Shown here piece after piece: positions 1 through 42,686 of a stretch of 42,686 nt of DNA (its first letter is position 1; each line of letters opens with the position of its first letter). The notes below the pieces were generated by a model that did not search any database, was not told the DNA's origin, and worked only from the letters and a program-made list of their open reading frames with translations. This DNA comes from Halobacteriaceae archaeon (GTDB lineage Archaea; Halobacteriota; Halobacteria; Halobacteriales; Halobacteriaceae): contig JBDGTC010000090.1 in assembly GCA_042217215.1 (NCBI GenBank), forward strand, positions 1-42,686, in the 5' to 3' direction. The position numbers and the translations under genes were made by a program.

Positions 1-11
1 GCTTGCCCCCC

Positions 12-66
12 GTTCAAATCGGGGAGGGCGGATTTGCGCAGCAAATCCGACCGAGCCGATTTGAGC
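12..66. repeat. Copy 1 of a direct repeat; a nested palindrome that contains a tRNA T-arm-like hairpin
   Basis: 8-24 reads CCCCG-TTCAAAT-CGGGG, a 5-bp stem with a 7-nt loop and the canonical GTTCAAATC T-loop. It is followed by 7 nt plus A (25-32). 29-37/41-49 is a perfect 9-bp hairpin (CGGATTTGC/GCAAATCCG). 14-22/56-64 is a perfect 9-bp inverted repeat (TCAAATCGG/CCGATTTGA). Confidence 0.6.
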
Positions 67-124
67 AGGTCAGTCGCAGCCCCGGAACGGCGCGAAGCGC
101 CGCACGCCCGGAACGTCTGACCGA

Positions 125-179
125 GTTCAAATCGGGGAGGGTGGATTTTCCCAGCACGTCCGACCGACCCAATGTGAGC
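125..179. repeat. Copy 2 of the same repeat, 113 bp downstream, with degenerate palindromes
   Basis: By hand alignment to 12-66, 47 of 55 positions are identical with no indels. The first 24 nt (GTTCAAATCGGGGAGGGYGGATTT) differ at one position. The stems that pair in copy 1 are broken here. Confidence 0.6.
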
Positions 180-184
180 CGCAG

Positions 185-790
185 TCACTCCGTGGTGAGC
201 TGGCCGGTCCGGGACACGTCCCCGTTGACGGAGACGGTCACGTCGTAGGTCCCCTCGCCGGGGTTCGTGACGTCGTCGTACACCACGATCACCGTGTCGT
301 CCTCCTCGAGGTTGTAGTTGCCCGAGAGCTCCAGCCGGAGGGTGTGACCGCCGTCGGTGACGATGACCCCGTCGCTCGGCGGACAGCACTCCAGGTCGCC
401 GTGGGCGTTCACGTCCACCTTCCGGTCGCCGTCCGTGTCGATACCGAGCTTCGTCACGTCGGACCGCGCGTCCATCGCCGTCACGTCGGTCGCCTCGTAC
501 TCTATCTGGACGACGTTCAGCGAGTTGCCGGCGGTGTTCGAGCCGTCGCGGATGTGGAACTCGATGCGGTGGCGGGCACCGCTCTCGAGGGCGTCGTCCT
601 CGAGGGCGCTGACGAGCTCCCCGGTCGGGATAGAGTGGTCGTCCGGCGCCTCCCGCAGCCCCTCGACGGTCTCGCCGAGGCGCCCGAAGTCCACCATCCC
701 CGGGAGGCCGACGGTGAACGTGCTCGCGAGGAGGATGACGATCACCACCAGCACGACCGTTCCGATGACCGGGCTCACGGCCCTGTCCAT
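185..790 (-). CDS. Archaeal type IV pilin-like protein (class III signal peptide, DUF1628-type N-terminus)
   Basis: The ORF 185..817 contains MDRAVSPVIGTVVLVVIVILLAS. This is the typical [DE]R[AG]-SPVIG motif plus hydrophobic helix of archaeal pilin-like N-termini. Start placed at the internal ATG (790). The C-terminal part is acidic. Confidence 0.75.
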   Translation of the reverse strand: MDRAVSPVIGTVVLVVIVILLASTFTVGLPGMVDFGRLGETVEGLREAPDDHSIPTGELVSALEDDALESGARHRIEFHIRDGSNTAGNSLNVVQIEYEATDVTAMDARSDVTKLGIDTDGDRKVDVNAHGDLECCPPSDGVIVTDGGHTLRLELSGNYNLEEDDTVIVVYDDVTNPGEGTYDVTVSVNGDVSRTGQLTTE

Positions 791-950
791 ACCCGAGGGG
801 TGGACCCGACCGCCCATGGCACGCTAGCCAAGTTGTGTCGCCTCGGGCAGCCCGCGGACGGGAGGCGGGCCACTCGGGACCGCCGAAACCAATCGGTGCG
901 GTCCGTCCCGCGGCGACGTGGGTCCGTCCGAACAGCCCGGCCCGAGGGTG

Positions 951-1223
951 TCAGCTCACCGAGAGCACGAGGAACACGACGCCGAGGCCGACCAGCAACA
1001 CCACGTGCGTGAGCGACCCCTTCCCGATCTGCTTCGCGTAGCCGCCCGCCTCGTACTCGCGGACGACGCCGCCGCGGAGCGCCGAGAACTGCGCGGGAAT
1101 CCGCAGTCGCAACAGGCCGAGCAGGACGAAGACCACCCCGGCGCCGAAGAACAGCCAGTCCACCATGCGCCGGGGTTTGCCCGGGCTCCACATAGTTCTG
1201 CGGCCGCCGGGATCAGACGGCAC
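951..1223 (-). CDS. Small membrane protein with two predicted TM helices, function unknown
   Basis: 90-aa ORF with two hydrophobic stretches (WLFFGAGVVFVLLGLL and HVVLLVGLGVVFLVLSV). Internal ATGs (MWSP.., MVDW..) are alternative starts. Confidence 0.45.
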   Translation of the reverse strand: MPSDPGGRRTMWSPGKPRRMVDWLFFGAGVVFVLLGLLRLRIPAQFSALRGGVVREYEAGGYAKQIGKGSLTHVVLLVGLGVVFLVLSVS

Positions 1224-1266
1224 TGACCACGCGAGGGTCGTGCCCGTCGCGGCCCGTCCGACCCGC

Positions 1267-1569
1267 TCAGACCGACGTGGGCGTCGGCAGCGGCCCCGAC
1301 TGCGTGCCGGGCGGGACGACCTTGAGCACCTGGCCGGCGCCGTACTGGAACCGGTTGGACTTGTCCGGGACGCCGACGGTGAGGAGGTAGAGGAAGCCGT
1401 CCTCGTCGCGACCCATGGAGTTCACGACGCGGTTGAGCTCGCCGTTCGGGGTGTTCGCGACGGAGAACTTCTCGACCGGCCACGTACCGTCGTCCTGTGG
1501 CGTGGCGACGAACAGGTCGCCGCTCGGCTTCTGGAGGTTCGAGGTGTAGTTGCTGGGGAGAGCCCGAAT
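1267..1569 (-). pseudogene. 5'-truncated gene remnant; C-terminal 100 codons of a protein resembling the last blade of PQQ-dependent sugar dehydrogenases (tentative)
   Basis: My translation of a frame absent from the ORF track gives IRALPSNYTSNLQKPSGDLFVATPQDDGTWPVEKFSVANTPNGELNRVVNSMGRDEDGFLYLLTVGVPDKSNRFQYGAGQVLKVVPPGTQSGPLPTPTSV*. It has strong GC3 bias. The frame is closed upstream by TGA (1570-1572), exactly where G+C drops. No plausible start codon is present. Confidence 0.5.
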
Positions 1570-1729
1570 TCAGGAGTAACGACGTTTCTCGGTGAACGCA
1601 ACCAGTGATGACTGACGATCTGAAAAAACTTGTCGGCAGTCGTAACAATCGGCCAGTTATCGACCACCAATGGGAGGGTGACTCCGATGGGGTGGAAGCT
1701 GTGACAGGAGGTGAGCAGTTACCTTTTCA

Positions 1730-2836
1730 CTAAACTCCCTCCGCATCCGTTCTGCCACCCTCGCCGAAGCTGATGCCGTGATCGTAGTATAGATGCTCGG
1801 CGGAGATACCAAATGTTGAATCATGCATATCCATACCACATTCAGAATATCCCGCTTTGTCATTTTCATGGGCGTAGGTTAGAAGTCCGCACAGCCACGC
1901 ATCGTAATTCTCGTCGAGCCAGTAAAATGGCGCTCCAGAATCTCTATGGGTGGCATCCACATACGTTGACATTCCGTTATTTTTAAAGTCTCTACAATCT
2001 TCAGTATACTGGTAGTTAGTGTATCTTATATCACTACACGTACGTCCAGAGCTTGCTCCAGCTTTACATATGTCGATACCTGCGTTCTTAAGATTGTACA
2101 GTCCGGTTTGGGTGACGTGCCCCTTTAGAGTTCTCAAATAATATGTATCGTCAATCTCACTAGATGCCTGTGTTATTCTATCGTTTACGAGTGCCCAATC
2201 CTCTTCTCTATTGGATATCATCACATCTCCAACATCGTTTCCGCATTGGTCAGCTGTTTCCCCAATTGTCTCTGTACACTTACTGTCGTTCATTACGTGG
2301 TTGGCGGTTAAGATGTAGTCTTCCCCGTTCTTGTGGGCACGCGCACATGCTGTCCCATCATATTCGAGACCCGACCCTTGGCGGGACCAAGAGGCTCCCC
2401 CAGGAATTGGGTCATATGGTTTATTATTGTAACAACCACACAACTCTTTCGCTGGGCCAGTTTCGGACACTGTAACCGGAACGCCCTCGATTTCGTCCGG
2501 GCCGTTGAACTTCGAATCGTCCAGGACGTCGTAGTGAATTACCCGCCCCTTCCATCCCCCGAACATCTTCTCGCTCGTACTACCGAGCCCACACCCGACG
2601 ACGTTGTCGTCGTCTACTCGGCCGTTCCGTTCGAGTACCCGTTTGGCATGCTCGTTGTGCTCGTGCCAGCTCCTCGGAGCCTCGAGCCACCTCTTCACCG
2701 TATCGCCCTGTTTCAAGAACGGGAGCTTCACCGTATCGTCCGCAGACGCTGTCGGGAGGGTCGACAGCGCAGCTGCCGAGACACCCGTTGATTGCAGCAC
2801 CTTTCTCCTACTGACATGGCTGTTATTGGGAACCAC
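1730..2836 (-). CDS. Tat-secreted chymotrypsin-fold (S1-like) serine protease with an N-terminal pro-region
   Basis: Twin-arginine signal NNSHVSRRKVLQSTGVSAAALSTLPTASA. His-Asp-Ser motifs occur in canonical order: ILTANHV, EEDWALV, HRDSGAPF. The protein is Cys-rich and the gene is low in G+C. Start set at GTG 2836, about 26 nt downstream of a TATA box that is conserved with the paralog. The track's ATG at 2875 lies upstream of that TATA. Confidence 0.75.
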   Translation of the reverse strand: MVPNNSHVSRRKVLQSTGVSAAALSTLPTASADDTVKLPFLKQGDTVKRWLEAPRSWHEHNEHAKRVLERNGRVDDDNVVGCGLGSTSEKMFGGWKGRVIHYDVLDDSKFNGPDEIEGVPVTVSETGPAKELCGCYNNKPYDPIPGGASWSRQGSGLEYDGTACARAHKNGEDYILTANHVMNDSKCTETIGETADQCGNDVGDVMISNREEDWALVNDRITQASSEIDDTYYLRTLKGHVTQTGLYNLKNAGIDICKAGASSGRTCSDIRYTNYQYTEDCRDFKNNGMSTYVDATHRDSGAPFYWLDENYDAWLCGLLTYAHENDKAGYSECGMDMHDSTFGISAEHLYYDHGISFGEGGRTDAEGV

Positions 2837-2856
2837 GAAAATCAGACGACACGGAA

Positions 2857-2866
2857 TTACATTAAA
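2857..2866 (-). promoter_or_regulatory. Putative TATA box (TTTAATGTAA on the minus strand) for the protease gene
   Basis: AT-rich box centred about 26 nt upstream of GTG 2836. The homologous box TTTAATATAA sits at the same spacing upstream of the paralog's ATG (8324). Confidence 0.4.
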
Positions 2867-2953
2867 CCTTTTCATTATTTATCTGATACTATTCGGGTTC
2901 GTCTGACGGTTGCTAGACGTAATCTACTAGGAAATTGAGGCGGGTATTTCGAA

Positions 2954-3592
2954 GTGACTATAGACGAAATCGCCCGCCTCATCGGCGGTAGCGACGCTCT
3001 CGAGTTAGATTTTGTGGAACGTGTTGCGACGCCGAAACCGGTGATGAACCTCGCGAGCCGACTCCATCTTCGCGGTCTCTCTCTTTCAAATACAGTTTTA
3101 TTCTCGAGTGTTTTGGCGTAGAGCGTGCCAGATCGGCCGTTCACAACTGGTTCAGAAGGCGGATATCGAACCGGCGGACGGACGAGATCCGGAGAAAATC
3201 GCGCTCGGCGAAACGGTCGTCAAACTCGAGGGCGAACGGTTCTGGTTCGTTGCTGCCGTGGCTCCGGAGACGAACATAATCCTCCACGCTGGGTTCTATT
3301 CCCACCGAAATCTCGGGTCAACGAAGATGTTTCTTCGAGAGCTCGACGAGAAACACGACCTCGACGACACCGAATTCTTCGTCGACGGTGCACCGTGGCT
3401 GCAGGCGAGTCTCCACGAACCAGGGATGCACTTCCGCCACGAAACGCACGGAGACCGGAATCCGTCGAACGTATATTCCAGGAGGTAAAACGACGAATAG
3501 AACAGTTCTACAATACGTTTAGTCACGCCAGCGCGGAATCCGTCGAATCGTGGTTCCTCGCGTGGAACTGGGCGTGGAATCGGCTTATCTGA
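2954..3592 (+). pseudogene. IS6-family transposase, inactivated by three 1-nt frameshifts
   Basis: Pieces in three frames join into an IS6-like protein: VTIDEIARLIGGSDALELDFVERVATPKPVMNLASRLHLRGLSLSNTVLF / ILECFGVERARSAVHNW / QKADIEPADGRDPEKIALGETVVKLEGERFWFVAAVAPETNIILHAGFYSHRN..FVDGAPWLQASLHEPGMHFRHETHGDRNP / VERIFQEVKRRIEQFYNTFSHASAESVESWFLAWNWAWNRLI*. Shifts lie near 3095, 3150 and 3465. Terminal inverted repeats were not identified. Confidence 0.75.
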
Positions 3593-3655
3593 ACAGTGCC
3601 GGTCCGGGAGTCACAAACTTTAAGTGAATCGATACGTTCGGTTTTCAGAGAACGC

Positions 3656-5938
3656 ATGTCGGACGTCGCGGTGCTCGCCCAGGCCCTCCGCTGGCTCGGT
3701 GGCCTCCTCGCGCTCGGCCTCCTGGCGCTGCCGGTGACGACGTGGCTGCTCGATCCCATGGAGAGCCAGGGTGCGGGCTTCGCGATCACCGTCGGCTCCG
3801 CGATCACCACGCTGGTCGTCTTCTGGGTCGGGCAAGTCGCCTTCGGTCCCGCCACCGTCCTGGTCGGCCTCGTCGTCCTCGCCGCGCTCTCGGTGATCGC
3901 GTACGCACCGGGAGCCCGGCCGCCGGTGCGACGGTACGCGGAGACGAGCGTCGTGTTCGCGCTGGCGTTCGCCGTGGCCGTCTTCCTCCGCCTCGACTCG
4001 CCACAGCTCGAGATCTGGGCCGAGGGCTTCCTCAATTTCGGGCTCGTGAAGACGCTGTTCCGGGCGTCGGCGCTCCCCCCGGAGGACTTCTGGTTCGCCG
4101 CGGAGCCCGTCCGCTACTACTACGGCGGCCACCTCTCGGCGGTGATCTGGGCGACGCTCACCGGGACGCCCGCCCGCGTCGTCCCGAACCTGGCGGTCCC
4201 GACGACCTACGCGATGCTCGTCACCGGCGCGTACGACCTCGGCGGGTCGATCGGTGCCGTCCGGGGGCTCCGCCGACGGGTCGCGGGCGGGGTCACGGCA
4301 CTGATGCTCGCGCTCGGCGGGAACCTCTTCGAACCGATCCGGGTGCTGTCTCACGCCCTGCCGGCGGGGGTCGCCGCCGACCTCCGCGGGGCGCTCGGCC
4401 TGCCGCCGACCCCCGCCGCCTCGTTCTCCTGGTTCGCGCCCACCCACTTCGCGCCGTTCCCGACGGACGTACCGGTGTACTCGGTCGTCATCGGGAGTCT
4501 CCACGCGCACGTGTCGAGCCAACCGATCACACTCCTCGTCGTCGCGCTCCTGTTCGCGTACTACCTGACGCCCGCCGGGGAGCGTCGTCTGCGGCGGCGC
4601 CGGCTCCTCGCCGCCGCTCCGGCCGTCGGCCTCGTCTTGCTCACGAACGTCTGGAGTGTCCCGACCGGGCTGGGGCTCGTGGCGCTCGCGGTCGCGTTCG
4701 CACCCGCCGCGCCGTGGACCCTGCTCCCGGACCGCGCCGGTCCGGGCCTCCGCTCGAACCGCGCTGGTCCGGGGTTCCTCAGTCGCGTCCAGGTGCGTGG
4801 CTCCGTCGGGGAGGCCGGTCGCTACGGTGCCGGGGTTTTGGCGGCGATCGCTGTCGGTGCGCTCGCGCTGCTCAGCGTCGCGCCTTTCCTCCTGGGGACG
4901 AACGCGTCGCGGCCGATCGCGTTCCTCCCCTCACGGACCGGCGTCGGCGTGTACCTCGTTGACTACGGCGGCTTCCTCGCGGCCTTCGCGCTCCTGCTCT
5001 GGCCGCGGCTCCGCGAGCGCGTCTCGCTCCTCGTGCAGGTGCTCGTGGGCTCGCTTCTCCTGCTCGTCGCCGTCGAACTGGACGTCGCCGCGGCCGCGAT
5101 CGTCGTCCCGGTCCTCCTCGCCGCGTGGTGGCTGCTCCGCGGGTGGGAGGAGGGCCCCGAGGAGACGGGCGGCTTCGCGGTCCTGTTGATCCTCGCGGGC
5201 GCGGGGCTGGCGCTGCTCGTCGAGTTCGCCTACGTAAAGGGGGGAGCCGCGGCCGGCCGGTACAACACAGTGTACAAGGTCCACAGCCAGGTGTGGCTGC
5301 TCTGGTCGGTCGCGGCTGGCGTGGCCCTCGCGTCGGTGCTCTCGGAAGGGCTAGCGGAGCGACCACGGACGCCGTGGAGGGTCGGTGCGCGGTCGTTCCG
5401 GACGGCGGCCGCCGTCGTCCTCGTCGTCAGCGCGTCGCTGTTCGGTGCGTTCGCGGTGTCCGACGCCGCGACCCGGGATCACGCCGTGACCGAGGAGCTC
5501 ACGCTCGACGCGACGGCCTTCGTCGGTGTCCACCACCCGGACCACGCCGCGGCGATCGAGTGGCTCGACGCCCGCCCGGGGCAGCCCCACATCGTCGCCG
5601 CCGCTCCCACCGAGGCGGCGATGTTCAGCTTCACGGCGAATCCGGCGTCGAGCCTGACCGGGTTGCCGACAATCGCCGGGTGGACCCACGCCGCAGACTA
5701 CCACCCGCAGGCGGCGTACGACCGGCGGGTGCGGCACGTCCGTCGCATTTTCGAGGGCTCCGCGTCGACGCGGGCGACGCTCCTCGAGCGCTACGACGTC
5801 CGCTTCGTCTACGTCGGGCCGTACGAATGGGAGCGCTACGACGTCGCGAACCTCGAGAAGGGGCACCTGCTGGAGCCGCGGCGGTTCGGCACGGTGACGG
5901 TGTACGCCGTGAACTCGTCGGCGACGCCCGACGCGTAG
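3656..5938 (+). CDS. DUF2298 (Chlor_Arch_YYY) family polytopic membrane protein with a C-terminal soluble domain
   Basis: About 760 aa with many TM segments. It carries the characteristic EPVRYYYGGHL motif and has high GC3. Start set at ATG 3656 (MSDVAVLAQ..). The track start at 3596 lies in AT-rich sequence. Confidence 0.75.
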   Translation: MSDVAVLAQALRWLGGLLALGLLALPVTTWLLDPMESQGAGFAITVGSAITTLVVFWVGQVAFGPATVLVGLVVLAALSVIAYAPGARPPVRRYAETSVVFALAFAVAVFLRLDSPQLEIWAEGFLNFGLVKTLFRASALPPEDFWFAAEPVRYYYGGHLSAVIWATLTGTPARVVPNLAVPTTYAMLVTGAYDLGGSIGAVRGLRRRVAGGVTALMLALGGNLFEPIRVLSHALPAGVAADLRGALGLPPTPAASFSWFAPTHFAPFPTDVPVYSVVIGSLHAHVSSQPITLLVVALLFAYYLTPAGERRLRRRRLLAAAPAVGLVLLTNVWSVPTGLGLVALAVAFAPAAPWTLLPDRAGPGLRSNRAGPGFLSRVQVRGSVGEAGRYGAGVLAAIAVGALALLSVAPFLLGTNASRPIAFLPSRTGVGVYLVDYGGFLAAFALLLWPRLRERVSLLVQVLVGSLLLLVAVELDVAAAAIVVPVLLAAWWLLRGWEEGPEETGGFAVLLILAGAGLALLVEFAYVKGGAAAGRYNTVYKVHSQVWLLWSVAAGVALASVLSEGLAERPRTPWRVGARSFRTAAAVVLVVSASLFGAFAVSDAATRDHAVTEELTLDATAFVGVHHPDHAAAIEWLDARPGQPHIVAAAPTEAAMFSFTANPASSLTGLPTIAGWTHAADYHPQAAYDRRVRHVRRIFEGSASTRATLLERYDVRFVYVGPYEWERYDVANLEKGHLLEPRRFGTVTVYAVNSSATPDA

Positions 5939-6021
5939 GTCCGGACTCGGACCGGCAGACGTTCAGGAGTTACGCTTCGAGAGGTTGGTTCTATTCTTGC
6001 TAAAGCAGGTTCGAGAGGAGA

Positions 6022-6996
6022 GGGCCGTGTTTAGACGCTCGAGATCAGCGGCGTGAGCTGTTCTCTATTTAGTATCGTGTTGCTAGTAGCTCGTTGTAAA
6101 TGTCGTACTTACTAGGAAGTGAAACGGGAAGGATTGTTTGTGTCCAGCAATCTACCACGCTTCACCCAACGCGTCGTTTCGCTCAATAATCTGTCGGCGA
6201 CGATCCAGCACCCGCGATACAGCGAGGGATAAGCGGCTACGCCGACTAGGTAATCGTGGCACTGCACGGCCTTCGAGAGTACCTCGACCACCCGTACCGC
6301 CAGCTGCTGGACGTGCTCCACGAGATGCCGCGGATTGCCGGGCTACTCGGGCTCGAGGCCGGTGATCTCCCCGACTTTACCAACGTGTGCGCGAGATATC
6401 AATAACTCAAAATGCCGATCTGGCGCGTCCTGCTGTGGTTATCGTCGGAGTTGTACGACACCGGCGAGGTCCAGGCCATCGACGCCACCGGCATGGATCG
6501 TGTCGCGGCGAGCCAGCTACGCCAAACGCACGAATTACACGTTCCGCGCGGTGAAGACGACGGTGCTGATCGACTGCAAGACCGGTGCAATCCTATGTAT
6601 ACATTGCTTGATGAAACAACCGCACGATTCACAGATCGGGTGGCAGGTCCTCGTTCAGAATCTCGACAAGCTGTCAACTGTGGCTGTTGACAAAGGATAG
6701 GACTGGGAGCTCCTTCGGCATAAACTCCATTCAGAAGGCGTGAACACCGCGATCAAGCACCGCGAATTCGGTTGGCACGGCGTTGCGAATAACGCTCTGA
6801 TAGCTGATGAAACGTACCACCAGCGCTCGAACGTCGAATCCACGTTTTTCGCGCTTCGGAGAAAATACGGAGAGCTCGTCAGAGCGCGAACGTGGTTTGG
6901 ACAGTTCAGAGAACTCGTGCTGAAGTGTGCCGTCAGAAACGTCGAACTCGCGCTCGACCGCTCAAACCCATGAATTCGCGCGTCTAAACAAGCCCC
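6022..6996 (+). mobile_element. Degenerate IS5-family-like (haloarchaeal ISH-type, DDE) insertion sequence with terminal inverted repeats and a dead transposase
   Basis: IR-L is GGGCCGTGTTTAGACGC (6022-6038). The reverse complement of IR-R (6980-6996) is GGGGCTTGTTTAGACGC, matching at 15 of 17 positions. Transposase fragments lie in two frames between about 6133 and 6973: ..LPRFTQRVVSL.., ..VALHGLREYLDHPYRQLLDVLHEMPRIAGLLGLEAGDLPDFTNVCARYQ*LKMPIWRVLL..QAIDATGMDRVAASQ / YAKRTNYTFRAVKTTVLIDCKTGAIL..KQPHDSQIGWQVL..VAVDKG*DWE..IKHREFGWHGVANN..YHQRSNVESTFFALRRKYG... There are at least 2 frameshifts and 3 in-frame stops. Confidence 0.75.
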
Positions 6997-7237
6997 AGAT
7001 TTTCTTATCGTGGGGGTGGGAGGCTATTTCCCCGTCCCATTTAACCGGTTCCGGTACTGCGAATACCATACCTCGATAGGAAATCTGAGGTGTGGACTGG
7101 GAGCGGGACCGGACTACGAGGTTGATTCCCTGACAGGCCCACAGATTAAGCTATTTTTGTCTATAGCGCCGGCACCTGACGAGATCACATTCATTTCACG
7201 GACAAATTCGGGAAGTTAGCAATTGGTGTTACTATAT

Positions 7238-8324
7238 TTATGTATCAGTTTCGCCTCCCTGGCCGAAACTGATGCCGTGTTTGTAGTAGAGGTGTTCGGC
7301 TGAGATTCCCCACGACTGATCCAGCATGTCGTTGCTGCACCGATCGTATCCCGCGTCGTTTTTGCCGAAACTCAGGAGCCCGCAAAGTTAGGCGTCGCCG
7401 TTCCCGTCGACCCAGTAGAATGGCGAACCGAAGTCGCCGTGCGTGGCGTCCACGTACGTCGCGAGACCGTTGTAGTTCAGATTTCGACATCCATTCGTGT
7501 AGTGGTAGTTCGTGTTCTTGATGTCGCTGTACGTATTTCCGGAGGCTGCTCCCGCTTTGTTGATGTCGACCCGTTCGACTCGAGCCTGTCTAACCCGCTC
7601 TGGGTAACGTGCCCCTTCAGATCCCGCAAGAAGTCTGTATTATCGATTTTGTTCGATGCCGGGACGTAGGTGTCCTGTACCAGCGCCCATTCCTCCTCGG
7701 TGTTGTAGTACTCGACGTCACCGACGTCGTTCCCGCACTGTTTGCCGGTGTTTCCACTGGTCCCGTTACAATCCGGATCTGCCATTACGTGGTTTGCCGT
7801 CAAGATGTAGGTCTGCGCCGTTGCGAATTGCCCGTGCACAGGCAGTTCCATCCAGCCACCGGTCCCCTTGAGCCCCCAGGACGCGCCGCCCGGAATCGAA
7901 CTGTACTGGTGGTCGTTGTAGCAGCCACACAGCTCCTGCCCGGGGCCCGATTCGGAGACGGTGACCGGAATCCCCTCTATTTCGTCCGGGACGTCGAACG
8001 CCGATTCGTCCAGGACGTCGTAGTGAATCGTTCGGCCGTTCCAGCCACCGAAGGTCTTCTCGCTCGTACTCCCCAGCCCACACCCGACGACGTTGTCGTC
8101 GTCTTCCCGGCCGTTTCGCTCGAGGACCCGTTTGGCCTGCTGGTTCTGCTCGTACCAGCTCCTCGGTGCTTCGAACCACCTAGTCACCGTATCACCCTGT
8201 CACAAGAACGGGAGTTTCACAGTGTCGTCCGCCGATGCCGTCGGGAGCGTCGAGAGAGCGGCCGCCGAGACTCCGGTTGATTTCAGGACTTTCTCCTACT
8301 AACATGGCTATTATTGGAAGCCAT
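7238..8324 (-). pseudogene. Decayed paralog of the S1-like protease at 1730-2836
   Basis: Collinear with the intact copy. It begins MASNNSHVSRRK. Lesions: a 1-nt deletion near 8290 inside the Tat motif; an in-frame TGA at 8200-8202 (PFL*QGD versus PFLKQGD); a frameshift near 7570; an in-frame TAA at about 7389-7391 (GDA*LCGLL versus YDAWLCGLL). Catalytic positions are altered: EEEWALV (Asp to Glu) and HGDFGSPF (Ser to Phe). Confidence 0.85.
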
Positions 8325-8344
8325 GAAATTCACGACAGGCGGAA

Positions 8345-8354
8345 TTATATTAAA
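8345..8354 (-). promoter_or_regulatory. Putative TATA box (TTTAATATAA on the minus strand) of the protease pseudogene
   Basis: Centred about 26 nt upstream of ATG 8324. About 60 bp of upstream sequence is alignable with the region upstream of the intact copy. Confidence 0.4.
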
Positions 8355-8748
8355 CATTTCCATCATATAGGATGCATATAAAACAATTCTCAATGTCCTT
8401 TCGGAGAGGGAAAGAACCATCGCGCCCACGTCACGTCGGCCTCGTATCGGGCGGTTGCCGGCCCGGACGGCCGGCATAGTGCTGGGAGCACTGAAGCCCG
8501 AGGTCCGGTGCACCAGTCGAGACAGCGGTACGCAGTCCCCCGGCCGCACCTTGGCGGGCCGCCCCGGGGACTCTGGTATCCCGTTCGCGCTGACCGCGCC
8601 TGTCGGTCGCCCTCCGCCCTGATGCCCGAACAGCGGGCCGTCTTCGGACGTCGTCGGCACCGCGAACCGGCCGGGCGCACACCGGTGCCGGTGAGCACAG
8701 TCCGCGACCACGGCCGAGTCGTGCATGCCGCCGTGGCCGGCGGCCGCC

Positions 8749-9768
8749 TCAGCCGGTCCCCTGGTCGGCGTCCGCCTCGATCGGGTCCCCCTCGGGGCCC
8801 GTAATCACGTGTCGAGTCCCGTCGAGGGTGACGTAGGACAGCTCCTGACCCTCGTCGACGAAGACCACCTCCTTCCGATCGTCGCCGGTCCAGTCGATGG
8901 CGACCACCGGCGCCTTCTTCGCGTAGTCGGCCCCCGCGAGTGCGGTCGTGTCGCCGTCCTCGCTCACGACCACCACGTTCTCGCCCCTCGTCGGGTTGAT
9001 CGACGGGAGGCGGACCCGCCCGTCGCCGTCCATGTCGCGTGGCTCGCCGACCCCGTACGGCGCGCTGTTCCCCACCGCGTGGACGCCGGGACGGTGGACC
9101 GCGCCGTCGTCGAAGTACGCCGGGTGGCCGTCGTTGTCGACGAAGACGACGTCGGCGTCGCCGTCGCCGTCGTAGTCCGCGACGCCGGCGACGGCCTTGA
9201 CGTTCCGCGCGGCGTCGACGGCGAGTTCGTTGCGCTCGCCGCTCGGGTCGCCCGGGGTGTACCGGTAGCTGTTCCCGTCGCCGTTGTCGACGTAGAACAC
9301 CGACGTCTCGGTGTCGAGCGTCGCGTTCCCCCACTCGCCGACAGCGAGGTGTCGCTTCCCGGCGTCGCTGACGAGGACGTCGCTCTCGTTCGCGGCGTCG
9401 ATGATCACGAGGTCGTTCTGGCCGTCGACGTACGGCACCTCGAGGCGACCGTCGCCGTCGAGGTCCCGTTTCAGCGGCCCGATCGCCTCGGCGTTCCAGT
9501 CGCCCTGGTCCGGGACGGGGCTGTACGTGCGGACGGCTCCCCCCGGCGCGACGGCGTGGAGGGTCCCCCGCTCGTCGGTGTACACGACCGCGGGTACGCC
9601 ACCGCCCGCGCCGCCGTCCGGCCGGAAGTCGCCCCGGTCGACGTCCCGGGCCCACTGGAGGTCCCAGACGCGGACGTCCGGGAACGTGACGGCGAACATC
9701 GACGCGAGGAGGATGGTGACGATCACCATCGCGAGCACCCCGATGACGGGGCTGATGGCCCGTTCCAT
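8749..9768 (-). CDS. Fusion of an archaeal pilin-like class III signal peptide with FG-GAP-like (DxDGDG) beta-propeller repeats
   Basis: The N-terminus MERAISPVIGVLAMVIVTILLAS is followed by repeated Ca-binding-like motifs: DLDGDGRLEV, ADYDGDGDADVVFVD, DMDGDGRVRL, DWTGDDRKEVVFVD. GC3 bias is strong. Confidence 0.75.
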   Translation of the reverse strand: MERAISPVIGVLAMVIVTILLASMFAVTFPDVRVWDLQWARDVDRGDFRPDGGAGGGVPAVVYTDERGTLHAVAPGGAVRTYSPVPDQGDWNAEAIGPLKRDLDGDGRLEVPYVDGQNDLVIIDAANESDVLVSDAGKRHLAVGEWGNATLDTETSVFYVDNGDGNSYRYTPGDPSGERNELAVDAARNVKAVAGVADYDGDGDADVVFVDNDGHPAYFDDGAVHRPGVHAVGNSAPYGVGEPRDMDGDGRVRLPSINPTRGENVVVVSEDGDTTALAGADYAKKAPVVAIDWTGDDRKEVVFVDEGQELSYVTLDGTRHVITGPEGDPIEADADQGTG

Positions 9769-9880
9769 GCGCCCGGCTTGGTCGCCGGAGGGGATGGGCG
9801 GCGGACCTAATCAGTTGTCCCGGCGGTCGCGCGCGGCGCCGGACCGGTATGCCCTTGCCGCGGGCGTCCCGAGGAGGGAT

Positions 9881-10084
9881 ATGGAGACCTGGAAACTCCT
9901 CCTCGGCGCCGCCGGGGTCCTGGTGGTGTTCGGGGCCATCGTCTCGGTCGCGGCCCCCGACGTCTCGCCCCCGGTCCTGGTCGGGGCGCTCCTCCTCCTC
10001 GCGGTGGGGGCGGCGCTGACGGTCCGGAGCTACCGGTTCGGCCGGCAGATCGGGAACCGGATGGCCGAGCGCCGCGACGAGTGA
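9881..10084 (+). CDS. Small membrane protein (two TM helices), function unknown
   Basis: METWKLLLGAAGVLVVFGAIVSVAAPDVSPPVLVGALLLLAVGAALTV.., the tail of ORF 9311..10084, taken from an internal ATG. Confidence 0.5.
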   Translation: METWKLLLGAAGVLVVFGAIVSVAAPDVSPPVLVGALLLLAVGAALTVRSYRFGRQIGNRMAERRDE

Positions 10085-10150
10085 GTCAGACGGGGTCGGG
10101 AGGACCGCCCCGCCGGTGTCCGTCGGTCGACACCTGCGGATTCCAAACGG

Positions 10151-10156
10151 TTATAT
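10151..10156 (+). promoter_or_regulatory. Putative TATA box (TTATAT)
   Basis: The only AT-rich hexamer in this region. It lies 26-31 nt upstream of GTG 10182, consistent with a leaderless transcript. Confidence 0.35.
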
Positions 10157-10181
10157 CTCGAACTGTGCAACTCCCCCGCAC

Positions 10182-10760
10182 GTGATACTCGTCGTGTCGG
10201 CGGGTGCGACGGACACCGGCGCACTCGACCTGGACGCGCTCGAGGGCCGACGGCTGGAGCGCGTCGACTCGCCGGCCGCGGCGGCGGACTGCCTCGACCG
10301 GGGCGCCGCCGACGTCGTCTGGCTCGCACACGACGAGGTCCCGGTGGAGTTGCTCGAGCGACTCCGGGACGGCGCCTTCGACAACCCGCGGATCCCGGTG
10401 GTGCTCGCCGCGGGCGACGTCCCCGACGACCTCCCGCTGCTCGCCTTCGACCAGGTCGTGGACCCCGCCGGCTCGGCGGGCCCCGAGACCCTCCAGCGCG
10501 CGGTCGAGACGGCGCTCGCGGTGGCCGACTACCAGACCGTGCTCGCGGAGTTCTACGACGCCTGCCAGTCCCGGGCCGACGCGGGCGTCACCGACCCGCT
10601 CGAGGAGTCCGCCCGGCTCCGCGAGCTCCGCGAGTCGGCCGACGACCACCTCGCCGACCTGCTCTGTGACCCCGAGGTGATCGCGGACCTCCTCTGGCAG
10701 CCCGACGGGGCCGCCCCGTCCTTCGGCTTCGAGCCCGTGGACTCCCCGGACGAGCAGTGA
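10182..10760 (+). CDS. Receiver-like (degenerate CheY-fold) domain protein with a HalX-like C-terminal helical region
   Basis: VILVVSAG...DVVWLAHDEVPVELLERLRD...IPVVLAAGD follows the receiver beta-alpha pattern but lacks the N-terminal acidic pair. The C-terminal part (YQTVLAEFYDACQSRA..LRELRESADDHLADL) resembles HalX. The start is inferred from TATA spacing; the track start is 10116. Confidence 0.55.
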   Translation: MILVVSAGATDTGALDLDALEGRRLERVDSPAAAADCLDRGAADVVWLAHDEVPVELLERLRDGAFDNPRIPVVLAAGDVPDDLPLLAFDQVVDPAGSAGPETLQRAVETALAVADYQTVLAEFYDACQSRADAGVTDPLEESARLRELRESADDHLADLLCDPEVIADLLWQPDGAAPSFGFEPVDSPDEQ

Positions 10761-10802
10761 CCGACGAATGGTTTTTACCCGGTGCCGCGGGAGTACGAAC
10801 CG

Positions 10803-11576
10803 ATGGTCGAGGCGTTCGCGGTCGCCAGCGGCAAAGGGGGAACCGGGAAGACCACCGCCACGCTGGCACTCGGGATGGCGCTCGCCGCGGACCACGACGT
10901 CACCGTCATCGACGCCGACACCGGGATGGCGAACCTCCTCTTCCACGCCGGTCTCACCGACGTCGACGTCACGCTCCACGACCTGCTCGTCGCGGTCGAC
11001 GACCGACCCGTCGAGGACGCCGTCTACGAGCGCTACGGCATGCGCGTCGTGCCCTGTGGCACCGACCTCGCGGGCTTCGAGGCCGCCGACCCGGGGCGCC
11101 TGCGCGACGTCGTCGCGACGCTCGCGGCCGACGCCGACGTCGTCCTGCTCGACTCCCCGGCGACGCTGGGCTCGAAGAGCGCCGTCCTGCCGGTCGTGCT
11201 GGCCGACCGGGTCGTCCTCGTCCTCCAGCCCACCGTCCCGGCGCTCTCGGACGGCCTGAAGGTCCAGGAGTACGCGAGGTCGTACGACTCCGGCGTCGCC
11301 GGGCTCCTCTTCAACCAGGTTCACGACGCCGACGCCGTCGCCGACGTTGCCGACCGCACCGAGCGCTACTTCGAGGGCCCGGTGCTCGGGTCGGTGCCCG
11401 ACGACGAGGCCGCGCGGGCGGCCCGCCGCGCCGGCGAACCGCTGCTCGCCCACGCGCCGGAGAGCGACGCGGCGCGCGCGTTCCGCCGCGCCGCGGACGC
11501 GGTCGAGGTGCGCTCGGGCGACGGGGACGCGGTGGCCGAGCGCTTCCGGAGCGCCGTCGTCCCGGACCGCCCCTGA
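10803..11576 (+). CDS. minD: MinD/ParA-family P-loop ATPase (archaeal MinD homolog)
   Basis: Deviant Walker A VASGKGGTGKTT. DADTGMANL and VLLDSPA (Walker B-like) are present. Overall length is about 257 aa. Confidence 0.85.
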   Translation: MVEAFAVASGKGGTGKTTATLALGMALAADHDVTVIDADTGMANLLFHAGLTDVDVTLHDLLVAVDDRPVEDAVYERYGMRVVPCGTDLAGFEAADPGRLRDVVATLAADADVVLLDSPATLGSKSAVLPVVLADRVVLVLQPTVPALSDGLKVQEYARSYDSGVAGLLFNQVHDADAVADVADRTERYFEGPVLGSVPDDEAARAARRAGEPLLAHAPESDAARAFRRAADAVEVRSGDGDAVAERFRSAVVPDRP

Positions 11577-11577
11577 C

Positions 11578-12124
11578 ATGCGCGGGACCCTCGTCCGCTC
11601 CCGGGTGGTCGACGACCCGGGCGTCGGCCTCGCGACGGCGCTCGAGCGCTCGCTCACCGGGCGTCCCGGTCGCCGCCGTCCACGCCGACCGGGCGGGCGC
11701 GGACGCGGTGGCGGCCGTCGCCGGCCGCGGCCCGTACCGCCTCGCGCTCTACGAGTCGGGAGACGCGGGCGTCGACGCGCCGGACGCGGCGGTCGGCCCC
11801 GGCGTCCCCGCGGAGGTGCTCGCGGACGACCCCGCGCTGGCCGATCGCTGCCGCGAGCGGGCGCCGGCGGGCGCCGGCGACCCCGGCGAGTCCGCCGACG
11901 CGCTCGCGGCCTTCCTCGAGAACGAGGAGAAGATCGCGGCCATCCAGGAGCGTGCCCGCCGCGAGGCCGAGCGCCGCGCCGCGGAGTGGGGCATCGACGT
12001 CGACGGCGGGGGAGGCGACGCCGGTGCGGGCGGCTCGACCGACCCCGACTCCGGTCCGCACGTGCCGCCGGGCGACGGTGCGGGCGACGGGCCGCTCGGG
12101 GATCCTCCGCCCGACGAGCGGTGA
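11578..12124 (+). CDS. Acidic protein of unknown function downstream of minD, with an apparent +1 frameshift near 11662
   Basis: ATG 11578 lies 1 nt after the minD stop. The first 28 codons (MRGTLVRSRVVDDPGVGLATALERSLTG) all end in G or C. From 11663 the GC3 signal moves to the next frame (VPVAAVHADRAGADAVAAVAGRGPYRLALYESGD...FLENEEKIAAIQERARREAERRAAEWGIDVDGG..*, ending at 12124). That frame has no start codon between 11579 and the junction. Confidence 0.5.
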
Positions 12125-12138
12125 GTCCCCCGTGCTGG

Positions 12139-12248
12139 CGCCCCGGTCTCTCCTCGCGGGCGCCCCGGTCCCTGCTCGCGGGCGGCCCGGTCCCGTTTCC
12201 CCAGTCCCCGGGTCCCTTTTCCCCAGTCCCCGGGTCCCTTTTGGTCAC
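12139..12248. repeat. Five tandem 22-bp units, progressively diverging, upstream of the cupin gene
   Basis: Units start at 12139, 12161, 12183, 12205 and 12227. They read CGCCCCGGTCTCTCCTCGCGGG, CGCCCCGGTCCCTGCTCGCGGG, CGGCCCGGTCCCGTTTCCCCAG, TCCCCGGGTCCCTTTTCCCCAG and TCCCCGGGTCCCTTTTGGTCAC. The shared core is CC(C/G)GGTC(C/T)C. Confidence 0.7.
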
Positions 12249-12266
12249 ACGCGCGCCAGTCGCTCC

Positions 12267-12659
12267 ATGGGCTACCACGTACTCGACCCGGAGGCGCTCG
12301 ACGACTCGCCGACGTTCCCGTGCGACCGGCGCTCGCTGTCCGACGCCGCCGGCCTCGAGGCGCTCCACGCCGCGGTGTACGAGGTGGCGCCCGGCGAGTC
12401 ACTCGCCAGGGGGTACCACTACCACCGCCGGCGGGAGGAGCTGTTCTGGGTGCTTTCCGGCCGGCTGTCCGTCGACACACCCGAGCGCGTCTACGAGGTT
12501 CCGGCGGGGCGGGCGTTCGTCGCGGAGCCGGAGAGCCCCATCGACCCGCACAATCCCGCGGACGCGGCGGACCCGGCCCGTGTCCTCGGCGCCGGCGCCC
12601 CCGCCAGTGACCCCGGGCTCCCGTACGGCGCCGGGGGAGACGGGACCGGCGGCGAGTGA
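12267..12659 (+). CDS. Cupin-domain protein
   Basis: MGYHVLDPEAL...EVAPGESLARGYHYHRRREELFWVLSGRLSVDTPERVYEVPAGRAFV. This matches the G-x5-H-x-H...E and beta-barrel pattern typical of cupins. Confidence 0.7.
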   Translation: MGYHVLDPEALDDSPTFPCDRRSLSDAAGLEALHAAVYEVAPGESLARGYHYHRRREELFWVLSGRLSVDTPERVYEVPAGRAFVAEPESPIDPHNPADAADPARVLGAGAPASDPGLPYGAGGDGTGGE

Positions 12660-12767
12660 CGGGGGCCGGAACCGACGCCACCCGCCGGAGGGCGACGCCG
12701 GCGGGCGAATCGCCCCGCCGGCACGCGGTTCCGCGGGCGGTCGGCTGACGAAAGCACTAAGTGGGTA

Positions 12768-13571
12768 TTGACGAAAATCCCCCCGAAAACCGTGTCTCTC
12801 ACAGGTGTACCCGGCGGGCCCGTGCTTGCGCAGGCCGGGGGGTTGATTCCGCGAGGGTCCCGCGTGGACGTGTTCGCGCAGATCTTCAACGTGTTCCTGG
12901 TTCTGGGCACGCTCGTCGGCGTGGTGGTCATCGGCTACATGGTGTACAACGCGTACAAGTACCGCGCCGACAGGGGCGCGGGCGAGGGGAAGGTCGACCA
13001 GCGGCCCCAGCTCGGGGAGCTCCCGCAGGGCGGTGGGGGCGGACGGAAGCTCTTCCTCTCGTTCACGCTCAGCGCCATCATCGTCCTCTCGCTCATCGCG
13101 TGGACGTACGGCACGCTGCTGTACGTCGAGGGGAAGACCACGATGGACGGGCAGGAGGCCGACCTCGTCGTCGAGGTCACCGGCATGCAGTTCTCCTGGG
13201 AGTACACGTACCCCGACGGTCGGACGACCGACACGCTCCACGTGCCGGAGGACGCGGTGGTCAAGTTGAAGGTGACGTCGGCCGACGTGTTCCACAACTT
13301 CGGCGTGCCCGCGTTGCGCGTGAAGGCCGACGCGATCCCCGGCGAGACCACGGAGACGTGGTTCGTCGCGGAGGAGGAGGGGACCTACGCCGCACACTGC
13401 TATGAGATCTGCGGCGTGGCCCACTCCTACATGGACAGCAAGGTGGTGGTCCACTCTCAGGCCGAGTACGAGGAGTGGGCGTCGCAGGACGACGCGTCCG
13501 GTACCCGGTCCGCGTCGGCGTCCGGGAATAGGAGCGGTGCGAGCGCCATCGCGGCGCCGGCGGGGGTGTAA
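12768..13571 (+). CDS. coxB: Cytochrome c oxidase subunit II (CuA subunit)
   Basis: DVFHNFGVPALRVKADAIPGETTETWF and the CuA ligand motif HCYEICGVAHSYM are present, with two N-terminal TM helices. The exact start is uncertain (non-ATG start in the track). Confidence 0.85.
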   Translation: MTKIPPKTVSLTGVPGGPVLAQAGGLIPRGSRVDVFAQIFNVFLVLGTLVGVVVIGYMVYNAYKYRADRGAGEGKVDQRPQLGELPQGGGGGRKLFLSFTLSAIIVLSLIAWTYGTLLYVEGKTTMDGQEADLVVEVTGMQFSWEYTYPDGRTTDTLHVPEDAVVKLKVTSADVFHNFGVPALRVKADAIPGETTETWFVAEEEGTYAAHCYEICGVAHSYMDSKVVVHSQAEYEEWASQDDASGTRSASASGNRSGASAIAAPAGV

Positions 13572-13577
13572 CACAGC

Positions 13578-16109
13578 ATGTCACGCGACGATGCGGTCAC
13601 GGACGGCGGTGAACTGCCGGCGAGCGAAGCGGCCGGACACGGCGACGGGGGCGGCCACGGGTTCCCCCCGATGTCCTCGCTGAAGCGCTGGCTGGTGACG
13701 ACGAACCACAAGGACGTCGGCATCCTCTACACGGTCACGGCGCTGTTCTTCCTCATCTTCGGGGGCGTGCTGGCGCTCCTCATGCGCCTCCAGCTGTGGA
13801 CGCCCGGCGTGGGCATCCTCTCGAACTCCGCGTACAACCAGGCCGTGACGACCCACGGGCTCATCATGATCTTCTGGTTCCTCTCGCCCTTCGCCTTCGG
13901 GTTCGCGAACTACGTCGTGCCGCTCCAGATCGGCGCGAAGGACCTCGCGTTCCCCCGGCTGAACGCCCTCTCCTACTGGCTCTACCTCTTCTCCGGCGTG
14001 CTGATGGGCATCTCGTACTTCCAGGGATCGACGTTCTCGGGCGGGTGGACGATGTACGCCCCGCTGAACATCCCCGTGTACACGCCGCAGGTGGGCGGGA
14101 GCACGGCCATCCTCGCGCTGCTGATGTTCACCGCGTCGGTGACCGTCGGCTCGGTGAACTTCCTGACGACGATGCACCGCATGCGCGCGGAGGGGCTCAC
14201 GATGCGCCGCCTCCCGCTGTTCACGTGGTCCATCCTCCTGACGGTGTGGATGATGCTGTTCGCGTTCGCGGCGCTGCTCGCGGCGCTGATGATCCTCTCG
14301 GCCGATCGCCTGCTCGGCACCACGTACTTCGCGGCGACGGGCCACTCCGGGGCGCTGCTCTGGACCCACCTGTTCTGGTTCTTCGGTCACCCCGAGGTGT
14401 ACATCGTCTTCTTCCCGGCGCTGGGGGCGATGGCCGAGATCTTCCAGACGTTCACGGGCCGGCGCATCGTCGGCCGGAAGTGGTTCATCGCCGCGATGGT
14501 GCTCGTGGCGCTCCAGTCCTTCGTGGTCTGGATGCACCACATGTTCCTCACGGCGATCAACCTCCAGATCAAGACGCTGTTCATGGCGACGACCATCGGC
14601 ATCTCGCTGCCGTTCGACCTGATGGTCTTCTCGCTCATCTACACGATGATCAAGGGTCGTATCCGGTACACGACGCCGTTCCTGTTCTGTCTTGGTGCGC
14701 TCATTCTGTTCATCGTCGGCGGCATCACCGGCGTCTTTCTGGGCGCCGTGGTGCTCGACTACGAGTTCCGGGGCACCTACTGGGTGGTCGCGCACTTCCA
14801 CTACGTGATGGTCGGCGGCGTCACGGCGCTGGTCGGCGGCCTCTACTACTGGTTCCCGAAGATGACCGGGAAGATGTACGACGAGTTCCTCGGGAAGGTC
14901 CACTTCGCGCTGTACTTCGTCGGGTTCAACCTGCTGTACTTCCCGATGTTCGTCGCCTGGGAGACCCCGCGGCGGGTCTTCGAGTACGAGGCGGCGTACA
15001 CCACCTGGCACCAGCTCGCGACCGTCGGGGCGTTCCTGCTCGGCGGCTCGTTCCTCGTGATGTTCTACAACCTCGGGAGGTCGGCCGTCGCCGGCGAGCC
15101 CGTCGAGGGCAACCCGTGGGAGTATGCGACGACCGCCGAGTGGGCCGTGCCCTCGCCCCCGCCGCTGGAGAACTTCCCCGGCGTCCCGAGCTACGCCTCG
15201 GGGGCGCTCGAGTTCCTCGGGACGGAGGAGGCCGACACGCCGGCCGCGGCCGCCGGCGACGCGGCCGCCACCGACGGCGGACACGCGAGCGCGGACGCGG
15301 CCGGACACGGCGACCACGAGGCGAGCCACGCCAGCATCTGGCCCTTCGTCGTCGGTCTCGGGTCGATGTTCTTCCTCCTCGGGCTCTCCGGGATGACGGG
15401 CGGGACCTTCGCGACGGGGGCGACCGGTATCGTCTACCTCGCCTGTCTCACCGTCGGCGCCGCGGTGGGCTTCGGCGGCCTCGTGGCGATGACGCGCGAG
15501 CCGTTCCACGGCCTCAGCGGCCCGTTCGGCGAGAGCTGGCCGTTCACCGACGTCGAGAACACCAAGCTGGGGATGTGGTTCTTCCTGGCCTCCGACGTCG
15601 TGCTGTTCGGCGGCTTCATCGGCTCGTACATCTTCGTGCGGGTCGCGTCGGGGTGGCAGGCCTGGGAGCTCGTCCCCGGCGACCCGCTCCCGGGGCTGGT
15701 GAACACGTACATCCTGCTCACCTCCAGCTTCGCGGTCGTCCTCGCGATGGACGCCGCGGAGAAGGAGAGCCGGCGCGGGGTGGTCGCGAGCCTCCTGATG
15801 ACGCTCTTCCTCGGGCTGGGATTCCTCGCGAACAAGGGCGTGGAGTGGAACCACCTCTACCACGAGGCCCACGCCGAGTCGTTCCTCGCGCTCCTCTCGC
15901 ACGGCATCGAGGAGTCGACGTACTTCCTCACCACCGGTCTCCACGGGGCGCACGTCATCGTCGGGCTGATCATCACGCTGTACCTGGTCGCCCGCGCCGC
16001 CCGCGGCGCCTACCTCGGGGACAACCGCCCGCTGGAGTACTTCGGGCTGTACTGGCACTTCGTGGACATCGTGTGGCTGTTCCTGTTCCCGCTGTTCTAC
16101 ATCCTCTAG
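13578..16109 (+). CDS. coxA: Cytochrome c oxidase subunit I fused to subunit III
   Basis: 843 aa. The N-terminal roughly 560 aa carry haem-copper oxidase subunit I motifs (WFFGHPEVYI, HHMF, VAHFHYVM). The C-terminal roughly 250 aa resemble subunit III (MWFFLASDVVLFGGF.., HGAHVIVGLI.., YWHFVDIVWLFLF). Confidence 0.9.
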   Translation: MSRDDAVTDGGELPASEAAGHGDGGGHGFPPMSSLKRWLVTTNHKDVGILYTVTALFFLIFGGVLALLMRLQLWTPGVGILSNSAYNQAVTTHGLIMIFWFLSPFAFGFANYVVPLQIGAKDLAFPRLNALSYWLYLFSGVLMGISYFQGSTFSGGWTMYAPLNIPVYTPQVGGSTAILALLMFTASVTVGSVNFLTTMHRMRAEGLTMRRLPLFTWSILLTVWMMLFAFAALLAALMILSADRLLGTTYFAATGHSGALLWTHLFWFFGHPEVYIVFFPALGAMAEIFQTFTGRRIVGRKWFIAAMVLVALQSFVVWMHHMFLTAINLQIKTLFMATTIGISLPFDLMVFSLIYTMIKGRIRYTTPFLFCLGALILFIVGGITGVFLGAVVLDYEFRGTYWVVAHFHYVMVGGVTALVGGLYYWFPKMTGKMYDEFLGKVHFALYFVGFNLLYFPMFVAWETPRRVFEYEAAYTTWHQLATVGAFLLGGSFLVMFYNLGRSAVAGEPVEGNPWEYATTAEWAVPSPPPLENFPGVPSYASGALEFLGTEEADTPAAAAGDAAATDGGHASADAAGHGDHEASHASIWPFVVGLGSMFFLLGLSGMTGGTFATGATGIVYLACLTVGAAVGFGGLVAMTREPFHGLSGPFGESWPFTDVENTKLGMWFFLASDVVLFGGFIGSYIFVRVASGWQAWELVPGDPLPGLVNTYILLTSSFAVVLAMDAAEKESRRGVVASLLMTLFLGLGFLANKGVEWNHLYHEAHAESFLALLSHGIEESTYFLTTGLHGAHVIVGLIITLYLVARAARGAYLGDNRPLEYFGLYWHFVDIVWLFLFPLFYIL

Positions 16110-16113
16110 ACCA

Positions 16114-16383
16114 ATGACACACACCAGACTCTACACCGTGGTCTACGTGGTCCTGTTCGTCTTCGCGACGGCACAGGTCCTGGTCGAATCGCTCGGCTTC
16201 CTCGAGCAGCTGTACTGGCCCGCGATGGGGCTCATCCTCGTACTCTCGATGGTGAAGGCGGTCCTCGTCGTCGCCTACTACCAGCACCTCCGCTGGGAGC
16301 CCCGGTCGCTCACGTACCTGATGGCCACCGCGCTGCTCGCGGCGCTGGCGCTCACCGTCGCCGCGTCCTACTCCATCCAGTAG
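16114..16383 (+). CDS. Prokaryotic cytochrome oxidase subunit IV-like small membrane protein
   Basis: 89 aa with three hydrophobic helices and a VVAYYQHLRWE motif. It starts 4 nt after the coxA stop. Confidence 0.6.
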   Translation: MTHTRLYTVVYVVLFVFATAQVLVESLGFLEQLYWPAMGLILVLSMVKAVLVVAYYQHLRWEPRSLTYLMATALLAALALTVAASYSIQ

Positions 16384-16395
16384 GCCGCGGCGTCG

Positions 16396-16650
16396 TCACC
16401 CCGCACGTCCCGCCGGGCCGAGGTGCCCGGCGCAGTTGCGACAGAACCTGAACCCCGCGTCGTTGGTCGCGCCGCACACCCGGCAGACGACCCCGCCCTC
16501 TGCAGCGGGGACCGGCGGGCCGGTCTCGTCAGCGGGCGCGAGCGCGGCCACCGTCGCGACGTCGACGCGGCCCCACAGCCACACGAGCACGACGCACTGT
16601 GCGGCGATCGCGCCAGCGAAGACGACCGCGCCCGCGGCCGGTGGGGCCAT
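16396..16650 (-). CDS. Small membrane-anchored zinc-ribbon protein
   Basis: MAPPAAGAVVFAGAIAAQCVVLVWLWG.. (TM helix) followed by CRVCGATNDAGFRFCRNCG (CxxC-x10-CxxC). Confidence 0.55.
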   Translation of the reverse strand: MAPPAAGAVVFAGAIAAQCVVLVWLWGRVDVATVAALAPADETGPPVPAAEGGVVCRVCGATNDAGFRFCRNCAGHLGPAGRAG

Positions 16651-16750
16651 GGTCGCCCGCCGGTGCCGCCGACCGAAGAGCGGACGGCCTAACCGGCCCG
16701 CCCCACCCGCGATGAATTGATTTATGTGCGCCGCCGGTCGCCTACCCAGC

Positions 16751-16933
16751 ATGAACCAGCGTTCGGTCGCGTACGCGTCGACGGTCGTCGGGACGGTCGT
16801 CGGCCTCGCGCTGCTCGTCGCCGGGGAGGCCATGGGCGGGCGGATCGACCTGGTGGGTGCCGGCGGTGCCGTCATCCTCCTGAGTCTCGGGATTCTGGTC
16901 TGGTTGATAGAGAGCGAGGCAAGCGAGGCGTGA
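16751..16933 (+). CDS. Small membrane protein (two TM helices), function unknown
   Basis: MNQRSVAYASTVVGTVVGLALLVAGEAMGG..GAVILLSLGILVWLIESE. The call rests on hydrophobicity only. Confidence 0.4.
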   Translation: MNQRSVAYASTVVGTVVGLALLVAGEAMGGRIDLVGAGGAVILLSLGILVWLIESEASEA

Positions 16934-17135
16934 ACGAGCGTGTCGGCGCGCTCTCGCGCGCCGCCCGCGAGTGAAGGCCTCGAGACGGTCGGCGGGAGGG
17001 TCCGGAGGGCCCGACACGCCGACCGTGCGGTGCTGCTGTCGGATGGTCCTGAACAACGCAATCGGCGCGCTCTCGCGCGCCGACCGCGAATGAAGGCCTC
17101 GAGGCAGCGGTGCCGGTATCGGATGGCCCTGAGCG
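16931..17135. repeat. Intergenic direct repeat (two units) with palindromic GC-rich cores
   Basis: The 42-nt core TCGGCGCGCTCTCGCGCGCCGMCCGCGARTGAAGGCCTCGAG occurs at 16943-16984 and 17062-17103 (40 of 42 identical, period 119). Flanking TGAAC (16931/17050) and TCGGATGG (17039/17119) are also repeated. The second unit lacks about 38 nt. Confidence 0.7.
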
Positions 17136-17264
17136 GGCGACGCCCCGGCTAGTGGCATCAGCGCGCAGCCGTAACCTCGACTATCCGGCAACTGCACCGC
17201 ACCTCGGGCGTGTCGCGGCGCTTCGCGCCGCTCCCGCCCTCGGTCTCGAGGGACGCGCGTCGTG

Positions 17265-17289
17265 GTCGCGGCGCCTCCGGCGCCGCGAC
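17265..17289. other. Perfect 11-bp stem / 3-nt loop hairpin downstream of a minus-strand gene
   Basis: GTCGCGGCGCC-TCC-GGCGCCGCGAC, 19 nt past the stop at 17308. A third copy of the arm (GTGTCGCGGCGC) lies at 17210-17221. No T-tract follows, so a terminator role is unproven. Confidence 0.5.
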
Positions 17290-17307
17290 ACACTTGCGCG
17301 CCCCTCC

Positions 17308-17661
17308 CTAACTCCCGAGCACCACCATGTACCCCAGAATCGACACCGCGTACAGCAGCGACAGCGCGGCCACGACCGTGATGTGGTAGACGAAGAGGTC
17401 GTCGCCCTCCGCGTCCACCGCGGCCTCGTAGGCGGCCCACTCCGCGTCGGTGCAGTCGTGGGCCTCCCCAACGTGCAGCGTGCAGGTCCGCTCGCTGGCG
17501 AACGGCCGGTCGCAGTACGGGCACCGCGCCGCGGGGGCCTCGCCGGGCGGGACCTCCGTGTCCGGGACGGGGAGCGCGTCCGGGGCGGCGCCGGGCCGCG
17601 GGTGCGTGTCCGGCTTCGGGGACGTGGCGGGCTCGTCGACGCCGGGGGTGGTGTCGGACAT
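17308..17661 (-). CDS. C2H2-like zinc-finger protein with a C-terminal TM helix
   Basis: MSDTTPGVDEP...CPYCDRPFASERTCTLHVGEAH (C-x2-C-x12-H-x5-H) followed by ITVVAALSLLYAVSILGYMVVLG. Only the last 117 codons of ORF 17308..18969 look coding. Confidence 0.6.
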   Translation of the reverse strand: MSDTTPGVDEPATSPKPDTHPRPGAAPDALPVPDTEVPPGEAPAARCPYCDRPFASERTCTLHVGEAHDCTDAEWAAYEAAVDAEGDDLFVYHITVVAALSLLYAVSILGYMVVLGS

Positions 17662-17663
17662 GG

Positions 17664-19130
17664 TCACAGGTAGGCGGGGGCGACGTACGGCTGCGCGACG
17701 ATCCACATGCTCGCGACGGTGTAGCCGACCATCACGAGGACGAAGGGGTACTGGCTCTCGAGGGGCTGGAGGCGGCCCGGGAACAGCCGGAACGAGGCCG
17801 CGTGGGCGATCCAGACCGCGGCGAGGTGGCCGGCGACCACGAAGCCCAGCTGGAGCACGCCGAACCATGACGGCACGACGACCACGGTCACCGGCGCCGC
17901 CGAGAGCGGCGTCCACAGCGCGCCCCACAGCGCGGGCAGGAGGCGCAGGAGGTACGCGAGGAAGTGCGCGACGTGGTAGCCGGCGGCGATGGGGAGGAGC
18001 GCGGCCGCGAACCAGCCGGCGAGGTACCGCGGCGTCACGTAGGTGTCGGCGGTGCGGGTCGCCCACCGCGCGGCCGCGGCGTACGCGCGGTGGAAGACCG
18101 CGAGGCCGGCGACCGCCACGGCGGCGTAGAGCGCGAGCGGCGGCACGCCCGCGCCGACGACCGCGCGCGCGAGGTCGTTCCACGCCGGCGTCGACACCAG
18201 TCCGTCGAAGCTCGTCACCCAGAGCAGGGCCACGACCAGCGCCGTCTCGTCGGCACCGAGCGGGCGGTCGGGGGTGCAGAGATGGACGCCGGGGAGGCCG
18301 ACAGCGAGCGTGGTGCGGCCGGCGTTCGGGTCCGCGTCCGTGGGGTCCACCGCCCGGACCGGGGCGAGCCGGCCGTAGAGCGCGAACACGCGGCTCACCG
18401 GGTCGACGTTCCCGAACCAGGCGCGCGGCCCGACGAGGACGGCGCCGGTGAGGGTGACCACGGTGTAGCCCGCGACGACCGCCGCGAGCAGTCGCGGGTC
18501 GGTGGCGAGCGGGCTCACGACCTCGAGGAAGACGAACACCACGAGACCGGCGACCGCCGGCCAGGCCCCGAGGCGGTCCGGGTACGCGACCCGCGGCGGG
18601 TCGGTGACGCCGTCGAGGGCCCATCTGGCCCCGCGCACGAGCGTCGCCCACGGGTTGACGAGCCCCCACGTGTCGCCCGCCCCGTAGACGGTCATGGTGT
18701 ACCCCGCCCACCACCCGGTCCACACGAGGAGGACGGCGAGGTTCGCGCGGGCCAGCGTCGGGCCGAGCACGCCACTCGCGAGTACCGCGAGCAGGCCGAG
18801 GACCCCGAGCGCGCCGCCGACCGCCGCGCCCGCACTCGCGAGCCGGCGCGGGACCGCGACGGTCCGGTACAGCCCGGCGACGAGGTCCACGTCCCGGCGG
18901 TCGGTGACGAAGGTCGTCGCGAGGAACGACCCCGCCACGACCACGCCGCCCGTGACGACGACGAGCCACGTGGGGACCGGTCCGGGGTCGGCGGACCCGC
19001 CGAGCGCGCCGACGTGGGCGCTCGCCGGCGCGACGGCGGCCGACAGGAGGGCGAGTGTGACGGCCACTGGCCGCGCGGCGACGCCCGCCCCGCGAGTGGT
19101 GCGGGACGCCACCGCCGCGAGCCGGGCCAC
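17664..19130 (-). CDS. Polytopic membrane protein with an N-terminal signal sequence, function unknown
   Basis: GTG start at 19130, 2 nt after the upstream stop. The signal-like N-terminus is (M)ARLAAVASRTTRGAGVAARPVAVTLALLSAAVAPASAHV. More than 10 hydrophobic segments follow. The Arg-rich N-terminal extension of ORF 17664..19556 overlaps the upstream gene and is rejected. Confidence 0.65.
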   Translation of the reverse strand: MARLAAVASRTTRGAGVAARPVAVTLALLSAAVAPASAHVGALGGSADPGPVPTWLVVVTGGVVVAGSFLATTFVTDRRDVDLVAGLYRTVAVPRRLASAGAAVGGALGVLGLLAVLASGVLGPTLARANLAVLLVWTGWWAGYTMTVYGAGDTWGLVNPWATLVRGARWALDGVTDPPRVAYPDRLGAWPAVAGLVVFVFLEVVSPLATDPRLLAAVVAGYTVVTLTGAVLVGPRAWFGNVDPVSRVFALYGRLAPVRAVDPTDADPNAGRTTLAVGLPGVHLCTPDRPLGADETALVVALLWVTSFDGLVSTPAWNDLARAVVGAGVPPLALYAAVAVAGLAVFHRAYAAAARWATRTADTYVTPRYLAGWFAAALLPIAAGYHVAHFLAYLLRLLPALWGALWTPLSAAPVTVVVVPSWFGVLQLGFVVAGHLAAVWIAHAASFRLFPGRLQPLESQYPFVLVMVGYTVASMWIVAQPYVAPAYL

Positions 19131-19132
19131 GG

Positions 19133-19594
19133 TCAGGCCAGGACGAGGCGGCCCCCGACGACGGCGAGCAGGAGGAGGCCGACGACCCATCCGGCGACGG
19201 CGGTCGCGCCCGCGCTCCCGAGGCCGCGACCCCTCGCGGTGGCGTACGTGCCGACGACGAGGAAGACGGTCAGGAGGAAGCCGAGGCCCCCGACGACGAG
19301 GGTGTTCGCGAGGCCGGTCACGTCCGCCGAGGACGTGAGGGCGGCGGCGACGCCCACGCCCGCCACGACGACGCCGAGCCCGATGAGGAGGAAGGTGGCC
19401 GTGAGCGGGCGCCCCGCGGGCCGGTCCATGAGGCCGCCCTCCGCGGGCGCGCCGCCGCGCTTCCAGCCCCCGCCGCCCCCGTGTGCGGCGACCGTGCCCC
19501 GGCGCCAGTTGCGCGCCCGGGCCACGGCGACGGTGGCGCCGAAGAGCACCAGCCACATCACCGCCGCGCCGACGAGCATCCCGGTCTGCACCAT
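19133..19594 (-). CDS. Membrane protein (about 4 TM helices), function unknown
   Basis: MVQTGMLVGAAVMWLVLFGATVAVA... with Gly-rich loops. It is the first gene of a tightly packed three-gene minus-strand unit. Confidence 0.55.
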   Translation of the reverse strand: MVQTGMLVGAAVMWLVLFGATVAVARARNWRRGTVAAHGGGGGWKRGGAPAEGGLMDRPAGRPLTATFLLIGLGVVVAGVGVAAALTSSADVTGLANTLVVGGLGFLLTVFLVVGTYATARGRGLGSAGATAVAGWVVGLLLLAVVGGRLVLA

Positions 19595-19752
19595 GGTTGT
19601 TGGCTCGGGGTTCCGCCGCTGGTTATTTATCTCTGTCCTTGTTTCCGCCCCGTCGCGTCGTCGGAGCGGGTCACCGGCCCGCGTTCCCACCGGCTGGGAA
19701 CCATCCTGGTCGTTCATGTGAGACTGCGACGACGGTGTACCGGGCGAAGACG

Positions 19753-20526
19753 ATGACAGCACCAGACTTGACCGGACGGGTCGGCGTCGTGACGGGCGCG
19801 GCGTCGGGAATCGGACGACAGACGGCGGCGGCGATGGCCGAGCGCGGGGCGAGTCTCGTCCTCGCGGACCTCGACGCCGACGGCGGCGAGGCGGCTGCGG
19901 AGGAGCTCGCGGCCGAGCACGACGTCGAGACGGCCTTCGTGCGGACGGACGTCACGGAACTCGACGACACGGAGGAGATGGTCCGCGTGGCCACCGGGGA
20001 GTTCGGCCGCCTCGACCTTGCGTTCAACAACGCCGGCATCGAGGGCGCGTCGGCGCCGACGGGCGAGTACGACCCCGAGGAGTGGCAGCGGGTCGTCGAC
20101 GTGAACCTCACCGGCGTGTGGAACTCGCTGCGGGCAGAGCTGCCGGCGATGGTGGACGGGGAGGACGACGCGGCCATCGTCAACACGTCGTCCATCCTCG
20201 GGAAGGTCGGCTTCGCGGGCGCGCCGGCCTACACCGCCGCGAAACACGGCGTCGTCGGGCTGACGAAGAACGCCGCTCTGGAGTATGCCACGCAGGGCAT
20301 ACGTGTCAACGCGGTCTGTCCGGGCTTCGTCCACACGCCGATGATCGAGCGCTACGGGGTGACGGAGGACCCCGAGCTCCAGGCCGAGATCGAGGGCCGA
20401 CACGCCATGGAGCGGCTCGGTCGCCCGGAGGAGATCGCCGCGGCGGTGGTCTGGCTGCTCTCCGACGCGGCGTCGTTCGTCACCGGCGAGGCGGTCGACG
20501 TCGACGGCGGCTACCTGAGCCGGTAG
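19753..20526 (+). CDS. Short-chain dehydrogenase/reductase (FabG-like SDR)
   Basis: TGAASGIGR cofactor motif, NNAG, and catalytic S...YTAAK, with a PGFVHTPM segment. 257 aa. Confidence 0.9.
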   Translation: MTAPDLTGRVGVVTGAASGIGRQTAAAMAERGASLVLADLDADGGEAAAEELAAEHDVETAFVRTDVTELDDTEEMVRVATGEFGRLDLAFNNAGIEGASAPTGEYDPEEWQRVVDVNLTGVWNSLRAELPAMVDGEDDAAIVNTSSILGKVGFAGAPAYTAAKHGVVGLTKNAALEYATQGIRVNAVCPGFVHTPMIERYGVTEDPELQAEIEGRHAMERLGRPEEIAAAVVWLLSDAASFVTGEAVDVDGGYLSR

Positions 20527-20571
20527 CCGGACGACCCGGGGGTCTCGATCGCGAGCGGGCTCCCCCGCTCG

Positions 20572-22020
20572 TCACTCCGTGACCTCGAACGCGAAGTGGA
20601 ACGCGGGCAGGGGTCGCATGGGGTGGTTGTCGATGTACGACAGGTGCGGGGTGATCTCGAAGTCGGGCTCGTCGTCGTGGGTCTCGAAGATCGACGGGTA
20701 GACGTCGACGAAGTGCCACCCGGGTTCGCCGGCCGCGCGGAGCTTCACGTGGGTGATGCCGTTGGCCTCGTCGTCGTCCACGCCGCAGACGTACCCCAGC
20801 GGGCGGTTGTCGTAGACGAAGTACGGCGCGTTCTCGTAGATGGTCCAGCCCACCCCCGAGAGCTCGATGTCGATCTCCGTGCCGACGGGCCCCGACGTGG
20901 GCTCGATCGAGCGCGCCTCGGGCTGCAGCATGAAGCCGGTGACGGCGACCGACCGGCCGTCGACCGACGCGGTGATCGGCCGGGTCGAGCCGACGTCGGA
21001 GGGGATCTCCACCTCCACCTGGAAGTCGCCGTCGTCGTCCGCGGTGACCGTCGGGAGGACGTCGGGCCTGGGCTCGGGCGTGATGGGGATGCCCTTCACG
21101 CGGTGGCCCTGGTGGCGGTGCCAGACGAGGTCGACCGTCTCGCCGGGCGGGAACCCCTCGCCACGGATGAACGCCTGGGTCCCCGGCTGGCCCGATGTCG
21201 GGGTGACCGCGAGCGTCGCGTCCGTGTCCTCGTCGAGCTCGGGGTAGTGGACCGCCAGGGGCGTCTCGTCGAACTGCGGGTCGGTCCAGCACTGTGCCGG
21301 GTCCGAGTCGGGCTCGGTCACCGTCACGGTCCACGACGAGGTGCGCCCGCCGGCGACCGGTCCGTACGGCGACTGCGTGTTGTTCTGGAGGAAGGGGACG
21401 CCCCGGTAGTTGCGCCACACCTGGAGGACGTGCTCGCCCGGCGGCCCGACCGCCCGCACCTCGGCGGTGGCGGTGCCGCGGTTCATCACGCCGGTCACGA
21501 ACCCCACCATCCCGTTGTCCCAGGCGATCTGGTAGTTGTTCGTGAGCGGGTTCGGCCCGATGCCGTACCCACGGATCGTGAAGACGTCACCGAGCGGTGC
21601 CGACCGCTCCGCGAGCTCGAACCAGGGGACGACCTCGAGCTCGGTCCGGGCCACGGTCTCGCCCTCGGGGGTCTCCAGGGTCACGACGTGCGAGCCGCCG
21701 TAGTCCTGTGGGACCTCGACGGCGACGTCGACGGTGCCGTCGCCGTCAGTCGAGACCGTCCGGAGGCGCTCCTCGCGCGCCTGGTACTGCGGGCCGGTGA
21801 CCTCGTTCCCCTGGAGCACGCCCCAGCTGCCCTCCACGCTGTGCCAGACCAGCCCGAGGGCCGTCTCCGGCGGCAGGTCGCGGCCGCGGAGCGCCACCTC
21901 GTCGCCGACGTACACCTCCTCGTCCCCCGGGACGAGCGTGCCCGTCGTCGCCGCTCGCCGGTCGCGGTGCGCAGCCAGCCGTCCCGCCACCTCGCTCGAC
22001 AGATCGCCGTCGGGTGCCAT
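20572..22020 (-). CDS. Repeat-containing protein with Ig-like/beta-sandwich modules, no signal peptide seen, function unknown
   Basis: 482 aa with strong GC3. Recurrent modules are seen: GDEVALRGRDLPPETALGLVWH.., GDVFTIRGYGIGPN.., GTQAFIRGEGFPPGETVDLVWH.., GTEIDIELSGVGW... Confidence 0.7.
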   Translation of the reverse strand: MAPDGDLSSEVAGRLAAHRDRRAATTGTLVPGDEEVYVGDEVALRGRDLPPETALGLVWHSVEGSWGVLQGNEVTGPQYQAREERLRTVSTDGDGTVDVAVEVPQDYGGSHVVTLETPEGETVARTELEVVPWFELAERSAPLGDVFTIRGYGIGPNPLTNNYQIAWDNGMVGFVTGVMNRGTATAEVRAVGPPGEHVLQVWRNYRGVPFLQNNTQSPYGPVAGGRTSSWTVTVTEPDSDPAQCWTDPQFDETPLAVHYPELDEDTDATLAVTPTSGQPGTQAFIRGEGFPPGETVDLVWHRHQGHRVKGIPITPEPRPDVLPTVTADDDGDFQVEVEIPSDVGSTRPITASVDGRSVAVTGFMLQPEARSIEPTSGPVGTEIDIELSGVGWTIYENAPYFVYDNRPLGYVCGVDDDEANGITHVKLRAAGEPGWHFVDVYPSIFETHDDEPDFEITPHLSYIDNHPMRPLPAFHFAFEVTE

Positions 22021-22108
22021 GGCCGGGACTCCGCGGCGCGGCCGCTTACCCCCGCTCCGTGCATATGAAGCCGTTTACAAGGCGGTGCGGTGGCGGCGGT
22101 GACCCGCC

Positions 22109-22264
22109 TCAGGGATGCGGGTCGGCGTCCGCCGGCCGGAACGCCGCCGGGTCGACGGGACGCCCGCAGAGCGGACACCCGTCGGCGAGGGCGTCCTCGC
22201 GGATGGCACCGTCGACGAGGGCGTCCGCGCCGCACTCCTCGCAGACGAACCGGAAGCGTGGCAT
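22109..22264 (-). CDS. Small zinc-ribbon protein
   Basis: MPRFRFVCEECGADALVDGAIREDALADGCPLCGRPV (CxxC-x21-CxxC). Taken from the internal ATG of ORF 22109..22375. Confidence 0.5.
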   Translation of the reverse strand: MPRFRFVCEECGADALVDGAIREDALADGCPLCGRPVDPAAFRPADADPHP

Positions 22265-22407
22265 CGTCCGGACGACGGACTCCCCCGGGCTCTCTGTTTG
22301 CCTGTGATATCTCGGCCTACTTGAGCAGCCGGCACCGGCGGGCCCCGACGGACTCGAGGCGGTGACCTCCGCCACCGCCCGCAGCCGGGACTACGCAGGC
22401 CCCGGCC

Positions 22408-23124
22408 TCACCGCGTGGGCCGCTCGCCGTCCGGCGGGTCGTCGGCCCGGCGGGCGTACGAGCGCACGAGGCGGCGCTTCACCGCGTTGAGTCGCTGGGA
22501 CGCAGCCGACGCCGTGACGTCGAGGCGGTCGGCGACGTCGTCGAGCGTCGCCTCGCGTGGCTGCTCGTAGTAGCCACAGTCGATGGCGACGAACAGCGCC
22601 CGGCGCTGCTTCTCCGTCAGGGTGGAGGTGTCCTCGGCCGTCTGGTCCGCCGCGAGGATGCGGTCGACGCTGACGGTCGCCCCCGTCTGCCGGAGCCGGT
22701 CGACGAGCGGGGCGAGTCCGTCGCGACCGGGCAGCGTGACCGCGTAGTACAGCCGCCCGTTTCGGATCTCCTCGAGTTCGGCCACGCAGTCGTGGACGGC
22801 GAACACGAAACACGGGCACGCGTGGGTCGGGTCCAGCCGGTAGTAGCGGTCCGGGCCCCCCTCCGAGACCAGCACCTGACAGGACCGCGAGCCACCGCTC
22901 CCGAGGTTGAACGACTGGCGGACCCCGCCGGTCTCCCCCTCGCCCGGCGGGCAGGCACAGCCGTCGCCCGGGGCGACCGACAGCCGGACGTCGATGGGCC
23001 GGTCGTGCGCGGCGTCGCCGCCGACGGTGGCGTGGCCGTCCTCCCTGCCGCCGTCGCCGTCCGCCGCCTCGGGTGGCTCCTCGTCGCCCGTTCGATCCGT
23101 CGCCGGACCGTTCGTCGCGCCCAT
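22408..23124 (-). CDS. HTH_10 (bacterio-opsin-activator-type) transcription regulator
   Basis: The C-terminal LTEKQRRALFVAIDCGYYEQPREATLDDVADRLDVTASAASQRLNAVKRRLV matches the haloarchaeal HTH_10 pattern. The N-terminal domain carries several Cys (CACPPGEG, CPCFVF). Confidence 0.75.
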   Translation of the reverse strand: MGATNGPATDRTGDEEPPEAADGDGGREDGHATVGGDAAHDRPIDVRLSVAPGDGCACPPGEGETGGVRQSFNLGSGGSRSCQVLVSEGGPDRYYRLDPTHACPCFVFAVHDCVAELEEIRNGRLYYAVTLPGRDGLAPLVDRLRQTGATVSVDRILAADQTAEDTSTLTEKQRRALFVAIDCGYYEQPREATLDDVADRLDVTASAASQRLNAVKRRLVRSYARRADDPPDGERPTR

Positions 23125-23261
23125 ACGTGGGGTGAGTGCCCGGACGGTGATGAAGCCCGCCCGGGGCTCCCAGAATCTGATAACCGGTCGCCCGCTCCGG
23201 GATAAACGCCTGTATTCTCCACGGCGAGGCTTAGGGCTCGCCACCCGCTGGCTCCGGGCAC

Positions 23262-23939
23262 ATGGGAGACGACTCTCGCCGCACGACCAGCGACATGGCC
23301 GAGGCACCGCGGAGGGGAACCGGTTCGGCGACCCCACGAGAGGGCGGCGTCTCGCGACGGCGCATGGTGGCGACGGGCGGCGCGGGCTGGCTGTCCCTCG
23401 CCGTCGCGGGCTGCACCGACAGCGACGACGGCGGCGGTGGCGGGACCACCACGACCGGCCTGACCGTCACCCACCAGACCTCGACGACGACGGGCGAGGA
23501 CACCGGGAGCGGGCCCACCACCGGGCACACCGGGAGCACCGCGTCGTCGACCGCGACCGCGACGACGACGTCGATGACCACGACGACGGCCGCCCCCACG
23601 ACCACGGCGACGGGGACCGGCGACTGCTCGTCGTACGACCGGTTCGCCCCCGGGGTGCCCGTGGGGTTCCTCGTCGGCGTGTACGACGCGGCGACCGGCG
23701 CGGTGCTCGACGACGGGTCCGTCGCGTCGGTCGCGGTGACCTTCGCGTCCCCGTCGGTCCCGGACCTCACCCTGCAGTGGAGCGGGGGGCACGACCATGT
23801 CGCGCCCGACCGGTGGGGTGGGTTGCTCGAGGACACGGACTCGCTGCCGACGGGGCTCCACCGGTACGAGGTCGTCGTCCGGCCGGTCGACGGCGAGCCG
23901 GTCACCCGGAGCGGTCGCCTCGTGGTCGCGGACGTGTAG
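23262..23939 (+). CDS. Tat lipoprotein with a Thr-rich linker and one copy of an uncharacterised roughly 100-aa domain
   Basis: SRRRMVATGGAGWLSLAVAGC (twin-Arg plus lipobox). A T/S-rich linker follows, then CSSYDRFAPGVPVGFLVGVYDAATGAVLDDGSVASVAVTF..LQWSGGHDHVAPDRWGG..TGLHRYEVVV. Confidence 0.65.
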   Translation: MGDDSRRTTSDMAEAPRRGTGSATPREGGVSRRRMVATGGAGWLSLAVAGCTDSDDGGGGGTTTTGLTVTHQTSTTTGEDTGSGPTTGHTGSTASSTATATTTSMTTTTAAPTTTATGTGDCSSYDRFAPGVPVGFLVGVYDAATGAVLDDGSVASVAVTFASPSVPDLTLQWSGGHDHVAPDRWGGLLEDTDSLPTGLHRYEVVVRPVDGEPVTRSGRLVVADV

Positions 23940-24114
23940 CGGCGGCCCGCCCGGCCCCGCTGGTGTTCGCGGGAACTCGGCGTCTCGGCCCGCGGCCGGC
24001 GCGACGGGCGCCTCCGGGCCGGGGTGCGTGGCGGTCCCCGGTGGGGCGGCTAAAAACGGCTGTATATCTGACGCCAAGGGTCAGGGCGCTCTCTCTGGAG
24101 GTACTCAAGTGAAG

Positions 24115-25185
24115 ATGAGCTCCGACCATCCGGACGACGACGCGGGCGGCGACGCCGACCGGGCCGACTCCATCGCGGCCCAGCTGACGAGCGCGGCCGA
24201 CTCGACCAGGCGGAAGGTGCTGGTCACCGGCGCGGCGTGGACGAGCGCCGGCCTCGCTGGCTGTGGCAGCGGGGGCGGTGGTGACGGCGGCACGACGACC
24301 AGCGCGACCCAGGCCACGACGAGCACCACGACCACGCCCACCGCGCCGCCGCCGGCGAACTACGTGGTGACCGACGACATGGGGACGGGCTCCGAGGGGA
24401 TCCCGGCGGGCGAGAGCTTCGTCTCCTCGTGCTCGCCCACGCGGACCTTCGTCCCGGGGATGCACGCCATCTGGTACGTCGGGGTGTACGACCCGCAAAC
24501 CGGGGACCAGCTCACCGACGAGGACATCTCGAGCCTCTCGGTGACGTTCCCGGAGCGCGACTGGGACGCGGTCGAACTGACGTGGGCCGGCGACGACGAG
24601 GAGCACCCCGCCGACGAGTGGAACGGCGCCATGGTCATCCCGGAGGGCGCGAGCCCCGGGACGGTGAAGTACACCATCTCGGTGACGGTGACCGACGGGA
24701 ACAGCACCGTGCGCGAGGTCGGCATCCTGGCGAACGAGTTCGAGATCATCGAGTACACCGAGCTCCAGTACGTGGTCTCGAACTACACGTACGCCATCAG
24801 CTCGCCGGACGTCTCGAGTGGCTTCGTGAGCGCCTGCGGCCCCGAGTGGCAGTACCAGCCCGGCATGACCGTGGCCTTCGCCGCCAACGTCTACAACGCG
24901 AACACCGGCAAGGAGCCCGGGCCCGACGTCCTCGACTCGGTGACCGTGACCTTCGCGGACGACGCCTTCGACCCGATCGACCTGGCGTGGCAGGGCGACG
25001 CCGAGGAGCACCCGGCGAAGGTCTGGGAGAGCACGCTCGACCTCCCCGAGGACCTCGCGACTGGCACCTACAAGTACGAGGTCTCGATCACCGACGAGGA
25101 CGCCAACCTGCTGAACGCCGGCGTCGCCACCGACCAGTTCACCGTCATCGACCCGGGCGCCGGCACCACGACCAGCAGCGGGTAG
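24115..25185 (+). CDS. Tat lipoprotein with a Thr-rich linker and two tandem copies of the same uncharacterised domain
   Basis: STRRKVLVTGAAWTSAGLAGC signal. The two domains are FVSSCSPTRTFVPGMHAIWYVGVYDPQTGDQL..VTF..LTWAGDDEEHPADEWNG..GTVKYTISVTV and FVSACGPEWQYQPGMTVAFAANVYNANTGKEP..VTF..LAWQGDAEEHPAKVWES..GTYKYEVSIT. Confidence 0.7.
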   Translation: MSSDHPDDDAGGDADRADSIAAQLTSAADSTRRKVLVTGAAWTSAGLAGCGSGGGGDGGTTTSATQATTSTTTTPTAPPPANYVVTDDMGTGSEGIPAGESFVSSCSPTRTFVPGMHAIWYVGVYDPQTGDQLTDEDISSLSVTFPERDWDAVELTWAGDDEEHPADEWNGAMVIPEGASPGTVKYTISVTVTDGNSTVREVGILANEFEIIEYTELQYVVSNYTYAISSPDVSSGFVSACGPEWQYQPGMTVAFAANVYNANTGKEPGPDVLDSVTVTFADDAFDPIDLAWQGDAEEHPAKVWESTLDLPEDLATGTYKYEVSITDEDANLLNAGVATDQFTVIDPGAGTTTSSG

Positions 25186-25253
25186 CCCGGACCCTCCCCG
25201 GACCGCCGTCCAGGGACGTCGCGGTGACCGCCCGCCAACCCCCGATTCACACG

Positions 25254-25850
25254 ATGCAGGACCCCACCGACGACGGACGAGCCGACGAGCCAGACACAGC
25301 GAACGCCCCGATCGGCGACGACCCGGGAGCCGTGGCGGCGACGGTCGCCGACGCGGGGACGACGATGACCGTCGCGGACGCGGCGTGCTTCCCGGTCGAG
25401 GTGGAGACGCTCTGGGACGCCATCTCCGACCCGGCGGCCATCGCGGGTTGCGTCCCGGGCGCCCGCGAGATCGAGCGCCTCGACGAGGGCCGGTACGGCG
25501 TGACGATCACGCGGGGCGTGAGCCACCTCACGCTCTCCCTCTCCGGCGAACTCGCGTTCGTGGAGTCAAGCCCACCGGACTACCTCGTCGCGTCGGGCGC
25601 TGGCCACGACGCGACGACGGGGAGCGACCTGGCGATGCTCGCCGCGATGGAGCTGTCACCCGTCGCGGAGCCGGCGGCCCGCGAGGGCGTTCCCGACGAC
25701 GCGGACGCCGCGGTCGAACTCGCCTACTCCGCCGAGGTCGGCCTGACCGGCGGGGTCGCATCGCTGGGCACCGAGATGCTCCGGCCCATCGTGAAGCGCG
25801 ACGTGACCGCCTTCTTCGGGAACCTCCGTGGCCGGGTGACCCGGAGATGA
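25254..25850 (+). CDS. CoxG-like SRPBCC-fold protein
   Basis: ..FPVEVETLWDAISDPAAIAGCVPGAREIERLDEGRYGVTITRGVSHLTLSLSGEL...YSAEVGLTGGVASLGTEMLRPIVKRDVTAFFGNLRG follows the CoxG pattern. An alternative start is ATG 25365. Confidence 0.6.
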   Translation: MQDPTDDGRADEPDTANAPIGDDPGAVAATVADAGTTMTVADAACFPVEVETLWDAISDPAAIAGCVPGAREIERLDEGRYGVTITRGVSHLTLSLSGELAFVESSPPDYLVASGAGHDATTGSDLAMLAAMELSPVAEPAAREGVPDDADAAVELAYSAEVGLTGGVASLGTEMLRPIVKRDVTAFFGNLRGRVTRR

Positions 25851-25896
25851 GCGCCCACACCGGGTCGGCAGCCGGACCGTCGAGGGGGGCGACGGC

Positions 25897-26901
25897 GTGA
25901 CCCTCGACCTCACGCTGGCGTGTTCCGAGTACGCGTGGACCGAGCCGCTCCACGACGGCCGGGTCTCGCCCCAGGGCGTCGACCTCACGACGGTCGACTT
26001 CCCGAACCCCGACCGGTTCTCGCGGATGGTCCACGACCTCGCCTTCGACGTCTGCGAGCTGTCGATGGGGACCTACCTCGCCACCCGGCGCGACCCGGCG
26101 GCCTTCCCCTTCACGGCGCTCCCGGTGTTCCCGTACCGCCGGTTCCGGCACTCCTTCGTCTACCGGCGCGCGGGCGGGCCGGTCGCCGGTCCGCCCGACC
26201 TCGAGGGCGCCCGGGTCGGGCTGATCAACTGGCAGACCACCACCGGCATCTGGCAGCGGGGCGTGCTCGCCGAGCGTCACGGCGTCGACCTGGAGGCCAT
26301 CGAGTGGGTCGCCGGTGGCGCCGAGATCGTCGACGTGGACACCGGGGGGTTCGACGTGCGGTACCGCGACCGGCGCTCGGACAGCGCGATGCCGCTCCTC
26401 GAGGGCCTGCTCGCGGCGGGCGACCTCGACGCGCTCTGCGTTCCGGTCCACCCGGAGACCGACGCCGCCGAGCGGCTCTTCGACGACCCGGTCGCGGTGG
26501 AGCGCACCTACGCGCGGGAGACCGGGCACTTCCCCATCATGCACACCGTCGTTGTCCGGGACGCCCTGCTCGAGCGGGAGCCCTGGCTGGCGCAGGCGCT
26601 CGTGGACGCATTCGCCGACGCCAGGCGGCAGGGTCTCGCGACACTGGACCGACCGCGGTGGCTGCCGCTGGCGTCCGTGCGTCCGCTCGTCGACCGGCAG
26701 CGCGCCCTCCTCGGGGCCGACCCCTGGGCGGGCGGCCTCGGCGAGGACAACCGGGCGACCCTCGAGACCCTCGTCGGCTACGCCGCCGACCAGGGCGTGG
26801 CCGCGGAGCGGGACGACGTCGAGGACCTGTTCGCCACGCGGCACCTCGATCCGGGGTGGTTCGAGCGTGCGGAGCCGGCGCCGGGGGTGACCGGCCGGTG
26901 A
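25897..26901 (+). CDS. Cytoplasmic NMT1/periplasmic-binding-fold protein of the type often annotated as 4,5-dihydroxyphthalate decarboxylase
   Basis: No signal peptide. Motifs include LTLACSEYAWTEPLHDGRVSPQGVDL..FDVCELSMGTYL..ALPVFPYRRFRHSFVY..DLEGARVGLINWQTTTGIWQRGVLAERHGVDLEAIEWVAGG. The start is GTG. Confidence 0.6.
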   Translation: MTLDLTLACSEYAWTEPLHDGRVSPQGVDLTTVDFPNPDRFSRMVHDLAFDVCELSMGTYLATRRDPAAFPFTALPVFPYRRFRHSFVYRRAGGPVAGPPDLEGARVGLINWQTTTGIWQRGVLAERHGVDLEAIEWVAGGAEIVDVDTGGFDVRYRDRRSDSAMPLLEGLLAAGDLDALCVPVHPETDAAERLFDDPVAVERTYARETGHFPIMHTVVVRDALLEREPWLAQALVDAFADARRQGLATLDRPRWLPLASVRPLVDRQRALLGADPWAGGLGEDNRATLETLVGYAADQGVAAERDDVEDLFATRHLDPGWFERAEPAPGVTGR

Positions 26902-27695
26902 CGGTCGGCCTCGCGTTCGAGGCGGTCACGAAGCGCTACGGGCCCGACGGCCCGCTCGTGTTCCGCGATCTCTCGATCTCCGTGGCGCCCGGGGAGTTCG
27001 TCGTCGTGGTGGGCCCCTCCGGGTGCGGGAAGACCACGCTGCTGCAGCTCGCCGCCGGCGTCGAGGCGCCCACCGCGGGCACGGTGCGGGTCGGCGGTGC
27101 GCCGGTGGACGGCCCCACCGAGGAGACCGCGATGGTCTTCCAGGACTTCGTGCTCCTGCCGTGGAAGACGGTGCTCGAGAACGTCGCGCTCGGGCTCGCG
27201 GTCCAGGAGCGGATGGACCCCGACCGCAGGCGGGCCGTCGCGCGGGAGTGGCTCGAGACGGTCGGCCTCGCGGACGTCGCGGACCGCTACCCCCGCGCGC
27301 TCTCCGGGGGGATGTGCCAGCGGGTCGGCCTCGCCCGTGCGCTCGCGGTGGACCCCGCGGTCGTGCTCCTCGACGAGCCGTTCGGGTCGCTCGACGCCCA
27401 GACCCGCCACCGGCTCCAGGGCGAGCTCCTGGCGCTCTGGAGCGAGCGGGAGCAGACCGCGTGCTTCGTGACCCACGACGTCGACGAGGCCCTCTTCCTC
27501 GCCGACCGCGTGGTGGTCCTCTCGGACGCTCCGGCCGAGGTGGTCGCCGAGCGGTCCGTCCCCTTCGAGCGACCTCGCGCGCAGCGCCGCGCCGAGATCG
27601 AGCAGAGCGAGCGCTTCGCGTCGCTGCGGACCGCGCTGCGCCGCGACCTCGGACTCACCGACCCCGCGCGGGCCGCCGGCGTGGAGCCGGCATAA
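26898..27695 (+). CDS. ABC transporter ATP-binding protein (NitT/TauT, SsuB/TauB-like)
   Basis: Walker A GPSGCGKTT, signature LSGGMCQRV and Walker B VVLLDEPFGSLD are present. The GTG start overlaps the upstream TGA (GTGA at 26898-26901). Confidence 0.9.
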   Translation: MTVGLAFEAVTKRYGPDGPLVFRDLSISVAPGEFVVVVGPSGCGKTTLLQLAAGVEAPTAGTVRVGGAPVDGPTEETAMVFQDFVLLPWKTVLENVALGLAVQERMDPDRRRAVAREWLETVGLADVADRYPRALSGGMCQRVGLARALAVDPAVVLLDEPFGSLDAQTRHRLQGELLALWSEREQTACFVTHDVDEALFLADRVVVLSDAPAEVVAERSVPFERPRAQRRAEIEQSERFASLRTALRRDLGLTDPARAAGVEPA

Positions 27696-27748
27696 ATACA
27701 TGCAGATGTGAGGACCACGGGTATGCGCGGCGCTCCCCGAGTCCGGGT

Positions 27749-28909
27749 ATGAGCGAGGAGCGTCCTCGACGGCGGGTCGGGGAGTCGACCGAAGGCGACC
27801 GCGGACCCTCGAGCACGCGTCGCGCCGCCCTGGGCGGCCTTGGCGCCGGTGCGGCGGCGACCGTCGCGGGGTGTGCGGGCGTCCCGGCGCTCGGCGGCTC
27901 CCCCGGCGGCGACGAGGGGCCCACGGCGGTCACCTACCGCGGCCGGTTCAAGCGCCTGGGGCTCGCCCCCGCGGTGAACGACGCGGGCGTGGAACTCGGC
28001 ACCTGGGCCGACGACGGCCTCGACGTCTCCTACCGGACGGCGTCGGGCTCCAGCGCGGCGGCGAAGTCGGTCGCCAGCGGCAACGAGCGGTTCGGCAACG
28101 GCGGCATCGCGGCGGTCCTGCAACTCGTCGAGCAGGGTGCGCCGCTGGTGATCATCGGACAGATCGCGGATCCGATGGGGGGCGTCGTGGCGCTCGCCGA
28201 CAGCGGCATCCGGACCTGGACGGACCTCGAGGGCCGGACCGTCGGCCGGTTCCCCTTCGGGAGCACCGGCATCGCCGCCGAGGCGGCGATGCGAGCGGCG
28301 GGGGCGGACGTCTCGGCCGTCGAGTTCCGCAACGTCCAGCCGGGCTCCGGGATGAAGCTCCTGTTGAGCGGCGAGATCGACGCCATGGCGAGGTACTTCC
28401 CGCAGATGAAACAGCGCCTGGAGTACCGCGGCAAGGACGCGGTGGCGCTCCCCAGCGTCGAGCAGCTCGGGCACCTCGGCGTGACCCTCTACACCAGACA
28501 GGAGGTGATCGACCAGGAGCCGGGGCTGGTGGAGCGGTTCGTGCGCGGCTGGCTCCAGGCATTCCGGCCCTGGACGCAGGACCTCGAGCGGGTCATCGAC
28601 CTCTACGCCCCGAAGGTCCCCGGTGAGTTCAACCGGGACCTGGAGCGCCGCACGGTCCCCGCACTGTACGCCGCCCAGGCACCACGCCCGGCCGTCGGTA
28701 CCCGGCACGGCAAGGGATGGACCCCCGAGGAGCGACTGCGGGATACCGTCGACGTGTTCACCGAGGCCGGGCTGCTCGAGGGCGCCGTCGAGCCCTCGGC
28801 CGTCTACACCAACGAGTTCATCGAGCGGAACCACGACCTCGCGGTGGAGACCGCGGGGCTCCTGTACGACGCGCTCGAGCGATACGACGTCGGGCCGAAC
28901 TACATCTGA
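27749..28909 (+). CDS. Tat-lipoprotein substrate-binding protein (NMT1/SsuA-like) of the ABC importer
   Basis: STRRAALGGLGAGAAATVAGC signal, followed by a periplasmic-binding-fold sequence (..GLAPAVNDAGVELGTWADDGLDV..). Confidence 0.75.
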   Translation: MSEERPRRRVGESTEGDRGPSSTRRAALGGLGAGAAATVAGCAGVPALGGSPGGDEGPTAVTYRGRFKRLGLAPAVNDAGVELGTWADDGLDVSYRTASGSSAAAKSVASGNERFGNGGIAAVLQLVEQGAPLVIIGQIADPMGGVVALADSGIRTWTDLEGRTVGRFPFGSTGIAAEAAMRAAGADVSAVEFRNVQPGSGMKLLLSGEIDAMARYFPQMKQRLEYRGKDAVALPSVEQLGHLGVTLYTRQEVIDQEPGLVERFVRGWLQAFRPWTQDLERVIDLYAPKVPGEFNRDLERRTVPALYAAQAPRPAVGTRHGKGWTPEERLRDTVDVFTEAGLLEGAVEPSAVYTNEFIERNHDLAVETAGLLYDALERYDVGPNYI

Positions 28910-28912
28910 CCG

Positions 28913-29743
28913 ATGAGCCCCTTCGACGAGGCCGAGCGCCGGTCCCGACCGCTCCGGCTCCCGGCGGTGGGCGGCTCACTCGAGGCGGTCAGGGAGCGCG
29001 CTCGGCCCTCGCGGGCGGTCGCGCTCCCGGGCGCGCTCTTCGTCGGCGGCCTCCTGGGGGTGGAGCTGTTGCTGCCGGCGGCGGGCGTCCCGAGGTACCT
29101 CCTGCCGCGCCCCTCGGTCGTCGCCCGGGCCCTGGTCGCCCACCGCGCTGCCATCCTCGCGAACCTCCGGGTCACGCTCGTCGAGTTCGGCGTGGGGTTC
29201 GGCGCCACGGTCGCGACGGGGTACCTCCTCGCGCTGGCGATGACGTACTCCGAGACCGTCGAGACGACGGTCTACCCGTACGTCATCCTCGTGCGGTCGG
29301 TCCCGATCGTGACGCTGCTGCCGGTGTTCATCGTCTGGTTCGGCTTCGGCTTCAACTCGGTCGTGGTGGTGAGCTACCTCATCAGCGTGTTCCCGATGAT
29401 CGTGAACGCCCGGTCGGGGTTCCAGTCGGCGGACGACCGCGTGCTCCAGATGCTCGAGAGCTTTTCGGCGACCCGCCTGGACCTGTACCGCCACGTCTAC
29501 CGGTACGCCGCGCTCCCGGCGATCTTCGCCGGCCTCAAGGTCTGCACCCTGCTCGCGTTCACGGGCGCCATCGTCGGCGAGTTCCTGCTCGGGAGCCGGG
29601 GTATCGGGGTCCTCATCCTCTCGTACAACGGGTCGATGGACACCCCGGCGATGTTCGCCGCGGTGCTGGCCGTCTCGGCGACCGAACTCGCCATCGTCGG
29701 CGTCGTCCACCGGCTCGAGCGCCGGGTCGTGCACTGGCAGTGA
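28913..29743 (+). CDS. ABC importer permease (binding-protein-dependent inner-membrane component)
   Basis: About 6 TM helices. An EAA-loop-like segment is present (SFSATRLDLYRHVYRYAALPAIFAGLKV). It starts 3 nt after the binding-protein stop. Confidence 0.85.
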   Translation: MSPFDEAERRSRPLRLPAVGGSLEAVRERARPSRAVALPGALFVGGLLGVELLLPAAGVPRYLLPRPSVVARALVAHRAAILANLRVTLVEFGVGFGATVATGYLLALAMTYSETVETTVYPYVILVRSVPIVTLLPVFIVWFGFGFNSVVVVSYLISVFPMIVNARSGFQSADDRVLQMLESFSATRLDLYRHVYRYAALPAIFAGLKVCTLLAFTGAIVGEFLLGSRGIGVLILSYNGSMDTPAMFAAVLAVSATELAIVGVVHRLERRVVHWQ

Positions 29744-29802
29744 GTCCCGGGGGATCGGTCGTCGGCCCACACGGTTAGGTCACCGCGGCCCCTCCGATCG
29801 GC

Positions 29803-31113
29803 ATGGACGCGAAGCGCTTCCTGTTCTGCTCGATGGACGCCGCGCTGATCGGCGACCTCGCGTGGCAGGTCCACGCGGAGGGCCACGAGGTGAAGTACTA
29901 CGTCGAGGCGGAGTCCGACCGCGAGATCGCCGACGGGTTCGTCCCGAAGACCGACGACTGGCGGGCGTAGGTCGACTGGGCCGACGTGGTGGTCTTCGAC
30001 GACATCTGGGTGGGCGACGAGGTGGGGACGGGCGCGCTGGCCGCGGAGCTGCGGGCGGAGGGCCACGCCGTCGTCGGGGGCACGCCGAGCACCGACCGCC
30101 TCGAGGCCGACCGCGGCTACGCCATGGACGTCCTCGAGGCCCACGGCGTCGACGTGCCCCCTCACCGCGTGTTCCGTGACTTCGGGGCCGCCATCGCCCA
30201 CGTCGAGGAGAACCCCGCCCCGTACGTCATCAAGCCACTCGGCGAGGTCCAGAACGTGAAGCGGCTGCTGTTCGTCGGTCGCGAGGCGGACGGGAGCGAC
30301 GTCGTCGACGTCCTGCGCGCGTACGAGAAGGCGTGGGGCCACCGCATGAAGGGGTTCCAGCTGCAGCGGCGGGTCTCGGGCGTCGAGGTTGCGGTGTGTG
30401 GCTTCTTCGACGGCGAGCGGTTCGTCGAGCCGGTCAACGTCAACTTCGAGCACAAGAAGCTCTTCCCGGGCAACATCGGCCCCTCGACCGGCGAGATGGG
30501 CACCTCGATGTTCTGGACAGAGCGCAACCGGGTCTTCGAGGCGACGCTCGGCCGCCTCGAGGGGTGGCTCGCCGACGAGGGGTACGTCGGGAGCATCGAC
30601 GTCAACTGCATCGTGAACGCCGAGGGCGTCCACCCGCTGGAGTTCACGCCGCGCTTTGGCTACCCCACCATTGCGCTCCAGGCGGAGGGCATGGAGACGC
30701 CGACGGGCGACTTTTTCTACCGCCTCGCCCGCGGCGAGGACCCGGACCTCGCGGTCCACCGCGAGTACCAGGTCGGTGTGCGCGTGGTCCTCCCGCCGTT
30801 TCCCTTCGACGACCCGACGGTGTACGACGAGAACTCCCGGAACGCGGCGGTGGTCTTCGAGAATGACGGCCGCGAGGGCATCCACATCGAGGACGCGAAG
30901 CGCGTCGACGGCCAGTGGAGCCCGGCGGGGGAGTCCGGGATGCCCATCGTGGTGACGGGGAAAGGGGAGACCATGGCGGCCGCGCGCGAGCAGGCGTACG
31001 GGCGCATCGACGACGTCATCGTCCCGAACATGTACTACCGGGACGACATCGGCGAGCGGTGGATCGAGGGCGACGGCGACCGGCTCCAGGCGTGGGGCTA
31101 CCTCGGCGGCTGA
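29803..31113 (+). pseudogene. PurD-like ATP-grasp enzyme gene interrupted by one in-frame TAG (codon 56)
   Basis: ATG 29803 opens MDAKRFLFCSMDAALIGDLAWQVHAEGHEVKYYVEAESDREIADGFVPKTDDWRA. TAG follows at 29968-29970, then the same frame continues VDWADVVVFDDIWVG... through the 375-aa ORF 29986..31113. GC3 bias is uninterrupted across the stop. Confidence 0.7.
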
Positions 31114-31213
31114 GCGGCGCCGCCTTCGAGCGGTGCGACCCCGCGACGGCGGGTAAACGCCCCCGAAATCCGGGGCCGAGAGTGACGGACACCGGGCGAC
31201 GTTGCCGACGTGG

Positions 31214-33034
31214 ATGCACCGGGAGCGAAGCGACGGCGGGCGAGCCGCGGCCCCGGCGTGGGCGGTCCTCCTCGCCGTCCTCCTCGCGGGCTACGCCGCG
31301 TACGGGGGTCTCGCCCTCGCGGCGGTGGCCGTCGACGGCGCGCTGGCCGGGGGCGGCGAGGTCACCTCCGTGCCGCCCTGGACGGTCGGCGAGACCGACC
31401 GCGTCGGCGTGAGCCCGGGCCGCACCGCGGGCTTTGCCTTCGCCCGCGTCGACGCCGGCTTCGACTACCGGGACGCGCCCGGGCCCGGTGGTGGCCACAT
31501 GCGCGTCCTCAGCAACGCGGGGGTGTACGCGGCCGACTACGACCGGGACGGGTGGACCGACCTCCTCGCGGTCGGCGGCGAGCGGCCGGTGCTGTTCCGG
31601 AACGCCGGCGGGTCGTTCCAGCGCGCCGACGCCTTGCCCCCGCTCGGGCCGTGGGCCGGCGCCGTCCGGTCCGCGCTCTTCGTCGATTACGACGTCGACG
31701 GCGACCCCGACCTCCTCCTCCTCGCCGACCACCGTGCCCCGCTACTGCTGGAGAACGTCGGCGGCACGTACGAGCGGACGGCGACGTTCGATCGCCCGCT
31801 CGCGGGGTCGCCTTTCGGCGCGACGGCCGCCGACGCGGACGGCGACGGCTGCCCGGACGTCGTCGTCACCCAGGCCGGCGACTGGGACCGGCGGCTCCCG
31901 ATGGGCTTTCACAACTACTCGGCACCGGTGAACGGCGACAACGGTGCGCCCACGGTCCTCTACCGCGGCACCTGCGATGGCTTCGAGCGGGTGCCCCCCG
32001 AGCGCTCGGGCTTCCGCGGTGCGCGGTGGACGCTCGCGGCGTCGTTCGTCGACCTCACGGGTGACGGCCTGCCGGACGTCCACGAGGCCAACGACATCAA
32101 CCACGACGTCGTCTGGGTCAACGAGGGCGACGGCACCTTCCGGCAGGTGGTGCTCCCCGAGCGCACGAACCGCAACGGAATGTCCTCGGAGGTGGCCGAC
32201 GTCACCGGCGACGGCCGCCTCGACGTGTTCGTCACGAACATCCACTATCCACGGTGGGCGATGCGCGAGATCGACGCCGGCCTGCTCGCGAAGGCTCGCG
32301 GGAACAACCTGATCAGTGCCCACGGGAACGGGACGTTCGTCCTCCGCGGCGAGCAGTACGGCGTCAACGCCGGCGGGTGGGGGTGGGCCGCGGTCATCGC
32401 CGACTTCGACAACGACGGCGACGAAGACCTCTTCCACACGACCCGAACCGTCGAGTTCGACTCGCGGGCGGCGCAGTTCGATCCCGGGCAGATCCGGCGC
32501 CTCGAGCGCCGGGCCGAGTACCGGTACCCCCGGGTCTGGTCACGCACCGGTCCGGCACACTTCACGCGCGTCCACGCCGCCAGCTCCGGGTTCGGACCGA
32601 CGAACGGACGCGGCGTCGCCCGCCTGGACTACGACCGCGACGGCGACCTCGACCTCGCGGTGGCCGTCGCGCTCCCCCACGACGCCACGCCGAACGCCAC
32701 CGTCCCGTACGCCCTCTACGAGAACCGCGAGCGGCGGCGCGACGCCGTGCAGGTGCGCGTGCTGGGTCGGGACGGCTCGCTCGCGGGCGCCTACGGTGCG
32801 ACGGTCTCGGTCGCGGCGGCGAACGTCACTCAGACCCGCCTCGTCCACGCGCGCTCCGACTTCCTCTCCCAGGACTCGCGGCTCGTCCACGTCGGCATCG
32901 GGAACGCCACGTCGGCCGACGTGACCGTGACGTGGCGGGGCGGTGCGAGTCTCTCGATCGGTGACGTACCGGCCGACACGCGACTCGTCGTGACGCCCGA
33001 GGGCGTGCGCAACCGGGTCGACCTCGCCGGGTGA
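31214..33034 (+). CDS. CRTAC1-like protein A: N-terminal membrane anchor, FG-GAP/VCBS repeats, ASPIC/UnbV-like C-terminal domain
   Basis: Repeated DYDRDGWTDLL, DYDVDGDPDLLLL, DADGDGCPDVVV, DLTGDGLPDVH, DVTGDGRLDVFVTN, DFDNDGDEDLF and DYDRDGDLDLAV motifs. The C-terminus GATVSVAAANVTQTRLVHARSDFLSQDSRLVHVGIGNATSADVTVTWRGG matches the UnbV/ASPIC pattern. Confidence 0.85.
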   Translation: MHRERSDGGRAAAPAWAVLLAVLLAGYAAYGGLALAAVAVDGALAGGGEVTSVPPWTVGETDRVGVSPGRTAGFAFARVDAGFDYRDAPGPGGGHMRVLSNAGVYAADYDRDGWTDLLAVGGERPVLFRNAGGSFQRADALPPLGPWAGAVRSALFVDYDVDGDPDLLLLADHRAPLLLENVGGTYERTATFDRPLAGSPFGATAADADGDGCPDVVVTQAGDWDRRLPMGFHNYSAPVNGDNGAPTVLYRGTCDGFERVPPERSGFRGARWTLAASFVDLTGDGLPDVHEANDINHDVVWVNEGDGTFRQVVLPERTNRNGMSSEVADVTGDGRLDVFVTNIHYPRWAMREIDAGLLAKARGNNLISAHGNGTFVLRGEQYGVNAGGWGWAAVIADFDNDGDEDLFHTTRTVEFDSRAAQFDPGQIRRLERRAEYRYPRVWSRTGPAHFTRVHAASSGFGPTNGRGVARLDYDRDGDLDLAVAVALPHDATPNATVPYALYENRERRRDAVQVRVLGRDGSLAGAYGATVSVAAANVTQTRLVHARSDFLSQDSRLVHVGIGNATSADVTVTWRGGASLSIGDVPADTRLVVTPEGVRNRVDLAG

Positions 33035-33064
33035 ACGGGTCGGCCGACCGCGGCGTCGCGGTCC

Positions 33065-34090
33065 TCAGCACTCCAGGGCCGGGTTCGAGCGGGCGAACAG
33101 GCCCCGGGGATTGACCCGGAACAGCCACGCGTGCAGGCCGTAGTGGCGCGGCTGGGCGGCCGCGGGGGAGCGGGCGTCGGCGGCGTCACTGTCGGCGGCG
33201 TCACCACGTGCGTCCACGTGGCCGTCCGCGGGGGCGTGGAAGCGCTGGCCGAACAGCGTCGGTGCGGCGTCGACGGCTCCCGCGGGCACCCACCACTCGG
33301 CGCCCGCGAGCACGTACGACCAGTTCGAGCCCATCACGTAGAGGAGCACCGGCGGGGCGGTCGGATCGGTGCCGCCCGTGGTGGCGGTGCCCTCGCGCAC
33401 GAAGGGCACCCCGTAGTGGCCGTCGCCGAGGGCGACGCAGTGCTCGGTGTTGCGATAGCCCGCCTCGACGGCCGCCGAGCCGACGACGTACTGCGAGAGG
33501 CGCTCGCGCACGCGGCGGAGCCGGTCGGCGAAGGGCGGCGGCTCGAGACCGCGGTTCGACACCGCGAAGGTGCCGGCCGGATTGTCGGCGTAGAGCCAGG
33601 CGTGGAGGCCGTAGTGGCTGATACCCAGTCCGTGGTCGGCGGCGGGGGCGTGAAAGCGCCGACCGAAGAGTGCCGGCGCGGCGTCGACGGCCTCCGCGGG
33701 GACCCGCCACTCCACGCCGGCCAGGTGGTAGGTGCCGTCGGAGGCGAGATCGTAGAACAGCACCGCCGGCCGGGCCGGGTCGAGGTCGGTCGTGGACGCG
33801 CGCTCGGGCCGGTACAGCGGCGTCCCGAGGCGGAGCGTCGCCTCGTCGGTGCTGCCCACGTACCGGTGGACGGTGCGGTACCCGTCCGCGAGCGCCGCGG
33901 ACACGTCGCGGTAGCGATCGAGTGGCGCCGTCCGCTCACGCACCGCCGCCACGTCGACCGGCTCCGGGCCGCCCGTCAGTGTCCTCACCGCGCCACAGCC
34001 GGTCGCGCCGCCGAGCCCCGCGACCCCGCCCGCGGCACCGACGCGCCGGAGTACGTCGCGCCGGGTCGGGGCGCCACCATCGGGGGTCAC
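33065..34090 (-). CDS. Tat-signal (probable lipo-)protein made of two tandem copies of an uncharacterised His-motif domain
   Basis: GTG start at 34090 overlaps the upstream TGA (GTGA). The signal is TRRDVLRRVGAAGGVAGLGGATGC. Both halves share GYR..DP..P.VL.Y......Y.LAG.EW.VPA.AVDAAP.LFG.RFHAPA..H....HYGLHAWL...NP.G.FA.SN..LE. Confidence 0.7.
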   Translation of the reverse strand: MTPDGGAPTRRDVLRRVGAAGGVAGLGGATGCGAVRTLTGGPEPVDVAAVRERTAPLDRYRDVSAALADGYRTVHRYVGSTDEATLRLGTPLYRPERASTTDLDPARPAVLFYDLASDGTYHLAGVEWRVPAEAVDAAPALFGRRFHAPAADHGLGISHYGLHAWLYADNPAGTFAVSNRGLEPPPFADRLRRVRERLSQYVVGSAAVEAGYRNTEHCVALGDGHYGVPFVREGTATTGGTDPTAPPVLLYVMGSNWSYVLAGAEWWVPAGAVDAAPTLFGQRFHAPADGHVDARGDAADSDAADARSPAAAQPRHYGLHAWLFRVNPRGLFARSNPALEC

Positions 34091-35907
34091 GGTTCCCCCG
34101 CCGCAGCGACGGAGTGCCACCCGAGCGCGGCGGGCGCACTGGGCCGGGGGACGCGCTCGACTGCACCGTCCGGGTGGACGACCACGTGCCCGGCGGCCAC
34201 GTCCCTGAACACGCGCGTCGTGCCGTCCGGCCAGACCACCCGGAGCCGGTCCACGACTTCGTCCTCGCCGAGGCCGACGTGCAGGACGCGGGACTCCTGG
34301 GAGAGGAAGTCGGCGCGCGCGTTCGCGACCCGCAACGTGGACTCGCCGTCGACGACGGTAGTGACGCGGGCCCCCAGCGTCGTCGCGTCGTCCTCGCCAC
34401 TCGCGACGGTCACCTGGAGACTGTTGCCCGGGGCGCCGCGGTTTTCGTAGAGGGCGTAGGCGTCGCCGTCGTCCGCGACCACGAGGTCGAGGTCGCCGTC
34501 GCGGTCGTAGTCGAGTTGCGCCACGCCGCGGCCGTTCATCCTGTCGAAGCCGGCCGCCGACGCTGCGACGGCGGTGAACCCGTCGCCGGTGCCCTCCCAG
34601 ACCGCGAGCGGCGTGTCTCGCCGGGTGAACCGGAGCTGTCCCCCGTTCGACGTGATCGAGGACTTCTCGTTGTTCGTGTGGACGAGGTCGCGGTCGCCAT
34701 CGTCGTCGAGGTCGGCGATGACCGCGGCCCAGCCCCACAGCGCCGGGGACTGCCGGACGCCGTACGCCGACGCCCGGTTCACGAAGGTGCCGTTGCCGCG
34801 GTTGAGCAGCAAGGTGTTCCCGCGGTGGCGAGGGCTGTCGTGGCGGGCCTTCCGGAGGAAGAGGCCGCCCGTGTCCCGCGCGACGTCGCCGCCGTCCATC
34901 GGGTCGCCGATGTTCGTCACGAACACGTCGAGGCGGCCGTCGCCGTTCACGTCCGCCACCTCCGAGGACATCCCGTTGCGGTCGGTCTCGTCGCCGAGTC
35001 GCGTGGGTCGGAAGGTTCCGTTCCGCTGGTTTACGTAGAGGTAGTCCTCGTTGTAGTCGTTCGCGACGTGGATGTCGGGCCAGCCGTCGCCCGTGAAGTC
35101 GACCATCGAGGCGGCGAGGCTCCACCGCTCGCCGGTGATTCCGGCCGTCGTCCCGTTCACCCGCTCGAACCCCTCGCAGGTCCCGCGGAGGAGGATGTTC
35201 GGCTCGCCGTTGTCGTCGGTGACGTTCCCGACGCTCGACGGGTCGTGGTACCCGACGGGCGTGCGGTCGGCCCAGTCGCCGTCCTGGTAGACGAAGGCGT
35301 CCGGGCAGCCGTCGCGGTTGTAGTCGCCCGCGGTCGCCCCGATGGGCCACCGCTGGAGCGACACGTTCTCGAGCACGTCGTCGACGCTGAAGGTCCCGCC
35401 GTCGTTGTGGAGCAGTATCGGGTGGGCGCTGCGCCGGTGGCCGGAGCCGGTCGTCGCGTTCGTCGCCGTGCCGCCTCCGCCCGTGCTGGTGTTCGGCGGC
35501 GTGTAGTCGCCCCGCGGCACACCCGGGTCGACGAGGACCAGGAGGTCGCGCCACCCGTCGGCGTCGTAGTCGACGAAGAGGACGCCGTGGATCCGCCGCG
35601 CGTCGAGCGGCGGCAGGTCGCCGGAGCGGACGAACCGGCCGCCACGGTTCTCGAACAGGACCGGCCGCCTCCCGCCGACGGCGAGCACGTCCTGCCACCC
35701 GTCGCGGTCGTAGTCCGCCACGTAGACGCCCGCGTTCGTGTTGCTGATGCCGCTGCCGACACCGGTGTACTCCAGTCCGACGTCGTCGGCCACGTCCGCG
35801 AAGGTCAGCCCGGCCGTCCCGCCTGCCGGCGCCATCAGCCCCATCGCGGCCGCCGCGCCGAGGAGTGCCACCGCGAGCCCGGCGACGACGAGGTATCCCT
35901 CGCGCAT
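34087..35907 (-). CDS. CRTAC1-like protein C (more divergent paralog)
   Basis: Start is MREGYLVVAGLAVALLGAAAAMGL (ATG 35907). It has the same FG-GAP/VCBS repeat series and an UnbV-like end (GARVTTVVDGESTLRVANARADFLSQESRVLHVGLGEDEVVDRLRVVWPDG). The 376-codon Arg-rich N-terminal extension of ORF 34087..37035 is rejected. Confidence 0.85.
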   Translation of the reverse strand: MREGYLVVAGLAVALLGAAAAMGLMAPAGGTAGLTFADVADDVGLEYTGVGSGISNTNAGVYVADYDRDGWQDVLAVGGRRPVLFENRGGRFVRSGDLPPLDARRIHGVLFVDYDADGWRDLLVLVDPGVPRGDYTPPNTSTGGGGTATNATTGSGHRRSAHPILLHNDGGTFSVDDVLENVSLQRWPIGATAGDYNRDGCPDAFVYQDGDWADRTPVGYHDPSSVGNVTDDNGEPNILLRGTCEGFERVNGTTAGITGERWSLAASMVDFTGDGWPDIHVANDYNEDYLYVNQRNGTFRPTRLGDETDRNGMSSEVADVNGDGRLDVFVTNIGDPMDGGDVARDTGGLFLRKARHDSPRHRGNTLLLNRGNGTFVNRASAYGVRQSPALWGWAAVIADLDDDGDRDLVHTNNEKSSITSNGGQLRFTRRDTPLAVWEGTGDGFTAVAASAAGFDRMNGRGVAQLDYDRDGDLDLVVADDGDAYALYENRGAPGNSLQVTVASGEDDATTLGARVTTVVDGESTLRVANARADFLSQESRVLHVGLGEDEVVDRLRVVWPDGTTRVFRDVAAGHVVVHPDGAVERVPRPSAPAALGWHSVAAAGEP

Positions 35908-36105
35908 GCCCGGTTCAGCGGCCGCCCGTCCGTGAGTCCTGGACCGCGGTATCGGGGGCTTTGTTAACGGCCGGGCACGCCCCGTCGCGGGCGGGCCCGG
36001 GTCCGGACTGGGCCGGCGGCCACGGGGCGAGGGCGCGCCGGTCGGCATCAAGCCCCCGCATATCCGGTCCCGGCGGTCATGGCGGGTCGGAGGTGACCCC
36101 TGGGC

Positions 36106-37065
36106 ATGCCGGTCGTCGAGGCAAACGGGGTGACGAAGCGCTACGGCGAGGCGGTCGCACTCGGCGGCCTCGACCTCGCCGTCGACGCGGGCGAGATCCA
36201 CGGGCTCGTCGGACCGAACGGCTCCGGGAAGACCACCGCCCTGCACGCGGTGCTCGGGTACGCTCGTCCCACGGCCGGGACGGTCCGCGTCTTCGGCGAC
36301 CCGCCCGGCGCGCACGCGGAGCGGGTCGGCGTGGTGCCCGAGGGCTACGGGGTGTGGGAGCGGTTCACGGGAGCCGAGCACGTGGCCTTCGCGGCGGCAG
36401 CGGCGGGGCCCGGCGGGGACGCATCCCCCGACGGCGGAAGTGCCGGCGAGCCCGGCGTCGACGCCGCGACGACGGACCCCGCCGCGTTCCTCGAGCGCGT
36501 CGGGCTCCGCGGCGCCGCCGACCGCCGGGCTGGCGGCTACTCCGCCGGCATGGTGAAGCGCCTGATCCTCGCGATGGCGCTCGCCGGTGACCCCGACCTG
36601 CTGGTCCTCGACGAGCCGTTCGCCGGCGTGGACCCGCTCGCCGCCCTCGCGGTGCGGCGGGTGCTCCGCGCGGAGCGCTCGCGCGGGACGACGGTGCTGT
36701 TCTCGACCCACGACTTCGGCCACGCCGAGGCGGTGTGTGACCGCGTGGGGCTCCTCCGCGACGGTCGCCTCGTCGCCGAGCGGTCGGGCCACACGGGGGG
36801 ACCCACGGCTCGCCTCGGGCTCGCGGTGCGCGGTGACGTCGACGCGGCGCGGGCGGCCGCGGCCGGGGTGCGCGGGGTCGAGTCGGTCCGCGTCGCAGAT
36901 CGGACGGACGGGCGACTCGTCGCGAGGTGCGTCCCCTCGGCGGAGCTGTCGGTGCTCGTGGCCATCGCGGACCACCCCGACGTCGCGTCGGCGAGCCTCG
37001 ACGACCCATCGCTGGAGGCAGCGTTCGTCGAACACGTCCGCGGGGAGGCGGGGTCGCCGACGTGA
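36106..37065 (+). CDS. ABC-2-type transporter ATP-binding protein
   Basis: Walker A GPNGSGKTT, a degenerate signature YSAGMVKRL and Walker B LLVLDEPFAGVD are present. A low-complexity insertion (AAAAAGPGGDASPDGGSAGEPG) sits before the signature. Confidence 0.85.
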   Translation: MPVVEANGVTKRYGEAVALGGLDLAVDAGEIHGLVGPNGSGKTTALHAVLGYARPTAGTVRVFGDPPGAHAERVGVVPEGYGVWERFTGAEHVAFAAAAAGPGGDASPDGGSAGEPGVDAATTDPAAFLERVGLRGAADRRAGGYSAGMVKRLILAMALAGDPDLLVLDEPFAGVDPLAALAVRRVLRAERSRGTTVLFSTHDFGHAEAVCDRVGLLRDGRLVAERSGHTGGPTARLGLAVRGDVDAARAAAAGVRGVESVRVADRTDGRLVARCVPSAELSVLVAIADHPDVASASLDDPSLEAAFVEHVRGEAGSPT

Positions 37066-37877
37066 GCTGGCGCCTCGTCGCCCGTCACGACGCCCGCGAC
37101 CTCGCCCGCTCGCGGCTGGGGTGGCTCCTCCCCGCCCTGACGGTGGCGGGACTCGGCGGCGTCGTCGTGGCGTACCCGGTCGTGGCGGCGCGTCCGGCCG
37201 CCGACACCTCGCTCGTGTATCTGGCGACGCTCGCCCGGTGGCTCGTCCCGGCCGCCGCGCTCGTGACCGGGTACGGCGCGGTGGTGCGACACCGCGAGGC
37301 CGGACGGCTCGCCCTCCTCCTGGGGCTCTCGCTCGACCGGCGGGCCGTGGCCGCGGGCGCCCTGGTCTCGCGGACCGGCGCGGTGGCGGCCGCGACTGCC
37401 GCGGGCCTCGCCGTCGCCGGTCTCGCCACCGCGGTCCGGTACGCGGCGTGGTCTCCGCGGCAGTTCCTGGCCGTCGGGGCGCTCACCGTGCTCCTCGGGG
37501 TCGCCGTCGGCGCGCTGGCGGTCGGCGTGTCGCTGGCGAGTGGCTCCGCCGCCCGGGCCGTCACGGTGCTGGTCGGCGCGTTCGTCTGCTTCCTGTTCGC
37601 GTGGGACCTCCTCCCGGCGGGGCTGTACTTCGTGGCGTTCGGGTCGTTCCCGGGGAACGACGTCCCGCCGGACTGGTACCTCCTCCTCTCGCGGCTCAAC
37701 CCCGCGAACGCGTACACCGCCGCCGTCACCGCGGCGCTCCCGACCCTGAAGACCGGCCTCGGCGCGGCCCGGCCCGCGTACCTCACCGGGTGGTTCGCCG
37801 TGGCCGTCCTCGTCGGCTGGTCGGTGCTCGCGCCGCTCGCCGGGTACGTGCGCTTCGCGCGCGCCGAACTCGGCTGA
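37062..37877 (+). CDS. ABC-2 family permease (NosY-like)
   Basis: The GTG start overlaps the ATPase TGA (GTGA at 37062-37065). About 6 TM helices. A ..LLSRLNPANAY.. segment is typical of ABC-2 permeases of the type annotated as multi-copper enzyme maturation components. Confidence 0.7.
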   Translation: MSWRLVARHDARDLARSRLGWLLPALTVAGLGGVVVAYPVVAARPAADTSLVYLATLARWLVPAAALVTGYGAVVRHREAGRLALLLGLSLDRRAVAAGALVSRTGAVAAATAAGLAVAGLATAVRYAAWSPRQFLAVGALTVLLGVAVGALAVGVSLASGSAARAVTVLVGAFVCFLFAWDLLPAGLYFVAFGSFPGNDVPPDWYLLLSRLNPANAYTAAVTAALPTLKTGLGAARPAYLTGWFAVAVLVGWSVLAPLAGYVRFARAELG

Positions 37878-38033
37878 GCCACCGGCCGACCCCGCCGGCG
37901 AGGGCCACCCGTCCGAGGCGACCGCGAGCCGACCGTGCCCCCTGGAACCAACCCCCAGACCTCGCCGCCGTCTTGCGATCGGCCGACCGGCGATACCGTC
38001 AGGCCTATTAGTGTGCATACCCGTCTCAGAGCC

Positions 38034-38999
38034 ATGGGAACCGCCGAACTGACGATCGAGGATGCGAGTGCGCGGTGTGACGACATTCTGGAGGAGATCG
38101 AGGCAGCGGTCATCGGCGACCGCGAGTTCTTCGAGACCGTCCTGATGGGTGTCCTGGGCCGCGGTCACGTCCTCCTCGAGGACGTGCCGGGCACGGGGAA
38201 GACGCTGACGGCGCGGAGTTTCGCCAACGCGCTGGGGCTGTCCTTCTCCCGCATCCAGTTCACGCCGGACCTGCTGCCGGCCGACGTGACGGGGACGCAC
38301 ATCTTCAACGAGAAGGAGCGCGAGTTCGAGTTCAACAAGGGCCCCATCTTCTCGAACATCGTGCTGGCCGACGAGATCAACCGCGCGCCGCCGAAGACGC
38401 AGGCGGCGATGCTCGAGGCCATGGGCGAGAAGCAGGTCACCGTCGAGAACGAGACCCGCCAGCTCCCGGAGCCGTTCTTCGTCATCGCGACGCAGAACCC
38501 GGTCGAGCAGGAGGGGACCTTCCCGCTCCCCGAGGCACAGGTCGACCGCTTCCTCGCCAAGAGCTCCCTGGGCTACCCCGACGCCGAGGGCGAGAAACTG
38601 CTCCTCGAGCGCCGCGCCGGCCGCAAGGAGCAGGCCCCCACCGCGGGCCGCGTCCTCGAGGAGGGCGAGGTCCTCGGGCTGCAGGACGTCCCGGAGACCG
38701 TCGAGGTTCACGAGGACGTGCTCTCCTACCTCGTCGACCTCTCGCAGGCCTCCCGCGAGGACCACCGCGTCCGCGTCGGCATCTCCCCGCGCGGGACCCA
38801 GCGCCTCTTCGAGGCGTCCCGCGCCCGCGCCGTCATCGAGGGTCGCGAGTACGTGACCCCCGACGACGTGAAGGACATCGCGCGCCCGGTGATGGCCCAC
38901 CGCCTCGTCCTCACCGCCGAGGCCCAGGTCAACGACGTCGCGAAGGACGAGGTCGTCGGCGACCTCCTCGACCAGGTCCCGGTCCCGACCGTCGAGTAA
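38034..38999 (+). CDS. MoxR-family AAA+ ATPase
   Basis: Motifs include HVLLEDVPGTGKT (Walker A), RIQFTPDLLPADVTG, VLADEINRAPPKTQAAMLEAM (Walker B region), FFVIATQNPVEQEGTFPLPEAQVDRF and ISPRG. 321 aa from ATG 38034. Confidence 0.9.
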   Translation: MGTAELTIEDASARCDDILEEIEAAVIGDREFFETVLMGVLGRGHVLLEDVPGTGKTLTARSFANALGLSFSRIQFTPDLLPADVTGTHIFNEKEREFEFNKGPIFSNIVLADEINRAPPKTQAAMLEAMGEKQVTVENETRQLPEPFFVIATQNPVEQEGTFPLPEAQVDRFLAKSSLGYPDAEGEKLLLERRAGRKEQAPTAGRVLEEGEVLGLQDVPETVEVHEDVLSYLVDLSQASREDHRVRVGISPRGTQRLFEASRARAVIEGREYVTPDDVKDIARPVMAHRLVLTAEAQVNDVAKDEVVGDLLDQVPVPTVE

Positions 39000-39109
39000 C
39001 GCGCGCCGCCTCCATCCTCGCTTCTCTTCTCGCCCCGTAGCCGTCGCTCCGTTCGGTCCGGCGGCCCGTGCGAAGGGGCTATACGTCTCTGCACCGTCGG
39101 GACGGGCAC

Positions 39110-40849
39110 ATGCGACGCGAGGCCGTCGTGCTCGCAGCCGTCCTCCTGGTCGGGTACTCGCTGTACGGCGGGCTGTTCCTGGCCGCCGGCGCCGCACAGA
39201 GCGCACTCGCCCCGTCGACGTCCTATCCCACCGACCCGATGCTCGCGGCGGAGAACCGGTCGGTCGGGCGCGCCGGCACGTTCGACTTCGCGCCCGCCGA
39301 GGCCGGGTTCGACTACGAGTACGAGGTGTCGGCGACGGGCGGGATGATGCGGACGACCAACGCGGGCGTCTACACCGCCGACTACGACGGCGACGGGTGG
39401 CAGGACCTCCTCGCCGTCGGCGGCGAGCACCCGGTACTGTTCCGGAACACCGGCGGGTCGTTCGTGCGGTCCGGCGCGCTCCCGCCGATCGCCGGCGAGG
39501 TGCGCTCCGCGCTCTTCCTCGACCACGACGGGGACGGCGACCAGGACCTCCTGTTCCTGGCGGACGGCCGGGCGCCCCAGTTGCTCGAGAACGTCGGTGG
39601 CGCCTTCGAACACGCCGATGCCTTCGAGGACTCGCTCCCGCTCGCGTGGGGCGCGACCACGGCCGACTACGACCGGGACGGCTGTCTCGACCTCTTCGTC
39701 TACCAGTACGGCAACTGGACGAAGCGCCTGCCCGAGGGGTACGGGTCGGGCAACTACTCGGTCCCGGTGAACGAGGACAACGGGAACCCCGACCACCTCT
39801 ACCGCGGGACGTGTGGCGACTTCGAGCACGTGAACGCGACCGCGGCGGGCATCCGGGGCGCGCGGTGGACGCTCGCGGCGTCGTTCGTCGACCTCACGGG
39901 CGACGGCCTGCCGGACATCCACCAGGCCAACGACATCAACTACGACGTCCTGTACGTCAATCAGGGCGACGGCACCTTCCGGCAGGTGTTGCTCCCCGAG
40001 CGCACGAACCGGAACGGGATGTCCTCCGAGGTCGCCGACGTCACCCGCGACGGCCGGCTCGACGTGTTCGTCACGAACATCTTCTACCCGAAGTGGGCCA
40101 TGCGCCAGATCAACGCCGGGCTCCTGCTGAAGGCCCGCGGGAACAACCTCATCGCCAACCACGGTAACGGCACGTTCGTGATGCGCGGCGACCAGTACGG
40201 TATCAACGTCGGCGGGTGGGGGTGGGCCGCGGTGATCGCCGACCTCGACAACGACGGCGACCAGGACCTCTTCCACACCACCCGGAACATGTCCTTCGAG
40301 CGCCGCGACGTCTACTTCACCGACGCGGAGAAGCGACGGCTCAACAGCCACGAGTTCTACCACTACCCGGTCCTGTACGCGCGCGCCGGGCAGACGTTCA
40401 CGGGGGTCAGCGCGCAGGCCTCGGGCTTCCCCCAGCTGAACAGCCGCGGCGTGGCGCGACTCGACTTCGACCGCGACGGCCGGCTCGATCTGGCCGTCGC
40501 CACCACCGGGGAGTACCGGCTCTTCGAGAACCGGATGGACCGCGGGCGGGCGGTCCAGGTGCGGGTCCTCGGCCCCGGCGGCTCGCCCGCCGGCGCGCTC
40601 GGGGCCACCGTAACCGTCGCGGCCCCCACGCTCCCGAACGGCAGCGTCGAGCGGCGCGTCCACGCGCGCACCGACTTCCTCTCCCAGGACTCGCGGCTGG
40701 TCCACGTCGGCGTCGGGAACGCCTCCACCGTCGACGTCACTGTCCGCTGGCCCGACGGCACGGAGCGGACGTTTCGGGACGTCGCCGTCGGCGGGCGCGT
40801 CGTCGTCTCGCCCGACGGCGTCGAGACCCGCTACGATTTCGGCGACTGA
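39110..40849 (+). CDS. CRTAC1-like protein D (close paralog of A)
   Basis: MRREAVVLAAVLLVGYSLYGG.. anchor. The repeat series is collinear with A, including long identical peptide runs (RWTLAASFVDLTGDGLPD, GDGTFRQV, LPERTNRNGMSSEVADVT). UnbV-like end is RVHARTDFLSQDSRLVHVGVGNASTVDVTVRWPDG. Confidence 0.85.
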   Translation: MRREAVVLAAVLLVGYSLYGGLFLAAGAAQSALAPSTSYPTDPMLAAENRSVGRAGTFDFAPAEAGFDYEYEVSATGGMMRTTNAGVYTADYDGDGWQDLLAVGGEHPVLFRNTGGSFVRSGALPPIAGEVRSALFLDHDGDGDQDLLFLADGRAPQLLENVGGAFEHADAFEDSLPLAWGATTADYDRDGCLDLFVYQYGNWTKRLPEGYGSGNYSVPVNEDNGNPDHLYRGTCGDFEHVNATAAGIRGARWTLAASFVDLTGDGLPDIHQANDINYDVLYVNQGDGTFRQVLLPERTNRNGMSSEVADVTRDGRLDVFVTNIFYPKWAMRQINAGLLLKARGNNLIANHGNGTFVMRGDQYGINVGGWGWAAVIADLDNDGDQDLFHTTRNMSFERRDVYFTDAEKRRLNSHEFYHYPVLYARAGQTFTGVSAQASGFPQLNSRGVARLDFDRDGRLDLAVATTGEYRLFENRMDRGRAVQVRVLGPGGSPAGALGATVTVAAPTLPNGSVERRVHARTDFLSQDSRLVHVGVGNASTVDVTVRWPDGTERTFRDVAVGGRVVVSPDGVETRYDFGD

Positions 40850-41115
40850 AGCGGGCGACCCCCGACCGGACCGACCGCCGCGGCACCGACTTATAGGCCT
40901 TCGGGCCGGGGCCGTCACGCCGGGTGCGTCCCCGACGCGACGCCGCGGTCGTGCCCCGCGACGTATCCGGGAGCTGGTCAGTGCTTCTCCCGCAGAAGTA
41001 CCGGGTAGGAGGCTTCTGTCGCAGATTTCACCGTCCTTCACGGGAGACGTGAAATAACCGAGAGCGGTCGAGTGTCCCGGCCGGTCGCCGCCCGCCGCCG
41101 GCCCCGGAGGGACAG

Positions 41116-41124
41116 TTTTATTAA
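41116..41124 (+). promoter_or_regulatory. Putative TATA box (TTTTATTAA)
   Basis: An AT-rich box centred about 27 nt upstream of ATG 41147, consistent with a leaderless mRNA. Confidence 0.35.
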
Positions 41125-41146
41125 CGACCATGGAGGTTACAGGAGT

Positions 41147-42550
41147 ATGCCCCAGCGGATTCCGCGGCGAACGGTGCTCGGCATGGGTGCTGCCGGTCTG
41201 GCCGGCCTCGCTGGCTGTAGCGGCGACGGCGGCGACAGCGGCCCCAACAACAGCACGGAACAGGGGACGCCGACCCTCACCGAGTCCCCGAAGGGCTTCC
41301 AGATCAACGTCGGCATGATCCGCCCCACCCAGGGCAACCTGTCCGCCCTCGGTGACGCCATGAAGAAGACGCGGGACTTCACCGTCGAGCACATCGACGC
41401 CATCCCGACGTCCCACACGCTCAACATGCCGGTGAAGGACACGGACGGCACCCCCGAGGACGCGGTGCGTGCGGCCCAGGAACTCGTCGACGAGGGCTTC
41501 CCCGCCATCGTCGGGCCGGCCTCCGACGAGGCCACGAAAGCCGTCATCGACGTCCTCACCGAGAACAAGGTGATGGGCATCTCGCCGTTCTGTGCCTCCG
41601 TCGACGTCCTCAACATGGACGACCACGTCAAACACAAGAACTTCGACGAGCCGACCCAGATGCTCTACTCCATCGCCCCGACCACCGACGGCCTCGGGAC
41701 GGGGTTCGCCCAGCCGCTCGCCCTGGCGCGGGTCGGCGACGCCGCCATCCTCTACGAGGACAACCTCTACGGGAACGGCGTCGTGAGTGGCCTCAAGACG
41801 GCCTTCGAGCCCAGACAGCTCTCGCTCACCGGCGAGCACGCGCTCCCCCTCTCGGCGGACTCCTACACGTCACAGATCGAGGCCGCGGTCGGGAACGACC
41901 CCGGCGTCCTCGTGCTCGCGGCGAGCCCGGGCGTCGGCAAGCAGGTCCTCTCGGAGTACTACGCGGACTTCGGTGACACCCCCGTCGCCATGGTCGACCG
42001 GCTCCACATGCGGTCGATGCCGGACCAGGTCTCCTCGGACGTCGCCGGCGACATCGCCGTCGCCCCGACGACCGTCTGGATGGAGGAGGGGAGAGGCACC
42101 CCGACCGCCTCGGAGGGCGGCCCCTCGATGCGCGCGCCGTTCCCGCAGGCCTGGAAGTACTTCTTCGACGGCGAGAAGCCCACGCTCCACTCCGCGTACG
42201 TCAACGAGGCCATCATGGTCCCGTTCCTCTGTGCGGTCTCGGCCGGGGAGGACTACCAGACCGGCGTCTACCTCAGCCGCGCCATTCGGGACGTCATCAA
42301 CCCCCAGGATGACGCGCCGGTCCTCCCGGCCGGCGTCCACTTCGACACGTTCTTCCAGCGGGACTTCAAGAACAACCCGTTCCTCCTGAAGATTCAGGGT
42401 TCCATCAACAACTGGAACGGCGTGACCGGGAACACCGACTTCGCGATGTCCACGGGGACGATGGCCGCACGCACCACGCCGTGGGAGTTCGCCCCCGACG
42501 CGCCCTACGGCTTCCGCCGCTTCGACGCCTTCAAGGGCTTCGATTCATGA
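41147..42550 (+). CDS. Tat-lipoprotein substrate-binding protein, LivJ-like (branched-chain amino acid / Peripla_BP_6 type)
   Basis: MPQRIPRRTVLGMGAAGLAGLAGC signal. It is followed by ..INVGMIRPTQGNLSALGDAM..DTDGTPEDAVRAAQELVDEGFPAIVGPASDEATKAV.., typical of type I binding proteins. Confidence 0.75.
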   Translation: MPQRIPRRTVLGMGAAGLAGLAGCSGDGGDSGPNNSTEQGTPTLTESPKGFQINVGMIRPTQGNLSALGDAMKKTRDFTVEHIDAIPTSHTLNMPVKDTDGTPEDAVRAAQELVDEGFPAIVGPASDEATKAVIDVLTENKVMGISPFCASVDVLNMDDHVKHKNFDEPTQMLYSIAPTTDGLGTGFAQPLALARVGDAAILYEDNLYGNGVVSGLKTAFEPRQLSLTGEHALPLSADSYTSQIEAAVGNDPGVLVLAASPGVGKQVLSEYYADFGDTPVAMVDRLHMRSMPDQVSSDVAGDIAVAPTTVWMEEGRGTPTASEGGPSMRAPFPQAWKYFFDGEKPTLHSAYVNEAIMVPFLCAVSAGEDYQTGVYLSRAIRDVINPQDDAPVLPAGVHFDTFFQRDFKNNPFLLKIQGSINNWNGVTGNTDFAMSTGTMAARTTPWEFAPDAPYGFRRFDAFKGFDS

Positions 42551-42632
42551 CCGGGCCGAGACCGGCTGACGGCCGCGCGGCGGCCGGTACCGAAAGAGAA
42601 GAACTAAATTCGGTCATCCCTGTCACAGTCCC

Positions 42633-42686
42633 ATGGCATTGAGTCGCGACAGCGTGGGTGCCCTGACCATCGCGTTGCTGGCGGTG
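42633..42686 (+). CDS. Start of a further gene, truncated by the window end (possibly the cognate permease)
   Basis: ATG followed by MALSRDSVGALTIALLAV (hydrophobic). Only 18 codons are visible. Confidence 0.3.
   Translation, partial: MALSRDSVGALTIALLAV

Follow-up and report, generated by a model that had tools for sequence, protein, structure and literature searches.

The window, a stretch of 42,686 nucleotides from a Halobacteriaceae archaeon (contig JBDGTC010000090.1), harbors seven genes between positions 31214 and 40849, all of which were confirmed by an ORF check. These genes, the spacer dividing them and the two reading frames that follow are listed below; L numbers denote the loci used for comparison.

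31214..33034, + strand: CRTAC1 paralog A; Pfam matches, seven Ca-type motifs, 65% identical to D and its sister in a neighbour-joining (NJ) tree
33065..34090, - strand: Tat lipoprotein with two copies of a His-rich domain of ~140 aa ("Tat2dom"), core partner in module 1; Tat signal, lipobox, internal repeat
34087..35907, - strand: CRTAC1 paralog C; Pfam matches, C-type clade, upstream of the Tat lipoprotein gene with a 4-bp overlap (GTGA)
35908..36105, no strand: intergenic region of 198 bp from which the C/Tat2dom and ABC-2 operons diverge
36106..37065, + strand: ABC transporter ATPase of the ABC-2/type V class; ABC_tran (PF00005)
37062..37877, + strand: ABC-2 permease with ~6 TM segments; ABC2_membrane_2 (PF12679), E 3e-25
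38034..38999, + strand: MoxR AAA+ ATPase, first gene of module 2; AAA_3 and AAA_lid_2
39110..40849, + strand: CRTAC1 paralog D; Pfam matches, embedded in a MoxR/DUF58 operon
41072..42550, + strand: Peripla_BP_6 solute-binding protein; Pfam match, syntenic with D in L081, L085 and L086
42633..42686, + strand: first 18 codons (54 bp) of a DUF4129 gene cut by the window end, the MoxR partner to be expected here; match to L086

The first-pass annotation had described the seven genes and their domains correctly, as well as the two GTGA overlaps and the divergent spacer of 198 bp, and its domain assignments were supported by Pfam profile searches (FG-GAP_3, UnbV_ASPIC, AAA_3, ABC2_membrane_2). The start of the permease gene overlaps the stop codon of the ATPase gene in the same way (GTGA) as the start of the Tat lipoprotein gene overlaps the stop codon of C. 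Homologs of the window genes carry Halobacteria annotation.

A, C and D match FG-GAP_3 with E-values of 1e-40 to 1e-42 over five to seven stretches each and carry a C-terminal UnbV_ASPIC domain (PF07593; E 2e-11, 1e-14 and 2e-13); their description as three FG-GAP/VCBS plus UnbV/ASPIC paralogs was therefore correct. Each contains seven Ca-type motifs (Dx[DNT]x[DN]GxxD), which is consistent with a seven-bladed propeller. All three possess one N-terminal hydrophobic segment and no C-terminal anchor; their earlier designation as membrane-anchored depends on this segment, which could equally be a cleaved signal peptide. NCBI labels the homologs "CRTAC1 family protein", after the vertebrate cartilage acidic protein 1. 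A is 65% identical to D and 52% identical to C; it is a recent duplicate of D and has no conserved partner of its own. All trees were NJ trees with midpoint roots and no support values. Tandem arrays of CRTAC1 genes were observed in L091, L099, L105 and the window.

Comparison of gene neighbourhoods suggests, with a probability of about 60%, that two modules, each conserved independently of the other, and one extra paralog (A) make up the 9.6-kb region. Module 1 extends from 33065 to 37877; module 2 starts at 38034 and runs beyond the window end at 42686. Both modules were found in one locus only in this window and in none of the other MoxR/D and lipoprotein loci compared; their side-by-side position is specific to this genome. 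An earlier hypothesis had taken the whole region as a single dedicated system, with MoxR and the ABC-2 pair responsible for the maturation, export or assembly of three surface propellers. Every part of such a system is present and tightly packed, MoxR-D and C/Tat2dom/ABC-2 are each conserved, and the PFNA cluster, where genes for MoxR, DUF58 and a transglutaminase accompany one for a secreted repeat protein, provides a precedent (PMC8430577). However, the expected conservation of the neighbourhood holds for each sub-cluster and not for their combination, since the two never occur together in four MoxR/D loci or 13 other lipoprotein loci. Furthermore, MoxR homologs of other genera accompany DUF4129/DUF58 without a propeller, A lacks its own partner, and none of these partners lies alongside the closest CRTAC1 genes of seven other haloarchaeal genomes or alongside 73 bacterial CRTAC1 genes. 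Because distant CRTAC1 genes occur without them, the partners do not constitute a general maturation or export machine for the propeller family. The neighbourhood data thus largely refute a single seven-gene system, which we consider quite improbable.

The gene at 38034-38999 encodes a MoxR protein as judged from its matches to AAA_3 (222.6 bits, E 2e-66) and AAA_lid_2 (77.4 bits), and its position directly upstream of D was confirmed. The gene order MoxR, D, Peripla_BP_6, DUF4129, DUF58, DUF7519 is conserved in the related contigs L081, L085 and L086; L086 ends inside its DUF4129 gene, and the DUF58 gene after DUF4129 is visible in L081 and L085. At equivalent positions in these contigs the MoxR orthologs are 67-77% and the D orthologs 58-62% identical to those of the window; the Peripla_BP_6 protein is only about 30% identical to its counterparts at this position. 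In L081, an SBP gene is inserted between MoxR and D. The residues encoded at the window end, MALSRDSVGALTIALLAV, and the start of the L086 DUF4129 gene, MELTQNSAGALAIAFLAV, are identical at 11 of 18 positions. MoxR homologs from three other haloarchaeal genera (65-72% identical) adjoin DUF4129/DUF58, with no propeller. Module 2 may be described as an ordinary MoxR/DUF4129/DUF58/DUF7519 operon, into which D and the solute-binding protein have been inserted between MoxR and DUF4129 in this lineage. Most likely, MoxR serves its usual DUF58-type partners; DUF4129/DUF58, and not the propellers, are its conserved neighbours. The recurrent MoxR-D order could reflect synteny inherited within a single family-level lineage.

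MoxR, D and DUF58 could alternatively form a MoxR-vWA-beta-propeller "ternary" conflict (defence) system, given a weak match to bpMoxR (PF20030, 32 bits) and the location of a propeller gene between MoxR and the vWA-like DUF58 gene. Systems of this kind carry the propeller as a C-terminal fusion to the vWA protein and often have a GXXXTAKS P-loop (PMC7159879). Here, a separate gene encodes the propeller, presumably a secreted protein, and the P-loop reads PGTGKT, with an AAA_3 match of 222 bits, so that both defining features are absent; furthermore, PADLOC finds no system and returns only generic P-loop matches for the ABC ATPase. The defining features thus refute such a ternary system, which is extremely improbable here.

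For module 1, 14 loci encoding a Tat2dom lipoprotein were compared, the window included. A CRTAC1 gene is located no more than about 3.5 kb from the lipoprotein gene in 12 of them, the two exceptions being L097 and L100, and the neighbours occur in at least five different orders and orientations. In the NJ tree, C shares a clade with the propellers that adjoin the lipoprotein in L091 and L099; that of L098 is placed close by, and that of L105 is 53% identical to C. The 4-bp overlap of a CRTAC1 gene followed by Tat2dom recurs in L098 and L105. The ABC-2 pair is present in five of the 14 loci (window, L091, L097, L105 and, decayed, L099). It is found together with the Tat protein and a C-type propeller in L091, L105 and L099, with order and orientation shuffled, while in L097 the pair accompanies the lipoprotein and the available flank lacks a CRTAC1 gene. 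Among all ABC-2 pairs compared, those of these loci are the closest relatives of the window's pair. One Haloglomus contig matches the architecture of the window's module 1. The four genes of module 1 thus travel together in other Halobacteria. Further partners of the lipoprotein and CRTAC1 alternate between the ABC-2 pair, with or without a HiPIP gene, and DUF7405. These 14 loci cannot be counted as phylogenetically independent: the six of DUF7405 type are related to one another, and the number of independent observations is therefore lower than 14. Most CRTAC1 genes have no lipoprotein partner.

These neighbourhoods might also reflect an expanding, clustered paralog family plus inherited synteny, with no functional coupling. 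The CRTAC1 tandem arrays fit this explanation, as do the origin of many loci from related hypersaline metagenome lineages and the low identity (~30%) of the module 2 Peripla_BP_6 proteins between syntenic loci. However, adjacency of lipoprotein and CRTAC1 genes outlasts at least five rearrangements, 4-bp start/stop overlaps recur (window, L098, L105) and the ABC-2 pair accompanies the lipoprotein even where CRTAC1 is missing (L097). Moreover, the lipoproteins of other loci are only 37-48% identical to that of the window, and the separations must therefore be old. We consider mere clustering improbable.

The closest relatives of the window ATPase (49-55% identical) are the ATPases beside Tat2dom in L091, L097 and L105, and the permease is 35-46% identical to those of the same loci, where the ABC-2 pair is likewise divergent from the Tat2dom-bearing operon. 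No shared motif was found among the divergent intergenic regions compared. In a search of the PDB, NosY was the only match of the permease (E 3e-4, full length); NosF was among the matches of the ATPase, although not the best one. The permease can be called NosY-like only at the family level, NosY being its only solved relative, but NosD, NosL and NosZ are absent: Pfam and NCBIfam gave no Nos-type assignment for the seven cluster genes and 24 other window ORFs, nor was there one in the replicate loci.

The twin-arginine signal of Tat2dom scores 17.4 bits against TIGR01409 (cut-off 16.7) and is followed by a lipobox Cys. Pfam TAT_signal was found in 10 of 32 family members; in the family alignment (A2), G31 and C32 are invariant and the RR pair is nearly so. 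The two halves of the protein are 44% identical (E 1e-31), in agreement with a Tat protein of two tandem domains as noted before, which can now be specified as a lipoprotein. Halobacteria export most of their secreted proteins via Tat; for this reason, the signal is no evidence of a cofactor. A Pfam search with the window protein and its relatives returned no family for the domain, which belongs to a family of about 1,700 sequence clusters; no annotation was present among those checked, and every source label checked read "hypothetical protein". AF2 models (pLDDT 85 and 88) gave no fold match in the PDB. An M23 (LytM/lysostaphin) fold was considered and rejected, with a best E of 7e-3, probability 0.23 and TM 0.16-0.30 for the whole model and a best E of only 2.7 for the single-domain model. 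Some proteins fuse the Tat2dom domain to Amidohydro_2, and in L082 two Amidohydro_2 genes precede the lipoprotein gene.

In the Tat2dom domain, a conserved His triad occurs together with acidic residues and a Cys pair. Among 169 distant domain copies, H106, H131 and H135 are conserved to 70-89%, E80 to 91% and W137 to 95%, and position 100 is mostly Asp, Glu, Asn or Gln. From this conservation we infer a candidate metal site in the lipoprotein.

A HiPIP iron-sulfur gene (PDB 3h31, E 8e-7) is located directly upstream of the C-type propeller gene in L105 and L091. This position hints at redox chemistry, as do the haem proteins beside bacterial CRTAC1 genes (PMC12758564). Module 1 of the window contains neither a HiPIP nor a DUF7405 gene; hence, a redox role is deduced from its relatives. 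For DUF7405, considered as a possible DyP/EfeB peroxidase, hhalign against E. coli EfeB covered the expected C-terminal motif region with a probability of 0.6% and E 0.1, and a profile search of the PDB returned no DyP.

Judged from sequence and gene order, we favour module 1 as a putative metal-dependent, possibly redox-linked surface complex. Its two back-to-back operons would provide a C-type propeller followed by a Tat-exported lipoprotein, and an ABC-2 ATPase with its permease. On the external side of the membrane, the lipoprotein would bind a metal and act jointly with the Ca-binding propeller. The partner of the ABC-2 pair would be the lipoprotein rather than the propeller, and the pair may export a small substrate or cofactor, or drive a conformational step from the cytoplasmic side like NosFY. 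As a tentative and less likely extension, module 1 might be a pared-down version of an extracytoplasmic metalloenzyme system of haloarchaea that has yet to be described. The propeller and the His-triad lipoprotein would then make up its catalytic or binding unit, HiPIP or, in sister lineages, a DyP-like DUF7405 protein would donate electrons, and the NosFY-like ABC-2 pair would act from the cytoplasm to energise or supply the complex.

Propeller and lipoprotein could instead be accessories of extracellular glycan use, e.g., of sulfated polysaccharides, the propeller binding or cleaving the glycan, the lipoprotein acting as a metal-dependent hydrolase or modifier, with a product handled by the ABC-2 pair. 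Several neighbours of lipoprotein and CRTAC1 genes would suit this role: sulfatases and an FGE-sulfatase gene in L087, L098 and L099, GFO_IDH_MocA and AP_endonuc_2 in L087, L099 and L100, MR_MLE in L082, L084 and L087, and amylase and GH15 in L084; the Amidohydro_2 fusions and the pair of Amidohydro_2 genes in L082 point in the same direction. However, the window's own flanks contain no carbohydrate-active genes, none of the module proteins has a CAZy-type domain, and the HiPIP genes suit redox chemistry better than hydrolysis. A role in glycan use is therefore rather unlikely.

CRTAC1 propellers occur widely among bacteria and archaea, and the family takes its name from a vertebrate protein; to our knowledge, no member of the prokaryotic family has a known function. 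One haloarchaeal subfamily is found here in the constant company of a lipoprotein from a large unannotated His-triad domain family, so that an isolated "hypothetical protein" gives way to a small set of genes open to testing, along with a candidate metal site. If true, the metalloenzyme interpretation would offer a first way into the function of the prokaryotic CRTAC1 family. MoxR belongs here to the familiar MoxR/DUF58/DUF4129 operon, and adjacency alone is no ground for regarding it as a propeller chaperone.

The literature searched yielded no CRTAC1 protein that has a His-rich lipoprotein and an ABC-2 pair as partners. Besides seven Ca-type blade motifs, A, C and D possess the complete domain set of the CRTAC1 family; their sequences are only marginally similar to that of the solved vertebrate CRTAC1 (9etn; E 1e-6 over ~100 residues). 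The NosDFYL proteins are an ABC-2-driven machinery which loads copper into the propeller of N2O reductase. Like this system, module 1 combines an ABC-2 pair, a lipoprotein with likely metal ligands (cf. NosL) and a presumably secreted propeller (cf. NosZ). The window ATPase, however, is no closer to NosF than to the NBDs of ABCA or Rv1218c and, unlike NosZ, the module 1 propeller is of the Ca-binding FG-GAP type with no twin-arginine signal. The bifidobacterial PFNA cluster consists of fn3, MoxR, duf58 and tgm (transglutaminase), with the secreted repeat protein co-encoded (PMC8430577). Module 2 similarly encodes a presumably secreted repeat protein within a MoxR operon, but its insert is a CRTAC1 propeller plus Peripla_BP_6 between MoxR and DUF4129. 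In Planctomycetota and Acidobacteriota, CRTAC1 genes are flanked by hydrazine-synthase-like haem proteins (PMC12758564). Those loci share with the present ones a CRTAC1 propeller near exported redox proteins as well as ABC substrate-binding proteins; they encode haem-c proteins in bacteria, whereas the archaeal loci combine the propeller with a His-rich lipoprotein and HiPIP or DUF7405.

All seven open reading frames that the first-pass annotation had assigned to the cluster were present. Pfam searches bore out its domain calls: FG-GAP_3 plus UnbV_ASPIC in the CRTAC1-family propeller paralogs A, C and D, ABC_tran and ABC2_membrane_2 in the ABC-2 pair, and AAA_3 plus AAA_lid_2 in MoxR. The two GTGA overlaps and the divergent spacer of 198 bp also agreed with the first-pass description. 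The genes are arranged as follows:

31214-33034 (+), propeller A
33065-34090 (-), Tat lipoprotein with two copies of a His-rich domain (module 1)
34087-35907 (-), propeller C (module 1)
36106-37065 (+), ABC-2 ATPase (module 1)
37062-37877 (+), ABC-2 permease (module 1)
38034-38999 (+), MoxR (module 2)
39110-40849 (+), propeller D (module 2)
41072-42550 (+), Peripla_BP_6 binding protein
42633-42686, beginning of an open reading frame that extends off the window end

Propellers A, C and D each carry seven copies of the Ca-type motif Dx[DNT]x[DN]GxxD, together with one N-terminal hydrophobic segment; A is 65% identical to D and 52% identical to C. The lipoprotein, encoded on the minus strand, comprises 341 aa with a twin-arginine signal and a lipobox cysteine. 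Its halves are 44% identical to each other, and it matched no Pfam family.

With a G+C content of ~73%, genes for HTH_10 and DmsR-type regulators, and proteins with archaeal pilin N-termini, the window has a haloarchaeal appearance; neither the Rfam nor the tRNA scan gave a match. Two low-GC islands at about 1000-3500 and 6000-8700 (about 0.556 versus about 0.73 elsewhere) may be foreign or non-coding DNA, and the one long open reading frame searched from each (1730-2875 and 7477-8199) had no Pfam match. The gene at 8749-9810 (-) combines an archaeal type IV pilin N-terminus with a weak FG-GAP_3 match (E 1e-4) and would thus encode another, pilin-like, FG-GAP protein of the window. At 13572-16109 (+), cytochrome oxidase subunits I and III are apparently fused in a single 845-aa open reading frame, which is preceded by a COX2 gene at 12660-13571.

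The first-pass annotation had proposed that the seven genes form one system. Searching one genome per species, with A, C and D as queries, yielded 80 CRTAC1 loci, 7 of them from Halobacteria (39-50% identity) and the remainder bacterial, mainly from Acidobacteriota. Upon tblastn with every window protein, neither MoxR nor the lipoprotein nor the ABC-2 permease was found near these 80 genes, the sole matches being generic ABC ATPases of ~25% identity; CRTAC1-family genes therefore generally do not need these partners. Neighborhood conservation held for C, lipoprotein and ABC-2 pair on the one hand and for MoxR and D on the other, but not for the cluster as a whole: among the loci compared, no other one contained modules 1 and 2 together. 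The two modules adjoin in the window only, and the one-system proposal was not sustained. In an NJ tree, A and D grouped with orthologs from MoxR loci, A being sister to D, whereas C grouped with the lipoprotein-abutting propellers of comparison loci L091 and L099, with that of L098 nearby; propellers linked to DUF7405 formed a third clade. The region consists of a propeller/lipoprotein/ABC-2 module, a MoxR/DUF58 operon enclosing propeller D, and the recent duplicate A.

In database searches, D had its closest relatives (58-62% identity) on three metagenome contigs, L081, L085 and L086, with the gene order MoxR, D ortholog, Peripla_BP_6, DUF4129, DUF7269/DUF58, DUF7519. MoxR lies directly upstream of the D ortholog in L086, as in the window; an SBP_bac_5 gene separates the two in L081, and MoxR is truncated at the contig end in L085. 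From this synteny, a DUF4129 gene is expected just past Peripla_BP_6 of the window. The open reading frame at 42633-42686 begins 83 bp past Peripla_BP_6, and its 18 codons, MALSRDSVGALTIALLAV, match MELTQNSAGALAIAFLAV, with which the DUF4129 gene of L086 begins; the 18 residues resemble the N-terminus of DUF4129 genes in the syntenic loci. On replicons of Halomontanus, Haloarcula and Halobaculum, MoxR homologs with 65-72% identity directly adjoin DUF4129, DUF58 and a small gene of hypothetical product, and no propeller is present. This assigns MoxR to the well-known MoxR/DUF58/DUF4129 operon. In this lineage, the operon accommodates D and the binding protein; apart from this unusual insert, module 2 is ordinary. 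The position of Peripla_BP_6 is kept in all three contigs at an identity of only ~30% between loci, in contrast to 67-77% for MoxR and 58-62% for D; the binding protein is either evolving fast or has been replaced.

For module 1, the lipoprotein sequence retrieved 63 close homologs (37-48% identity). Those with a source name are from Halobacteria, and none of the 63 contains a Pfam domain. A shorter homolog is present in Halosimplex amylolyticum. Including the window, 14 lipoprotein-encoding loci were recovered; a metagenome scan with the lipoprotein profile gave only six loci because its two peptide patterns are strict. A CRTAC1 gene lies at most about 3.5 kb from the lipoprotein gene in 12 of the 14 loci, and a DUF7405 gene is located between the two in 6. 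The ABC-2 pair occurs in 5 (the window, L091, L097, L105 and, decayed, L099), never together with DUF7405, and a HiPIP gene in 2 (L091 and L105). There are at least five arrangements: lipoprotein-DUF7405-CRTAC1, lipoprotein-CRTAC1, CRTAC1-lipoprotein with the two genes overlapping by 4 bp (in the window, L098 and L105), and two further ones containing the ABC-2 pair.

L105, from a Haloglomus MAG, shows the architecture of the window: the ABC-2 operon is divergent from one whose last two genes, overlapping by ATGA, encode a C-type CRTAC1 (53% identity to C) and the lipoprotein. In L091 the order differs, and three CRTAC1 genes in tandem accompany the ABC-2 pair and the lipoprotein. L097 encodes both the pair and the lipoprotein, and its available flank carries no CRTAC1 gene. 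A search of the divergent spacers for a shared regulatory motif revealed no 8-mer common to the window, L091, L097 and L105. The closest relatives of the window ABC-2 pair are lipoprotein-adjacent pairs (ATPase 38-55%, permease 35-46% identity). Since L097 keeps both transporter and lipoprotein without CRTAC1 on its available flank, these data suggest that the ABC-2 transporter partners the lipoprotein and not the propeller. A permease homolog search gave only two matches, both distant. Plasmid searches with lipoprotein and permease brought up no relative that has a CRTAC1 gene close by; all were single-domain or distant. M48-family metalloprotease genes occur near related ABC-2 pairs, with the lipoprotein in L097 (4933-6030, 9114-10394) and without it in L096 (8219-9214). 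Immediately downstream of its lipoprotein gene, L091 encodes a protein combining DUF7289 with VWA (10856-13303), and another DUF7289 gene comes next.

AlphaFold modeled the lipoprotein confidently, with a pLDDT of 85 overall and 88 for the C-terminal repeat. In each repeat, a short helical hairpin packs against a roughly five-stranded sheet. A Foldseek comparison with the PDB gave no significant match; weak whole-model matches to an M23-peptidase fold disappeared with the single-domain model, and this fold was rejected. An exhaustive profile search gave 1,719 cluster representatives of the domain, the majority of them single-domain proteins of 160-210 aa, and some proteins (P0195, P0198, P0201, P0202) carry it fused to DUF7282 surface repeats or Amidohydro_2. 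Wherever ten sampled representatives bore a source label, it read 'hypothetical protein'. The lipoprotein module includes a domain family with no annotation among the members checked and no structural relative in the PDB. Conservation was determined across 169 distant copies, in C-terminal-domain numbering: H106 70%, H131 76%, H135 89%, E80 91%, W137 95%, N142-P143 93-94%, and Cys33 and Cys156 76-79%. Position 100 is Asp in half of the copies and otherwise mainly Glu, Asn or Gln (His in 7%). Judged by conservation, this pattern fits a putative metal or catalytic site and a disulfide.

Several neighbors hint at the chemistry of module 1. Directly upstream of the C-type CRTAC1 gene, L105 (5375-5788) and L091 (5880-6260) encode a HiPIP-type [4Fe-4S] Tat lipoprotein of 137 aa that matches solved HiPIPs (PDB 3h31, E 8e-7) with the four cluster cysteines aligned; the two copies are 53% identical, and the window lacks the gene. 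Between lipoprotein and CRTAC1, six loci (L082:10996-12345, L087, L088, L089, L092, L093) encode the ~440-aa Tat lipoprotein DUF7405, whose C-terminal motifs recall DyP/EfeB peroxidases; a DyP identity was discarded because neither hhalign with E. coli EfeB nor a profile search of the PDB gave a significant result. In bacteria, CRTAC1 genes are reported to lie between genes for hydrazine-synthase-like haem proteins (PMC12758564), and the sole solved relative of the permease is NosY (E 3e-4). Together, these hints weakly favor a metal-dependent, possibly redox-linked surface complex, the function we infer for the lipoprotein module. Module 1 might instead serve glycan use: carbohydrate and sulfatase genes surround several replicate loci, Amidohydro_2 fusions occur, and in L082 (7468-9821) the lipoprotein gene is immediately preceded by two Amidohydro_2 genes. 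The neighborhoods of L087, L098, L099, L100, L082 and L084 appear rich in sulfatases, an FGE-sulfatase gene, GFO_IDH_MocA, AP_endonuc_2, MR_MLE and glycoside hydrolases. Such neighborhoods of lipoprotein/CRTAC1 pairs would suggest a link to (sulfated) glycan use; the metal-dependent surface complex remains the weakly favored reading.

No description of the lipoprotein module was found in the literature searched, and the module is a concrete lead into the unexplained biology of prokaryotic CRTAC1 proteins; nothing found here overturns current understanding. A role in defense was rejected, as PADLOC reported nothing except generic ABC matches. MoxR-vWA-beta-propeller ternary conflict systems require a propeller fused to a vWA protein, often with a GXXXTAKS P-loop (PMC7159879); the region lacks their defining features, the MoxR P-loop reads PGTGKT, PADLOC gave nothing relevant, and such a system was excluded. 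NosDFYL differs from the window, where NosD, NosL and NosZ are absent and the ATPase is not specifically NosF-like. For the placement of D, the bifidobacterial PFNA cluster, in which a secreted repeat protein is encoded inside a MoxR/DUF58-type operon, provides a precedent (PMC8430577).
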